A stretch of 63,990 bases of DNA, counting the filler. It is 4 parts of 4 records of this genome, joined end to end, with 100 filler letters (N's around TTAATTAATTAA, not from the genome) between each part and the next. Parts side by side here need not be neighbours in the genome. Positions count along the whole stretch, not along the records: positions 19,040 to 34,805 come from SRR31156797_2470; 3 more parts are not named here. One strand, written 5' to 3'. The notes beneath the pieces were generated by a model, which saw only the letters and a list, made by a program, of their open reading frames with translations, searched no databases and had not been told where the DNA came from. How positions within the stretch are numbered: position 1 is the stretch's first letter; each line of letters starts with the position of its first letter. Made by a program: the position numbers and the translations under genes. Below, piece by piece: positions 1 to 63,990 of the stretch.

Positions 1-1185
1 AATCTCTTCTTGGAAGATTCTCATTTTATTGTGACCTTTAAAGATTGTTGGCTCAATATAGAAACCACCTGGGTGTTTTTCTGATTCGTAAGCATTACCA
101 CCAATTAAACACTCAGCACCCTCTTCTTTACCAATTTTGATATATTCTAAAATTTTCTCTTTTTGGTTAAGTGAACACTGCGCACCCATCATATTTTCAG
201 TATCTAAAGGATCACCTAATTTAATAGCTGCAACTCTTTCTAATACTCTTTTCATAAATGGCTCATAAATTGACTCTTGAATTAATGCTCTTGATGGGCA
301 AGTACAAACCTCACCTGAGTTAAATGCAAATAATACAAGACCTTCAATAGCTTTGTCAAAGAACTCATCATCTGCATCCATAATTGATTCAAAGAAGATA
401 TTTGGAGATTTACCACCAAGTTCTAATGTTGAAGGAATAATATTTTCAGTTGCATATTGCATAATTAACTGACCAGTTGTAGTTTCACCTGTAAACCCAA
501 CTTTCTTGATATCTGGGTGAGTTGATAAATATTTACCAATTTTTCCACCTGAACCATTAATAATATTTACTGCACCTTTTGGTAATACATCTTGAATTGT
601 TTCCATTAATAAAAGAATTGATTTTGGAGTAGCTGATGCTGGTTTCATAACAATAGTATTTCCAGCTGCTAATGCAGGAGCTATTTTCCAAGCAGCCATT
701 AATAATGGGAAGTTCCAAGGAATAATTTGAGCAACAACTCCATATGGCTCATATACTTCTTGAGAGATTGTATTTTCATCTAAATCTGCAACAGTTCCAG
801 ACTCTGCTCTAATTACTGAAGCAAAATATCTAAAATGATCAACAACTAAAGGTACATCAGCATTTAATGTTTCTCTAACAGTTTTACCATTGTCTAAAGT
901 CTCAGCAAGTGCAAGAGCTTCTAAGTTTGCTTCTATTGCATCTGCAACTTTATTTAACATTGTACTTCTTTCAATAACTGAAGTATGTTTATATGTTTCA
1001 AATGCTTTTTTTGCAGCTTGAACAGCTAGCTCAACATCTTCTTCATTTGATCTAGGAATTCTTGTTAAAACATCACCATCTACAGGAGATATATTATTGA
1101 AGTACTCACCACTTTTTGGAGCTATCCACTCTCCACCAATAAAGTTCTCATACTGAGGTTTGAAAGTTGGTTTATTAAATACCAT
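1..1185 (-). CDS. NAD-dependent aldehyde dehydrogenase (AldB/AcoD-type acetaldehyde dehydrogenase), 3' end runs off the window
   Basis: Not in the ORF track. Read manually from ATG at 1185: MVFNKPTFKPQYENFIGGEW..., with ALDH motifs IIPWNFP, GFTGETTTG, LELGGKSP and catalytic GEVCTCPSR. An AAGGA RBS lies upstream. Confidence 0.93.
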   Translation of the reverse strand, partial: MVFNKPTFKPQYENFIGGEWIAPKSGEYFNNISPVDGDVLTRIPRSNEEDVELAVQAAKKAFETYKHTSVIERSTMLNKVADAIEANLEALALAETLDNGKTVRETLNADVPLVVDHFRYFASVIRAESGTVADLDENTISQEVYEPYGVVAQIIPWNFPLLMAAWKIAPALAAGNTIVMKPASATPKSILLLMETIQDVLPKGAVNIINGSGGKIGKYLSTHPDIKKVGFTGETTTGQLIMQYATENIIPSTLELGGKSPNIFFESIMDADDEFFDKAIEGLVLFAFNSGEVCTCPSRALIQESIYEPFMKRVLERVAAIKLGDPLDTENMMGAQCSLNQKEKILEYIKIGKEEGAECLIGGNAYESEKHPGGFYIEPTIFKGHNKMRIFQEEI

Positions 1186-1249
1186 GTTTTTTCCTTTTAT
1201 ATATTTTTGTCGCGAAAAATTTAGTATTCCAAATTTTTTCTGTAATGAA

Positions 1250-1283
1250 ATTTTACTACAACTGTATAGCCTCAATATAGCCT
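1250..1283 (-). promoter_or_regulatory. Putative ald promoter: -10 box TAAAAT (1255-1250) with an 11-bp-period direct repeat AGGCTATA-N3-AGGCTATA (1283-1265)
   Basis: Exact 8-bp repeat TATAGCCT at 1265-1272 and 1276-1283, located where a -35 element would be. An OmpR-family regulator is encoded divergently. Confidence 0.5.
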
Positions 1284-1407
1284 TTTTATAACTTTAGTAT
1301 AACAATGTTTTTTATCTGAGAAAAGACCCAATTAATGGTTAGTATAGCAATAACATAGTATTAGAGAAATCAAATTTTATTTTTAAATTTTATGTTACAA
1401 TTATAGC

Positions 1408-3294
1408 ATGAAGACATATAACTATATTTATCAAAATAACCATTTTCTAAAAAATATAGATTACTCTATCTTTGAGAATGAAGAGAATATTCTAATACAA
1501 GTATTTTGTGGTCATACTAAAAGTACATTAGAAATTATTACCAATATATTACACAATCATATACCACAAGCTATTTGTATAGGAACAACGACAGACGGGG
1601 AAATAAAAGACAATAAAGTATCAACATTAAAAACCGTTATATCAATCTCAGTTTTTGAAAAAACAACTATAAAAGCTGCCATAATAGAGGGTGAAGATTC
1701 TTTCCAAAATGGCTATAAAATTGCTAAAAAAATTGGAACAAAAAACACTAAACTTATTATAACTTTTGCGGATGGAACAACAACTAATGGTGAAGAATTT
1801 TTAAATGGAATATCAGCATTTAATGAATCAAATATGGTTTGTGGGGGAATGGCTGGTGACAATGGACAATTTAAACAAACATATGTTTCTTTAGGTAACA
1901 AAATAATTGGGAATGGTGCTGTTGCAGTATCTCTGAATTCTGATATTCTTCAAGTTGCAAATGACTATAAATATGATTGGTCACCTATTGGTATTACTCA
2001 TACAATTGATAAAATTATTGGAAATAGAATATATGAAATATCAGGAATGAAAGCAACTGATTTCTATACTAAATATTTAGGTGATAGTAATGCCCATACA
2101 GAATTTCCTCTTATTGTGGAAAGAAATGGCATAAAAGTAGCAAGAGCACTATTAACAAGTTATGAAGATGGAAGTTTAAGATGTGCAGGAAATTTATATG
2201 AAGGAGATAAAGTAAGACTAGGGTTTGCAAATGCAGAACTTATTTTAAAAAGTCCTTTTGAATATTTAAAAAATATTCATACCTATCCCGCTGAAACATT
2301 TTTTATATACTCTTGTATGGCAAGAAGAAGATATATGCAAAATCTAATCAAAGTTGAGATTGAACCTTTTGCTTCTATAGCACCAACATCTGGATTTTTT
2401 ACTTATGCAGAGTTTTTCCATAACAATAAAAGAAATGAACTTATGAACCAAACAATAACACTAGTTGGCTTATCTGAAAACCCTAATATTGAAAAAAATA
2501 TATCACCAACTAATAATATGGTAAAACCCACAGAAAGTTCCTATGCAAAAACTATTCAAGCTTTAACTTGTCTTATTCAACAAAGTACTAAAGATCAAGC
2601 TATACAAGAAGAAGCTTTAGAGAGGCAAATAGAATACTCAGAAAAACTTCTAAAAAATCAAAAACTTTTTTTAAGACATACAGTTCATGAAACAAATACT
2701 CCTTTATCTGTTATAATGAGTAATATAGATTTACATGAAATGGAATATGAAAAAAGTCCATACCTTGAGAACATTGAGGTAGCTTTAAAAAATATTTTTT
2801 CAATATATGATGACTTAAGTTATCTTGTTAAAAAAGATCAGGTTGAAGATAGAGTTTATACCATTGATATAGAAGATTTAGTTAGAAATAGAGTAGCTTT
2901 TTTCAAAAGTGTTGCTATACAAAAAGGTTCAAATTTTATATTCCAAACTAATTGTGAAAATACTTTTATAAAATTCAGTGAAACAAAAATCCAAAGAATT
3001 ATTGATAATACTTTAACAAATGCCATAAAATACACTTTTATAGGAGAACCAATAAAAGTAAAATTAATGAACAATGATGGATGTATTAGTTTTTCTGTAG
3101 CTAGTCACTCAAGAAAAATTCAACATCCTGATAAAATTTTTGATGAATATTATAGAGAAGAAAAATCAAAAGATGGATTTGGTTTGGGATTAAATCTAGT
3201 AAAAAGAATATGTGATGAAGAAAAAGTGGAAATAAATGTTTATTCAAATATTCATGAAACTTGTTTTACTTATTTACTTAAAGGATGTAAATGA
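1408..3294 (+). CDS. Cytoplasmic FIST (FIST_N/FIST_C) domain sensor histidine kinase
   Basis: FIST motifs IGTTTDGEI, GGMAGDNG, YSCMARR and GFFTYAEF; H-box VHETNTPL; N-box NAIKY; G2 GFGLGL; no TM segment. Confidence 0.88.
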   Translation: MKTYNYIYQNNHFLKNIDYSIFENEENILIQVFCGHTKSTLEIITNILHNHIPQAICIGTTTDGEIKDNKVSTLKTVISISVFEKTTIKAAIIEGEDSFQNGYKIAKKIGTKNTKLIITFADGTTTNGEEFLNGISAFNESNMVCGGMAGDNGQFKQTYVSLGNKIIGNGAVAVSLNSDILQVANDYKYDWSPIGITHTIDKIIGNRIYEISGMKATDFYTKYLGDSNAHTEFPLIVERNGIKVARALLTSYEDGSLRCAGNLYEGDKVRLGFANAELILKSPFEYLKNIHTYPAETFFIYSCMARRRYMQNLIKVEIEPFASIAPTSGFFTYAEFFHNNKRNELMNQTITLVGLSENPNIEKNISPTNNMVKPTESSYAKTIQALTCLIQQSTKDQAIQEEALERQIEYSEKLLKNQKLFLRHTVHETNTPLSVIMSNIDLHEMEYEKSPYLENIEVALKNIFSIYDDLSYLVKKDQVEDRVYTIDIEDLVRNRVAFFKSVAIQKGSNFIFQTNCENTFIKFSETKIQRIIDNTLTNAIKYTFIGEPIKVKLMNNDGCISFSVASHSRKIQHPDKIFDEYYREEKSKDGFGLGLNLVKRICDEEKVEINVYSNIHETCFTYLLKGCK

Positions 3295-3950
3295 AAATAT
3301 TATTGTTAGAAGATGATATTATGCTTAATAAAGCCATAACCCAATATCTTGAATCAACAGGTCATAAAGTTATTTCAGTGATTGATGGAAATTCTTGTAT
3401 TGAAACACTAAAAGAAAATAGTTTTGATTTATTGGTTTTTGATATAAATGTTCCTGATAAAGATGGACTTTCAATATTAGAAGAGTTACACCAAGAAAAG
3501 AAAATGGTTCCAACTATTTTTATATCTGCACTTATTGATATTGAAGATATAACAAGAGCTTTTGATATAGGGTGTCATGATTATTTAAAAAAACCTTTTC
3601 ACTTAAAAGAATTAACACTTAGAATAAATAAAATTTTAAAGACAAGACAAGTACCACAAGAGCATAAAAGGTTGTCAAAATCTTATAGTTATGACTCAAA
3701 AAATATGGTTTTGTATTTCAATAATGAACCTCATATTTTACCCAAAAGACAAATACAAATTATAGATTTATTAGCTGCAAACAGAAGTTTAGTTTGTAAC
3801 TATGATATGTTTAGAAACTATGTATGGAACGATGATTATATAGATAATGCCACAATTAGAGCAGAAGTAAATAGAGTAAAAAAAGTACTAAAAGAGGATT
3901 TTATAATAAATGTTAGAGGTATAGGATATATGGTAGAAAGACCAAATTAG
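3291..3950 (+). CDS. OmpR/PhoB-family response regulator
   Basis: MKILLLEDD, phospho-acceptor FDINVP, DYLKKPF and winged-helix end NVRGIGY. Overlaps the kinase stop codon. Confidence 0.92.
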   Translation: MKILLLEDDIMLNKAITQYLESTGHKVISVIDGNSCIETLKENSFDLLVFDINVPDKDGLSILEELHQEKKMVPTIFISALIDIEDITRAFDIGCHDYLKKPFHLKELTLRINKILKTRQVPQEHKRLSKSYSYDSKNMVLYFNNEPHILPKRQIQIIDLLAANRSLVCNYDMFRNYVWNDDYIDNATIRAEVNRVKKVLKEDFIINVRGIGYMVERPN

Positions 3951-3979
3951 GGCTTTTACTGTATTGGTAATATTTTGAC

Positions 3980-5944
3980 TTAAGAAACTATATCTAATTC
4001 AATAAAGAATTTTGCACCATATTCAGTATTTTTCGCATAAATATTTCCACTTAAACTTTCACACACAATTCTATAACTCATATTTAAACCAAGTCCTGTG
4101 CCTAAAGTTTGATGTTTTGTAGTAAAATATGGTTCGAAAATATGTGGCATAATATTTGGTTTTATTCCTCCACCATTATCTTCAACACTTATTATTGCTT
4201 TATCATCTTCAACTTCTAAATCTAGTTTTATCCAAGGGTTTTTTATATTTTTTTCGATTAGTACATCTTTTGCATTATTGAAAATATTTAATAAAACTTG
4301 CTCTAATTGACCAGATATCAGTTTTACTTTTACTTTTTTTGTATAATCAATATTATCAATAAAGTTTATTAATTTTTCTTTTAATGTTGCATTGATGATT
4401 AATAAAGAAGCTGAAATTTTATCTTCTAAAGTAACAACATCTAAAGTTTTTTGAACCTTTAAAAAGTCCCTGAAAGTATCAATTGTTTTAGATAGGTGTA
4501 TGGTGGTTTGAACTATACTTCCTAGTTTTAGATACATTTCTTCTTCACTTATAATATTTGCTTTTCTTTCTAGAATTATTCCACTTGCAAGTGTACTAAT
4601 AGCACTTAATGGTTGTCTCCATTGATGAGCAATATTCCCTACCATTTCTCCCATTGCTACCATTTTTGCATTTTGGAAATACTCAAACTGATGTTCTTCA
4701 AAACTTTTCTTAGCAGATACATCATGCTTTATTGAGATAAACCCTATTAACTCTTCACTATCTGAGTATTCTGGAGTTATGACTGTATTTACCCAATAGA
4801 TATGTCCTTGTTTTGCTCTATTTTTAAACTCTCCATTCCAAAACTTTTCATTTATTAAAGTTTTTTTGACATTTACATAAAAATCTTCTTGATAACTAGG
4901 ATCCCTTAATATTTTTTCATCTTTACCAATAAGTTCCTCCTTTGTATATCCTGATAAATCACAAAATGCATCACTAGCCTCAATTATTATGCCATCTTTA
5001 TTAGTTCTTGTATAAAGAACATATTTGCTAATCAAGTCTAAATTTCCTTGAATTTTTTTAGTTTGTTCTTTTACTTTGTTTTCTAATAAATCATTTGCTT
5101 TTAATAACTCCCTTGGTCTATTTAAAACTATAAATAACAAATACCCCAAAAGTATTGAGATTAAAAACCCTATAATATATAAAAAAGCTATTGAAACATT
5201 TGATATATAAGTTCCAGTATATTGTATATCTAAAAACCAAAGTCCATTTGGTACTTTTATACTTTTTGTATAGATTTTATTGTCTTTAGAAAAGCTCTTA
5301 TCTCCATAAAAAATATCCATCTTATTTGTATCAGGATGAAGTCTTCTTAGTCTATAAATAAACTCTTTATCTCTTAATTCATATAGATTTGTACTTTTTA
5401 CTAAACCATCTAAAGTAACTAAAGCAGAAACAAAGCCCCAAAACTTGCCATTTATATATACTGGTTTTCTTGCAACCATTCCTACTCCACCTTGAAGAAG
5501 CTTAAAAGGACCGGCAAGAGTTAACTTATGACTTTTTTTTGTTAAAAAAGCTTCTTTTTTCCTTGCATTGTCTTTAAATAGATTATGACCAATTGCTTTT
5601 TCATTACCTTTTAGAGGATAAATAGTTTGAACTATTGCGTCTGGTGCTAACTGTAAGTTTGCTACACCTCTTAACTTATCTAATAAAACTTCTGCAAATT
5701 GATTAAATTTTTCTGTAGTTATATTTTCACTTTCTAGTTCAACATATTCACCTAAGATAGTTGCACTATTAGTACTTTTTGAAATAGTTTTTTCTAAAAC
5801 TGATGCTTGTAGATTTAATACTTCATTTGATAGTTTATCAACATTGCTCTCTATATAATAATTGTTGCTCTTTATTAATTCATGACTTATAAATATTAAG
5901 ACAAATGTTACTAATACAGATATAATCTTCTCTTTTTTTAACAT
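3980..5944 (-). CDS. CHASE-PAS sensor histidine kinase
   Basis: Two TM segments around a CHASE-like domain (YPLKGNEKAIG, LAGPFKLLQGG), a PAS/PAC domain, H-box IAHQWRQPL, DNGGG and GTGLGL. Confidence 0.88.
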   Translation of the reverse strand: MLKKEKIISVLVTFVLIFISHELIKSNNYYIESNVDKLSNEVLNLQASVLEKTISKSTNSATILGEYVELESENITTEKFNQFAEVLLDKLRGVANLQLAPDAIVQTIYPLKGNEKAIGHNLFKDNARKKEAFLTKKSHKLTLAGPFKLLQGGVGMVARKPVYINGKFWGFVSALVTLDGLVKSTNLYELRDKEFIYRLRRLHPDTNKMDIFYGDKSFSKDNKIYTKSIKVPNGLWFLDIQYTGTYISNVSIAFLYIIGFLISILLGYLLFIVLNRPRELLKANDLLENKVKEQTKKIQGNLDLISKYVLYTRTNKDGIIIEASDAFCDLSGYTKEELIGKDEKILRDPSYQEDFYVNVKKTLINEKFWNGEFKNRAKQGHIYWVNTVITPEYSDSEELIGFISIKHDVSAKKSFEEHQFEYFQNAKMVAMGEMVGNIAHQWRQPLSAISTLASGIILERKANIISEEEMYLKLGSIVQTTIHLSKTIDTFRDFLKVQKTLDVVTLEDKISASLLIINATLKEKLINFIDNIDYTKKVKVKLISGQLEQVLLNIFNNAKDVLIEKNIKNPWIKLDLEVEDDKAIISVEDNGGGIKPNIMPHIFEPYFTTKHQTLGTGLGLNMSYRIVCESLSGNIYAKNTEYGAKFFIELDIVS

Positions 5945-6046
5945 AACCCACCTATTTTAAAAAATAATTATAGTAGAAATAAATAAAAGTAAAATTATGT
6001 ATTATATATATTAAAAAGTCTATTTGAGGTTACAAAGTAGCCTTTG

Positions 6047-7462
6047 CTACTTTATAACTTTGAAAAAATCTAAGATTAACCTAACAGAGGCTCCTGTTCC
6101 TCCATAAGGATTATATCCCCACTCTTTTTGTCTATAAGCAGGTCCTGCAATATCAAAATGGAACCATTTTTTCTTATTTTTAGCTTCAATAAATTTATCT
6201 AAAAAAAGTCCAGCAGTTATTGAACCACCTGCTTTATTTGAAGGAGAGTTTACAGTATCAGCTATACCACTTTGTAAAAAAGATGGTAAATATCTGTTAA
6301 AAGGAAGATGAGCAACTAATTCCCCTGATGAGAAAGAGGCTTTTTCAATCTTTTTTCTAAGCTTTTGATTATGACCAATAATTGCACTTGTATACTCACC
6401 TAAAGCAACAATACAAGCACCAGTTAAAGTTGCAAAATCAAACATATAATCAATATCTTTTATCTCATCTTGTGCATAACATAAACAATCTGCTAAGACA
6501 AGTCTTCCTTCAGCATCTGTGTTTGTAACTTCTATTGTTACTCCATTTTTAGCTTTTAAAACATCATCAGGCTTATAAGCATCTCCACCAATCATATTTT
6601 CAACTGCACCAATGATTCCATGAACTTCATATTCACAAGAGATTGCATTTAGAGTATTCATTATCCCTAAAACTGCACTTCCTCCACTCTTATCACATTT
6701 CATAGAAACCATTCCAGCACCAGATTTAAGACTCAATCCTCCACTGTCATAAGTTAAACCTTTACCAACTAAAACAACTTTCCCTTTTGGTTTTTTAGGT
6801 TTATATGTTAAGTGAATTAGTTGACTCTCATGTCTTGATGCTCTACCAACAGCTAACATTGCATTCATTCCATTCTTTTTTAGATAATCCTCACCAAAAA
6901 CTTTACACTCAAGGTTATTTTCTTTTGCAATCTCTTTTGCCTGTTCTGCCATTTTTTTAGGAAAATAATCTTCTGGTGGAGTATTTACAATATCTCTTAC
7001 AAGATTTACACTTTTACAAATCTCTAATCTTTTTTCTAGTATTTTTTCAAGTTCAGTTTTTTCTACTTTTGAATCACTTATATCAATAAAAACATCAAAT
7101 AGATTCTCTTTAGCTTCAGTTTTATATTTATTAAAAGAGTATGAACCTAAAACTAAACCTTCAACAAGTTCATCTAAACAATATTCAGTTTTATCTACAA
7201 CTAAAGGTATTTTTACTTTTGAAAACTTTGTTTTTTTGATTTGTTTTATTGCATTTGAAAATGCTATTTTTAAATCTTCACCTTTTATTTTATTTGTACC
7301 AACATATAAAATATTTCCTAAAAGTTGAGATTGTCCCTCTTTTGCTTCAAACTGCACTTTCTTTAAATATTTTTTTGTTTTTTTATCTAAATGTTTTAGT
7401 GATTTTAAAACCACTAATTCTATATCATATTCTATTTTTTTATCTATCAATTTAAATTTCAT
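6047..7462 (-). CDS. pepA: Leucyl aminopeptidase (M17)
   Basis: VGKGLTYDSGGLSLK, MKCDKSG, NTDAEGRLVLAD and HFDIAG motifs. Confidence 0.93.
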   Translation of the reverse strand: MKFKLIDKKIEYDIELVVLKSLKHLDKKTKKYLKKVQFEAKEGQSQLLGNILYVGTNKIKGEDLKIAFSNAIKQIKKTKFSKVKIPLVVDKTEYCLDELVEGLVLGSYSFNKYKTEAKENLFDVFIDISDSKVEKTELEKILEKRLEICKSVNLVRDIVNTPPEDYFPKKMAEQAKEIAKENNLECKVFGEDYLKKNGMNAMLAVGRASRHESQLIHLTYKPKKPKGKVVLVGKGLTYDSGGLSLKSGAGMVSMKCDKSGGSAVLGIMNTLNAISCEYEVHGIIGAVENMIGGDAYKPDDVLKAKNGVTIEVTNTDAEGRLVLADCLCYAQDEIKDIDYMFDFATLTGACIVALGEYTSAIIGHNQKLRKKIEKASFSSGELVAHLPFNRYLPSFLQSGIADTVNSPSNKAGGSITAGLFLDKFIEAKNKKKWFHFDIAGPAYRQKEWGYNPYGGTGASVRLILDFFKVIK

Positions 7463-7642
7463 ATTAATCCTTTAATCTATTATTATATAAAAGATGATAT
7501 CAAAGAGTACATATTTTTATTGAGATACAAATATCTGAATACATAAAGTTTCAAAAACACCCATCTAAATATTTTACTATTCACAAATAAGTTAATATAA
7601 TTAAATTTTTGATAAAATCAACAAAATTTAAAAGGTATATTT

Positions 7643-7843
7643 ATGAATTTAATTATCAATGGTGAAGAAAGAGAAGTTCAAGAAAACTCTACACTACAAA
7701 ATATTATCAGTGAGCTTAAAATTGAAGATAAAGTTATGGCAGCAGCTGTTAATATGGAGATTGTAAAAAAAGATGAGTGGAACTCATATATAGTAAAAGA
7801 GAATGATAAAATCGAATTACTACAGTTTGTTGGTGGTGGATGA
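7643..7843 (+). CDS. thiS: Sulfur carrier protein ThiS
   Basis: 66 aa, begins INGE, ends FVGGG. Confidence 0.92.
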   Translation: MNLIINGEEREVQENSTLQNIISELKIEDKVMAAAVNMEIVKKDEWNSYIVKENDKIELLQFVGGG

Positions 7844-7849
7844 TAAATA

Positions 7850-8182
7850 ATGAGTCGTCAAAAGGGTGATTTAGCAGAAGAACTTGCATGCAATTTTTTA
7901 ATCCAAAAAGATTTTAAAATTGTTGATAAAAACTTTTATGCTAAAAAACTTGGAGAGATTGATATTATTGCTTTAAAAAATGAGATATACCATTTTATAG
8001 AAGTAAAATCTGCGGATGATTATGAAGTTGCAGTAAATAACATAACAAAAACTAAACTTTCAAAACTAAAAAGAAGTATTGATTACTACATCCAAAACAA
8101 AAAGATAGAAAATGCTTTTTGTTTAGATGCAATTATAGTGATAGAAAATGAAATAGAGTATCTAGAAAACATCACTTTCTAG
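7850..8182 (+). CDS. YraN family (UPF0102) endonuclease-like protein
   Basis: KGDLAEELA, GEIDIIA and FIEVK motifs. Confidence 0.9.
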   Translation: MSRQKGDLAEELACNFLIQKDFKIVDKNFYAKKLGEIDIIALKNEIYHFIEVKSADDYEVAVNNITKTKLSKLKRSIDYYIQNKKIENAFCLDAIIVIENEIEYLENITF

Positions 8183-9116
8183 CTTTTTTCTTTCTCATTG
8201 CTCTTTTTGATTTTATATAAACTATTCTAGAAATTTTTCTTATATTTGCAAAAAATCTTGTGGTGTATGTTGCATCAGCATTAGATATCTCTTCACCTAA
8301 CTTGACATTTATCGCATCAGATTTTTTCATTGATAAAACCTGAGAAGGGAATACACTTCTGTGTCCTGTCATCAAAAAGGCTATTATAATAGATAAAGCA
8401 GCATAATGTGCTACATTTACACCAAAAAGTTCAACAGCCATAATCATAGCTGCAATAGGTGCACTTGTTGCTCCTGCTAATACACTTACAAATCCTAATG
8501 CCGCAAATAATGGAATATATCCATCAACTAATGCACCAAAGAAATTACCACTTGTTGCACCTACATAAAATACGGGAGTGATAACACCACCACTTCCTCC
8601 AAAACCTAGAGTTAATGCCGTAAAAATTGTTTTCATAATAAATGCATACCAAGGTACATTTTCGTGAGCTTGGAAGCTTGACGATAAAGAATCTTTTATA
8701 GTTTCAAAACCTAAACCTAGATAATCATCACCTACAATCAAAGTCAGAATTACAATAATCACACCACCAAAAAATGCTTTCAAAATATAATTCATTTTTA
8801 TTGCACTTACATAATTATGAATATATCTTAAAACTGTAATAATAAAATCTGCAACAAGACCAAAAAAGATACCTGCAAGGATAACTTTACCTATTAATTC
8901 GTAATTGAAGTTAAAAGTAACATAATATGCAATATCAAAATATGTATAACTTATACCTACCATTTTAGCTACAAAAAACGCTGAAAATCCTGCAACAATA
9001 GAAGGTAATAAAATATCATACATCAATGCACCAACAATTAGTATCTCAACTCCAAAAATAGCTCCCGCCAAAGGTGTTCCAAATACCGAAGCAAAACCTG
9101 CACTAATACCACAGAT
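8172..9116 (-). CDS. ClC-family chloride channel/transporter, 5' truncated at the contig end
   Basis: Frame is open to the linker: ICGISAGFASVFGTPLAGAIFGVE...GGSGGVITP...APIAAMIMAVELFG; multiple TM helices. Confidence 0.88.
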   Translation of the reverse strand: MCGISAGFASVFGTPLAGAIFGVEILIVGALMYDILLPSIVAGFSAFFVAKMVGISYTYFDIAYYVTFNFNYELIGKVILAGIFFGLVADFIITVLRYIHNYVSAIKMNYILKAFFGGVIIVILTLIVGDDYLGLGFETIKDSLSSSFQAHENVPWYAFIMKTIFTALTLGFGGSGGVITPVFYVGATSGNFFGALVDGYIPLFAALGFVSVLAGATSAPIAAMIMAVELFGVNVAHYAALSIIIAFLMTGHRSVFPSQVLSMKKSDAINVKLGEEISNADATYTTRFFANIRKISRIVYIKSKRAMRKKKARK

Positions 9117-9117
9117 T

Positions 9118-9217
9118 NNNNNNNNNNNNNNNNNNNNNNNNNNNNNNNNNNNNNNNNNNNNTTAATTAATTAANNNNNNNNNNNNNNNNNNNNNNNNNNN
9201 NNNNNNNNNNNNNNNNN
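9118..9217. other. Artificial contig linker (44 N + TTAATTAATTAA + 44 N)
   Basis: N runs around a six-frame stop spacer; genes on both sides are cut mid-frame. Confidence 0.98.
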
Positions 9218-10351
9218 GTGACGAATTACTCCGGCATGTTCCTGGTCAACTCCAGGAAGATACCCAGGCATGTCTTCTAATGTTACAATTGGAATATTGA
9301 AAGAATCACAGTAACGAATGAATCGAGCTGCCTTATCAGAGCTATCACAATCAAGTACACCAGCTAATACTAAAGGTTGGTTAGCTACGAATCCTACAGT
9401 TTGTCCATTTAAGCGACCGAAACCGATAACAATGTTAGCGGCAAATAATTCTTGAATTTCAAAAAAGTCACCATCATCAACAATACCTCTGATTACATCA
9501 CGTACATCGTATGGATTTCTTGGATCTGCAGGTATAAGATCTTCAATGTTACCTTTAAATGTAGGCTCTTTCGGTGGGAATTCTTTTGCTTTTTTGCTAT
9601 TGTTCCAAGGAATAAAAGTGATAAGCTTTTTAATTTGCTCAAAACATTCTTTTTCACTGTTTGCAAAGAAGTGTGCGTTACCAGTAGTTTCTGCGTGAAC
9701 ACGTGCACCACCTAGTTCTTCCATCGAAATCTCTTCTCCTAATACAGTTTTAATTACTCCAGGACCAGTAATAAACATTTTAGAAATGTTGTCTACTACA
9801 AAAACAAAGTCTGTTAAAGCAGGAGAATATACTGCACCACCGGCACAAGGACCTAGGATAACTGAGATTTGAGGAATAACACCAGAAGCAATTGTGTTTC
9901 TATAAAAGATTTCACCGTATCCAGCTAAAGAGTTAACTCCTTCTTGAATACGAGCACCACCAGAGTCGTTAATTCCAATTAAAGGAACACGCATTTTTAA
10001 AGCATGATCCATGATTTTTGTAATTTTGCGGGCATGCATTAAACCTAAAGATCCACCAGCTACGGTAAAATCTTGCGCAAAAATACAGATTGGTGCACCA
10101 TAAATAGTTCCGGTACCAATAATCACACCATCACCATGAAGTTGCTTTTTGTCCATGCCGAAGTCTTTTGCTTCATGCTCAACAAAAAGATCGTACTCCG
10201 TAAAGGAATCCTGATCAAGAATGGCAAGAATACGCTCACGGGCAGTCATTTTACCCATTGCCACTTGTTTCTCGATGGCTTTTTCACCACCTCCCATTTC
10301 AACCTTTTCCTTTCTTTTACGAAGATCAAGGATGTGTTTTTTCAATGACAT
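9218..10351 (-). CDS. Acyl-CoA (propionyl/methylmalonyl-CoA) carboxylase beta subunit, 3' truncated
   Basis: QDFTVAGGSLG, DSGGARIQEG, GPCAGGAVYSPALTDF and KAARFIRYCDSFNIP motifs. Confidence 0.92.
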
Positions 10352-10506
10352 AGTTAAATAATTTTAATTAACCTAATACAAATCAGCATCTTACAAATAA
10401 TAATGCGTTTGCAATTTCAGGGTACATAATTACAAAAAAAAAATGAAACAAAAATCAGTAGGTAAAAAAGCTTATAATTAGCCAATTACACGATGGTTTG
10501 ATGTTT

Positions 10507-11598
10507 TTATTTAGGAGCTTTATTGTAAAGATATACGCCGATAAGTGCAAATAGCATGTTAGGTAACCATACTGCTATTACAGGGTTCATATTTCCATTA
10601 ATAGCAAAAGTAGTTGATACTGTCATAAATAATATATATCCAAAGCTCAGGCCAAGTCCAATTCCAATATGCAATCCAATTCCTCCGCGTACCTTTCTGG
10701 AAGCTAAAGAAACGCCGATCAAGGTTAGGATAAATGCAGAAAAAGGATTTGCCCATCGCTTGTAATATTCAATAACGTAAGGTTTGATAGATCCAACGCC
10801 TTTTTTAGTTTGTTCATCAATATAGTGGGAAAGTTCGGTATTTGTCATCGTTTCAAACCAGTTATGTTCTGATTTGAAGTCGGAGGGACTCATGTTAAAA
10901 ACAGTATCAAGTTTACTTCCTTCGGTAATTTTAATATGTTCTTCGTTTATAAAATCCCTGATAATATAATTTGTCAGAGTCCAGTTATTTGAATCCTTAT
11001 TAAAGGTAATGCTTTTTGCTGAAAGTTTAGAAATAAGTCTATTCCCTTCAAAGCGTTCAGCACTAAAGTGGCTTCCTTTATTTCTGAAACTGTAGAATTT
11101 ACTCATATAAACAAATAAACCGGGCTCTAATTGTAAATGAATATCATCTAATCCGGTATCTTTTTTATTTTTCACATATACCGATTCAAATTCAAGCCTT
11201 GTTTTATTGGCTGGAGGGATGACATATGCACCTAATAAAAAAGAGAATATCGCTACGATTAGGGCACTTACAAAATAAGGAAACATTAATCGTCTAAAGC
11301 TCACACCTCCCGATAGGATTGCAATAATCTCAGTATCGTAGGCCATTTTGGAAGTGAAGAAAATAACCGCAATAAATACAAAAAGAGGTGTAAATAAGTT
11401 GGCAAAGTAGGGAATGAAATTAAAATAATAATCCACTACAACAGCTTTTAGAGGAGCTTCTTTATCCAGGAAGTTGTCAATTTTTTCGGTGATATCAAAA
11501 ACCACAGCAATACTAATGATCAGTAATATGGCGAAGAAATAGGTTCCAAGGAATTTACGTATGATATAGCGGTCAAGCTTTTGAATGGCTCCTCTCAT
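10507..11598 (-). CDS. LptF/LptG family LPS export permease
   Basis: LDRYIIRKFL start, EIIAILSGGVS, 3+3 TM layout with a periplasmic domain. Confidence 0.9.
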   Translation of the reverse strand: MRGAIQKLDRYIIRKFLGTYFFAILLIISIAVVFDITEKIDNFLDKEAPLKAVVVDYYFNFIPYFANLFTPLFVFIAVIFFTSKMAYDTEIIAILSGGVSFRRLMFPYFVSALIVAIFSFLLGAYVIPPANKTRLEFESVYVKNKKDTGLDDIHLQLEPGLFVYMSKFYSFRNKGSHFSAERFEGNRLISKLSAKSITFNKDSNNWTLTNYIIRDFINEEHIKITEGSKLDTVFNMSPSDFKSEHNWFETMTNTELSHYIDEQTKKGVGSIKPYVIEYYKRWANPFSAFILTLIGVSLASRKVRGGIGLHIGIGLGLSFGYILFMTVSTTFAINGNMNPVIAVWLPNMLFALIGVYLYNKAPK

Positions 11599-11668
11599 AA
11601 AAGTGGTATACTTTAATAGTTTACAAAAAAACGAAAATTAATTGAGCAATACTATTACACATTCCTTT

Positions 11669-12799
11669 TTATAGTCTTACAGACATTTGTTTAACCATTT
11701 CATCTTTCCATGGCCTAAAATCTCCTGCCAGAATGTGTTTTCTTGCCTCTTTTACCAACCACAAATAAAAGGCCAGATTATGCAAACTCCCAATTTGGGA
11801 TGCCAGCATTTCTTTTGAAACAAATAAATGTCTTAAATAGGCTTTGGTATAATGATGATCTACAAAAGATGTTCCTTCAGGATCGATAGGAGAAAAGTCA
11901 TCTTTCCATTTTTCATTTTTCATATTCATTACGCCACGAGATGTAAAAAGCATTCCGTTTCTTCCATTACGTGTTGGCATCACACAATCAAACATGTCTA
12001 CACCTAGTGCAATGGATTCTAAAATATTGATTGGCGTACCTACGCCCATTAAATATCTGGGTTTGTCTTCAGGTAAGATTCCGGTTACCACTTCAGTCAT
12101 TTCATACATTACCTCAGCAGGTTCGCCTACAGATAATCCGCCTATAGCGTTACCTTCTCTTTCAAAAGAGGCAATATATTCTGCTGATTGTTTTCGTAAA
12201 TCTCTGAAACCCGCTCCTTGTACAATGGGGAAAAACGTTTGGTTATGATCGTATTTGGGAGAAGTGGCATCAAATTGTTGAATCCCTCTTTTTAACCAGC
12301 GATGGGTTAACTCCATAGAGTTTTTTGCATAATTATGATCGGCATCTCCCGGAGCACATTCATCAAATGCCATAATAATATCTGCACCAATGATACGTTG
12401 AATATCTACTACATTTTCAGGTGTAAAAAGATGTTTGGAGCCATCAATATGCGAACTAAATACAGCTCCTTCTTCCTTTAGTTTTCGGTTTCCACTTAAC
12501 GAAAAAACCTGATAACCTCCACTATCGGTTAATATTGGTTTGTTCCAGCCGTTAAATTTATGTAGTCCACCCGCTTTTTCAATAATATCCAATCCCGGAC
12601 GCAAATATAAATGGTACGTATTTCCAAGTATAATTTGAGCCTGAATATCATTTTCCAGGTCTTTAAAATGTACACCTTTTACACTTCCCACTGTACCTAC
12701 AGGCATAAAAATAGGAGTTTCTATTTCTCCGTGATCTGTAGTTATTTTTCCTGCTCTGGCTCTGCTTTGCGTATCCTTTACTTGTAATTCAAATTCCAT
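11669..12799 (-). CDS. tgt: tRNA-guanine(34) transglycosylase
   Basis: TPIFMPVGT, GNTYHLYLRPG, LTDSGGYQVFS, YLMGVG and DMFDCVMPTRNGR. Start moved to ATG 12799 (MEFEL), downstream of the promoter box. Confidence 0.96.
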   Translation of the reverse strand: MEFELQVKDTQSRARAGKITTDHGEIETPIFMPVGTVGSVKGVHFKDLENDIQAQIILGNTYHLYLRPGLDIIEKAGGLHKFNGWNKPILTDSGGYQVFSLSGNRKLKEEGAVFSSHIDGSKHLFTPENVVDIQRIIGADIIMAFDECAPGDADHNYAKNSMELTHRWLKRGIQQFDATSPKYDHNQTFFPIVQGAGFRDLRKQSAEYIASFEREGNAIGGLSVGEPAEVMYEMTEVVTGILPEDKPRYLMGVGTPINILESIALGVDMFDCVMPTRNGRNGMLFTSRGVMNMKNEKWKDDFSPIDPEGTSFVDHHYTKAYLRHLFVSKEMLASQIGSLHNLAFYLWLVKEARKHILAGDFRPWKDEMVKQMSVRL

Positions 12800-12818
12800 T
12801 ATGGTTGTTATTTGGGGC

Positions 12819-12828
12819 TGCAAATATA
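12819..12828 (-). promoter_or_regulatory. Bacteroidota primary-sigma -7 element (TATATTTGCA) upstream of tgt
   Basis: Matches the TAnnTTTG consensus about 20 bp upstream of the 12799 start. Confidence 0.6.
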
Positions 12829-13004
12829 AAAATACATTGTTTATCAAGGTACTTCAATTTTATAAAAAAACATCTTAACTTGCTTTTATTCAAAATGAAA
12901 ATATGTTTGATGTGTTTTATAACTAGTATCCTGATACCTGATTTAGCTTGTATATTAATGATTGTATGCTTGCCTGTCAGTTAAAATTTAATCATATTTG
13001 AAAA

Positions 13005-14153
13005 GTGGAACTTTCAGAGCTAATACCAAGCGAAGGCATAGCACTCTTTGTGAGTGTTTTTATTTTTTGTATGCTGATAATTCAGTTGTTTTATTATTTA
13101 TTCTATTACGGTTATTTTCTTCGTTTTTTGAAAAAACCAGTAGGAAATAGAACCAACTTTCCACCTGCATCCATTATTATTTGTGCGAAAAATGAATCTA
13201 AGAATTTAAAAAATCACTTACCACAAATATTGGCACAAGAATATCCTTCGAACTTCGAGGTGATTGTTGTAAATGATGCATCTGAAGATGATTCTGAATT
13301 GGTTCTTGCTCGTTTAAAAGAAAAAAACAAACATCTTTATTATACAAGTATTCCTTACGATAAGAAATTTCGACATGGAAAAAAACTAGCTGTTACAATT
13401 GGGGTAAAAGCCGCAAATAATGAACACCTGCTCTTTACAGATGCCGATTGTTTACCTGCTGGTAAACATTGGTTAAAAAATATGATGCAAGGTTTTGAGG
13501 GAGACAAAGAAATTGTTTTAGGTTATGGACCGTATCGAAAAGAAAAGGGGTTCATCAATAAGTTGCAGCGTTTTGATACCTTTTATATTGCGATGTTATA
13601 TTTATCATTAGCTTTAAGAGGTCTGCCTTATATGGGAGTTGGTAGGAATTTGGCATACAAGAAATCATTATTCCAAAAGCACAACGGATTCCAAAAGCAC
13701 CAGCATATTTTATCCGGAGATGATGATCTTTTTATAAGGGATGCAGCAACAAAGAAAAATGTTGGAATTGTAGCTTTACCAGAAGCATTTACTTATTCTG
13801 AGCCAGTGACAAGTTTTATGGAATGGAGGAGGCAAAAAAGCAGGCATTTAACAACGGCACCACATTATAAATTTTCAATTCGACTTATTTTAGGCCTCGA
13901 GGCTTTAAGCCGACAATTATTCTGGACCCTTTCTTTAATATGTGTTTTTTTTCCTACTTTTGTCTATGTGGTATTGGCATTTATATTTATTAAATTGTTA
14001 GTACAAATTATAGTTCAAAACAATATAGCAAAAAGGTTACATAGTAAAGATTTGATTGGGGTTGGAGTGTTGTTTGATATTATCTTACCTTTTATAATCG
14101 GATTGTTATTAATTGGCGGAAAAAGACAAGCAAAAAAGAATAAATGGACTTAA
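13005..14153 (+). CDS. Family 2 glycosyltransferase, membrane-bound
   Basis: IIICAKNE, VVNDAS, FTDADC, SGDDDL and QKSRH (QxxRW-like); flanking TM helices. Confidence 0.88.
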   Translation: MELSELIPSEGIALFVSVFIFCMLIIQLFYYLFYYGYFLRFLKKPVGNRTNFPPASIIICAKNESKNLKNHLPQILAQEYPSNFEVIVVNDASEDDSELVLARLKEKNKHLYYTSIPYDKKFRHGKKLAVTIGVKAANNEHLLFTDADCLPAGKHWLKNMMQGFEGDKEIVLGYGPYRKEKGFINKLQRFDTFYIAMLYLSLALRGLPYMGVGRNLAYKKSLFQKHNGFQKHQHILSGDDDLFIRDAATKKNVGIVALPEAFTYSEPVTSFMEWRRQKSRHLTTAPHYKFSIRLILGLEALSRQLFWTLSLICVFFPTFVYVVLAFIFIKLLVQIIVQNNIAKRLHSKDLIGVGVLFDIILPFIIGLLLIGGKRQAKKNKWT

Positions 14154-14755
14154 ACCCAAACTTATCGGACAAGGCAAAACACGATTTTTCATTGGTTCAG
14201 TTGGCAGTAAAAGGCGATCAAAAAGCTTTTGCAGAACTAATGGGAAGGTATCGGGATGCAATCTACTTTATGTTGTTGAAAATGGTAAACAATAAAAGTG
14301 ATGCAGAGGATTTGACCATTGAAGCTTTTGGTAAGGCTTTTAAAAATATTCATCAGTATTCTCCTAATTATGCTTTTAGTACATGGTTATTTAAAATAGC
14401 CTCTAATAACTGTATTGATTACCTGAGAAAGAAACGAACTAATATTGTTTCAATTGACGGAAGCCATATTAGTGAAGAAAAAGAAAATGATTCGCCAATC
14501 CATTTAAAGGATGAAACGCCAGATCCGGAAGAAGGAATGATTAAACAGCAGAAGGCTATATTGATGCGAACTGTTGTGAAAAAACTAAAGCCAAGATACC
14601 GTACATTAATTGAACTGCGTTACTTCAATGAATTTTCTTATGAAGAAATTGCGCAGGAACTAGATTTACCATTGGGTACCGTTAAAGCACAATTATTCAG
14701 AGCGCGCGAGTTATTATTCAATACACTTAAAAATACCGACGTTAAGCTGGACTAA
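14144..14755 (+). CDS. ECF sigma-70 family RNA polymerase sigma factor
   Basis: DAEDL..EAF, FSTWLFKIA and region 4 SYEEIAQELDLPLGTVKAQLFRAR. Confidence 0.92.
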   Translation: MDLNPNLSDKAKHDFSLVQLAVKGDQKAFAELMGRYRDAIYFMLLKMVNNKSDAEDLTIEAFGKAFKNIHQYSPNYAFSTWLFKIASNNCIDYLRKKRTNIVSIDGSHISEEKENDSPIHLKDETPDPEEGMIKQQKAILMRTVVKKLKPRYRTLIELRYFNEFSYEEIAQELDLPLGTVKAQLFRARELLFNTLKNTDVKLD

Positions 14756-14783
14756 GCAGAGAGGGTCGCAAGCAGGAAGTTTT

Positions 14784-15404
14784 ATGAGCTTAATAGAAAA
14801 ATACTTTCCGGAGATTTCGGATGAGCAAAAAATATTATTTCAAAATCTTGAAAAGTTATATCCCGAATGGAATGATAAAATAAATGTTATTTCACGTAAG
14901 GATATTGATGAATTGGTGATTAGGCATGTTTTGCATTCTTTGGCCATTGTAAAGTATACTAAGTTTACCCCGGGAACTAAGGTGATTGATGTAGGTACGG
15001 GAGGAGGATTTCCAGGAATTCCATTAGCCATTTACTATCCAGAATGTCAGTTTCACTTGGTAGATTCCATTGGAAAAAAGATAAAAGTAGTAGAGACTAT
15101 TGCTTCCGAGCTTGGACTTAAGAATGTGAAAGCTGAGCAGGTACGATCTGAAAAAGTTAAGGGTAAGTACGATTTTGTAGTGAGTAGAGCAGTTACAGCT
15201 TTTCCTCGTTTTGTTTCTTTAACCCGACATCTTATCAGCGATAAGCAAAAAAATGCTATTTCAAATGGTATTCTTTATTTAAAAGGAGGAGATTTTGATG
15301 AGGAAATTAAGCCTTTTGCAAAACGTACATCAATTGTTGATTTGACTGATTATTATGAAGAAGACTTCTTCGAAACGAAAAAGTTAATTCATCTTACCTT
15401 TTAG
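14784..15404 (+). CDS. rsmG: 16S rRNA m7G527 methyltransferase
   Basis: WNDKINVISR, HVLHSL, DVGTGGGFPGIPLAI and VVSRAV. Confidence 0.95.
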   Translation: MSLIEKYFPEISDEQKILFQNLEKLYPEWNDKINVISRKDIDELVIRHVLHSLAIVKYTKFTPGTKVIDVGTGGGFPGIPLAIYYPECQFHLVDSIGKKIKVVETIASELGLKNVKAEQVRSEKVKGKYDFVVSRAVTAFPRFVSLTRHLISDKQKNAISNGILYLKGGDFDEEIKPFAKRTSIVDLTDYYEEDFFETKKLIHLTF

Positions 15405-15462
15405 TATAGGTAGAGAACTGTGATCCAAAAGGAAACATTTTGCAAATTATTTCTGTTTTTTT

Positions 15463-15493
15463 TTTGGAAGAAGAAAATAAAGATGTATTTTTG
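15463..15493 (+). promoter_or_regulatory. Bacteroidota sigma-A promoter of rpmH (-33 TTTG, 19 bp spacer, -7 TATTTTTG)
   Basis: TTTG at 15463-15466 and TAnnTTTG at 15486-15493 with canonical spacing. Confidence 0.7.
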
Positions 15494-15547
15494 CAGTCCG
15501 AAAATAGAAAAATAACGAACTGTCGAAAGATATAAAAGCATAACAAA

Positions 15548-15706
15548 ATGAAAAGGACATTTCAACCTTCTAACAGAAAAAGAAGAAATAAGCACGGATT
15601 TAGAGCTAGAATGGCTAGCGTAAATGGTCGTAAAGTATTAGCTTCAAGAAGAGCTAAAGGTAGAAAGAAACTTTCTGTTTCTTCTGAAAAAAGACATAAA
15701 GCATAA
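15548..15706 (+). CDS. rpmH: 50S ribosomal protein L34
   Basis: Below the ORF-track length cutoff. Translated manually as [52 protein letters not shown]. Confidence 0.98.
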
Positions 15707-15725
15707 ATAATTGCTTCAATTATAT

Positions 15726-15760
15726 AAAAAAGAGGATTCAATTTTTGAATCCTTTTTTTT
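15726..15760 (+). terminator. Rho-independent terminator after rpmH
   Basis: AGGATTCA/TGAATCCT stem followed by a T run, with an A run on the other side. Confidence 0.8.
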
Positions 15761-15920
15761 GTGCTTTATTTTTAACGTTGTTTCGTTTAAATGAATGAGG
15801 TGGATTGTTTCTGATGCTTAGCAGAAAAGTAATAAATTACCCTGTCCATTAAGATCTATTATTAAACTCACGTTATTTTATATTATTTTTGAGCTCGTCT
15901 AAAGAAAAACACATACACAT

Positions 15921-16760
15921 ATGTCTGTACTGAAGTTTCTAATTAGTAAAAGGTTTCTGATTCATATTGCCTCAGCGTTGGGGTTAATTGCATTTATATT
16001 AATTGCCACTTTTGTTACCTTAAATATTTATACGCATCATGGTGAAAGCTTTGAAACGCCAGATTTTTCAGGTCTAACAGAACGACAATTTATAGACTTG
16101 GTGCGACAAAAAGATTTAAGATACAGGATTATTGATTCGGTACATATAAGTGATATGACACCAGGCGCTGTAGTAGAGCAAACTCCTAAACCGGGTAATT
16201 TGGTTAAAGAAAACAGGACTATATTTTTTACTATTAATGCCTATTCTGCCGAACAGGTTCCAATGCCTAAATTAATGGATTTTTCATTACGAAATGCGCA
16301 GGTTACACTGGAGTCTTATGGTTTAAGAGTAGGGCAGCTAATTTATATTCCATCAGAATATACGCAGTTGATTTTAGGTCAACATTATGAGGGGAAACCA
16401 ATTGAGCCAGGAACTTTAATAGCCAAAGGATCTACTATTGATTTATTGGTGGGGCAGGGATTAAGTAATAAAAAAACTGAAGTGCCTGATTTGATTGGAA
16501 TGACGCTGGAAGATGCTCGTAATTATTTATTAGCTAATTCATTAAATATTGATGCCATCATATACGATGATAGCATTCCAACACCGGAAGATAGCTTGAG
16601 AGCTTTTGTTTGGAAGCAGTTGCCGGAAAGTGAAATAGGAAAAAAATTACAATTAGGATCTTCATTAGATATTTGGTTAACGATAGATTCTTTTAAAATA
16701 ATGCCCGATACTTTGATGGTAGATTCATTAGGGGTGGATTTAAATGTAGTAAACCAGTAA
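15921..16760 (+). CDS. PASTA domain-containing protein
   Basis: N-terminal TM helix and three PASTA-like repeats (PDFSGLT, MPKLMD, VPDLIGMT). Confidence 0.88.
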   Translation: MSVLKFLISKRFLIHIASALGLIAFILIATFVTLNIYTHHGESFETPDFSGLTERQFIDLVRQKDLRYRIIDSVHISDMTPGAVVEQTPKPGNLVKENRTIFFTINAYSAEQVPMPKLMDFSLRNAQVTLESYGLRVGQLIYIPSEYTQLILGQHYEGKPIEPGTLIAKGSTIDLLVGQGLSNKKTEVPDLIGMTLEDARNYLLANSLNIDAIIYDDSIPTPEDSLRAFVWKQLPESEIGKKLQLGSSLDIWLTIDSFKIMPDTLMVDSLGVDLNVVNQ

Positions 16761-16761
16761 G

Positions 16762-17817
16762 ATGACTGAGGAAAAGGATAAAAGAGAAGAGTTAGAGGAG
16801 TTGGGGGATGAGCAAAACGAAATGTTTGAGCATTTTAGATTTGTGACAGATGCTGGTCAGAAACAGATTCGAATAGATAAGTTTTTGGTGAATAGGATGG
16901 AGAACGCTTCTCGTAATAAAATTCAGGAAGCAGCTTCAGCTGGAAATATTTTGGTGGATGGTAATCCGGTTAAGTCTAACTATAAAATTAAGCCCAACGA
17001 AATCATAACGATTGTTATGGAATTTCCTCGTAGGGAACTTAAAATTATTCCGGAAGATATTCCTTTAAATATTCATTATGAAGATGATCACCTGATTGTA
17101 GTGAATAAAAATCCTGGTATGGTTGTACATCCGGGGCATGGAAATTATTCAGGAACCTTAGTGAATGCATTAGCTTATCATTTGAAAGATTTGCCTCTTT
17201 TTAATGATAATGATCCTCGTCCGGGTTTGGTGCATCGCATTGATAAAGATACATCCGGATTACTGGTTGTAGCCAAAACAGAGCAAGCTAAAAATAAATT
17301 GGCAGCACAGTTTTTTGATAAAACTACAGAGCGTTCATATATTGCATTGGTTTGGGGTAATCTTGAAGAAGATGAGGGTACGATTACCGGGCATATTGGT
17401 CGAAGTGTAAAAGATAGAATGCAGATGTGCGTATATCCGGAAGGCGATCATGGAAAGCATGCTGTTACGCATTATAAAGTGTTGGAAAGATTGGGTTATG
17501 TGACTTTGGTTCAGTGTGTATTGGAAACAGGAAGAACGCATCAGATACGTGCCCATATGAAATATATTGGTCATACATTATTTAATGATCAGCGATATGG
17601 AGGTGATCAGATTTTAAAGGGAACGACCTTTTCGAAGTATAAGCAGTTTGTTCAAAATTGTTTTAACGTATTGCCTCGTCAGGCTTTACATGCCAAATCA
17701 TTAGGTTTTGTTCATCCACATACTGGAGAAAAAATGAGTTTTGATACGGAAATCCCACAGGATATGACTGATGTGATTGAAAAGTGGAGAGTTTATATTG
17801 CAAATAGAGAAATGTAA
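16762..17817 (+). CDS. rluD: RluA/RluD-family pseudouridine synthase
   Basis: S4 domain RIDKFL, VNKNPGMVVHP, catalytic HRIDKDTSG and GRTHQIR. Confidence 0.9.
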   Translation: MTEEKDKREELEELGDEQNEMFEHFRFVTDAGQKQIRIDKFLVNRMENASRNKIQEAASAGNILVDGNPVKSNYKIKPNEIITIVMEFPRRELKIIPEDIPLNIHYEDDHLIVVNKNPGMVVHPGHGNYSGTLVNALAYHLKDLPLFNDNDPRPGLVHRIDKDTSGLLVVAKTEQAKNKLAAQFFDKTTERSYIALVWGNLEEDEGTITGHIGRSVKDRMQMCVYPEGDHGKHAVTHYKVLERLGYVTLVQCVLETGRTHQIRAHMKYIGHTLFNDQRYGGDQILKGTTFSKYKQFVQNCFNVLPRQALHAKSLGFVHPHTGEKMSFDTEIPQDMTDVIEKWRVYIANREM

Positions 17818-17868
17818 TTTACTTGCAGTTTAGATCTTATATTATCAAAAAGAAAAAATAAACACGGC

Positions 17869-18846
17869 ATGTCTAAAAAAAATATCGCAGTTGTATACGG
17901 AGGAGATTCTTCTGAAATAGTTGTGTCCAGAAAGAGTGCACAAGGTGTTCTTTCATTTATAGACAAAGATAAATATAATACATATCCGGTATTGCTGACC
18001 ACAGAGAAGTGGGTGGCAGAAGTCAATAATCAAGAGTATTCCATTAATAAAGATGATTTCTCATTTCAGTTGGAAGGAGAGAAAATTGATTTTGCTTGTG
18101 CTTACATAACTATTCATGGTACGCCGGGTGAAGATGGTAAACTGCAAGGGTATTTTGATATGGTAGGCATGCCTTACTCCACATGTGGTGTTTTACCGGC
18201 TGCGCTTACATTTAATAAGTTTGCTTGTAATACATATCTCAAAGGATTTGGTGTTTCGGTAGCTGACTCCTTATTGATAAGAAAAGGGACAGAGTATAAT
18301 GTAGACAGAATATTGGATACGCTTGGTTTACCTTGTTTTATTAAACCTAATGCCGGAGGTTCAAGTTTTGGTGTAACAAAGGCAAAGAAGATTGCCGAGA
18401 TTGGTTTTGCAATTGAAAAAGCTTTTAAAGAGAGTGACGAGGTTATTATTGAGCAGTTTATAGATGGTAAAGAATTTACTTGCGGATTGTATAAGGCAGG
18501 AGGCAAAGAAACTGTATTTCCCGTTACAGAAGTGATTCCGGCCAATGAATTCTTTGATTTTGAGGCTAAGTATACTGCTGAAAAAGCGCAGGAAATAACA
18601 CCAGCCAGATTATCTAAAGAAAATACAGACAGGATACAAAAAATATCATCTATGATTTATGATATTCTTGGATGTAAAGGGATTGTACGTGTGGATTATA
18701 TCTTAAAGGATAATAATATTTATTTACTAGAGGTGAATACAACGCCAGGTATGACAACGACAAGTTTTATACCTCAGCAAATTGCAGCAGCAAATTTAGA
18801 TATTATGGAAGTATTTACAGATATTCTGGAAAGCTCGATAAGTTAG
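17869..18846 (+). CDS. ddl: D-alanine--D-alanine ligase
   Basis: GGDSSE..VS, IHGTPGEDGKLQG, GSSFGV, FDFEAKY and LEVNTTPGMT. Confidence 0.95.
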   Translation: MSKKNIAVVYGGDSSEIVVSRKSAQGVLSFIDKDKYNTYPVLLTTEKWVAEVNNQEYSINKDDFSFQLEGEKIDFACAYITIHGTPGEDGKLQGYFDMVGMPYSTCGVLPAALTFNKFACNTYLKGFGVSVADSLLIRKGTEYNVDRILDTLGLPCFIKPNAGGSSFGVTKAKKIAEIGFAIEKAFKESDEVIIEQFIDGKEFTCGLYKAGGKETVFPVTEVIPANEFFDFEAKYTAEKAQEITPARLSKENTDRIQKISSMIYDILGCKGIVRVDYILKDNNIYLLEVNTTPGMTTTSFIPQQIAAANLDIMEVFTDILESSIS

Positions 18847-18866
18847 TATGATTGAAAATATAAAAA

Positions 18867-18900
18867 GAAAGCGTGGTCAAATACTGGCCACGCTTTTTTC
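18867..18900 (+). terminator. Rho-independent terminator after ddl
   Basis: AAAGCGTGGTCA-aatac-TGGCCACGCTTT stem-loop with a T tail. Confidence 0.82.
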
Positions 18901-18939
18901 ATTATATGAATGTCTAGTCCTGAAATAACGTTACATAAA

Positions 18940-19039
18940 NNNNNNNNNNNNNNNNNNNNNNNNNNNNNNNNNNNNNNNNNNNNTTAATTAATTAANNNNN
19001 NNNNNNNNNNNNNNNNNNNNNNNNNNNNNNNNNNNNNNN
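18940..19039. other. Artificial contig linker
   Basis: 44 N + TTAATTAATTAA + 44 N. Confidence 0.98.
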
Positions 19040-19465
19040 ATAACTATCTACTAGATATGCTATTTGCTGAAATGTGAAGAATGATATTGCTAATGGTAAT
19101 AGTAAGTTTAGTGGTTCTATTTTTAAATCTATTATTAAATTCAAACTCTCTATAAGAAAATCTGCGTATTTAAAGTATCCTAATAATGATAAATTTGCTA
19201 CTATTCCAAAGGTTAATATTGATTTTTTATTAAAACTATTTTTATGCTCTTTTTTTGCTAAGCTATTTCCTATTACATAGTTAAACAACATACTACTTAA
19301 TATTATTGGCAAATATACTACATTCCACCAAGAATAAAAGAACAAACTTGCAAATACTAAAAAACCTTTTGCTCCTAATACTAATCTTTTACTATTTAGG
19401 TAAAAATATACAAAAAATACTATTGGTAAAAATGCAAATATAAATTCATAGGAGTTGAAAAGCAT
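19040..19465 (-). CDS. MBOAT-family O-acyltransferase (AlgI/PatA-like), 3' truncated
   Basis: MLFNSYEFIFAFLP, ASLFFYSWW, LGYFKY and LPLAISFFTFQQIAYLVD. Confidence 0.9.
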
Positions 19466-19471
19466 ACTAAT

Positions 19472-19567
19472 TTACATCCAACTTTTTAAATATTTATTTA
19501 ACAATTTATAATTACTTGCAAACTGTAGACTTTCTAAAGTTGCTGTTTTTTCTTCCTTTACTTGCAT
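19472..19567 (-). CDS. Small 31-aa ORF or gene remnant (MQVKEEKTATLESLQFASNYKLLNKYLKSWM)
   Basis: ATG-TAA frame that nearly fills the gap between the methyltransferase and the MBOAT gene; no recognisable motif. Confidence 0.25.
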   Translation of the reverse strand: MQVKEEKTATLESLQFASNYKLLNKYLKSWM

Positions 19568-19568
19568 A

Positions 19569-20306
19569 TCAATTCCTAATAATATGGTTTTTTTCAATAG
19601 TTATACCAATATTATGTCCAACTAACTTTCTAATCCAATCTGGCAAATACTTTTCTAAGAACTTAAGTCTATATGGTAGAGCTACATAATTATTCATTAT
19701 ATTAAACTTATCTTTTTCTAATGAGATAACACGATTTACCAAATCTTTAAATTCTTTTTTAGTAAAAAACTTTCCATCTTCAATCATCATATCATATTCA
19801 CTCATTCCATCTTTAATCATTTTCTTTTTTCGTCTCCATCCTGGATAAGAGTTTATACAAGGTACATCTAAACTTAAAAACCTTTTACTGATTCTATATT
19901 GTTCTTTAAATGCTTGTTCATATTCTGGCATATGTTCAATTACACCCCAACTATAAACAAAATCAAAATACTCATCATCTAATGGGATATCTCTAGTATC
20001 TGCTTTTATAACTTCAATCTCATATTTTTTTCCAATAACTATTGCTTCGTCTGTTAAATCTATACCATACAACCTTAAATCTGGTCTATATGCTTTAATT
20101 AATAATAGCCATTGACAGTTTCCACTCCCTACTTCACATACACTTGCATTTGGTTCTAGTTTATCAAGAAAAGGTTTTATAAAATATTTAAATTTAAATG
20201 GTGTTACCGTGTCTGTAATATCTAGTCCTACAATACTATTTCTCCACAAATCTCCCCAATATTCATTAATATCTTGTTCATATTTTTTTGATTCTACTTC
20301 CAGCAT
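19569..20306 (-). CDS. Class I SAM-dependent methyltransferase
   Basis: VCEVGSGN motif I, YGIDL, ADTRDIP and FDFVYSWGVIEH. Confidence 0.88.
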   Translation of the reverse strand: MLEVESKKYEQDINEYWGDLWRNSIVGLDITDTVTPFKFKYFIKPFLDKLEPNASVCEVGSGNCQWLLLIKAYRPDLRLYGIDLTDEAIVIGKKYEIEVIKADTRDIPLDDEYFDFVYSWGVIEHMPEYEQAFKEQYRISKRFLSLDVPCINSYPGWRRKKKMIKDGMSEYDMMIEDGKFFTKKEFKDLVNRVISLEKDKFNIMNNYVALPYRLKFLEKYLPDWIRKLVGHNIGITIEKNHIIRN

Positions 20307-21601
20307 ACACCTTCCTTACTACAACTAATATTTCCTTTATATTTTGATAGTTCATAAAATATATGTTCATCTGTGAGTAATAAATCCAAATCATCATAAT
20401 AAGGTTCATTGTTACCTAGTATTATTAGTTCTGAATTATTAATTACATCTTCCAAATCATCCGTTATCTTATCTTTTAATGTACCTAACTCAGACAGAAT
20501 AAAACCTTCATTTACTTTATTTTTAATTGATGAATAAACTTCTTTATCATGGATGATAATTTCTACCCCATCTTTTTCCAATAACTTTGCTAATGCTAAA
20601 TTTGGACTTAACCTGACATCATCAGTACCACTTTTAAAACTCACTCCTAAAAGTGCAATTTTTTTCTTTCTATACTGTTTTATATGATTATATGCAACTT
20701 CCACTTGGTGCTTATTAGAGTTCTCTATTGAGCTTAATAAAGGAGTAGTTATTTCTAAACTCTTTGCCAAAGATACAAAACCTTTTAAATCTTTTGGCAA
20801 ACATGAACCACCATAGGCAAAACCTGGCTTTAAGTAATAAGGAGAAAGATTAAGTTTTGTATCTTTGCAAAAAATATCCATAGTTTCATAGGCATCTATA
20901 CCAAGAGTTTTACATATATTTCCAACTTCATTTGCAAATGTGATTTTAACAGCATGCCAAGAGTTATTTATATATTTTATTATCTCAGCTGACTCTATTG
21001 ATGTTACCATAAACTCATCTTTTATATCACTATATAGTTCTTTCATCATATTTGCAGCTTTAGAATTGTCTTCATCTACTCCCACAACAGTTACTTGAGG
21101 ATTATAATAGTCTTTTACCGCACTTCCTTCTCTTAAAAACTCAGGATTTGACACAACATCAAAATCTACACCTCTTTTTTTTAAAGAATATTCTTCTATT
21201 ATCTCACCCACTCTTTTGTTGGTATTAGGTGAAACTGTACTTCGAATAGAAATAACATGAAAAGTATCTTTTTCTTTTAATGCTAAACCAATATTTTTTG
21301 CAACATTTTCTACATAATCTAAATTTAGCAAACCATCTTGTTTATTTGGTGTACCTACACAAATAATTGATATATCAGAGTTTGTTACAGATTCCAAGAT
21401 ATCTGTTGTAGCAGAAATATTTTCTTTATTTTTGTATATAAGTATATCTATATCTTTTTCTACAATTGTAGGTTTAGCATTATTAACTAGATTAACTTTA
21501 TTTTTGTCAACATCTACACCTATTACAGTATGTCCACTATTTGCTAGACATCCTATACTTACACAACCTACATAACCTAATCCTATTACTGACACATTCA
21601 T
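20294..21601 (-). CDS. GDP-mannose 6-dehydrogenase-like (AlgD-type) nucleotide-sugar dehydrogenase
   Basis: GLGYVGCV..GCLA, ICVGTP, NPEFLREG and LNLSPYYLKPGFAYGGSCLPKD, which resemble AlgD more than Ugd; ManC is in the same locus. Confidence 0.8.
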   Translation of the reverse strand: MNVSVIGLGYVGCVSIGCLANSGHTVIGVDVDKNKVNLVNNAKPTIVEKDIDILIYKNKENISATTDILESVTNSDISIICVGTPNKQDGLLNLDYVENVAKNIGLALKEKDTFHVISIRSTVSPNTNKRVGEIIEEYSLKKRGVDFDVVSNPEFLREGSAVKDYYNPQVTVVGVDEDNSKAANMMKELYSDIKDEFMVTSIESAEIIKYINNSWHAVKITFANEVGNICKTLGIDAYETMDIFCKDTKLNLSPYYLKPGFAYGGSCLPKDLKGFVSLAKSLEITTPLLSSIENSNKHQVEVAYNHIKQYRKKKIALLGVSFKSGTDDVRLSPNLALAKLLEKDGVEIIIHDKEVYSSIKNKVNEGFILSELGTLKDKITDDLEDVINNSELIILGNNEPYYDDLDLLLTDEHIFYELSKYKGNISCSKEGVCWK

Positions 21602-22353
21602 TTATCTTTAGTTTCCTTTTTTATTTCATAGTATTTTAGTCCAACAAATAATTCTTCACTTGCCCAAGCAAAACAATATAAAAATCCAATACTGCCCTGT
21701 TTAAATCTTTTTTCACCTATATATCTTTGAAAAAAAACATACAACGATATTAGTGGCTGTCGAATACATAATTTACCTATAGAATAGTCTCGCCCTTCAC
21801 TTATCCATTTTTTAGCTTTCCATGTTGAGTATTTATTTATATCATTAATAAAATCATTCATTCCAAACCAAGAGTGATGCAATAAATCACCTTTTAGAAA
21901 TCCCATCTCTTCACTTATAACTTCATGAATAGCATCTTTCCATTGTAAATTTTTTTTCATTAAAATTGGTCTATCAAGTTTAGAAGGAGAATATCCTGCA
22001 ATATTTTCATTTAATCTTTGACAGTTGTAAGCAAGATATCTTGGATTTTTTAACTCAAATAAAATATTCTCTTTTAACTCCTCAGTAATCTCTTCATCTG
22101 AATCTATTACGATTACCCAATCATTTGAACACTTAGTCAAAGAAAAATTTCTTTGAGCAGCAAAATCACTGTCAAGTTTTCTTTGATATATTTTTGCTTT
22201 ATTTGTTAAAGAGTTTATTATTTCAACTGTGTCATCTGTACTATAATCGTCTATGATAATAATCTCTTCTACAAAATCATTTATTGAGCTTATTGTTTTA
22301 GCAATACTATCTTTATTGTTATGAACTAATATTGTTACAGAAAGTTTATTCAT
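21598..22353 (-). CDS. Family 2 glycosyltransferase (WaaE/KdtX-like)
   Basis: IIIDDYSTDDT, FAAQRNF, IDSDE and IHE motifs. Confidence 0.88.
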   Translation of the reverse strand: MNKLSVTILVHNNKDSIAKTISSINDFVEEIIIIDDYSTDDTVEIINSLTNKAKIYQRKLDSDFAAQRNFSLTKCSNDWVIVIDSDEEITEELKENILFELKNPRYLAYNCQRLNENIAGYSPSKLDRPILMKKNLQWKDAIHEVISEEMGFLKGDLLHHSWFGMNDFINDINKYSTWKAKKWISEGRDYSIGKLCIRQPLISLYVFFQRYIGEKRFKQGSIGFLYCFAWASEELFVGLKYYEIKKETKDK

Positions 22354-23591
22354 CTGTTTAATCCTAAAACTTTAATTAATTTTTTTGGTATTTTTTTGTA
22401 ATTTCTTATGATATGTAAGAAGTTGTTTTTATTTAAAACTTGCTTTAAATGAGAAATTATATGTTTAAAGCTTATACTTCTACTATTCTTATACTTTTCA
22501 ATATATTTTTTGAAATCATTAGGAATATCTTCATACATTAATAGAGTAGGATTATTTTCAATATAATCATTTTCTAAGTCATAATACTCAATTAGTTTAT
22601 CAATATTATCCTGATAGATATACTTTTTTCTATCTTGTGTTACACACATAAATTGATGAAAAGTAGTTTTTGATGGTTGTTTAACTGCTGCATTACCTGC
22701 ATTTATAGAAAAAACATATTCTTGTTTAGGCTTACTTAATAAGTTGAGTTCTGGCTTATTTAATTTATCACTTAATTTAAACTTATCAACAAATGTAAAA
22801 AATAGTTCCCTTAATGTACAAGGATTTTTGAACTCATACTTTTCTATATCAGGACCTATAATATTACACAAAACCCTTGCTTTAAGCTCTTTAGAGTTTA
22901 AAGACCATAAAGACTCATCATCTCCTTTGTCTTTGAAAACACTACTATCTACTGTCATACCATGGTCTGAGATCAAGATTAAATAATCTTTTTCTTCATT
23001 AAACCTAATAGCATGTAAATTTGATTGTAATTTATTTGCATGCTCTACTATTAGAGTTTCATATTCATCGGAAGTTAAAGTATACTTGCCTTTAGAGTAT
23101 TGAGCATTTTGATCATGTGTATAAAAATCATGGATTGTTACAAATGTATCTTTCTCATTATCTATTCCAAAATAACTATCAAATTCTTCATCTATTTTTA
23201 AATTTGCTAAATCATAATTTTCAAAATCATAAATAACTTTTTCAAATCCATCTTGAATAACTCCAGGGTTGTGCATATAGTTATTTGAGAAATAATGTGT
23301 TTTAAAACCTTTTTGTTTAAATAAAGATGGGATTGTTTTACTTCTATCATAATCTAATAAATTACAATTTCTAGCAATTGATACTTTACTATGATGATGT
23401 CTTAATCCTGTCATAAAAGAGTAAAATGAACTTTGAGTATTGTCAAAACCATAACAATACTTTGAACTAAATCCTTTTTTATACAGTTCGTCTAAATAAG
23501 TTAGTGGAATATCTTTATTTATATTGTCATTATTATATGAACGAACTTTTAATGCACTTACTCCATCCATAATATAAAAAATCACTCTCAT
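22350..23591 (-). CDS. Alkaline phosphatase/sulfatase superfamily hydrolase/transferase, soluble, Thr nucleophile
   Basis: VIFYIMDG (metal Asp), NTQSSFYSFMTG (nucleophile helix), HDFYTHD and ILISDHG; no signal peptide or TM segment. Confidence 0.78.
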   Translation of the reverse strand: MRVIFYIMDGVSALKVRSYNNDNINKDIPLTYLDELYKKGFSSKYCYGFDNTQSSFYSFMTGLRHHHSKVSIARNCNLLDYDRSKTIPSLFKQKGFKTHYFSNNYMHNPGVIQDGFEKVIYDFENYDLANLKIDEEFDSYFGIDNEKDTFVTIHDFYTHDQNAQYSKGKYTLTSDEYETLIVEHANKLQSNLHAIRFNEEKDYLILISDHGMTVDSSVFKDKGDDESLWSLNSKELKARVLCNIIGPDIEKYEFKNPCTLRELFFTFVDKFKLSDKLNKPELNLLSKPKQEYVFSINAGNAAVKQPSKTTFHQFMCVTQDRKKYIYQDNIDKLIEYYDLENDYIENNPTLLMYEDIPNDFKKYIEKYKNSRSISFKHIISHLKQVLNKNNFLHIIRNYKKIPKKLIKVLGLNR

Positions 23592-24880
23592 TAAAAAACC
23601 TTCTCAACATAGTAAATATTTAAACAAACTAATAATAAACCTGGAAGAATATATTTCATAGTATTTATTTGAGTATACTTTTTCATCTGATAACTTCGCA
23701 ATAGCCCTTGAAATATAAAAACAAGGGAGGTGGCATAAGCAACACCTTCATAACCTATTTCTTTTATGAATAAATAATTTAAAATAAAATTTAAAAATAA
23801 AATTAATATTGTATTTTGAAGAAGAATTTTACTATAACCAAAGTTATTTAATACTGAAGAAGACAATCCAAAAAGAAGGTCAAATACTTTTCCAATCATA
23901 AGTATAAAAAATATTTTTAAACTTTGTGAATAATCTCCAAAACTATTAAAAATTTCTTCTCCGAAACTCATAAATATAAGAAAAATAATTACCCAAACAA
24001 TTAACCCTATAAAAGAGATAACTTTATGTTCTTTTTGAATACTTGCAATATCATTATCTCTTTTATGTTTTATAAGCTTGGAAACAAATATAGGTTCTAT
24101 TACCATATTATAAATTGAAGCTATGAGAATAACTTTTATAGCTACTTGATATATAGCAACTTCCACATCTGTATAAAAATAACTAATCATAAAACTATCT
24201 ATACTTAAAATAAATGAGACTAAAAAAAGATTAAATACATTATTATATGCATGATTATATTTTAATGATTTTATCCCATTTTTTGTTGGTACTTGTTTTA
24301 GTTTTAATATATAAAATAAAGCAATACTAAAATAAGATAGAACAAATGCGCTAACTAGTATTGTAAGCTCACTTAGATTAGTTAGATAAAATAAACAAAC
24401 AAGAATTACTATATTTAAAAGTGGTCTTCCTATATTTGAAGGTAATAGTGATAAATTAATATTTTGCTGTATTTGATACCATCTAATAAAAATATCTACT
24501 AAAACCATAAATGGGATTGCAATAGATAGTAAGATTAAAAAATTACTTATATCACTACGAATAATCTCTGATATAAAACCTGCTGATAGGTTTAACGATA
24601 GTATTAATATGGCTGATGTTACTAATCCAATAAAAAATACTTGTTTGATTAATAGATTTAAATTTTTTGATCTAGTACTTTCATACAATAAAAATTCTGG
24701 CAAACCAAATCTTGCAAAAATAAAAAACATATTTAATATTGTCAAAGATAATGTATATTTACCTACTATATCTTGATTAACATTATTTGTAATCAGCCAA
24801 AAAGATAATAATCCACTAAAAGATAAAAATCCCTTTGAAATAAAAGATACAATTAATGAACTTTTGTATGATACATTCAT
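23591..24880 (-). CDS. wzx: Polysaccharide flippase (Wzx, MOP family)
   Basis: About 12 TM helices, ARFGL, VAIYQVA and LNYLFIKEIGYEGVAYAT; polysaccharide locus context. Confidence 0.82.
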   Translation of the reverse strand: MNVSYKSSLIVSFISKGFLSFSGLLSFWLITNNVNQDIVGKYTLSLTILNMFFIFARFGLPEFLLYESTRSKNLNLLIKQVFFIGLVTSAILILSLNLSAGFISEIIRSDISNFLILLSIAIPFMVLVDIFIRWYQIQQNINLSLLPSNIGRPLLNIVILVCLFYLTNLSELTILVSAFVLSYFSIALFYILKLKQVPTKNGIKSLKYNHAYNNVFNLFLVSFILSIDSFMISYFYTDVEVAIYQVAIKVILIASIYNMVIEPIFVSKLIKHKRDNDIASIQKEHKVISFIGLIVWVIIFLIFMSFGEEIFNSFGDYSQSLKIFFILMIGKVFDLLFGLSSSVLNNFGYSKILLQNTILILFLNFILNYLFIKEIGYEGVAYATSLVFIFQGLLRSYQMKKYTQINTMKYILPGLLLVCLNIYYVEKVF

Positions 24881-25954
24881 TTATATACTTACCAAACTAT
24901 TATTTGCTCTTTGATTATTTGACAAAGAATTCTTTAATTCTAAAAACTCTTTTTCATTTATATTATAATCACTAAATTTTGTAGATATATTCAATTCTTC
25001 CAACATTTTTCTTAAGTTATTTGAACTAAGTTCTCCAAAAATCTCTGTTAAAGCTTTATCAATAAATTGATATTTCCCTATAATATTATCAATAAGCATT
25101 GAAAGAGTGAAGCTGCAAGCTATACCATGAGGTATTCCTTTATTTGATGTTATATAGTAACTCATAGCATGTGCTAATGCTGTTTGTGTATTTGAAAAAG
25201 CAAGTCCTGCATACATACAAGCTTTTAAAATTTGTTCTCTATACTCCAAGTTTTCCAAATCGTTTACTAGCAAGGTTAAATATTTCATAATTATTTTTGA
25301 AGATTTGATTGCATAATCTATCGTAATAGGATTCGCATTCTTATTCCAAATTGATTCAAGTGCATGAGATAAAGTATCAAGTCCAGTTTGAATTGTTACT
25401 TCTCTTGAAACACTTAAAGTTAAACTTGGATCATAAATTGCAGTTTCAGAAAATAGTTCAGGAAGATGTAAGGAGTATTTTTTCTTTTCATTCATATCCC
25501 AAATAGTTGCCCAAGGAGTTAGTTCACTTCCTGTTCCTGCTGTTGTGGGTACTGAAATAATTGGTACAGAACTATAGTTTTCTTTTGGTACATTTCCTTT
25601 TATCATATTTGTTACAAAACTTGCTTTTTTTGAAGTATGATAGATGCTAAAAAACTTTGAAGCATCAAGTACACTTCCTCCACCAATAGCTAGTATAAGC
25701 TCAAATTCATTTTTATGAATATCTTGATATGTTTTTTCTAAGTCTTTAAATTCCGGATGGGATTTAATATCTGTGTATACAGCTACTATGTTAACACTAA
25801 GGGATTTTATTCTATCTATTAAGCCTCTTTTTATAAAGCCATTTGAAGTAATTAGTATAGTTTTTCTACCATTTATATATTTTTTAATATTTTCGATTTC
25901 ATAATTCCCAAATACTACTTTAACTGGCATGTAATATAAAAAATTTTTATTCAT
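24881..25954 (-). CDS. Iron-containing alcohol dehydrogenase, probable phosphonoacetaldehyde reductase (PhpC/FomC-type)
   Basis: GGGSVLD, PTTAGTGSE, DTLSHALESIW, TALAHAMSY and PHG; clustered with pepM and ppd. Confidence 0.85.
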   Translation of the reverse strand: MNKNFLYYMPVKVVFGNYEIENIKKYINGRKTILITSNGFIKRGLIDRIKSLSVNIVAVYTDIKSHPEFKDLEKTYQDIHKNEFELILAIGGGSVLDASKFFSIYHTSKKASFVTNMIKGNVPKENYSSVPIISVPTTAGTGSELTPWATIWDMNEKKKYSLHLPELFSETAIYDPSLTLSVSREVTIQTGLDTLSHALESIWNKNANPITIDYAIKSSKIIMKYLTLLVNDLENLEYREQILKACMYAGLAFSNTQTALAHAMSYYITSNKGIPHGIACSFTLSMLIDNIIGKYQFIDKALTEIFGELSSNNLRKMLEELNISTKFSDYNINEKEFLELKNSLSNNQRANNSLVSI

Positions 25955-27043
25955 TTATACCCTCTCACTTTCTTTAACTTTTATTAATTGTATAGGTTCT
26001 TCATTCTCAATGTATTTGTAATTTCTTTTATAAACGACAAACATTACCATCAGTAGCATTCCTGGATGAGAAAAAATTTGTATACCCTTAATTGATAAAA
26101 TTAGAACAATAATCAATCCTATATAATCAATCTTATATCCATAAGTTCGTATTTTATTATGTATTTTTAGATAAAAAATATATAACAATATTGATCCAAG
26201 AATACCAAATTCAGCGAACAACCGCAATATATCAGAGCCACCATGATCAAATAATTCAACAAAATAATGTTCTTTTTTATACAAATATAAACTTTCTATC
26301 CCGGAACCAAAAAATAAACTAGACTTTATTTGCTCTAAATACAATATGTTTGACCAATACCTTCCACCATATGTTCCGTTATCTGGAGGAGATAATAATA
26401 AACCAATTTTTGATGCGACTATTTCATCATAGACAATATAAATTATAGGAATAAATATAATTATTACTAAATATCTAATATTTTTCTTCATTAATATAAG
26501 TGGAGCTAATGCTAATATGCTTGAACTTACTGTTGAAGCAAGTGAAAAAAATGGTATAAGAAAGTATCTGTAATGTAAATTCTGTCTTACAAAAAGAAAA
26601 ATCAAAAATACTATTAAATTTGCGTGAAGACCTTTTTCATTTTTTAAATATCTATTATCAACAATTCCTAACATCATTAGTATTATCTCAAAAAGTAAAA
26701 ATATAGTTATAAAGTTCGGCATTAACTTCGTTGTTCTTATTCTAAAAAGATAAAGAACCAAATATAACTGGATTGCAACTGTAATAAATATCATTAAAGG
26801 TCTAACATATCCTCGTATTAAAGTTAAACTATCAGTTTGATTATACAAATTTACACTAGAAGTAATTGCATAAATAAGAAAAAATAATAAAAATAAAACT
26901 GGTGTTTTAAATAAAATTTTACTAGAATAACTCAAATAAATAAATGATAAAAATATAACAACTGCTTTAAATGGTATAAATCCTATATTATAATCAATAA
27001 ATTGTGAGATAATCAATAAATTAAATACTATATATCCACTCAA
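25955..27043 (-). CDS. Putative O-antigen/EPS polymerase (Wzy-like)
   Basis: About 10 TM helices, a periplasmic loop with R..W...FFGSG...H...EFGILG; located in a wzx/wzz locus. Confidence 0.65.
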   Translation of the reverse strand: MSGYIVFNLLIISQFIDYNIGFIPFKAVVIFLSFIYLSYSSKILFKTPVLFLLFFLIYAITSSVNLYNQTDSLTLIRGYVRPLMIFITVAIQLYLVLYLFRIRTTKLMPNFITIFLLFEIILMMLGIVDNRYLKNEKGLHANLIVFLIFLFVRQNLHYRYFLIPFFSLASTVSSSILALAPLILMKKNIRYLVIIIFIPIIYIVYDEIVASKIGLLLSPPDNGTYGGRYWSNILYLEQIKSSLFFGSGIESLYLYKKEHYFVELFDHGGSDILRLFAEFGILGSILLYIFYLKIHNKIRTYGYKIDYIGLIIVLILSIKGIQIFSHPGMLLMVMFVVYKRNYKYIENEEPIQLIKVKESERV

Positions 27044-27086
27044 TTAAACCCTTTTTCAATTATATTATTATTTGTTTTTTTGATTA

Positions 27087-28157
27087 TTAAAATTTATTGA
27101 CTTTCACTACATCTAAAGGTGGTCTAGGAGTTTCATCATCAGTTCCGCACTTTACCTTGATAAAGTTTAAACCTTTTTCATTTGAAAAGTTTTCAAGCTC
27201 TTTAGAAAAATTATCAACTTCTATTATTGTTTTTGCTACTACATTAAAGCCTGAAGATTTAGCAATAGAAATATAATCTATATGTTTTTGATATGTATTC
27301 TGTCCACCAGTTGATTTATTTGATTCATTGTCAAATAAAATGTAAGTTAAATCTACCTCATCTTTATATCTACCAGCTGTAGTAAGTCCACCCATATGCA
27401 TAACAAACTCAGCATCACCACCACATACAATAACTTTTTTACCTGCTTTCGCAGCACCTAAACCAAGGCTTAATGCACCACCCATATTTCCTGCCATATA
27501 AAAATTATTAGTTTCTTTCATAAAAGTATACATCTCTCTTGCAGTATTTCCAGTAGTTCCTATAAAAAGAGTATCAGTATTCTTAAAATTTTCATTTAAA
27601 GATAATAAAAATTCACTTCTTGGTATAAACTCAGATAAATCAAGTTTATGTTCATTTAATAAATCTATTTTTGTAAAACTATCTTTTTTAATTATACAAA
27701 TTTTAGTTGTGTTGTTACATTCATTTATCTGAGTGATAGCATTTTGTATATTATCATTGTGCAAGACTGCATGTTCATATCCATATGATTCAATTAATGT
27801 TGGAAGTTCAGTAGCAAGATGCTGGTGTTGAATCTCACTATCACCTTCTTTATAGGTTCTCCAACTTGTTAAAATAGGGAAGAAAATTCCATAAGGTTTT
27901 AATAAACTTGTTATGCAAGAACCCATATTTGTGACACCAGATGATTGCACTATTACAATTGGATTTTTACCAGACATTTTAATTCCAGCTGCAATTGAAC
28001 AAGCAACAGATTCACTAGCACTTGGCAAATATTCAATATTTGGATTATTTATAGCTTCATTAATTAAATATTTTGCAAAGGAACAAGGAACTACACATAA
28101 ATGAGTATACCCCTCTTCTATCAGTCTTTCAATAAATAGCTTTGTATCTAAAGCCAT
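27087..28157 (-). CDS. aepY: Phosphonopyruvate decarboxylase (TPP-dependent)
   Basis: VVPCS, QSSG..N, WR...EIQH, FYMAGNMG, GGDAEF..HMG and STGGQ; directly downstream of PEP mutase. Confidence 0.88.
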   Translation of the reverse strand: MALDTKLFIERLIEEGYTHLCVVPCSFAKYLINEAINNPNIEYLPSASESVACSIAAGIKMSGKNPIVIVQSSGVTNMGSCITSLLKPYGIFFPILTSWRTYKEGDSEIQHQHLATELPTLIESYGYEHAVLHNDNIQNAITQINECNNTTKICIIKKDSFTKIDLLNEHKLDLSEFIPRSEFLLSLNENFKNTDTLFIGTTGNTAREMYTFMKETNNFYMAGNMGGALSLGLGAAKAGKKVIVCGGDAEFVMHMGGLTTAGRYKDEVDLTYILFDNESNKSTGGQNTYQKHIDYISIAKSSGFNVVAKTIIEVDNFSKELENFSNEKGLNFIKVKCGTDDETPRPPLDVVKVNKF

Positions 28158-29446
28158 TATTTTGTTCCTGGGATAAGATTTAATATCTCTTTGATAGAAA
28201 GAAGATTTTTTTCAGCTTCTAAACTTCTATCATTATCTAAAATTGATTTAGCTACATTCATCATTCCTGGGTAAGCAGCTCTAAGCATATGATTTGCATA
28301 AATTACTATATTTACTCCAGCTTTTCCTAATTTTTCTGCAGTAATCTCGTTATAAGATGTAGGAACTGCAACAATTGGAATATTTTCATCATATTCTCTT
28401 AATATTTTACAAAACTCTATTACTTCATCTGGGCTTTTTTGTCGTGAGTGAATCATAATACCATCTGCACCTGCTTCTATATATGCTTTTGCCCTTGAGA
28501 TAGCATCATCAATACCCTTTTCAAGAATTAAACTTTCAATCCTTGCAATAATCATAAAATCATCTGTTACTTGTGCTCTTTTCCCTGTTTGTATTTTTTG
28601 ACAAAAGTTTTCAATTGTGTCTTGAGTTTGAGCCACGTCATTACCAAATAATGAATTTTTCTTTAGACCAGTTTTATCTTCAATAATAACAGCACTAATT
28701 CCAGTTCTTTCTAATGTTCTTACAGTAAATGCAAAATGCTCTGCTATTCCACCAGTATCAGCATCATATATCATAGGCTTTGTAGTCACTTCAAAGATTT
28801 CATTTATGGTAGTTATTCTAGTACTAACATCAACAGCTTCTATATCTGGTTTCCCCTTTGATGTTGAATCAGTTAAAGAACTTGACCACATTCCATCATA
28901 TTCTATTCCTGTTTCTGACTTTACATTCTCTGTAATTAAACCACTTAAAGCATTATGAGTTTCTAAAATTCTTACAATAAATTTAGAGTCTATCAATCTT
29001 CTCAATCTACTTCTTCTTATATCAGGTGTCGTACCGAATTCTTTTAATGATTTATTTAATGCTGTTGAAGATATTCCATCTGTATATGAAGGTTCAACCA
29101 ATTTTCCTCCCCATTTTGATAAAGTATCAATTACTTGTTGTCTTGTTTTTGATTGAATACCTTCTTTCCAATCATCACCGTGAACTACTATATTTGGTTT
29201 TATAAGTTCAAGATTTTGTCTATAATCAAGTGTATCTTGAGGAATTACTTTTGTTACACCTTTTATGTTTTCTATTACTTCTTTTCTTTGTTCATAAGTC
29301 ATGTAAGGAAGTCTTTTGTAACTTGCAATAGCCTTATCAGTTAAAAGGCCTACAATAACTTCTCCATATTGTGCAGCAATTTTTAATATATTCATATGAC
29401 CAGGATGCACTAAATCAGCACTCATTCCAACATAAACCTTCATCAT
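28157..29446 (-). CDS. aepX: Phosphoenolpyruvate mutase with an N-terminal cytidylyltransferase domain
   Basis: PepM signature [10 protein letters not shown] (EDKx5NS), WSSS, DADTGG and ARIES. N-terminal HxGH cytidylyltransferase (ADLVHPGH...VVHGDDW...GISST). Confidence 0.95.
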
Positions 29447-29479
29447 TTTAAAATTCCTTTTTTATTAATTTAAAATAAA

Positions 29480-30856
29480 CTATTCTCTATTAAAGTCATC
29501 ATCAAGTCTTACAATATCATCTTCTCCAGTATACTCTCCAACTTGTGCTTCTATTATAATCAATGGCAATTTACCTTCATTTTCAAGTCGATGGACTTGC
29601 CCTGCTTTTATGTAAGTAGATTCATTTGGGTTTAAAGTAAAAATATTTTCTTCTACTGTTACACTAGCACAACCAGAGACAACAATCCAATGTTCATTTC
29701 TATGATAATGTTTTTGTAAACTCAATCTTTTTCCTGGTTTAACTTCAATTTTTTTTATTTTGTAGCCACTAGATTCTTGTAAGACAGTATAATTTCCCCA
29801 AGGGCGATACCCTGTCTTATGAATTTTAAACAATTCAGACTCTTCTTCTTCCAGTTTTTTTACTACTTTTTTCACTTTTTGAGAAGAGCCTTTTTTTGAT
29901 ATAAGTAAGGCATCATCTGTATCTATAATTATCAAGTCGTCTATATCAATAGTAGCAATTTTCCTATTTTCACTATAAATAAAATTATTTGAAGAATCTA
30001 TTGTAATTGAATTTTCATTTAAAGTGTTGTTATATTTATCTTTTCCTAACTCTTCGTAAAGAGAATCAAAACTACCAACATCAGACCAGTCAATTTCACT
30101 TGGAACAACTTTTACGATATTAGACTTTTCCATAACTGCATAATCAATACTATTTTCAGTTATTGCAATCATATCCTCATGTTTAATTCTAATCATTCCA
30201 TCTTTACTAGCGTTATTAAATGCTTTTAGACTTTGTTCATAGATATTAGAAGAATATTTTTTTAGTTCAGATAAAAAAACTTTTGCCTTAAACATAAACA
30301 TTCCACTATTCCAATAAAAATCACCTCTTTCTAAATATTTTTGTGCAGTTTCTAAATCAGGTTTTTCATAAAATGCTTTTACATCACTATCTGAATTTTC
30401 TATTTCGATATATCCATAACCTGTTTCAGGAGATGTAGGTTTAATCCCAAAAGTTACCAGATTATTCTCTTCTGCAAGTTTTTCAGCTTTTTTTAAAACA
30501 TTTAAGTATTCTATTTCGTTTTTTATTAAATGATCACTAGGTGTAATTAATACAATTTCTTCAGGATCAAGAGAAAAGCATGAAAGTGCAATTGCAGGAG
30601 CAGTATTTCTTCCCACAGGTTCTAACAAATATTTATTATCTTTTATATTAGATTCATCTAATTGGTCTAATGCTAAAAAATATTGCTCTGTATTTGAAAC
30701 AATAAATTGGCTATCACAAACTTTACAATTTCTTTCAACAGTTAATTGAAATAATGATTTTTTATTAAATAGTTTTACAAATTGTTTAGGCATTAGTGTA
30801 CGACTTATAGGCCAGAGTCTTGTTCCACTCCCTCCACATAAAATAATATTAGTCAT
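29480..30856 (-). CDS. manC: Mannose-1-phosphate guanylyltransferase / mannose-6-phosphate isomerase
   Basis: GGSGTRLWPISR..PKQF, EPVGRNTAPA, SIDYAVME and cupin RPWG...SLQKHYHRNEHW. Confidence 0.94.
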   Translation of the reverse strand: MTNIILCGGSGTRLWPISRTLMPKQFVKLFNKKSLFQLTVERNCKVCDSQFIVSNTEQYFLALDQLDESNIKDNKYLLEPVGRNTAPAIALSCFSLDPEEIVLITPSDHLIKNEIEYLNVLKKAEKLAEENNLVTFGIKPTSPETGYGYIEIENSDSDVKAFYEKPDLETAQKYLERGDFYWNSGMFMFKAKVFLSELKKYSSNIYEQSLKAFNNASKDGMIRIKHEDMIAITENSIDYAVMEKSNIVKVVPSEIDWSDVGSFDSLYEELGKDKYNNTLNENSITIDSSNNFIYSENRKIATIDIDDLIIIDTDDALLISKKGSSQKVKKVVKKLEEEESELFKIHKTGYRPWGNYTVLQESSGYKIKKIEVKPGKRLSLQKHYHRNEHWIVVSGCASVTVEENIFTLNPNESTYIKAGQVHRLENEGKLPLIIIEAQVGEYTGEDDIVRLDDDFNRE

Positions 30857-30859
30857 TTA

Positions 30860-32140
30860 TTACAACTTTTTATCAGTATCTTTTAAAATATTCTTGATAT
30901 CATAAATCACTGTATTAGTACTTAGTTTTATTTCAAGATATTTAAACTCATTATGTGCCACAGCTAATACAACTGCATTGTAAATACTTATATTTAATTT
31001 ATTTTGAAGTTCTAAAGAATACTCATTTTTCACTTGATCTTTGTCTGCCCATGGATCATATACATCTATATTACAGCCAAAAGCTTTTAACTCTTCTATT
31101 ACATCAATTACTCTTGAGTTTCTTATGTCTGGACAATTCTCTTTAAAAGTAATACCTAGAATCAAAACTTTACTACCTTCAATTTTATGTCCTTTTTTTA
31201 TCATCAATTTAATCACTTGATTAGCTACATATATTCCCATATAATCATTAATTCTTCTACCTGCTAAAATAATCTCTGGGTTGTAATTTACACTTTGTGC
31301 TTTATGTGTAAGGTAATATGGATCAACTCCTATACAATGTCCTCCCACAAGACCTGGTCTGAATGGTAAAAAGTTCCATTTTGTTCCAGCTGCTTCAAGC
31401 ACTGCATTTGTATCAATATTTAGTTTATTAAAAATCATAGCAAGTTCATTTACAAATGCAATATTTATATCTCTTTGAGAATTTTCAATTACTTTTGCTG
31501 CTTCTGCAACTTTTATTGTAGGTGCTAAATGTGTACCTGCTGTAATAATACTTGCATAAAGTTCATCTACTTTTTTACCTATTTCGGGAGTGCTTCCTGA
31601 AGTAACTTTTAATATTTTTGTTACAGTATGTTTTTTGTCTCCTGGATTGATTCTCTCTGGACTATATCCACAAAAGAAATCTTCATTAAATTTTAAACCA
31701 CTGTGTTTCTCTAATATTGGCACACAATCTTCCTCTGTTGCACCAGGATAAACTGTAGACTCATATATAACAATATCATCTCTTTTTAAAACTGTTCCTA
31801 CTGTTTCACTTGCTTTTATAAGAGGAGTTAAATCAGGTCTTTTATTTTTATCAATTGGTGTTGGTACAGTTATAATATAGATATTACAGTCTTTTATATC
31901 ATCAACATCTAAAGAAAACTTCATTTTATTTGACAGACATTCATTTACTTGTTCAGTAGACAATTCTTTAGTTCTATCTATACCTTTTCTTAATTCATCT
32001 ATTCTCCAATCTGAAATATCAAAACCAACTACCTTATACTTAAAAGAAAAAGCATGAGCTAAAGGAAGACCTACATAACCCAAACCTATTACAGCTATTT
32101 TACTATTTATCAATTTTAACTCCATTTTTATCGTATCCAA
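30860..32140 (-). CDS. UDP-N-acetylhexosamine 6-dehydrogenase (TviB/WbpO-type)
   Basis: [32 protein letters not shown] and [15 protein letters not shown]. The true start may be slightly downstream (32125 or 32113). Confidence 0.88.
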
Positions 32141-33188
32141 AAAAATCTAAATACCAATCTATAAATTTATTTACTCCATCTTGGACTGAGGTTGCAGGTT
32201 TATAATCTAGATCTTCAACAAGATCACTTACATCTGCATATGTTGCAGGAACATCACCTGGTTGGATAGGCATCATGTTTTTTTCTATATTTTTTCCTAA
32301 TTTATTCTCTATTGCTTTAATAAAATCCATTAATTTTACAGGGTTGTTATTTCCTATATTGTATATTTTATATGGTGCAGAAGAAGTAGAAGTTTCATGG
32401 TTCCAATTTGGATTTCTTTTTGGAGGATTATCTATTACTCTTATAACTCCCTCTACAATATCATCTACATAAGTAAAATCTCTTAACATCTCACCATTGT
32501 TAAAGACATCGATTTTTTTACCTTCTAGGGCTGCTTTAGTAAACAAAAAAAGTGCCATATCTGGTCTTCCCCAAGGTCCATATACAGTAAAAAATCTTAG
32601 CCCTGTTGTAGATATATCAAAAAGATGTGAATATGTATGAGCCATAAGTTCATTAGACTTTTTACTTGCAGCATAAAGTGAAATAGGATGGTCTACATTA
32701 TGTGAAGTAGAAAAAGGAAGTTCTTCATTTAATCCATATACTGAACTTGAACTTGCGTATGATAAGTTTTTTACTTCATTATGTCTACAAGCTTCAAGAA
32801 TATTCATAAAACCAATAATATTTGAATCCATATATGCATCTGGGTTTGTTAAAGAGTACCTAACTCCAGCTTGTGCTGCAAGATTACATACTGCATCAAA
32901 CTTTTCTTTTTGAAAAAGTTGCATTATTGCTTCTTTATCTTCAAGATTTAATTTTATAAATTTATAATTATTGTCAGAGGTAGAAGTTATTAACTTTCCA
33001 TAAGGTATATTTTCTCCATCTTTTAGACTACTTATAATACCACTTCTTTGAAGTCTTCCATATTTAACATTCTGGTCATAATAGTCATTCATATTATCCA
33101 AGCCAACTACTTTATTACCTCTCTCAAGAAGTTTTATTGCAAGGTGACTTCCGATAAAACCTGCTGTTCCCGTAACTAATATCTTCAT
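32103..33188 (-). CDS. NAD-dependent epimerase (UDP-glucuronate 4-epimerase-like)
   Basis: [23 protein letters not shown] and [15 protein letters not shown]. Confidence 0.9.
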
Positions 33189-33191
33189 ATA

Positions 33192-33791
33192 TTAATTTTC
33201 CTTTTTTATATTTCTAAAGAACTGAATAACAAAAATTAAAAATATTGATATTATCAATGATGAAATAAAAGAAACTACGATAATCAACTTTTTCTTCGGT
33301 TTATTTATTGGGTTCTTACTTATTTCTATATTTCCAATCATTTTTGAATCAATTATTTTATCATAATATTTAGTCTTTTCTTTATGCCTTTTAAGAGTAA
33401 AAGAGTAAACTTTTTCTAATGATTTTTTAATATAATCCTTCTCTTTATTTTTAATCAGAACTTCTACTAGATTATTAGTTCTTTTAGGTATATTAATAGC
33501 TATTTCATTTGAAAGTCTATTTTTTATAATAATTTCTTTTAAGTTATATGGATTATCTATTATTGTTGCTTCGTTATACTTATTAAGAACTTCACCTATT
33601 TCAATAAGCATCTTACCTTGATAAATAGGAGTATAATTTTTTATATTAACATATAGTGCAGTAATTGATGTTACTATAAAAACAATAATTAGGATAAAAA
33701 CTTTTTTATTCCAAATTGTTTCAAATAATTCTCTTAAATCTATTTCATCTTCATGCATTGCGTCTTTAGTCCTGATTATTTTGTTTTTCAT
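33192..33791 (-). CDS. wzz: Wzz/FepE-type chain-length determinant
   Basis: EDEIDLRELF..IW, two TM helices and C-terminal PINKPKKKLII. Confidence 0.85.
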   Translation of the reverse strand: MKNKIIRTKDAMHEDEIDLRELFETIWNKKVFILIIVFIVTSITALYVNIKNYTPIYQGKMLIEIGEVLNKYNEATIIDNPYNLKEIIIKNRLSNEIAINIPKRTNNLVEVLIKNKEKDYIKKSLEKVYSFTLKRHKEKTKYYDKIIDSKMIGNIEISKNPINKPKKKLIIVVSFISSLIISIFLIFVIQFFRNIKKEN

Positions 33792-34133
33792 AAGTTTGAA
33801 ATTTTATTATATCTTTACTTTACATGAAATAAATTTTTACTTTAACTTCGATAAAGTCTAATTTTTTAATAACTTTATAAATCGCTACAAAAACTTACAT
33901 TTTCGTTTTTTATCAATAATCCTTCATACCAATAATTATTTTTGTAACACTTGTCATATTTAATAATATTAAATAATTTTTTCAATTCTTATTTTTGATA
34001 CTATATGAATTAATAATATGTAATTTATAAATAAAATATAAGAATAATTAACATTTATTTGTGATTATAATTAAAACAAAAAAAGATTTAAATTTATATA
34101 TAAGAAGGGGTAACGAAGAAAACTATGAGTTTA

Positions 34134-34161
34134 AGTAATTAAGAGAAAACTCTTAATTACT
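34134..34161 (-). terminator. Hairpin/terminator after the HDOD gene
   Basis: Perfect 12-bp stem AGTAATTAAGAG-AAAA-CTCTTAATTACT at the stop codon. Confidence 0.65.
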
Positions 34162-34804
34162 ATTCATCTAAAAGTCTATCTTGTAGTTTTTCAATTGCTC
34201 CTTCTAAAGAAGAAACATCAAGATTATATGCTTGAGCTTTAGCTAATCCTTTTGCTATACTTTCATCAGTAAAACAGTCATTTACGGTACAAATAGTTTT
34301 TATAACATTTAGAATTTTAGTTTTATTTTTAAATTCATCTTCACATTTTTCTACATCATCAACATATTCTATCACATTGATTAAGTTATCACTTAGTTTC
34401 CAGTGCTTGAAGATTTTTGCAGTGATATCTGAAGTTGTCATTCCCACAACTTCTTTTTCTGCTTCTGGGATTGATTTTCCAGAAGCTAAAAGTGCTTTGA
34501 ACTCTTCAGTTTTATTTTCAGATTCTATTAAATCTGCAATTACAAACTTTCCTGATTCTTGAAGTAATGCAGGTAGAACTAACTCTTCTTTCAACTCAAA
34601 TGATACTTTACTTAACCATAAAGAAGTCAAAGTTGTAGCTAGATTTGAAGCTCTCATAAAATCATCACTATTAATTCCATAAGGCTCTAAATTTGTTTTT
34701 AATAGGTTTTGAATAGTTCCACCTATTGCTATTGAAATAGTAAAATTAATCCCTAAAAGATTTATTGCTTTACTTGCTGTTTCAACTTTACTTCTAAATC
34801 CAAA
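34160..34804 (-). CDS. HDOD domain signal-transduction protein, 5' truncated
   Basis: Frame is open to the linker (FGFRSKVETASKAINLLG...), with ALLQESGK and ITAKIFKHWKL. Confidence 0.82.
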   Translation of the reverse strand, partial: FGFRSKVETASKAINLLGINFTISIAIGGTIQNLLKTNLEPYGINSDDFMRASNLATTLTSLWLSKVSFELKEELVLPALLQESGKFVIADLIESENKTEEFKALLASGKSIPEAEKEVVGMTTSDITAKIFKHWKLSDNLINVIEYVDDVEKCEDEFKNKTKILNVIKTICTVNDCFTDESIAKGLAKAQAYNLDVSSLEGAIEKLQDRLLDE

Positions 34805-34805
34805 C

Positions 34806-34905
34806 NNNNNNNNNNNNNNNNNNNNNNNNNNNNNNNNNNNNNNNNNNNNTTAATTAATTAANNNNNNNNNNNNNNNNNNNNNNNNNNNNNNNNNNNNNNN
34901 NNNNN
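34806..34905. other. Artificial contig linker
   Basis: 44 N + TTAATTAATTAA + 44 N. Confidence 0.98.
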
Positions 34906-34948
34906 AAATTTAGTTTTTAGTGGATTGAGCTATTTAGACTCTTTTGAT

Positions 34949-35707
34949 CTAATCTACTTTTGGTAACTTTAAGATCATACTCTCCCCTATCATCAATTTT
35001 TGACTATGCCCTGCTATTAAACCATTTTGTGTAAGAAAATTAATATAGGTATAAGAGTACTCATCAGTTATTATCCCTCTTTTTGGAGAATAAAACCCTA
35101 GTAGTGTCATAGGGGTATTTAAAAGAGTCTTTTGAAGAGTAAAACTTACATGTTTGTTTTGCGATCTTTTTTGATCCTCACTTAAATCACACGCACATGT
35201 TCCACTATATCCACTTAAAATATCATTTTGTTTATAACTGATCACTCGATAAGTATTTGCTTTGATCTTTCCTTCTAGTAAAAAAGGGAAAGGGGAAAAT
35301 GTACTGATCCCATTCTCTTTTGCTACATCTTCAAGATATTCTACAAATTGTTGTTTATTATAGATTGTTGATGGAACTTTTATAGAGATCCACTGTGGAA
35401 CTTTTGCATAGAGTAAAAAAGAGGCTTGATGTTGTAAAGTTTTATCAATAATAAGCTTTCCATTTGAATTTATTGAACTAATATAGGGTTTAGAATCCAA
35501 TATATTGATCTCCCCTTGTAGTTTATCCAATAATCCTACTGCATATAAAGATGAACTATTTTTCAAGTTTTGTAAAGAGATTGTATCTGTTAGACCATAG
35601 TTTTTAAAAACCTCTGTTAAATTTCCAAAGGAGTGTACTTTTTTATCCCATACATTATTGGCAAAAAGAGCTACATTTATACATACTAACAATAAAAGCT
35701 GTCTCAT
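34949..35707 (-). CDS. Exported protein with an acetolactate-decarboxylase-like fold, possibly non-catalytic
   Basis: Signal peptide; LYAVGLLDKLQGEINILD, PFPF..EG and GFYS...IAGH layout resembles the ALDC family. Confidence 0.55.
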   Translation of the reverse strand: MRQLLLLVCINVALFANNVWDKKVHSFGNLTEVFKNYGLTDTISLQNLKNSSSLYAVGLLDKLQGEINILDSKPYISSINSNGKLIIDKTLQHQASFLLYAKVPQWISIKVPSTIYNKQQFVEYLEDVAKENGISTFSPFPFLLEGKIKANTYRVISYKQNDILSGYSGTCACDLSEDQKRSQNKHVSFTLQKTLLNTPMTLLGFYSPKRGIITDEYSYTYINFLTQNGLIAGHSQKLMIGESMILKLPKVD

Positions 35708-35808
35708 TCTTGATCTCTTTTTTCCATTTTTGCAGTTAAATAAGCCAATAATAGTACCACTATTGTCACTACACTAAACCCTATTATCTCACTTTGAAGA
35801 TCACTCAT
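35704..35808 (-). CDS. Small single-TM membrane protein, 34 aa (MSDLQSEIIGFSVVTIVVLLLAYLTAKMEKRDQE)
   Basis: Manual translation; overlaps the downstream gene by ATGA and the upstream gene by 8 bp. Confidence 0.55.
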   Translation of the reverse strand: MSDLQSEIIGFSVVTIVVLLLAYLTAKMEKRDQE

Positions 35809-35965
35809 TTTTCTCTCTTTCTTTTTTTGTTTTGAGTATATTTCGAAGAAGTAAGCCTATAAAAAACAGAGCTATTATTCCATTAATAAAACCATTTAGT
35901 AGATCTCCTTCAGAAAAGAACATAATCGCTAGATATGAAAAAACTAAAGATAATATCAAACACAT
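35801..35965 (-). CDS. Small two-TM membrane protein, 54 aa
   Basis: Manual translation MCLILSLVFSYLAIMFFSEGDLLNGFINGIIALFFIGLLLRNILKTKKEREKNE; fills the operon gap and has a charged C-tail. Confidence 0.6.
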   Translation of the reverse strand: MCLILSLVFSYLAIMFFSEGDLLNGFINGIIALFFIGLLLRNILKTKKEREKNE

Positions 35966-35980
35966 TTTTTAGACTTCTTT

Positions 35981-36277
35981 TTAAGAGACCACTTTCCACT
36001 TTTGCTGTTCAAACTTTGCTTTAGCTTTTGAACATAATGGGGAATTGATTATCACTATTTTTTCATCTATTGATATTTTCGTATACTCTTCAATTTTAGT
36101 AATAATCTTTTCAAAACTTTCTACATCTTTTTGTAAAACTCTTGACTTTTGCTCTGTATATATCATTGTACTTCTATCTTTTATATAGATCTGAAGTTTT
36201 TTTCGTATCTTAAGCTCTTTTGGATTTAATTCTACATACCCCTCTAAACTAATATTTTTCTCTTTCAAAAAATCCAT
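35981..36277 (-). CDS. Hypothetical protein, 98 aa
   Basis: GAGGA RBS and operon-like spacing; alpha/beta pattern weakly like a degenerate PD-(D/E)XK fold. Confidence 0.65.
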   Translation of the reverse strand: MDFLKEKNISLEGYVELNPKELKIRKKLQIYIKDRSTMIYTEQKSRVLQKDVESFEKIITKIEEYTKISIDEKIVIINSPLCSKAKAKFEQQKWKVVS

Positions 36278-36287
36278 TCTTTCCTCT

Positions 36288-36491
36288 TTAGTCTATTTGA
36301 TACAGATCTATACTATTATCAATATGAAAATCTTTATTTTTAGTTTCTTTTTTTGCTACTGAAGTAAGAGTTATTTTACCATCTTCAAGCTTGAGTTCAA
36401 ACTCTTCAGGGTAATCTAGTTGTTTTAAAAGAGTATTTGGGATAATAACTGCTTTTGTCTTTTCACTAAGCTTCGTTAATTTTTGTATCAT
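36288..36491 (-). CDS. AbrB/MazE/SpoVT-family DNA-binding protein
   Basis: KLTKL..TKAVIIP..LLKQL....FELKLEDGKITL swapped-hairpin pattern; AGGA RBS. Confidence 0.7.
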   Translation of the reverse strand: MIQKLTKLSEKTKAVIIPNTLLKQLDYPEEFELKLEDGKITLTSVAKKETKNKDFHIDNSIDLYQID

Positions 36492-36650
36492 TTCTATTTT
36501 CCTACTATTTTTAATATTTTATGCAAATAACAGTTAATAAGTAGTAAATTAAAGAATTATTAATTTTATTAATAAATATTATTTTAATTATTTGTTTTTT
36601 TAATGTTACTTATTATACAATTAAGTAATTTTTTGTAAAGGGAACTCAAG

Positions 36651-38738
36651 GTGAAATTAAAATATAAATATATCTTATTTTATATTTTCTTAGTAGTATT
36701 GTTTATTTCATATGCAAATTATGAAAAGAACCAAAAGATACAAGAGCATCTTCAATTACATACTAAAGAGATACAATTAGAGTACAAAGCTTTATATAAT
36801 GAGTATAAAAACCTCTCCCATGTGATATTTCTTACAGATATCAATAGAGATGAGATCATTAAGATATTTCAAGATGCGTACAAAAGTGATACAGATAAAA
36901 AATCTCTGATAAGAGAAAAACTCTATAAAAAACTCTACACAACTTATGAGCTTTTAAAACAATATAATATTAAACAACTCCATTTTCACCTACCAAATAA
37001 TGAAAGTTTTTTACGTTTTCACCGCCCTAAAAAATATGGAGATGATCTAAGTAATATCAGACATACTGTTGCTTATGTAAATCAACATAAAAAACCAATA
37101 GATAGTTTTGAAGAGGGTCGTATTTATAATGGATATAGATTTGTTTACCCTTTATTTGATACAAATTCTAACCATATAGGAAGTGTAGAGATCTCTTTTA
37201 GTACACAAGCATTTAATGAACAATATCTTAAAGTTTTTGATATGTATACAAACTTTTTAATAAAAAAAGAACTTGTGGAGGGAAAAGTTTTTCAAAGTGA
37301 AAGAGAGAACTATACACAAACAGTATTTTCAAACTATTTGATAGAAAAAAACAATACTTTAGAGTATTTAAAATTTTCACAAAACTCTATTGATATTATC
37401 AATACAACAAATAATGTTCAATCGATCTATGATAAAAAAGCAAATCAAACCATCACTATTTTACCAGTTACAAATAGTTTAACCAAAAAGGTTGCGGGGC
37501 TCTTTATCGCCAATGGAGATGAAAACCACTTAATAAATGCAAAAGAACATTTTTATGTCACGGTATCACTCTTTTCAAGTTTAGTTTTCTTTATCTTTTA
37601 TTTTTTGTATAAGAGTCATTTAAAAAAAATAAAACTAGACTCTATCATCAAAGAAGCGAACAGTGGTATAGGGACTATTGGACTCAATGGAAAATTTAAA
37701 AGTGTGAACCATGTATATTGTGAGCTTTTGGGATATACTGAAGAGGAACTCTTGAACTTAAGCTGTTTAGATCTTACGTACAAAGAGGATATTGAAGCCT
37801 CAAAACTTGCTTTTGATACTGCACTTAAAAAAGGTGAGATATCAAATGTAACAAAACGATGTCAAACAAAATCAGGAGAACTAATAACTTTAGAGATGTC
37901 ATTAAAAAAACTCCCTACCAATGATGAACTTGTAATAGTGATCAATTCTTTAGAAGATAAACTTCAATTGGAAAAACTCAATCAAAATCTTCAATTAGAG
38001 ATCGACCATGCCATAGAAGATATCAGACATAAAGATAATATCCTTTTCCAACAATCAAAAACAGCAGCAATGGGAGAGATGATAGATGCTATTGCCCATC
38101 AATGGAAAACCCCACTTGGAATAATAAGACTCTATGCACAGCAAGTGGAATATATTTTAGAAAATGATAATAAGATCAATAAAAAAGAGCTACAAGAGTA
38201 TATGAAAAATACAAATGATCAAGTGGATCATTTAATCATCACTATTGATGAGTTTCGATCATTTTTTAGACCTAAAACTAATATTGAAGAAGTTCCTTTA
38301 AAAGCGATTATTGATTCTGTTTTAAAACTGATGAAAGATGAACTTATAAAAAATACTATCCTTACTACTATTGAGGGGGAACTTACTGCTACTGTTAAAG
38401 TTATTCCAAATGAGTTTAAACATGTACTTATTAACCTCATTAATAATAGTAAAGATGCCTTTAATGAAAAATCGATCAAAGATAGACAGATCACTTTTAT
38501 CATAAAAGAGGAAGATGATATCGTAAGTTTAGAATTTAAAGATAATGCAGGAGGGATTCCAGAAAATATCATTGATCATATATTTGAAGCGAATATCACA
38601 AGTAAAGAGGAAGGAAAAGGTACAGGGATAGGACTATACCTTACCAAACAGATTATTGAGAAATTTCATGGATTGGTTGAAGTAAAAAATCTTAATAAAG
38701 GAGCACTCTTTACTATTATTTTTAATCCTGTTGATTAA
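36651..38738 (+). CDS. Cache-PAS sensor histidine kinase
   Basis: QLHFHLPNNESFLRFHRPKKYGDDL (dCache_3-like), PAS domain, IAHQWKTPL, DNAGG and GTGIGL. Confidence 0.88.
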   Translation: MKLKYKYILFYIFLVVLFISYANYEKNQKIQEHLQLHTKEIQLEYKALYNEYKNLSHVIFLTDINRDEIIKIFQDAYKSDTDKKSLIREKLYKKLYTTYELLKQYNIKQLHFHLPNNESFLRFHRPKKYGDDLSNIRHTVAYVNQHKKPIDSFEEGRIYNGYRFVYPLFDTNSNHIGSVEISFSTQAFNEQYLKVFDMYTNFLIKKELVEGKVFQSERENYTQTVFSNYLIEKNNTLEYLKFSQNSIDIINTTNNVQSIYDKKANQTITILPVTNSLTKKVAGLFIANGDENHLINAKEHFYVTVSLFSSLVFFIFYFLYKSHLKKIKLDSIIKEANSGIGTIGLNGKFKSVNHVYCELLGYTEEELLNLSCLDLTYKEDIEASKLAFDTALKKGEISNVTKRCQTKSGELITLEMSLKKLPTNDELVIVINSLEDKLQLEKLNQNLQLEIDHAIEDIRHKDNILFQQSKTAAMGEMIDAIAHQWKTPLGIIRLYAQQVEYILENDNKINKKELQEYMKNTNDQVDHLIITIDEFRSFFRPKTNIEEVPLKAIIDSVLKLMKDELIKNTILTTIEGELTATVKVIPNEFKHVLINLINNSKDAFNEKSIKDRQITFIIKEEDDIVSLEFKDNAGGIPENIIDHIFEANITSKEEGKGTGIGLYLTKQIIEKFHGLVEVKNLNKGALFTIIFNPVD

Positions 38739-39523
38739 AGTTCCAGCTCTAAAACAATTGGGCAGTGATCACTTCCCATAATATGGTTTAGTATAGAAGC
38801 ATCTGATACATACTCTTTAAGATCTTCACTTACAAAAAAATAATCGATCCTCCAGCCAACATTATTAGCTCTAGCATTAGCTCTATAACTCCACCAGCTA
38901 TAGTTATGTGGCTCATCTCCATGGATAAGTCTAAAAGTATCAAGATATCCATGATCTAAAAACTTTGTAACCCATTCCCTCTCCATAGGCAAAAACCCTG
39001 AAGTGTCTTCATTGGCTTTAGGACGAGCAAGATCTATCTCAGTGTGAGCTGTATTTACATCTCCACATATAATGATCGATTTTCCCTCTTTTTTTAAAGC
39101 TTCGCAATGAGCTAAAAAGCGATCATAAAACTCCATTTTATATGTAAGTCTCTCCTCTTTACTTTGTCCATTTGGAAAGTATACATTAAAAAAAACTATC
39201 TCTTTATCTTCTAAGCTAAAATGTACTTCATTGATTCGTCCCTCATCTAAAATATCTACTCCCATACAGTTATCTTCATATTTATGTTCTAGATTTGAAA
39301 AAAGAGCTACTCCTGAGCGCCCTTTTATGGCTGATGTGCTTACATGGAGATTTGAGAACTCTTTAGTAAAGATACTATCAGGGATCTGCTCTTTTGTTGC
39401 TTTGATCTCTTGAAGTCCTAAAATATCCACTTGCGTTTCATCTATCCAACGAAGCGCCTCTTTTTTATCTACTGCTCGTACACCATTTACATTCCATGAT
39501 ATAAATCTATATTTTTTTGACAT
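38735..39523 (-). CDS. xth: Exodeoxyribonuclease III
   Basis: SWNVNG, LQEIK, NVYFPNG, GDVNTAH, GWRIDY and SDHCP. Confidence 0.95.
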   Translation of the reverse strand: MSKKYRFISWNVNGVRAVDKKEALRWIDETQVDILGLQEIKATKEQIPDSIFTKEFSNLHVSTSAIKGRSGVALFSNLEHKYEDNCMGVDILDEGRINEVHFSLEDKEIVFFNVYFPNGQSKEERLTYKMEFYDRFLAHCEALKKEGKSIIICGDVNTAHTEIDLARPKANEDTSGFLPMEREWVTKFLDHGYLDTFRLIHGDEPHNYSWWSYRANARANNVGWRIDYFFVSEDLKEYVSDASILNHIMGSDHCPIVLELEL

Positions 39524-39531
39524 TTTTTTCC

Positions 39532-40971
39532 TTATTTTACAACTACTTGGTTCTTTCCATTATTTTTTGCACTATACATCGCTTCATCAGCCCTAGAGAT
39601 AAGCTGATCTAAATTATCATCTTCTTCATATAAAGTGACTCCAAAACTCGCTGTGAGCTTATCTCCTAAGAGATCAAGGAGATCATAATCAGTCTCTAAA
39701 AGATCCCTTAGTTTCTCAGCAATATTTTTAGAATCTTCCAAGGAAGAATCAAAGAGCACTATAACAAACTCTTCTCCTCCCCATCTTGCCACAAGATCAC
39801 TCTGTCTTAAAGTATTTTGAAAGATCTTTGCAACTCTTTTTAAGACAATATCTCCTACTTTATGCCCCTTGGTATCATTAATCATTTTAAAGTTATCAAT
39901 ATCAATAAAAATAATACTCAGATCCTTATGTGTTTTTGCCCTTTTTTGAAGTAAAATTTGCTTTCGTAACTTATCTTCAAAATCTCTTCTATTTGGTATC
40001 TCAGTAAGAGTATCATAATGGGAAAGATACTCTAACCTAGAGCTATAATTTTTAATCAAAAAATATATTATCATCGCTATAACAAATGTGATAGATAAAG
40101 ATAATATAATATTAAAATAAAATATGTTTTTTACATTTTTTGTAAAATCCTCCAAGTTTGCATCAACTGTTAAATACAAATCAAGTTCAGGAATATACTT
40201 TGACTGAAGCATATGGAGTGTCCCATTTTTTTTGTACTCAATTAAATGAGTCTCTTTTGAGAGGATTATATCTTTATAAGAACTCAATGCTTTAACATCC
40301 TGAAGATTCTTATAATCAATGATCTCCTTTTCAGCTAAAACAACCTCCCCTTTTTCATTAAAAAATGTAACGATAAAATTATGATTGATTCGAAAGTGTT
40401 TTAACATATCATTGATATATGAAACTTTTAAAGCAACCCCTGTTGCCCCCAAAAATTGATACTTTGCATTAAAGATCTTATAATTGATAAACATAATAAG
40501 TTCATTGGATAAATTGGTATTAAAGTCCAAATTGATCTCATGATGATTTTGAATATCTTTAAAATTAAAATACCATGCATTTTGTAGATTCTCTTTTTTA
40601 ACTGTTTCTACAAAACCATTTTGTGTATAATAGTTTTTTGTTTTATCAGAGACTAAAAAAGTATTGAACATATTGTATTTATTTTTAATCACTTCTAAAT
40701 ATCGAATAATTTTTTGACTATTTTGTTCATCGTGCAAAAGCCAATCTTGCACAAAAGTATCATTTGCCATCATCGAAGAGACTAGATAAGGTTCGATGAT
40801 CTGTTTTTGAATATCACTATAGATATTGTTGAGTGAGAGTGGTAACGATTGTGTTTTTAATTGTTTCTCCGCATTATCTAAAGAGACAAAATAGTTTAAT
40901 GTTGAGATACACAGTGATAAGACTACTAATAAAAAGGAGATAAGTACTACGATCTTATATTTTGAGTGCAT
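39532..40971 (-). CDS. Membrane-bound sensor diguanylate cyclase
   Basis: Two TM helices with a periplasmic Cache-like domain; DIDNFK..ND..GH..GD; I-site RQSD; active site RWGGEEF. Confidence 0.92.
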   Translation of the reverse strand: MHSKYKIVVLISFLLVVLSLCISTLNYFVSLDNAEKQLKTQSLPLSLNNIYSDIQKQIIEPYLVSSMMANDTFVQDWLLHDEQNSQKIIRYLEVIKNKYNMFNTFLVSDKTKNYYTQNGFVETVKKENLQNAWYFNFKDIQNHHEINLDFNTNLSNELIMFINYKIFNAKYQFLGATGVALKVSYINDMLKHFRINHNFIVTFFNEKGEVVLAEKEIIDYKNLQDVKALSSYKDIILSKETHLIEYKKNGTLHMLQSKYIPELDLYLTVDANLEDFTKNVKNIFYFNIILSLSITFVIAMIIYFLIKNYSSRLEYLSHYDTLTEIPNRRDFEDKLRKQILLQKRAKTHKDLSIIFIDIDNFKMINDTKGHKVGDIVLKRVAKIFQNTLRQSDLVARWGGEEFVIVLFDSSLEDSKNIAEKLRDLLETDYDLLDLLGDKLTASFGVTLYEEDDNLDQLISRADEAMYSAKNNGKNQVVVK

Positions 40972-40994
40972 CTAGATACCTTTAAAAGTTATTA

Positions 40995-41657
40995 TTATAT
41001 ATTTCTATTTGAAAGATCAAGTAGATCAGGGACTTTAAATATTTCACCATAAAGTTTATAAGAAAACGTATCACAAATATAAAGTGTATAGGCTGAAACA
41101 ATTGCATCTAAGCGATCTTCATACCTTTTTAAACTCTCCCCTTTAAGTTTATGAATATCTTCTATAAAATCTCCCTCTAAACTCTTCAATAAATATTGTT
41201 GTAGTATAGATAATTGCTCTTTAATAAATGCTGTATCTCGCCCTTTTTTCCTCTTATAAGGAAGTACTGTTCTATGAAAACAGTTCATAATAGTTGCATG
41301 GGGATATACTTCAAAGAGTGACTCTCCAAGTTTTTGTGGGATATTGTCAGATATCACTTCCCCTGCAATCACACCATTATTTTTTAAAAGAAGTGAGCGA
41401 TTCACTGGATAGACTCCAAGTTTTTTAGAAGCAAAATCTTTTAAAAACTCTTTTTCTATTTCTCTATTACCAGTTTCATTACTCACTTTTAATGGTGCAT
41501 CTATTCCCACTTGTGCTTCTGGATATTGAGCAATAAAGTTGATAATATTTTCTAAACCTTGCATTGTATCACTATAAAGAACCTTATTTTCATCTAATAG
41601 TGATACTCCTGAGTAGTTATCTGGATTCCATGCAAGATCAATACCTATGTAAAGCAT
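40995..41657 (-). CDS. DUF429-like predicted RNase H-fold nuclease
   Basis: YIGIDLAW, VGIDAPL, TGNR..E, EVYPH and EDRLDA motifs. Confidence 0.78.
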   Translation of the reverse strand: MLYIGIDLAWNPDNYSGVSLLDENKVLYSDTMQGLENIINFIAQYPEAQVGIDAPLKVSNETGNREIEKEFLKDFASKKLGVYPVNRSLLLKNNGVIAGEVISDNIPQKLGESLFEVYPHATIMNCFHRTVLPYKRKKGRDTAFIKEQLSILQQYLLKSLEGDFIEDIHKLKGESLKRYEDRLDAIVSAYTLYICDTFSYKLYGEIFKVPDLLDLSNRNI

Positions 41658-41676
41658 ATATTTATTAGAGTACTTT

Positions 41677-42903
41677 TTAACTAATTTTATTCAAATAATC
41701 TATGATTGCTTTACCCATTTCATAAGATAAATTCACAGGTACTGCATTTCCTATTTGTTTATACTGCTGACTCATTGAACCAACAAACTCCCAATCATCA
41801 GGAAAGGTTTGTATTCTAGCATATTCTCTTACTTGAAATGGTCTTGTTTGTTCAGGATGACATCTCTCCGTTTGCTTTTGAGCAGGAGCACAGGTGAGAG
41901 TTAAACATGGTTCATCCCAAGCTATTCGTCTTGCCATTCCTGTTTTTCCACCTCCAAGATAGAAGCTTTTTTGCATATATTCTTTTTGTATATCAAGAGG
42001 TAAATCTCTCCAATATCCACCTTGAGGAACCATATCTAAAACCTCTTTTTTTCTTTGTGGATATAGTTGTCCATTTGAACTTGGTACATCAGTAGAAAAA
42101 AGCTCACCTTTTTTTAAAGCATCTTTTAAAGTATATATCTTTTCATAAGGTACTGGATATTCAAACTCAATATCTTCTTTTTTTAAATCTTTTCTCACCC
42201 CTACTATAAAAAGCCTTTCCCTTTTTTGTGGTACCTTATAATAGATCGCTTTTAATACTTCAGGTTTATATACATAGTATCCCAACTCATCAAGTACCTC
42301 GATCATACTTTGAAGAGTTTTTCCCCCATCATGACTCAAAAGCCCTTTTACATTTTCAGCAATAAATACTTTTGGCCCAATCTCTTTTATAGCTCTTGCA
42401 TATTCAAAAAAAAGTGTCCCTCTGGTATCTTCAAAACCAAGTTTTTTCCCAGCATAACTAAAGGCTTGACAAGGAAAGCCTCCTGTAACTAGATCAACTT
42501 GATACTTATATGGTTGAAAATCGATCTTAGAAATATCCCCTTGTACTATATTCCATTTTGGTCTATTTAATTTTAATGTTTCAACTGCATATTTATCTAT
42601 TTCATTTAAAAGAGTATGTTTAAAGCCAGCTTTTTCTAAACCAAGTGCGAGTCCACCTGCTCCTGCAAAAAGCTCTATACTTGTATATGTTTTTTTAGGA
42701 AGAATTTTTTCATGTTTATTTTCATTAAAATAAAGCTTTCCTTTTTCAAACATAATAATATCACTCTTTTTATATGAACGATAATTATTTATAGGGTTTC
42801 TTATACTTTTTAGTTTCCCATCATTATCCCATCTACGAAGAGTTTCTTTATTTACATCTAATATTTTTGCTGTTTCTTCTAAAGAATAAATAGCTTGTGT
42901 CAT
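41677..42903 (-). CDS. DNA (cytosine-5)-methyltransferase with an N-terminal MerR-like HTH
   Basis: ELFAGAGG, GGFPCQ, ENV, QKRER and YKQIGNAVP. The target-recognition region resembles GGNCC-type enzymes (M.Eco47II/M.Sau96I-like). N-terminus YSLEETAKILDVNKETLRRWD. Confidence 0.93.
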   Translation of the reverse strand: MTQAIYSLEETAKILDVNKETLRRWDNDGKLKSIRNPINNYRSYKKSDIIMFEKGKLYFNENKHEKILPKKTYTSIELFAGAGGLALGLEKAGFKHTLLNEIDKYAVETLKLNRPKWNIVQGDISKIDFQPYKYQVDLVTGGFPCQAFSYAGKKLGFEDTRGTLFFEYARAIKEIGPKVFIAENVKGLLSHDGGKTLQSMIEVLDELGYYVYKPEVLKAIYYKVPQKRERLFIVGVRKDLKKEDIEFEYPVPYEKIYTLKDALKKGELFSTDVPSSNGQLYPQRKKEVLDMVPQGGYWRDLPLDIQKEYMQKSFYLGGGKTGMARRIAWDEPCLTLTCAPAQKQTERCHPEQTRPFQVREYARIQTFPDDWEFVGSMSQQYKQIGNAVPVNLSYEMGKAIIDYLNKIS

Positions 42904-43012
42904 ATACCCACCTTACACAACATTATATATGGTTATTATATCTTGCTTTTATTTATAAAGGTATTATAAGAGGTTTTTTTTAATTTTTTAGGTTTTATTG
43001 CAAAATGCAATG

Positions 43013-43741
43013 TTAATTATCTAATTCAGTAGAAAGTATTTGAATATATTCTGAAGCAGCTAACTTATCGATCACATTTTCAAGATCTTTTTTAAAGTTA
43101 GCTTGTATTGCAACTTCCCCTATTGCTTTAATCAAATCAGTATAAAACTCTTTATCTCCTGTGAGTCTATACCAAAAATCATCTCCTACTAAAATATCAT
43201 AATAATATTGTTTTGAGATTCTTTTATAATGAGCATTTAAATCTTTTTCTTCACCATAGATAATCCCAACAACAAGATTATGAAAGCCTATTTTTTCACC
43301 ATTTGTTCTAGCTAAGTTAATTACAGAGGTAAAATGTCCAGCTATAGTTTCAACATCGTCTTTGTTTATAGTATCTGGACCAGATTTTAATTGACAATAC
43401 TTTTTTTCATTGTCAAGTTTATCTATAAACTCTATATCAATCCCTGGAGTAGTACTTCCAAAGGAAGATAATACAGTGGATGTAAATTTTTGGATATTGG
43501 TACCAAAAGAAGTATTGATAGAAGTTCCTAATACTCTTGGATAGATAAGTGCTTTTGCTATACTTTTTGGATCATGATTTCCTTCTAAGAAATTAGAAAG
43601 GTAAGTTAAGAGAAAAGGATTGACGTTAAACTTCTCTATTGAAGAGAGTTTTAAAGTGTTCTTAATATGATTTTGAGCAATTGAGTCTTTAAACCACTCT
43701 TTTGCTTTTATTAAAATCTCACTTTTCTCTTTTTCAGTCAC
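43013..43741 (-). CDS. Type II restriction endonuclease (PmeII/EcoO109I-like, PD-(D/E)XK)
   Basis: NPFL...TSINTSFG and GIDIEF...QLKSGP.TIN; directly upstream of the C5 methyltransferase. Confidence 0.8.
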   Translation of the reverse strand: MTEKEKSEILIKAKEWFKDSIAQNHIKNTLKLSSIEKFNVNPFLLTYLSNFLEGNHDPKSIAKALIYPRVLGTSINTSFGTNIQKFTSTVLSSFGSTTPGIDIEFIDKLDNEKKYCQLKSGPDTINKDDVETIAGHFTSVINLARTNGEKIGFHNLVVGIIYGEEKDLNAHYKRISKQYYYDILVGDDFWYRLTGDKEFYTDLIKAIGEVAIQANFKKDLENVIDKLAASEYIQILSTELDN

Positions 43742-43752
43742 TGTATGATCTT

Positions 43753-45543
43753 TTAGTCAAGTTTCAATACAGCCATAAAAGCCTCTTGTGGAACATTTAC
43801 TTTCCCAATAGCTTTCATCCGCTTTTTTCCCTCTTTTTGTTTCTCTAGAAGTTTTCTTTTTCTTGTGATATCTCCACCATAACATTTTGCCGTTACATTC
43901 TTTCCTGTCGATTTTACAGTTTCACGTGCGATAATATCTCTTCCTATACTTGCTTGAATAGCCACTTCAAAAAGTTGTCTTGGGATCAACTCTTTGAGCT
44001 GTTTTACAAATACTCTTCCTCTTGCTTGTGCTTTTTCTGCTGGAACAATGATGCTCAGTGCATCTACAGGATCCCCTGCTACTAAGATATCAAGTTTTTT
44101 CAAATCCCCTGGTCTAAACCCAACAATCTCATAATCAAAACTTGCATACCCTTTTGTAGTCGATTTTAACTTATCATAAAAATCCATTACAATCTCATTC
44201 ATTGGAATATCATATTCAAGTAATACTCTTTTGTTGATATAATCCATTTTAATTTGGATTCCACGTTTATCATTTAAAAGCTTGATCACATTTCCTAAGA
44301 ACTCATCTGGAACTAAAATAGTTGCTTTTACATATGGTTCACTGATAACCTCTATTTTATTTACAGGAGGCAGTTCATATGGGTTTTGGATCATCAAAGT
44401 TTCCCCATCTGTTGTTTGTACTTCATAAACAACTGTTGGTGCAGTAGCTATAAGCTCTAGATTAAATTCTCGCTCTAATCTTTCTTTGATAACTTCCATA
44501 TGAAGCATCCCTAGAAAACCTGTTCTAAATCCACTTCCAAGTGCAGCTGAGCTTTCAGGCTCATAAGAGATAGAGCTATCATTAAGTTTGAGTTTTTCTA
44601 AAGCATCCCTTAGATCTTCAAACTTATCTGTCTCAATTGGATAGATCCCTGCAAATACAAATGGTTTTGCTGGCTCAAACCCTGCAATTGATTTTTCAGT
44701 TGGTTTTGCTGCATCAGTCATCGTATCACCAACAGCAATCCCCTCAGTAGTTTTGAGTCCTAATACAACGATCCCAATCTCACCAGTTTCTATCTCAGTT
44801 GTTTTTTGACGTTTAATTGGATGTGGATACATAAGATCTAACACTTTATGCTCAACTTTTGTATTCATCATTTTAAGCATTTGACCTTTTTTAATAGACC
44901 CATCATACACTCTAACAAGTGCTAAGGCTCCTAAATAGTTATCAAACCAACTATCATAAATAAGTGCTTTTGTTGAAGCATTTTCATCTCCTGTTGGAGC
45001 AGGAATTCGATCCACAATAGAATCAATAAGATCCCTTACCCCAAGACCTGTTTTAGCTGAAATTAGATTATGCTCTGTACAATCAAGTCCAATAGCCTCT
45101 TCCACCTCTTCTAATACCCTATCTGGATCAGCTGATGGAAGATCTATTTTATTTACTACAGGTAAAAGTTCTAGATCATTATCCATTGCAATATATACAT
45201 TGGCAATAGTTTGAGCTTCAACCCCTTGAGTTGAATCAATAATAAGTAAAGCTCCCTCAGATGAAGCTAAAGACCTACTTACCTCATAAGAAAAGTCTAC
45301 GTGTCCTGGAGTGTCAATGAGGTTTAGAACATAATGTTCTCCATCTTTTACATAATCGAGTCTTACTGATTGGGCTTTAATGGTGATTCCACGCTCTTGT
45401 TCAATATCCATGGTATCCATCATTTGTGCTGACATCTCACGATCTGCAACTGAGCCACACTCTTGTATGATCCTATCGGCTAAAGTAGATTTTCCATGGT
45501 CAATATGTGCAATAATTGAAAAGTTTCTAATATTTTTTTGCAA
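43753..45543 (-). CDS. lepA: Translation elongation factor 4
   Basis: [27 protein letters not shown] and [26 protein letters not shown]. Confidence 0.98.
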
Positions 45544-45624
45544 GTTTTATCCTATAACTATAGATTTCTATAAAATCGCAATTATATCTAAAAATTACTT
45601 GAAATGTGTTGTAAGTATCTTGTA

Positions 45625-46803
45625 TCAGTAGTTATACTGAGTAATGGCACTTTGTAAGTATCTGTAAAAAAGATGGTGAGGAGAGAAAAAGATCTGATCA
45701 TATTTTCCATTTTTAAAATGGGATACCACTCCTACAAAATAGTTCTCAAACTTTTTACTATCATAACTTCCATTAAACACAACTGGTCCCCCTGAAGCTC
45801 CTTTATATCCTCTACACGTGCTTTTTGCATATGTTATACTATGCTCTTGTAACTGACATTTTGGATCATAACTTAATGTATCACCATTTTTTCCTATATC
45901 ACTTGAATATCCACCTAATGAAGCAAAAGAGTATTCATAATCCTTTTTCATATCCTCAAAACTTTTATCAACTACTAATAAAGGCTTTATATCTTTTTTT
46001 TGTATACCACTACTTAAAATAAGTACCGCATAGTCACTATTTTGCTGTAAGCGATTTTCATCATAGATACTATCCATATATATTTCAGCATATTTTTGGA
46101 TAAGTTGTCCATTAGAGCCTTTAATAAGGAACTTGATCACTCCAGCATTATTATCAAAATGAGTAATACAATGTGATGCTGTAACGATTACTTTAGAGCT
46201 TTCACTATCATTAAAATTTACTAAAGTAGCTGAGCATTTTTGTGTTTGTTTATAGATCTTATCATGTTGTTTTGTTAAACTAACAGGAACAATTAGTTTC
46301 CCGATCGCTTGTGTCCAACTTGGAGAATCTGCTGAGACAAGCTTTCTAGTATCTGTTGCAAGCTTTTTTTGATGTTTGTAGTTTTTAGCTGCCTCATATA
46401 ATTTTTTTTCTACTCTTTTATTTCCTAGATTGACTGCTTCATTGTAAGAGTGATATGCATGTGCATACTTTTTCCCTAAAGTATATAGATCGCCCTCTTT
46501 TTCATGTACTAAAGAGAGTTTGTGTTTTGCTAACTTACTATGAAACTTATGTGCTTCTTGATAATATTTTTTTGCTTTTTTATACCCTTGGATATTATAA
46601 TATTTATCACCAAGAAATATATACCCATTTACTAACTTTTTTATACTATTTAGATCAAATCTACCACTAGTAAAACTTTTTTCATATTCTTGTAAAGATT
46701 TATAAAACTTATTCTCATCAATATTTTGTCCATCAATTGTGATATTTGCATTCAGGCTTAGAGAGACACATAAAAAGAAAAAAAGAGTTTTTACTAATTT
46801 CAT
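45625..46803 (-). CDS. Exported TPR-repeat / trypsin-like serine protease
   Basis: Signal peptide, TPR/Sel1-like helices, and catalytic triad motifs VTASHC, SDYAVL and GASGGP. Confidence 0.75.
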   Translation of the reverse strand: MKLVKTLFFFLCVSLSLNANITIDGQNIDENKFYKSLQEYEKSFTSGRFDLNSIKKLVNGYIFLGDKYYNIQGYKKAKKYYQEAHKFHSKLAKHKLSLVHEKEGDLYTLGKKYAHAYHSYNEAVNLGNKRVEKKLYEAAKNYKHQKKLATDTRKLVSADSPSWTQAIGKLIVPVSLTKQHDKIYKQTQKCSATLVNFNDSESSKVIVTASHCITHFDNNAGVIKFLIKGSNGQLIQKYAEIYMDSIYDENRLQQNSDYAVLILSSGIQKKDIKPLLVVDKSFEDMKKDYEYSFASLGGYSSDIGKNGDTLSYDPKCQLQEHSITYAKSTCRGYKGASGGPVVFNGSYDSKKFENYFVGVVSHFKNGKYDQIFFSPHHLFYRYLQSAITQYNY

Positions 46804-46989
46804 AAACTTTTCCCATATTGATCTTATCTATTCAAAAGAATAAGATATCTTCTAAATGTGATTCTATCTCTCCAATTCTTAATTTCAGATTAAATATTAT
46901 TTATTTAGAAAAGTTTTTTTATAATTTAGCCTTTAAATAGGCTATGTATAACAATAAAGGATATTTAAGATTGATTATTTTTTAAATGA

Positions 46990-47024
46990 AAAACCAAGCA
47001 CTTTTTTAAAATTTAAGTGCTTAG
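46990..47024 (-). terminator. Rho-independent terminator ending the T1SS operon
   Basis: On the minus strand CTAAGCACTT...AAGTGCTTGG followed by TTTTT, just after the WG-repeat gene. Confidence 0.65.
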
Positions 47025-47038
47025 TCTGAATGAAGTTT

Positions 47039-47782
47039 TTAGAAATTATCTGCAGCGTTAAAAATATTTCTTGTAAGTAGTGTCCCATCAGGTTTCATAA
47101 ATGTCCATCTATCTTCTAATTTAACTTTTGCTAAACCTTTTGAAAAATCATAAGCATATTCAAACACTGGTTTTGAAATAACATTACATTCCATATCAAT
47201 AAAGCCCCATTTTGAATCCACTTCAATACGTCTAATACTTTCACTTTGAAGATAGATTCTATCAAACTCAGGTTGTAGTTTAACATTCATCTCATTATCG
47301 ATACATCCAAACTTTCCATCTTGTTTTACTAAAGCAACACTATAAACAAACTCTTCAATATCTTCATAGATAGGCTCTAACACCACTTCAAAATCTTTAT
47401 TGATAAGTCCATATTTTCCATCTGTTTCTATTTTTGCAAAACCATTAAAAAATCTCCCTATTGAATCATACTGATCTTTTACAAGTAGATTTCCCTCAAG
47501 ATCAATGATCCCATATTTATTTTGAACATTTCTTACAACGGCATATCTTTCTTCCCCATTATCATGGAACCAGTGAAAGTTTATATAATTTGGATGATCA
47601 TATTTTTCTTGCTTTCCTTCTAAAGTTCCAACTCTTTGAAAGATAGGTTTTACTACTACATCAGAATCATTCTTTACCACACCATCTTTACTTCCCACAT
47701 CTATAACTGCATATTCAGATTTTTGTGAACACCCTGAAAATAATGCAATTAAAAAAACAGAACCTAATAGAATCTTTTTCAT
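47039..47782 (-). CDS. WG-repeat (KWG-type) lipoprotein
   Basis: Lipobox FSGC; repeats KYGIID, KYGLIN, KFGCID, KWGFID with F.nG.A.V; start at the second Met after an AAAGG RBS. Confidence 0.85.
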   Translation of the reverse strand: MKKILLGSVFLIALFSGCSQKSEYAVIDVGSKDGVVKNDSDVVVKPIFQRVGTLEGKQEKYDHPNYINFHWFHDNGEERYAVVRNVQNKYGIIDLEGNLLVKDQYDSIGRFFNGFAKIETDGKYGLINKDFEVVLEPIYEDIEEFVYSVALVKQDGKFGCIDNEMNVKLQPEFDRIYLQSESIRRIEVDSKWGFIDMECNVISKPVFEYAYDFSKGLAKVKLEDRWTFMKPDGTLLTRNIFNAADNF

Positions 47783-47793
47783 CTCTAATCCTT

Positions 47794-48921
47794 TCACTTT
47801 CTTATAATCTTAAAGTCAACTCTTCTAGAAGCCTCTTTATTTTCTGTACCATCCGCATTGATAATTAAATTATCGTAAGACATTCCATATGCATGAAAGA
47901 TCTCTCTTGCCCATTCAATATCCATGCTGTTACTAGCCATAATCACTTCAATAATATACTCTTTTACATTATCTGCTCTTTTTTGTGATAAGAGTTTATT
48001 TTTTTGATATCTTTCCTCTTCTGTTTTTGCGGAGCTATACTCTGAAGATGTGTGCCCTTCCACTCTTACTTCATTAATATTATCTCTATACTCCGCAAGA
48101 ACTTTTAAATATCTTGGAACAAAATCTACCAAAATACTTTTAAATCCAGGTTTTAAATTCTCTTTCCCTTTTTCAAATAATGCAACAGGGTTATTAAATC
48201 TAAATAATAGATCATCTTTTGTAAGTTCAGCATTCCAAGGCTCAAAATCAGGTTCAAACTCTTCATATAAAGCCTCATATAAACCTTTAAATTCTGGAGC
48301 CATCGCAAGTGGTATATTCTCATTCTCTTCAACTACTGGTTCTACTGCATATGTTTCTGGCTCTGGTACTTCCTCTGCTACAACAGGTTCTTTCTCCACT
48401 ACAGCAGTATTGTTACAATATGCGATCATATCAGTAGCTTGTAACATCTGCGTGATCAATTCATCGTTGTTTCTAGTGCTATATGAAAGTGGTGTCATAT
48501 CATATCTATCCACAACATCTTTTTTTGCACCATTACAAATGAGAAGTTTTGAAAGATCAGTATAATCATCTCTTGTGGTATCTAATAAAGGAGTATCTTT
48601 ATACTTATCAGTACTATTTACATCAGCACCACTTTGAATCAGATATTCACTTATCTCATATTGTTTTAGTCTTACTGCAATATGTAAAGGGGTATACCCA
48701 TATTCATCTTTAAAGTTTATATCACTTTGATTGGATACTAATTGTTGTACTTGTTCTAGATCATTTGAACGAACTGCATCATGCAATGCCAATGGATTTT
48801 GAGAAGTAGTAGCTTCTACTTCTTGATTCCCATCAGTTGATGCCACTTCTATTGGTTCTTTTTGTGAACATCCACCAAATATGATAGATGCAATAACTAA
48901 AAAAATATATAAAGTTTTCAT
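47794..48921 (-). CDS. Lipoprotein with ankyrin repeats and a C-terminal OmpA/MotB-like (ZorB-like) peptidoglycan-binding domain
   Basis: Lipobox FGGC; ankyrin motifs GYTPLHIAV, DTPLL, MTPL; acidic linker; VEGHTSS...LSQKRA...SRRVDFKI. Confidence 0.85.
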   Translation of the reverse strand: MKTLYIFLVIASIIFGGCSQKEPIEVASTDGNQEVEATTSQNPLALHDAVRSNDLEQVQQLVSNQSDINFKDEYGYTPLHIAVRLKQYEISEYLIQSGADVNSTDKYKDTPLLDTTRDDYTDLSKLLICNGAKKDVVDRYDMTPLSYSTRNNDELITQMLQATDMIAYCNNTAVVEKEPVVAEEVPEPETYAVEPVVEENENIPLAMAPEFKGLYEALYEEFEPDFEPWNAELTKDDLLFRFNNPVALFEKGKENLKPGFKSILVDFVPRYLKVLAEYRDNINEVRVEGHTSSEYSSAKTEEERYQKNKLLSQKRADNVKEYIIEVIMASNSMDIEWAREIFHAYGMSYDNLIINADGTENKEASRRVDFKIIRK

Positions 48922-48948
48922 TGTTTCTCTCCTTGCGATAAATTAAAC

Positions 48949-50301
48949 TTATCTTTCATGTAATGACCCTTCTTTTATTTTGATGATCGGTTTTAAGAAA
49001 AAATCCATAATAGTCTTTTTTCCTGTTACAATATCAACACTTGCCACCATTCCTGGGATAATTGGCAGTTTCTCACCATCTCTTTCCAAATAACTTTTAT
49101 CTGTTTGTACTATGATCTGATAATAGTTTTTTCCATCTTTACTTTCAGTATCTTTTATACTATCTGCTGAGATCTCAATGATCTTTCCATCTAAACCACC
49201 ATACACAGTAAAATCATATGCTGTAAACTTTACAACCGCTTTTTGAGCAGGTGAGATAAATGCAATATCTTTAGGATCGATCTTCGCTTCAACCAATAAA
49301 ATATCACTATCAGGTACGATCTCTATTAGATCAATTCCTGATTTTACAACTCCACCAATAGTATTAATATTGATCTGTTTAATTATACCATTCACTGGTG
49401 ATCGTATGGTTGTTTTTTCTAATTTGTCAGATTCAGAGACTAATCTAGATTCTATTTTATTGAGTAAGATATCAACCTCTTGCATCTCCTTATATGATTC
49501 AGATCGAAAGGTTTTTACTTTTTCTATGATCTTATTCTCAGCTTCTGAGATTGAAAGATCAGAACGCGATAATGCAAGCTGTGATGCTTCAAGATCACCC
49601 TCTAGCTGATTCATCTCTTTTTGCATATTTAAAAGCTCAACTCTTGATTTTGAACCAGATCGCACCATTTTTTGAATAGTAGTTAATTGTCTACTAGCCA
49701 ATTCTAAGCTTTTCTTCAATTGAGAAATTTTTGCTAGGATCTCTTTTTTCTCTTGTACTTTTTGTTCAAATTGTAATTCTAAGATTTTTAATGAACTTCT
49801 ATGCTCATCAATATTATTTTTAAATACTTTTTTCTCTACATTAATGATCTGCTTTTGTCCACGAACCGCTTTTGGAAAATCTATTGTAGGCATTTTTTTT
49901 CTTGGATTATAAGAAAGTTGTGTATTCAATCTTGCTTTTTTTGCTAAAAGTGCTAATCTTTCATCTTTGACTTCATCTAAAGAAGCTTCAAATCTTGTTG
50001 TATCTATTTTCATTAATGCCTGACCACGTTCTACATGCTCACCACTTTTAATTAAAATCTCTGAAATAATACCACCATCAAGATTTTGAACTTTTTGAAT
50101 CTTATTTGATGGTATTACTTTTCCCTCTCCACGAGTAAGTTCATCAACTTCGGCTACCATAGCCCAAGCTACAAGTCCAATAATTAAAAACATTAAAAGA
50201 AAAAAGATAAGGTCTACATTTTTTTTAGGTTTATCAAAATAGTGTCCATAGGAAGAATGAACGAAACCTATATCTTTTTCTGCTTCTTTAGTTGTTTCCA
50301 C
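48949..50301 (-). CDS. HlyD-family type I secretion periplasmic adaptor (LapC-like)
   Basis: GEGKVIPS..QKVQNLDGG, IRSPVNG, FTAYDFTVYGGL and PGM...DIVTG. Confidence 0.93.
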   Translation of the reverse strand: METTKEAEKDIGFVHSSYGHYFDKPKKNVDLIFFLLMFLIIGLVAWAMVAEVDELTRGEGKVIPSNKIQKVQNLDGGIISEILIKSGEHVERGQALMKIDTTRFEASLDEVKDERLALLAKKARLNTQLSYNPRKKMPTIDFPKAVRGQKQIINVEKKVFKNNIDEHRSSLKILELQFEQKVQEKKEILAKISQLKKSLELASRQLTTIQKMVRSGSKSRVELLNMQKEMNQLEGDLEASQLALSRSDLSISEAENKIIEKVKTFRSESYKEMQEVDILLNKIESRLVSESDKLEKTTIRSPVNGIIKQININTIGGVVKSGIDLIEIVPDSDILLVEAKIDPKDIAFISPAQKAVVKFTAYDFTVYGGLDGKIIEISADSIKDTESKDGKNYYQIIVQTDKSYLERDGEKLPIIPGMVASVDIVTGKKTIMDFFLKPIIKIKEGSLHER

Positions 50302-52447
50302 TGTTTTCCTCTTTTCTTTGTAATACTAAAGATTTTGGACCATCTGTTACGATCTTTCCATTATCGATTACAATTACTCTATCAACCAAACTTAAAGTAG
50401 ACATTTTATGGGTAATAACGATAAGAGTCTCATCTGCCATCAGAGTTTTCATATTTTTTAAAAATGCATGTTCTGTTTGTCTATCCATAGAATTTGTCGG
50501 TTCATCTAAGATCATAAAATTAGGTTTCGTAAGAATTGCTCTTGCTAAAGTGATCGCTTGACGCTCACCTCCACTTAAACCTTCTCCTCTTTCTCCTACT
50601 AAAAGGTCATATCCCGATTCATGTTTTCCTAAAAAGTCATGAACCCCTGCAGCCTTAGCAGCTTCAAGTATCTCTTCATCTGTTGCAAACTGCTCACCGA
50701 TCACAATATTATCTTTCACTGATCCCATAAATAAAAATGGCTCTTGTGGTACATACCCAATAGATTTTCTAAGATCAACTGGATCGATTTGTCTAATATC
50801 TGTTTTATCTATTAAAACTGATCCATTATTTGGAACATAAAGGTTCATAATAAGTTTTGCCAAAGTTGACTTTCCTGAACCTATTTTTCCTAAAATTGCA
50901 ACTTTTTCCCCTTGTTTGATGGTAAGGTTAATGTTTTTTAATGTATCAAAGTTTGCCCCTTTATAGGCAAATGTCACATCTTTAAACTCAATATCTCCTT
51001 TAAGATCAGGTCGACTTAAATAGCTTTTATTTTCTCTTTCAACTTCCATTTTCATGATATCTTCAATATCTTTAAATGCAAGCACTGTTTGATCATATTT
51101 AATAATCATAGAAACTACTTTTGAAATTGGTGAGATCACACGAGATTGAAGCATCATCGCTACAATGATCCCACCCATAGTAAGATCACCCTCAATAGAG
51201 AGATACACCCCTACAATAATCAAAGCAATATTTGAAGCTTTAGACATCAATCCAGTTACTAAATTGGCAACTTGGGATAAATATTGTGATTTTTCTCCAT
51301 AATACAATGTCTGATTAAGAGCATCATCCCAATGGGTTCTCATACGGTTTTGAGCACGCACACTTTTAATGATCTCTAATCCCGCAACAGTTTCAGTTAA
51401 AGTTGTCTGTCTTATCTGCTCTTCATTAGCAGCTTTTCCAACAAGACCTTTGATTCTTTTTTGAATAAAAAAAGAAAAGGCAACGATAAGAATAACTGTT
51501 GTTAAACTTACCCATACTATTGCTCCTGAGAAATAATAGATCACAAATACAAATAATAAAGCAAATGGGATATCTACAAGTGTTGCAATAGTTGCACTTG
51601 TAAGAAACTCTCTTACACTTTGAAAAGATTGTAATCTACTGACAAACTGACCTGTTGATGCTGGTCTTTCACTCAGTCTTATATTTAATAGATGACTAAA
51701 TATCTTATTACTCATAATAAGATCTGCTTTTTTTCCAGCCTTTCCAAGATAATATGCCCGAAGCAAAGAAAACACCAAATCAAATATCAAAATAAAAATG
51801 ATCCCTATAGACATAGCCCAAAGGGTTTCAATCCCATTATTAGGTAATACCCTGTCAAAAACATTTTTCATAAATAAAGGAATAGCTAGAACAAAAAGAT
51901 TGATAAAAATTGATGCGATTATAACTTTACGATAGATAGGAATGTTTTTTTTAATAGCACCCCAAAACCAATCTCTAGGTTCACCTAGATCAAGTTCTTT
52001 TGTGATCTTTGATTCATATTTATATTTTGGTTTTACAATAATAACTCGACCTAAAAACTCTTTTTCAAGATGTTCTAAAGGCATATTGATCTCACCATCA
52101 CTTAATCCTGGGATGATCACTTTTGCATTTTTTTTCTCAAAATCAATATCTAAAAGGATACATGCACGGTTTTTCTCTAAAAGTAAAATAGCTGGTAATG
52201 CTAACTTTGAGATACCATCAAGTTTTCGCTCAACTACTTTAGATATTAGACCTATTCTTTTTGAAGCATCAATAAAATCTCTTACATTCATTGCTCTATT
52301 GTACATAGGAAGTCCGGAGACTAAAGCTTCTTTTGAGGTTGATCTTTGGTAATAAGAAGATAAAAAAACCAAAGTTTCTAATAAAGAATCAACAGAACGT
52401 CGATCCTTCATTATATCTTTTTTTAAATTTTTCTCTTCTTCAGTCAT
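50288..52447 (-). CDS. Type I secretion permease/ATPase (LapB/LssB-like, C39-like N-domain)
   Basis: VFDRVLPN, Walker A GKIGSGKS, LSGGERQ and LDEPT. Confidence 0.93.
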   Translation of the reverse strand: MTEEEKNLKKDIMKDRRSVDSLLETLVFLSSYYQRSTSKEALVSGLPMYNRAMNVRDFIDASKRIGLISKVVERKLDGISKLALPAILLLEKNRACILLDIDFEKKNAKVIIPGLSDGEINMPLEHLEKEFLGRVIIVKPKYKYESKITKELDLGEPRDWFWGAIKKNIPIYRKVIIASIFINLFVLAIPLFMKNVFDRVLPNNGIETLWAMSIGIIFILIFDLVFSLLRAYYLGKAGKKADLIMSNKIFSHLLNIRLSERPASTGQFVSRLQSFQSVREFLTSATIATLVDIPFALLFVFVIYYFSGAIVWVSLTTVILIVAFSFFIQKRIKGLVGKAANEEQIRQTTLTETVAGLEIIKSVRAQNRMRTHWDDALNQTLYYGEKSQYLSQVANLVTGLMSKASNIALIIVGVYLSIEGDLTMGGIIVAMMLQSRVISPISKVVSMIIKYDQTVLAFKDIEDIMKMEVERENKSYLSRPDLKGDIEFKDVTFAYKGANFDTLKNINLTIKQGEKVAILGKIGSGKSTLAKLIMNLYVPNNGSVLIDKTDIRQIDPVDLRKSIGYVPQEPFLFMGSVKDNIVIGEQFATDEEILEAAKAAGVHDFLGKHESGYDLLVGERGEGLSGGERQAITLARAILTKPNFMILDEPTNSMDRQTEHAFLKNMKTLMADETLIVITHKMSTLSLVDRVIVIDNGKIVTDGPKSLVLQRKEENSGNN

Positions 52448-52474
52448 TTGTCATTACCTTAATGTGGTTTTATA

Positions 52475-54862
52475 TTAATTGTATTCTTGATATTTTTTTT
52501 CTAATTCAATATGTTTTTGAACACTATCAACATAAACATAGTTTCTAATACCTCTAGGTAATTCTGCCATTGCTCTTTTTGCTTCAGCTAATGTATTATA
52601 GCTTCCATAGATCAATTTGATTTTATCTCCATTGTCTCCAAATCTATATGAATAATCTGCATTTGAAAGATGATACTCTTTGATATATTTTTGTAATTCT
52701 GATTCACTGTAAACTGTTGCTATATTAATAGTATATTTACCAGGGATAGATTTAGCTAAATTATATCTTCCATTATATTTTTTCTCAAGATCTAAATGTT
52801 TTTGTAAATTATCAACATATACATAGTTTTTAATTCCTGCTCCAAATTTAGCAATCTCTCTTCTTGCTTCACCTACAGTATCAAATTCACCATAGATAAG
52901 TTTGATTTTTTTTCTATCATCTCCAAATCTATAGTAGTATGCTTCATCTTGAAGTTTATACTCTTTTATAAACTCTTTAAGTTCATCAACTGTTCTAAGT
53001 GTTGCTATATTGATAGTATATTGTTTTGATAAAACTCTTTTTTCATTAAGAGCCACCTCTTCATTTTGAGCTTTTTTCGCTAAAAGCTCTTTTCTCTCTT
53101 CAGCAACTCTTTGTTGTACTTTTCTTGCAATCTCAGGGGTAGTTCCCTCTGCATACAATTTATTTAATCTATCTTCAATATCAATGATACCTGTTGTTTC
53201 AATTGTATCAGCTGCCTCTTTTGGTTCTACTAACTCTGGAGTAGGATTTAAATTGATTGAAGCTGCATTATCTGGTTCACTATAAAGATCATCTAAAGCA
53301 GATTTTGTTGATCTTTGATTATGTGTCATCACCATTTCATCTTCTTTTGGTAACTGCTGATCAATTGGTGCTACATCATTATTTGAAAGATCACTTCCTA
53401 AAAGATCATCTGTTGCCATATCATTATTGATTGCCACATCATCATTTAGATTCATATCTGAACTTGAATCATCAGTAAATAGATCTTTTACACTATCATT
53501 GATTTGAATATCTTCATTTGGATTTGTTACTTCTCTATTTCTTGGAGTAAATACATATTTAGGACAAACCTGTTTCTCTTGCATTAAAACAACATCACTT
53601 AACATTGATAACTTATTTAAAAGATCATAATAAGCGTTTAAAAGTTCAAACTGTTGTTGTAAACTATCAATATCTGATCGATACAATTCAGACTCTGCAT
53701 TTAAGATATCAATAAATGTTCTCGTACCATCAGCCAATTGTCGTTTGTATACCATTAAAATATTATAGTTATCATCAATCACTTTTTTTGAGTTTTCAAC
53801 TCTTTTTTTCATATTAAAATAAGTGTAGTATGCAGAGTTTATCTCTTCAACAACCTCAGCAGTAATTGCATCAAGCTTTTTTTGCTCCTCTTTTAAGAAA
53901 AGTTCCTCTTTTGCTGTAGCAATCATTGTCTTTCCACCATCAAACAGATTCCAGTTAAGATTAATTCTTCCTCTGTAAATATCCTGTCGTCCATTTTCTG
54001 CAAGTTCTAGATCATCATCCCATTGACCTTGTAGTTCAAATGTAATAGTTGGTCTATACCCTGCTTTTTCTTGTGCAATTTTTTCTCTTTGTTGTTTAAT
54101 GATCTCAATTTGTTCATTTATTTTAAAACTTCTTCGAAGTCCTAACTCCACTGCTTCTTTTACAGTTTTAGGGATAAAAGTTTCATCTAAAATAGGTCTA
54201 CAAATATCTCCTGATAGATCTTTTCCTACAAGTTGTTTATAGAGACTATTTGATGTATATTGTTCTTGTTCTTGCTCTAAGTAACGTCCAATAACAGAGT
54301 GGTATTTTGAGTTTACTTGATGAGTTTCTAATACTTCACCACTGATCTCTTCTTTCTCTTTTGCAATATCTAAATATTTTTCATGAACAGCCATATTATC
54401 TGTAGCTAATGCTAAAAGTTCTTGAGAAGCAACAAGATCAATATATGTACTAACTGTTTCATAGATAGTATTTTCCACATCATAAATACTTCTAAATTTA
54501 TTAGCATTATATCTATGTTGATACTCTCCAACTTGAGCTGGAGTTAAACCACCATCATACAGAACATATTGAAACTTCAATGCCACATTCCAACCATCTT
54601 TATCACTCCACCCTTCAGCAGGTGGTGTTGTATCTGGATCATTATAAGTCTTTGACTTTTCAACATAAGCATCAAGATCAAGAGTTGGTAGATAGTCTCC
54701 CTCTTCTTGCTCCACATACTTTAAGTACGCATCTCTATTGATATGTGCAGCAATAATCGATGGATTATTATTAAGAGTATCTTCAATACTATTCCTTAAA
54801 CTTGTTGCATTTAAACTGGTAATACCCATAAAGAGTAAAATAAACAATTTTTTAGTTTGCAT
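52475..54862 (-). CDS. TolC-family T1SS outer membrane protein (LapE-like) with an acidic linker and two C-terminal SPOR-like domains
   Basis: Signal peptide, OEP motifs YLPTLDL, WNLFDGG and GTRTFIDILNAE; C-terminal tandem repeat; start after an AAAGG RBS. Confidence 0.88.
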   Translation of the reverse strand: MQTKKLFILLFMGITSLNATSLRNSIEDTLNNNPSIIAAHINRDAYLKYVEQEEGDYLPTLDLDAYVEKSKTYNDPDTTPPAEGWSDKDGWNVALKFQYVLYDGGLTPAQVGEYQHRYNANKFRSIYDVENTIYETVSTYIDLVASQELLALATDNMAVHEKYLDIAKEKEEISGEVLETHQVNSKYHSVIGRYLEQEQEQYTSNSLYKQLVGKDLSGDICRPILDETFIPKTVKEAVELGLRRSFKINEQIEIIKQQREKIAQEKAGYRPTITFELQGQWDDDLELAENGRQDIYRGRINLNWNLFDGGKTMIATAKEELFLKEEQKKLDAITAEVVEEINSAYYTYFNMKKRVENSKKVIDDNYNILMVYKRQLADGTRTFIDILNAESELYRSDIDSLQQQFELLNAYYDLLNKLSMLSDVVLMQEKQVCPKYVFTPRNREVTNPNEDIQINDSVKDLFTDDSSSDMNLNDDVAINNDMATDDLLGSDLSNNDVAPIDQQLPKEDEMVMTHNQRSTKSALDDLYSEPDNAASINLNPTPELVEPKEAADTIETTGIIDIEDRLNKLYAEGTTPEIARKVQQRVAEERKELLAKKAQNEEVALNEKRVLSKQYTINIATLRTVDELKEFIKEYKLQDEAYYYRFGDDRKKIKLIYGEFDTVGEARREIAKFGAGIKNYVYVDNLQKHLDLEKKYNGRYNLAKSIPGKYTINIATVYSESELQKYIKEYHLSNADYSYRFGDNGDKIKLIYGSYNTLAEAKRAMAELPRGIRNYVYVDSVQKHIELEKKYQEYN
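52478..53020 (-). repeat. Intragenic tandem duplication of an approximately 95-codon SPOR/DamX-like domain
   Basis: YTINIAT...IKEY.L....Y.YRFGD...KIKLIYG...T..EA.R......GI.NYVYVD..QKH occurs twice, starting at 53020 and 52735. Confidence 0.85.
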
Positions 54863-55278
54863 AACAAAACCTTTCTTCATTCGAAGTCATTTTATCAAAA
54901 TAATGTTATAAAAAAGTTGTAACTTTTAAAATTATGGTAAAGTTACTCTATTTTTAACATTTGTATAACAATAAATATCACAAAAAGTTACCATAATCAT
55001 AAGTTATAATAACATTTATAATACACGATATTATATAGAAACTTAAATTAATATTAAAATAACCAGAAATAATATTTTTTCCAACTTTTTTTCCAACTTT
55101 TTTATAAAAAACTACAGTTTTTTTCATAATTATTTCTGTTTCATTCACAATTATAGTTCATGTGTAAACTCTTTAACACCTATATAATTTTACACCTTAT
55201 TTTATAAAAACTTTTTAGAAACTTTATTATGTTATGATTGTAGCTATTAAAAATAATTCTAGAAAAAAAGGTGAAAGT

Positions 55279-56556
55279 GTGGGGTTTCCAAAATATAATA
55301 TTGCTTTCGTACATAGTGCGATAGGACAATTTAAACAGTTACATAAATATCTCAACGATTCAGGGATGGCAAACTCTTATGCTCTATGTTCTCCTGGTGT
55401 TTATAGAGCAGAACAAAATAAGTTATCAAATCTAAGAGTTTTTGATTCTGTACCCCAAAGGGGAAAAGATCTTTTCTTTTACATAACAAAAATAGATGAA
55501 GCAGCAAGAAAATCATTTGGTGTAAAAAACTCTATTGAGGCTCTTTTAAAAGATGTAAAACTTGATCTTATCGTATGTCATCATAGTGGAGGAGCTCCTA
55601 TGCAGCTTTTTGATGAATTTGATATTCCTGTGATCTCTTATATTGAGTTTCCATCTTTTAGACATTATGGATGGGATAAAAAATATAATCCACCTGAAGC
55701 TTATAGATACAGAGATAAACTTTTTGAGATGTATAGTTATTTTGATGTTATTAAAGCTGATAAAGTAATAGTTCCATCACACTATGCGAAAACTATGTTC
55801 CCACCATATATGCAACATAAGATCGCCGTACAGATGGAAGGGTTTGCAGTAAAACAACATAAAGCAAATCCTCCCTTTAAAAAACAAAAAGGTTTAACAT
55901 ACATAGGTTTTACTGCACGTGATCTCTCATCTGCTAAAGGGTTTGAACAGTTTATTATGATCTCAAAAGCGATTTTAGAGAAAAGAAAAAATGTTAAATT
56001 CATCATTGTAGGATCACCAAAAGCACTTTATAGTTATGAGGGTGCATATCTAGATGAGATCTATGGAAAAGGGCATGGGAAAGAGTTTAAAGATTATATT
56101 TATGAAAGAGAAAAGATCGATACAGAGTTTAAAGAGTATTATGAATTTTATGACTTTTTAGAATATGATAAATATGCAACTTTTATAGAAAATATCGACT
56201 TTTTCTTATATCCACTTCAATTTGGCTCAGCAAACTGGGGAATCTATGAGATCTATTGTAGAGGAAAGATCATTATAGGAAGTGAAAGATGTTATGTTCC
56301 TGAACTTCTTACAGATAAGATTGATGGTTTTATCTGTCCATATGATGATATTCCAAAATGGGTAGAAGTTGCAGTTGATCTTATTGATAATCCTAAAAAA
56401 TACAATTATGTGAAACAAAATATTAAGATCAATTCACAAAAATATATGATCGATAATATTTCAAAAGAGTATATGGAGATTTTTCACCAAGTTATTTTAG
56501 AACACCGTCATCAAAAAGAACAATTTTTTTATGTAGATGAAACAAATACTCAATAA
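55279..56556 (+). CDS. Family 4 glycosyltransferase (GT-B; DUF3495/Glyco_trans_4_3-like N-terminus)
   Basis: IAFVH...[20 protein letters not shown] and WGIYE...G..IIGS...PEL..DKIDGF. Likely GTG start at 55279 after AAAGG; the ORF opens at 55234. Confidence 0.78.
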
Positions 56557-56566
56557 AAGGATTAAA

Positions 56567-57457
56567 ATGAAAGGAATAATATTAGCAGGAGGGACAGGGA
56601 CACGGCTCTATCCTCTCACACGTGGAGTAAGTAAACAACTTGTACCAATATATGATAAGCCGATGATCTATTATCCACTTTCAGTACTTATGCTTGCAAA
56701 AATCAAAGAGGTACTGATCATTACAACACCAGAAGATCAAAAAGCTTTTCAAAATCTTTTAGGAAATGGAAGTGATCTGGGGATGAAATTTGAATATATT
56801 GTGCAACCATCTCCTGATGGACTCGCCCAAGCTTTTATCTTAGGAGAAAAGTTTTTAGATGGAGATGATGCGTGTTTGGTTCTTGGTGATAATATTTTTT
56901 ATGGACATGGATTAACACAGCTTTTAGCAAAGTCTATTCAAAATGTAAAAGAGGAAAATAAAGCTACAGTATTTGGATACTATGTAAAAGATCCTGAACG
57001 ATATGGAGTCGCTGAATTTGATGAAGATGGTAATGTAATTACTATAGAAGAGAAGCCTAAAGAGCCTAAATCAAACTATGCAGTAGTGGGACTTTATTTT
57101 TATCCAAATGATGTGGTAAAAAAAGCAAAAGAGGTAAAACCAAGCGATAGAGGAGAATTAGAGATCACCACTTTAAATCAAAATTACCTTGATGAGAAAA
57201 GATTAAAAGTTGAGACAATGGGTAGAGGATATGCTTGGCTTGATACAGGAACCCATGAGTCACTCTTAGAAGCAAGCTCTTTTATCCAAACTATAGAAAA
57301 AAGACAATCTTTAAAAGTAGCATGTATCGAAGAAATTGCCTATGAGATGGGCTATATTACAAAAGAAAAGCTATTAGAACTAGCTGAACCTTTAAAAAAG
57401 AACCAATATGGACAATATCTTATTACAAGAGCAAATCAACCAAGGATTTATAAATAA
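56567..57457 (+). CDS. rfbA: Glucose-1-phosphate thymidylyltransferase
   Basis: [32 protein letters not shown] and [11 protein letters not shown]. Confidence 0.96.
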
Positions 57458-58032
57458 TGGATTTTATTAAAACTGAAATACCAGAAGTAGTAATATGTGA
57501 ACCAAAAGTTCATGGAGATGAAAGAGGCTACTTTGTAGAAACCTTTCGTGCAGATAAACTAGAAGAATTTGTAGGATATGAAATAAACTTCTGCCAAGAT
57601 AATGAGTCAAAGTCTTCATATGGAGTCCTTAGAGGTCTACACTATCAATTACCTCCCCATGCACAAACAAAACTTGTAAGAGTTATTGAGGGTGAAGTGC
57701 TTGATGTGGCAGTAGATATAAGAAAGAATTCTCCAACTTTTGGAAAATATGTATCGATCATTTTAAGTGGAGAGAATAAGAAACAACTTCTTATCCCAAG
57801 AGGTTTTGCCCATGGGTTTGTTGTACTATCACCTACTGCAACTTTTGCTTATAAAGTGGACAGTTACTATTCACCAGAGTGTGATAGAGGAATAGCTTTT
57901 AATGATCCTTCACTTAATATTGATTGGATGGTTGAGCACTCACAATTGCAATTATCTCCAAAAGATACTACACAACCTTTATTGCAAGATACCAATGATC
58001 TTTTTGAGTATGGTGTGAATTATTATGAATAA
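57457..58032 (+). CDS. rfbC: dTDP-4-dehydrorhamnose 3,5-epimerase
   Basis: DERGYF, QDNES, GVLRGLHYQ and GFAHGF. Confidence 0.96.
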   Translation: MDFIKTEIPEVVICEPKVHGDERGYFVETFRADKLEEFVGYEINFCQDNESKSSYGVLRGLHYQLPPHAQTKLVRVIEGEVLDVAVDIRKNSPTFGKYVSIILSGENKKQLLIPRGFAHGFVVLSPTATFAYKVDSYYSPECDRGIAFNDPSLNIDWMVEHSQLQLSPKDTTQPLLQDTNDLFEYGVNYYE

Positions 58033-58900
58033 GACTCAGACTATATTAGTAACTGGAAGTAATGGACAACTGGGAAGTGAGATTAAAGAACTTTCCTCAA
58101 ACTATTCTTATAATTTTATCTTTGCAGATAAAGAGGAGTTAGATATAACAGATGAAAAAAAACTTCAAGATTTTTTCTCTAACAATAATATTGATATTAT
58201 TATAAATTGTGCAGCATATACTGCTGTAGATAAAGCAGAGTCTGATCAAGAACTCTCTAATATGATTAATCACAAGGCAGTAAAATATTTAGCAAATATA
58301 GCTAAAACAAATAATATTAAATTTATACATATCTCTACAGATTATGTTTTTAATGGAAAAAACTTTCAACCCTATATTGAATCAGACACTACTAATCCTA
58401 ATGGAGTCTATGGAGAAACAAAACTTCTTGGTGAAAAAGCGATGATAGAGCTTAACCCTAAAAACTCTATTATCATTAGAACCTCATGGGTCTACTCTTT
58501 TTATGGAGCAAATTTTGTAAAAACTATGCTTAGACTTGGGAATGAAAAAGATGAGCTTGGTGTGATCTTTGATCAAGTTGGAACGCCTACCTATGCAAAA
58601 GACTTAGCATCAACTATTTTAGAAATTTTACCTAAAATAAAAAATGACAAGATAGAGATATATCACTATTCAAATGAAGGGGTTCTTTCATGGTATGACT
58701 TTTCTAAAGAGATTATGAGAATGGCTAAACTCGATTGTGTTATTAATCCAATTGAAACCAAAGAATACCCAACTCCAGCAAAAAGACCCCATTATAGTTT
58801 ACTTAATAAAGCTAAAATAAAAAAAGAGTTTAATATAACCATACCATACTGGAAAGATAGTTTAGATGATTGTCTTACAAGACTTGGTCAACGAAAATAA
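58025..58900 (+). CDS. rfbD: dTDP-4-dehydrorhamnose reductase
   Basis: GSNGQLG, AAYTAVDKAE, STDYVF and YGETKL.GE. Confidence 0.96.
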   Translation: MNKTQTILVTGSNGQLGSEIKELSSNYSYNFIFADKEELDITDEKKLQDFFSNNNIDIIINCAAYTAVDKAESDQELSNMINHKAVKYLANIAKTNNIKFIHISTDYVFNGKNFQPYIESDTTNPNGVYGETKLLGEKAMIELNPKNSIIIRTSWVYSFYGANFVKTMLRLGNEKDELGVIFDQVGTPTYAKDLASTILEILPKIKNDKIEIYHYSNEGVLSWYDFSKEIMRMAKLDCVINPIETKEYPTPAKRPHYSLLNKAKIKKEFNITIPYWKDSLDDCLTRLGQRK

Positions 58901-58915
58901 AAGGATAGATAATAG

Positions 58916-59944
58916 ATGTTTAATAATAGCAATAAAACAATTCTTGTAACAGGGTGTGCAGGATTTATTGGAAGTAATTTTGTCCCATACTTTTTAGATA
59001 GATATGATCAATACAATATTATAAATCTTGATCTTTTAACTTATGCAGGGGATCTTGGAAATTTGCAAGAGTGTGAAAATAATCCTAGATATAAATTTAT
59101 TAAAGGTGATATTTGTAATAGAGAACTAGTTGAGTTTATCTTCAATGAATACGATATCCAAGGGGTTATTCACTTTGCAGCAGAATCTCATGTGGATAAC
59201 TCTATTAAAAACCCTGGAATATTTGTACAAACAAATGTAAATGGGACTTATACTTTAGTTGATGTGGCTCAAAAGTATTGGATGGAAAAACCTTTTATCT
59301 ATAAAGAGAAATATAATAATTGTAGATTCCATCATATCTCTACAGATGAAGTGTATGGAACATTAAGCCTTGATCCAGAAGATTTGTTTCTTGAGACTAC
59401 CCCTTATGCACCAAACTCACCCTATTCAGCTTCAAAAGCATCAAGTGATATGATCATACGAGCCTATGTGGAAACCTTTGGATTAAATTGTGTTATTACA
59501 AATTGTTCTAATAACTATGGACCAAAACAACATGATGAGAAACTCATCCCTACTATTATTCGAAATGCTCTGCAAGGAAATCCTATTCCAATCTATGGAG
59601 ATGGAAAAAATATTAGAGATTGGTTATATGTCTTAGATCATTGTAAAGGGATCGATCTTGTATATCATACAGGAAATAATGGTGAGACTTATAATATTGG
59701 TGGACGAAACGAGAGAACTAATCTTCAAATCGTAAATACTATTTGTGAGATACTTGATACAAAACTTCCTAAGAAAAGTTCATATAAAGAGCTTATCACC
59801 TTTGTAGAAGATAGAGCTGGACATGATAGAAGATATGCTATAGATGCTACTAAACTAGAAACGGATCTTGGATGGAAAGCTGATGAAAACTTTGATTCTG
59901 GTATTATTAAAACTATTGATTGGTATTTAGAAAAATACAAATAA
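58916..59944 (+). CDS. rfbB: dTDP-glucose 4,6-dehydratase
   Basis: GCAGFIGSNF, FAAESHVDNSI, STDEVYG, YSASKA and DRAGHDRRY. Confidence 0.96.
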   Translation: MFNNSNKTILVTGCAGFIGSNFVPYFLDRYDQYNIINLDLLTYAGDLGNLQECENNPRYKFIKGDICNRELVEFIFNEYDIQGVIHFAAESHVDNSIKNPGIFVQTNVNGTYTLVDVAQKYWMEKPFIYKEKYNNCRFHHISTDEVYGTLSLDPEDLFLETTPYAPNSPYSASKASSDMIIRAYVETFGLNCVITNCSNNYGPKQHDEKLIPTIIRNALQGNPIPIYGDGKNIRDWLYVLDHCKGIDLVYHTGNNGETYNIGGRNERTNLQIVNTICEILDTKLPKKSSYKELITFVEDRAGHDRRYAIDATKLETDLGWKADENFDSGIIKTIDWYLEKYK

Positions 59945-59960
59945 TACCTATAGAGCTAGT

Positions 59961-62171
59961 TTATCTACTAGCTCCATAGAGTCCTAATCCTTTTACAATT
60001 AAGAAATCCTCATCCTCTTTTACATTTTCTGCAAAAAGTTTGATATTCAGAAGTTTTGAGAGCTCTTGCATCGATTCTACAAAACCTTTTTTCGTAGCCT
60101 CTTTTGCAATACCATTGGTATAATCCCTTGCCAATCTTATATAATCAAGATTAAAATCTTTAATATCATCTAATGGAATAAATTTTGTTTCAAACCTTTT
60201 GATAATGATTTTTGCTCCAGCATCATGGATCGCTTCAATAAAGTATTTAAACTTCTCAACATCTTTTGTTACCCCATACGCTGTTACACTAAATACAAGC
60301 TTTGAAGCAATTGCCTTATTTTGTAAAATGATATTTTTAAGCCAATTCTTAAACCCAATATCAAAGACCGAATCTAGAGATAAGTTAATAGATATACTAT
60401 GTGAACACCCTGTAGCTTTAATATGTTCAATAACTTTTTGAACAACTGCTTGGTCAAAACTTTTTACTTTATCATACTGTTCAGCAATAGAGATAAAAGT
60501 ACCAATTGGGATAAGCTCTCCTTTTTGATCTTTTGCTTTTGTAAAAGCTTCCTCCATCAATAAAGTCTCTTGAGTCTCAGGACTTAATCCAAATGCTTGA
60601 CCCACATATTCCACTTCAAACTTTTTATTATCAATCACATCAAAAACAAGTTTTTTCCACTCATCCATATCACGTGAAAGATCCTCTTCATCTTTTAAGA
60701 AAAACTCATTTGGACCAATCAATTTTGCTTTTTCATAGGCTTCAATAGCACTTGAAAGCATCCCATCAATTGTTCCGATTTTATTAAATGGTGTTCCACC
60801 AGTATGGGCAACCTCTTGCATAGAAACTTCTAATGCTAACTTATCAAACTCAATTTTGAGTTTTTTTGCAATCTGTTGTGCCTCTTTTTCATCCACATCT
60901 TGTACGATCATAGCAAACTCTGAACCATAAAATCTATATGCTGTTGAGTTATCAGCTACACTTTTTAAGGCATTAGCAAATTTGATTAAAAATGTTTCAA
61001 CCTCTTTATTTGTATGGTGTTTTGCATAATTAGCCAAATCATCTATTTTTAAAATAAAAACATATCCTGTTGATTTATCGATAAACATCTTTTTAATATC
61101 TGTTTCAAATGATTGTCGAAGTTGTAAAGAGGTAAGATCATCTTCAGAGAGTTTTTTTGTCATCTCTTGAAGGTTTCCATTAAGTTTTTTAATAACCCCC
61201 TCAATCTTATCTGACATCTCATTCATAGCAATAGATACATTTTTAAGTTCTGTTGTCCAAGGAAGCTTTGTAATAGTAGTAAATCTTCCTTTTGCAATAG
61301 ATTCGGCTAAAGATTCTATCGCTTTTAAAGGTTTTAATATAAATCGTAAGAAAACGACTAAAAGTACTATCGAGATTATAAACTCTACGATTGCATATAT
61401 TATCGCTTTATTTACCTGCTCATAAAGTTTTTGATACGCATTTCCTGCTGAGGCTGTTGCATAGAGTGTTGCGAGTTCATCAGAAGAGCGATCATCATCT
61501 ATAGAACGTTTGGCTTCATTCATCTGAAAAGAGACCTTATCTATAAACCAACTTGGAACATTTCCATATTGTTCTGTTCCTCTTACTAAATGTTTTACTT
61601 TAGTAAACTTCATTGTTGTAAAAAGAGCTTTTGATTCATCCCCATTAGTTACTTCTAACTCCATTTCCACCTCTGATCCATCAACAAAGTCTTGTGCAGG
61701 AGCAAAAGCAAATTGAATATTTTTAAGTTGACTCAAATTAGTATCATTTACACTCTCACTAATCTCTGCAAACACATCTTCAACACTTTGAGCAACTTTG
61801 AACTTTTCTATCTTCCCTATCTCTTGAGCGATAGAAACACTTTTTACAACCCACTCTTCACTATCTAAAGAGAGTTTTTCTAAAAGATCATTTTGTGTAA
61901 AGGTTATATTAGGAACTTCTAAACGCAACTCTTTAAAATCTCCACTATTTACAAGTCCTCTAAAGATAAGCTCAATCTCAACATCACTAATATCTTTTTT
62001 TATAATTGGTTTTAGAACCTGTACTAAAAAGGTAGCAGTATCTGCAGCTTTTGAGTCTGATTCTATTTTTAGATACTCTTTTGTATTTTGAACACTTATA
62101 AAAAAATTACTCGCAAATATCATAAAAAAAATAAATGAGATTATGATATACAACTGTTTTGAGAGTGACAT
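59961..62171 (-). CDS. lapD: LapD/MoxY-type c-di-GMP receptor (periplasmic domain-HAMP-degenerate GGDEF-degenerate EAL)
   Basis: MSLSKQL start, A.DTAT.L, VPSWF, HAMP (LKPL...AESIA.GRF...LPWTTEL), GGDEF replaced by FYGSEF and EAL by EEAF; abuts lapG. Confidence 0.85.
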   Translation of the reverse strand: MSLSKQLYIIISFIFFMIFASNFFISVQNTKEYLKIESDSKAADTATFLVQVLKPIIKKDISDVEIELIFRGLVNSGDFKELRLEVPNITFTQNDLLEKLSLDSEEWVVKSVSIAQEIGKIEKFKVAQSVEDVFAEISESVNDTNLSQLKNIQFAFAPAQDFVDGSEVEMELEVTNGDESKALFTTMKFTKVKHLVRGTEQYGNVPSWFIDKVSFQMNEAKRSIDDDRSSDELATLYATASAGNAYQKLYEQVNKAIIYAIVEFIISIVLLVVFLRFILKPLKAIESLAESIAKGRFTTITKLPWTTELKNVSIAMNEMSDKIEGVIKKLNGNLQEMTKKLSEDDLTSLQLRQSFETDIKKMFIDKSTGYVFILKIDDLANYAKHHTNKEVETFLIKFANALKSVADNSTAYRFYGSEFAMIVQDVDEKEAQQIAKKLKIEFDKLALEVSMQEVAHTGGTPFNKIGTIDGMLSSAIEAYEKAKLIGPNEFFLKDEEDLSRDMDEWKKLVFDVIDNKKFEVEYVGQAFGLSPETQETLLMEEAFTKAKDQKGELIPIGTFISIAEQYDKVKSFDQAVVQKVIEHIKATGCSHSISINLSLDSVFDIGFKNWLKNIILQNKAIASKLVFSVTAYGVTKDVEKFKYFIEAIHDAGAKIIIKRFETKFIPLDDIKDFNLDYIRLARDYTNGIAKEATKKGFVESMQELSKLLNIKLFAENVKEDEDFLIVKGLGLYGASR

Positions 62172-62172
62172 A

Positions 62173-62817
62173 TTAGATCCTTTCCATCATAGATTTCCAA
62201 TTTTTTAAGTTATTACTTCCCATATTTACCTCTGTTTTTCCTTTATTTTGTGCTTTCCATAATCCTACGGCATTAAAACTATAAATATATTTCAAATCTT
62301 TTCTTTGGGTTGCTAATAATAACCGCTTATTAACATTATCCAGTACAACGGGGGTTTGATTTGGTTTATGGTAGTAGTTCAGTACCATATGAGCTTCTTC
62401 GTATTTAGTTCCTCTTCTTGATAACTTAACATATGCGATCTTTAGTTTATCATCTGATATTCCAAGTTGACGTAGAGCAAAATATTTTGCAATAGCATAA
62501 TCTTCACAATCCCCTGCTCCCGTTCCTAAAAACTCAAAAGGTGATGCCCAATAGTCTTTCTTCTTCCAATGAAGACTATCCCTTTTATATTGGATCCTAT
62601 TAAAAAACTCATTGACTATTTTTAATTTTTCTAAAGTATTTTTGTTTTTTGCACTTTGAAGCATTTTGTCCCATAATAGCACTCTTTTTTTTGCTTTTGG
62701 ACCATATTTTTTTTCGATCTTAATAAGTTTTTGTATTGATATATTAACAGGAACGTTCCCTATAAGAGACGAAGTAAAAAAACATAAAAATAATACTCTT
62801 AAAACTATCTTTTCCAT
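62173..62817 (-). CDS. lapG: Transglutaminase-like cysteine protease (BTLCP), LapG
   Basis: VNEFFN, HWKKKDYWASP.EFL, GDCEDYAIAKY, HMVL and VLDN (Cys-His-Asp triad); signal peptide from Met at 62817. Confidence 0.9.
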   Translation of the reverse strand: MEKIVLRVLFLCFFTSSLIGNVPVNISIQKLIKIEKKYGPKAKKRVLLWDKMLQSAKNKNTLEKLKIVNEFFNRIQYKRDSLHWKKKDYWASPFEFLGTGAGDCEDYAIAKYFALRQLGISDDKLKIAYVKLSRRGTKYEEAHMVLNYYHKPNQTPVVLDNVNKRLLLATQRKDLKYIYSFNAVGLWKAQNKGKTEVNMGSNNLKNWKSMMERI

Positions 62818-62927
62818 CTCAAAAAGTATACCATAATAAAGAACTAAATACAAAATATTTTTTTCAATTATATTTATAATTTTTTTATAACTATTTTATA
62901 GTATAATCATATTTAAGGTTATTTATT

Positions 62928-63635
62928 ATGGAAAATGAAAAGAAATTATTACAAAATCTTAAAACACTCTCAATATTGTATATAGAAGATGAAGATCGAA
63001 TACGAGAAGATATGGTCTCTACTTTTAAACTTCTATGCCATGAGGTATATCCTTTTGAGTGTGCAGAGAGTGCATTACAAAACTTTGATACACTAAGTCC
63101 TGATATTATATTTAGTGATATTAGTCTTGGAAACTCTAGTGGTCTTGAATTTGCAAGAAATATTAGAGGTTTTGATAAAAAGATCCCCATTATACTTCTC
63201 TCAGCCCATACTGATACTTCTTATCTTTTAGAAGCAGCGAAGTTAAAACTTATCGCATATCTAACAAAACCTATCACTTTTGAAGAGCTTAAAAATACAC
63301 TTTTAGAAGCAGTACTTGATATCAATCTTGAAAAATCAAGTTTATTATTCCCTCTTCCAAATAATATCAATTATGATACCCACCATAAAATTCTTTATGA
63401 TGAAAACTCTCAAGAGATAAAACTCTCAGCAAGTGAAAATAAACTCTTAGAATATTTTATACAAAACAATAATAGAACACTCTCACAAGATGAGATCAAA
63501 ACAGCAGTATGGAGTGATCCTTATGAAGCTACAGATACTGCTTTAAAATCTCTTATTCATAAACTACGTTCAAAAATAGGGAAAAGTACTATTAAAAACC
63601 TCTCTGGAATTGGATATTATTTAAATCTCCAATAG
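62928..63635 (+). CDS. OmpR-family response regulator
   Basis: LYIEDED, SDISL, YLTKP and winged helix LRSKIG..IKNLSGIGY. Confidence 0.9.
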   Translation: MENEKKLLQNLKTLSILYIEDEDRIREDMVSTFKLLCHEVYPFECAESALQNFDTLSPDIIFSDISLGNSSGLEFARNIRGFDKKIPIILLSAHTDTSYLLEAAKLKLIAYLTKPITFEELKNTLLEAVLDINLEKSSLLFPLPNNINYDTHHKILYDENSQEIKLSASENKLLEYFIQNNNRTLSQDEIKTAVWSDPYEATDTALKSLIHKLRSKIGKSTIKNLSGIGYYLNLQ

Positions 63636-63647
63636 TTTTTCAAACTT

Positions 63648-63989
63648 TTAAGGGTTTAATGGCAATTCAATAGTGAACTTTGCCCCATAATACTCTTTGC
63701 CATTAAAACGAAAACTTTCATTACACACTGTAATATCTCCACCCATACCACTTACTATAAGACTTTTTGTCATATGAAGTCCTAGCCCTGTACCATGCTC
63801 ATCATCTTTTGTAGTAAAATATGGTTCAAATATTTTTTCAAGTAGATTTTCAGGGATTCCTCCAGCATTATCTTTAAAAACTATTTGCACTTTATTTGCA
63901 TCAATATGTTGAGAGATAAATATAAAGCGTTCAGTTTCATCAATATGATTTTCAAGTAAGGCATCTTTTGCATTATTAAAAATATTGAT
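63648..63989 (-). CDS. Sensor histidine kinase C-terminus (HATPase), 5' part outside the window
   Basis: INIFNNAKDA, DNAGGIP, FEPYFTTK and GTGLGL; frame is open to the window end. Confidence 0.88.
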   Translation of the reverse strand: MNIFNNAKDALLENHIDETERFIFISQHIDANKVQIVFKDNAGGIPENLLEKIFEPYFTTKDDEHGTGLGLHMTKSLIVSGMGGDITVCNESFRFNGKEYYGAKFTIELPLNP

Positions 63990-63990
63990 A

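Follow-up and report, generated by a model that had tools for sequence, protein, structure and literature searches.

We propose that the contig at positions 19040–34805, from an Arcobacteraceae-like bacterium, covers the 5' portion of a locus for a Wzx/Wzy-dependent surface polysaccharide, either an O-antigen or a capsule. The locus appears to have acquired a common Fom1-type phosphonate cassette. To this locus, with its 2-hydroxyethylphosphonate (HEP)/CMP-HEP pathway and glycan, we assign a probability of about 0.75. Its only unusual part is a rare alkaline-phosphatase (AP)-superfamily enzyme, P0002, which may attach HEP to a sugar.

Gene layout and polysaccharide genes

The window, the whole stretch of 63,990 nucleotides that was analysed, consists of four contigs joined by N-spacers. 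Since the locus contig spans 19040–34805 (15.8 kb), the end at 19040 is a genuine contig end; the genome is seen through this single contig. The 14 genes (19040–33791) all lie on the minus strand, co-directional and tightly packed, with intergenic gaps of -38 to +103 nt (33 nt or less at 11 of the 13 junctions) and in the order that the initial annotation had described. Upstream of the locus an HDOD gene reads open to the opposite contig end, while at 19040 the contig end cuts the locus within its MBOAT gene.

The first gene (33192–33791) codes for a short, 199 amino acid Wzz-like chain-length protein (PF02706, 34.4 bits against a cut-off of 25.5; the GNVR match is weak) with two terminal transmembrane (TM) segments, at residues 22–52 and 166–196. 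It is followed by an SDR nucleotide-sugar 4-epimerase of the uronate type (32103–33188; PF01370, E-value=4e-56), the best solved relatives of which are 5u4q (E-value=1e-136) and 6zl6 (E-value=5e-44), the latter presumably a UDP-glucuronate 4-epimerase. Next are genes for a TviB-type UDP-GlcNAc 6-dehydrogenase (30860–32140; NF011729, 594.8 bits against a cut-off of 592) and ManC, a mannose-1-phosphate guanylyltransferase/mannose-6-phosphate isomerase (29480–30856; TIGR01479, 558.9 bits against 373). Further downstream lies the gene for an AlgD-like GDP-mannose 6-dehydrogenase (20294–21601). Its best solved relative is the GDP-mannose 6-dehydrogenase 1mfz, matched over the full length (residues 1–434, E-value=1e-115), and it is closer to AlgD than to the best UDP-glucose dehydrogenase (7e-61). 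The assignments of TviB, the 4-epimerase, ManC and the AlgD-like dehydrogenase support a glycan built from uronic acids, as had been proposed initially. TviB and the 4-epimerase would supply UDP-(Glc/Gal)NAcA, and ManC with the AlgD-like dehydrogenase GDP-mannuronate.

Among the genes for assembly are a Wzx flippase (23591–24880; PF01943, 37 bits against a cut-off of 28.2) and a polytopic membrane protein (25955–27043), a candidate Wzy polymerase identified only by an Atlas lead and its position. The latter has approximately 9–10 hydrophobic segments and matches Pfam Wzy_C at an E-value of only 0.41; Wzy_C clusters made up 20 of its 30 Atlas feature matches (score 0.99). A GT2 glycosyltransferase (21598–22353; PF00535, 76.8 bits) is the sole glycosyltransferase on the contig, and neither an initiating phosphoglycosyltransferase nor a full set of glycosyltransferases was found on this contig, cut as it is at 19040. 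The initial annotation had likewise seen one glycosyltransferase and a locus that probably runs past the contig end. The remaining genes specify a class I SAM methyltransferase (19569–20306; PF08241 and PF13649, with no NCBIfam model at or above its cut-off) and the N-terminal 142 residues of an MBOAT O-acyltransferase (19040–19465). This fragment gives no Pfam match itself and shows 50% identity to residues 1–139 of a 508 amino acid homolog (L025:15922-17448), which is a PF03062 MBOAT protein (E-value=3e-37). The lipid-linked repeat would be built by the GT2 enzyme and by further transferases that would be encoded past the contig end, tailored by the methyltransferase and the MBOAT protein, flipped by Wzx and polymerised by Wzy, the short Wzz setting chain length.

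The phosphonate cassette and its product

The cassette begins with a Fom1-like bifunctional protein (28157–29446) comprising a cytidylyltransferase (CT; residues 4–136) and a PEP mutase (PepM; residues 144–429). The CT domain (PF01467, 54.7 bits) has the motifs HPGH at residue 14 and GISST at residue 124, and matches the solved chain 5x3d, which we take to be the HEP-cytidylyltransferase (CyTase) domain of Fom1, with 89 of 133 residues identical (~67%; E-value=2e-57). The PepM part scores 410.5 bits against the TIGR02320 equivalog, above the cut-off of 319.55, and contains EDKxxxxxNS at residue 256. This motif is specific to Ppm, and CMP-HEP is the reported product of the Fom1 CyTase, according to the available text of PMC6697681. 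By its sequence, PepM qualifies as a genuine PEP mutase.

We fetched 80 loci with the CT-PepM protein and clustered their genes; 77 of the loci yielded a clustered PepM, 74 a phosphonopyruvate decarboxylase (Ppd) and 68 an Fe-ADH, in a shared gene order. The Ppd of the window (27087–28157) carries TPP domains (Pfam) and has TIGR03297 as its best family, at 195.6 bits, below the cut-off of 312.5 and 95 bits ahead of the second-best family, sulfopyruvate decarboxylase beta (101 bits). The TPP-binding motif is GDG-X(24-27)-N; here GDG is absent, and a GDA...FDNESN variant was found by eye at approximately residues 247–281. The protein is 63–76% identical (median ~72%) to the protein encoded after CT-PepM in 23 loci that are closely related and largely from Campylobacterota, and its assignment rests on synteny (74/80 loci), not on the model score. 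Similarly, the putative PhpC-type Fe-ADH, a phosphonoacetaldehyde reductase (24881–25954), has TIGR03405 as its best family (342.5 bits where the cut-off is 423.7; the runner-up reaches 167.7 bits), and its label rests on this best match and on synteny (68/80 loci). It shows 53–75% identity, mostly 63–75%, to its counterpart following Ppd in 21 of the closely related loci, again mostly of Campylobacterota.

From these family assignments and synteny, PepM would isomerise PEP to phosphonopyruvate, Ppd would decarboxylate this to phosphonoacetaldehyde, the Fe-ADH would reduce the latter to HEP, and the N-terminal cytidylyltransferase would convert HEP to CMP-HEP. Since PepM, a Fom1-like CT domain, Ppd and a PhpC-type Fe-ADH occur together, CMP-HEP is the likely product and the likely donor for the Wzx/Wzy glycan. 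The initial reading of a route from PEP through HEP to CMP-HEP is borne out by the PepM score, the CT similarity, phosphonate-specific best families for Ppd and Fe-ADH, and synteny.

Two other outcomes were weighed. The end product might be AEP, formed through an aminotransferase encoded elsewhere in a genome of which one contig is seen, or HEP that has been further modified, for example O-methylated, with the class I methyltransferase of the locus. Of phosphonate decorations, AEP is the most frequent, accounting for 56% of neighbourhoods in the portion of PMC8942020 available. We consider such a product improbable: the operon contains a dedicated PhpC-type reductase, the CT domain belongs to the PF01467 Fom1 type and not to the PF12804 PntC type, which prefers AEP (available text of PMC6697681), and no MpnS/HEPD-like or radical-SAM gene was found among the ORFs and Pfam matches of the contig. 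Nor was an aminotransferase found among its ORFs, in agreement with the initial annotation. Fosfomycin biosynthesis starts with the same three enzymes (PMC6697681 and PMC8942020, in the parts available), and CMP-HEP might thus feed a diffusible small-molecule phosphonate, the adjoining sugar genes being coincidental. Like Fom1, Fom2 and FomC of the early fosfomycin pathway in Streptomyces wedmorensis, the cassette has a bifunctional CyTase-PepM and the same predicted chemistry to CMP-HEP. However, late genes of the Fom3 (radical-SAM methyltransferase), FomD, Fom4, HEPD and ATP-grasp types were not found in the locus by Pfam/NCBIfam family assignment, wzy and wzx lie among the cassette genes in one operon, with spacings of 0–43 nt, and transferases of glycan and teichoic type are encoded in related loci. 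A small-molecule fate is therefore very improbable, and CMP-HEP is probably a glycan donor, not a transient intermediate.

Related loci

The HEP cassette is common in nature, Campylobacterota included, and of a kind already known, so the rarity implied by the initial annotation is overstated. Many of the 80 loci are from Campylobacterota (MAGs among them), and HEP/PhpC-type neighbourhoods of Helicobacter cinaedi and Campylobacter jejuni are catalogued in the available portion of PMC8942020. One of the nearest relatives is an Arcobacter sp. BM504 MAG (L001), with CT-PepM, Ppd and Fe-ADH 89%, 76% and 69% identical to those of the window; a quick tree placed the window PepM as sister to that of L001 (SH-aLRT 93). 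The set also includes Glycomyces sp. NRRL B-16210 (L034), a HEP-phosphonoglycan producer for which Yu 2014 is cited in the parts available of PMC13576164 and PMC8942020. Its CT-PepM fusion is 66% identical and is followed by relatives of Ppd and Fe-ADH in the same order. However, it belongs to another phylum, its Ppd and Fe-ADH are only 26–28% identical to those of the window, and its product is known to be HEP on an exopolysaccharide, whereas the window locus, with its cassette split by wzy and lying within a Wzx/Wzy uronic-acid locus, is known from its genes alone.

The window differs from related loci in three respects: wzy interrupts the phosphonate triad, between ppd and the Fe-ADH gene; LicD and TagF-like genes are absent; and a rare AP enzyme follows wzx. 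In the nearest relatives (L001, L004, L007, L010, L014 and L029) LicD lies directly upstream of CT-PepM, and the LicD-linked cassettes of Campylobacterota sit in NeuB/CMP-sugar (nonulosonic-acid) clusters, whereas in the window the upstream slot is held by manC. Searches of the 64-kb window with tblastn, using 53 LicD, TagF-like and Wzx queries from related loci, revealed no LicD or TagF-like homolog and gave one spurious match only, inside ppd (E-value=6e-4); none of the 14 locus genes has a LicD/TagF-like Pfam match. The initial annotation had left the HEP-transferring enzyme unaddressed. Among 52 well-flanked loci, LicD occurs in 13 and TagF-like genes in 17, and 23 have neither by clustering. 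This clustering misclassified at least L032, which codes for a fused TagF/LicD protein, and L039, which shares that protein cluster (c76). With 23 such loci and these misclassifications, the absence of LicD and TagF-like genes is weak evidence.

A candidate HEP transferase

P0002 (22350–23591), encoded directly after wzx, is predicted to be a soluble, Thr-nucleophile enzyme of the AP superfamily. It scores 22.6 bits against PF00884, below the cut-off of 25, and contains neither a TM segment nor a signal peptide, which places it in the cytoplasm. Its sequence similarity to solved structures is marginal (best E-value=0.001). The AF2 model (pLDDT 75, pTM 0.80) has S1 sulfatases, including BT1596 (5g2u), as top Foldseek matches, with a TM-score of ~0.57. 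The nucleophile motif of formylglycine (S1) sulfatases is C/S-x-P-x-R. In P0002, T52-Q-S-S-F aligns with S-C-V-P-A-R of sulfatase 9koq, T52 lying opposite the nucleophile Cys; with CxPxR absent and Thr at the nucleophile position, a formylglycine sulfatase was rejected. In a set of 28 members of the family, H159, D160, D209 and H210 never vary, and D9, T52 and D155 are kept in at least 90%. EptA/MCR-1, EptC and LtaS are Thr-nucleophile PF00884 phospho-alcohol transferases, and P0002 shares with them the AP-superfamily fold, the Thr nucleophile and the conserved D/T/DH metal ligands; profile matches to the phosphoethanolamine transferases 6bnc and 5zzu are weak (E-value=0.6–0.7). It differs from them in being cytoplasmic and without a membrane domain, and it would use a nucleotide donor in place of a lipid.

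The family is rare: 1.84 billion sequences yielded only 62 representatives at E≤1e-3, and 401 Campylobacterales genomes no credible match. Its profiles (A1 and A2) found no member in any of the 80 genome loci, nor in the 44 viral ones, apart from one weak signal in L078 (E-value=0.004). The wzx-AP gene pair recurs in a metagenome locus (L082), where the gene before the AP homolog is 59% identical to the Wzx of the window. PF00884 proteins in general lie near the cassette in seven of the 80 genome loci, in three of them (L062, L072 and L078) directly 3' of Fe-ADH, and in two of the 44 viral loci immediately upstream of CT-PepM, the ORF of L107 overlapping the CT-PepM start by 4 nt.

We tentatively put forward P0002 as our preferred candidate for the HEP transferase, a rather unlikely assignment as it stands. 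HEP from CMP-HEP would be esterified in the cytoplasm to a hydroxyl group on a sugar in the lipid-linked repeat via a covalent phosphonyl-Thr52 intermediate, P0002 replacing the LicD or TagF-like enzymes of related loci. There is close to an even chance that the pathway is right and that the transfer of HEP instead falls to a LicD, a TagF-like or some other enzyme whose gene lies elsewhere or beyond the cut at 19040, as the LicD of the nearest relatives and the LicD and TagF-like genes of the well-flanked loci would suggest. P0002 would then be another tailoring enzyme of this uronic-acid-rich locus, for example a glycan sulfotransferase or a phosphodiesterase. Sulfatase-fold proteins can be glycan sulfotransferases: Agl30 (VNG1056C) and Agl31 (VNG1057C) of Halobacterium salinarum are each needed to sulfate an N-glycan sugar, and BT1596 is the closest solved structure to Agl30 (PMC11980604, in the text available). 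Compared through structures and that description, they resemble P0002 in being sulfatase-fold, glycan-locus-encoded enzymes that would add a group, not remove one. However, sulfate-activation genes were not found on the contig, which specifies a phosphonate donor instead. Against a LicD or TagF-like transferase stand the tblastn result, the occupation of the LicD slot by manC, and the recurrence of Thr-type PF00884 genes directly beside the cassette, some phage copies being translationally coupled. In its favour is P0049, in which a P0002-related AP domain is fused to a TagF-like domain, so that both functions can coexist.

If P0002 is indeed the HEP transferase, it would represent a third, unrelated solution to HEP transfer beside LicD and the TagF-like enzymes, and a like role would fall to the related Thr-type PF00884 genes that adjoin CT-PepM in phages and in other bacteria.

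Layout and host affiliation of the locus

The window comprises four contigs, separated by spacers (44 N, TTAATTAATTAA and 44 N) at positions 9118–9217, 18940–19039 and 34806–34905; genes flanking one of these are not genomic neighbours. Contig 3 (19040–34805; 15.8 kb, GC content 0.269) carries the whole finding, with 14 minus-strand ORFs running from 33791 to 19040 at intergenic gaps of -38 to +103 nt. Upstream of this run lie a 368-nt spacer and an HDOD-domain gene which is open to the contig end, and the contig therefore covers the 5' boundary of the locus. The 3' end is cut within the last gene, encoding an MBOAT protein; a search of contigs 1, 2 and 4 did not find its C-terminal half. Family and structure searches on the 14 ORFs showed that the gene order and identities listed in the initial annotation were correct. 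Its guess that the locus is incomplete also holds, since there is only one glycosyltransferase and the initiating transferase is absent from the contig. At 199 aa, the Wzz-like protein (33192–33791) is well below the usual size of chain-length determinants; it has a TM segment at each terminus, and its periplasmic part spans about 110 aa.

The LepA protein of contig 4 is 87% identical to those of the Arcobacter sp. BM504 MAG (G001) and UBA4036 (G003); across five Campylobacterota genomes the identity is 82–87% in four and 71% in the fifth (G005). Among these five, relatives of the HDOD fragment of contig 3 (47%) were found in BM504 and UBA4036 only. A phylogeny of PepM, proposed earlier as a check, was run as a quick tree. 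It placed the fused cytidylyltransferase-PEP mutase (CT-PepM) of the window in a group of 27 rows, mostly Campylobacterota, as sister to that of locus L001 from BM504 (SH-aLRT 93). Based upon LepA, the HDOD relatives and this tree position, it is reasonable to describe the host of contig 3 as "Arcobacteraceae-like".

Contig 2 (9218–18939; GC content 0.347) encodes Tgt and Ddl proteins 46–49% and about 31% identical, respectively, to those of the same five genomes; it looks foreign to the other contigs and may be bin contamination. Contig 4 encodes, at 48949–54880 and 59961–62171, a type I secretion set (LssB-type ABC protein, HlyD adaptor and TolC-like protein) and a LapD-like c-di-GMP receptor, which suggests a Lap-type adhesin system.

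The phosphonate cassette and the predicted glycan

CT-PepM (28157–29446; 429 aa) passes the NCBI PEP-mutase equivalog model (410.5 versus 319.6 bits) and contains the EDKxxxxxNS motif, defined as Ppm-specific in PMC6697681. Its residues 4–136 constitute a PF01467 cytidylyltransferase domain with HPGH and GISST motifs. This domain matches solved chain 5x3d (E-value=2e-57; 89 of 133 residues identical, counted from the alignment), a 160 aa chain labelled in the database only as "phosphoenolpyruvate phosphomutase", which we take to be the Fom1 CyTase domain. According to Rice et al. (PMC6697681), Fom1 CyTase converts 2-hydroxyethylphosphonate (HEP) and CTP to CMP-HEP, and PF01467-Ppm fusions account for 23.6% of Ppm proteins. 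The best families for the gene after CT-PepM and for the gene after wzy are phosphonopyruvate decarboxylase (Ppd) and the phosphonate-associated Fe-ADH, respectively; both matches are below the curated cut-off and far above the next family.

A genome scan at one genome per species gave 80 loci with CT-PepM relatives of 63–89% identity. Upon ORF clustering PepM was recovered in 77 of these, a Ppd relative in 74 and an Fe-ADH relative in 68, the three loci missing from the PepM cluster having been lost to crude ORF calling in high-GC DNA. The three genes nearly always occur in the order CT-PepM, Ppd, Fe-ADH with fixed spacing. The initial annotation had called for a comparison with characterised clusters, and the set does include Glycomyces sp. 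NRRL B-16210 (L034; CT-PepM 66% identical), which, like Stackebrandtia, is described as yielding phosphonoglycans that contain HEP (PMC8942020; PMC13576164). Contig 3 has no genes for an aminotransferase, MpnS/HEPD-like, radical-SAM or ATP-grasp proteins. Taken with the triad assignments and the synteny, this makes HEP, activated as CMP-HEP, the best reading of the end group, in line with the earlier prediction of HEP rather than AEP. Two other products were considered and rejected: methylphosphonate, for want of an MpnS-like gene on the contig, and a fosfomycin-like compound, there being no Fom3 or Fom4 on it.

As for the sugars, TviB scores above its equivalog cut-off and ManC above its own. 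The SDR beside TviB has as its nearest solved relatives 5u4q and 6zl6, the latter presumably a UDP-glucuronate 4-epimerase, and the second dehydrogenase is, in solved-structure comparison, far nearer to AlgD than to UDP-glucose dehydrogenases. Together these four assignments support a predicted glycan with (Glc/Gal)NAcA and mannuronate, in keeping with the uronic-acid-rich polysaccharide originally proposed; it is possibly also O-acylated (MBOAT) and methylated.

A candidate for the HEP transfer step

For the HEP transfer step, our literature search turned up only the LicD analogy drawn by Rice et al. in 2019, and nothing later. In the closest loci from Campylobacterota, CT-PepM is immediately preceded by a LicD-family gene and the cassette sits within a NeuB/CMP-sugar cluster, whereas in the window manC is upstream of CT-PepM and wzy splits the triad. 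In L001 (1–13428), L009, L010, L014 and L029 the block of LicD, CT-PepM, Ppd and Fe-ADH genes is clustered with NeuB, a CMP-sugar synthetase-like gene, a DegT aminotransferase and an AMP-binding enzyme, an arrangement suggestive of a nonulosonic acid glycan carrying HEP. Among the 52 well-flanked loci (at least 5 kb upstream and at least 7 kb downstream), our own clustering detected LicD in 13, a TagF-like protein in 17, both in one and neither in 23, of which two were misclassified: L032 encodes a fused TagF/Capsule_synth/LicD protein and L039 a protein of the same cluster (c76). With 53 queries, no LicD or TagF-like homologue was found anywhere in the 64-kb window.

We put forward P0002 (22350–23591, minus strand), a soluble alkaline-phosphatase (AP)-superfamily protein, as a plausible, though unproven, candidate HEP transferase. 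Its gene overlaps the preceding wzx by 1 nt, and the 413 aa product has no hydrophobic segment. The nucleophile position is Thr52 (context TQSSF) and not C/S-x-P-x-R; a true sulfatase was rejected on account of the absent formylglycine motif. The metal-binding Asp9 sits on the first beta-strand. Among 28 family members there is no variation at H159, D160, D209 or H210, and very little at D9, T52 and D155. S1 sulfatases match the AF2 model (pLDDT 75, pTM 0.80) at a TM of approximately 0.57. Against solved structures, two family profiles (A1 and A2) matched sulfatases or phosphoethanolamine transferases only marginally, so that sequence does not identify the AP subfamily. By analogy, P0002 might instead be a glycan sulfotransferase, and this is a live rival: the sulfatase-fold proteins Agl30 and Agl31 are described as required for the sulfation of sugars in an archaeal N-glycan (PMC11980604), and the P0002 locus is itself uronic-acid-rich.

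The P0002 family is rare, with seven word-index matches among 5.8 billion proteins; in a set of 1.84 billion, 62 representatives reach E≤1e-3 and 36 reach 1e-10. The sole context recovered for a homologue (65% identical) was a 2.5-kb metagenome contig, on which the same wzx (59% identical) precedes it. Among 401 Campylobacterales genomes there was a single match, which was not credible (E-value=9e-4, with stops), and there was none in the five genomes from which the best loci came. The profiles found nothing in 44 viral contigs with CT-PepM relatives, and one weak match in the 80 genome loci. A distant relative, the 901 aa database protein P0049, is a fusion of a TagF-like glycerophosphotransferase domain, a P0002-related AP domain and a GT2.

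PF00884 proteins more distant from P0002 lie near the cassette in seven of the 80 genome loci (raw count): immediately 3' of Fe-ADH in L062, L072 and L078, two genes on in L073, and further off in L048, L066 and L028 (two copies). Likewise, 2/44 viral loci (raw count) have a PF00884 ORF beside CT-PepM. In phage locus L107 (4541–7287) this sulfatase-fold ORF is soluble, of the Thr type, and shares 4 nt with the start of CT-PepM; L110 (4526–7275) has a similar ORF, which stops about 25 nt short of the CT-PepM match. By hhalign to the P0002 family, the L078 domain, with Thr at the nucleophile position, has a probability of 93%, and those of L072 and L107 only 37% and 2%, respectively. Large proteins fusing YidC-like 60KD_IMP and PF00884 domains are encoded 3' of the cassette in the Bacteroidota MAG loci L062 (13708–17109) and L028 (14824–21230), immediately following Fe-ADH in L062 and one gene further along in L028.

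Novelty and biological meaning

The locus is real and was correctly read; the cassette type is already known, and the transfer step is the interesting part. Arcobacteraceae include food- and water-borne species. A literature search on phosphonates and pepM in Arcobacter found no paper, though Fig. S1c or the supplements of PMC8942020 may show a similar arrangement. In that work, by Li and Horsman, HEP-type neighbourhoods make up 8.5% of 434, Helicobacter cinaedi and Campylobacter jejuni being named among them, and an isolated product is given for only two HEP- or methylphosphonate-type clusters or families. HEP esters are described as a major phosphorus form in marine high-molecular-weight dissolved organic matter (PMC8942020; PMC13576164). 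With P0002, the transfer step gains a concrete candidate of unexpected fold, and the locus would extend the predicted carriers of HEP to a Gram-negative, Wzx/Wzy-type, uronic-acid glycan of the Arcobacteraceae.
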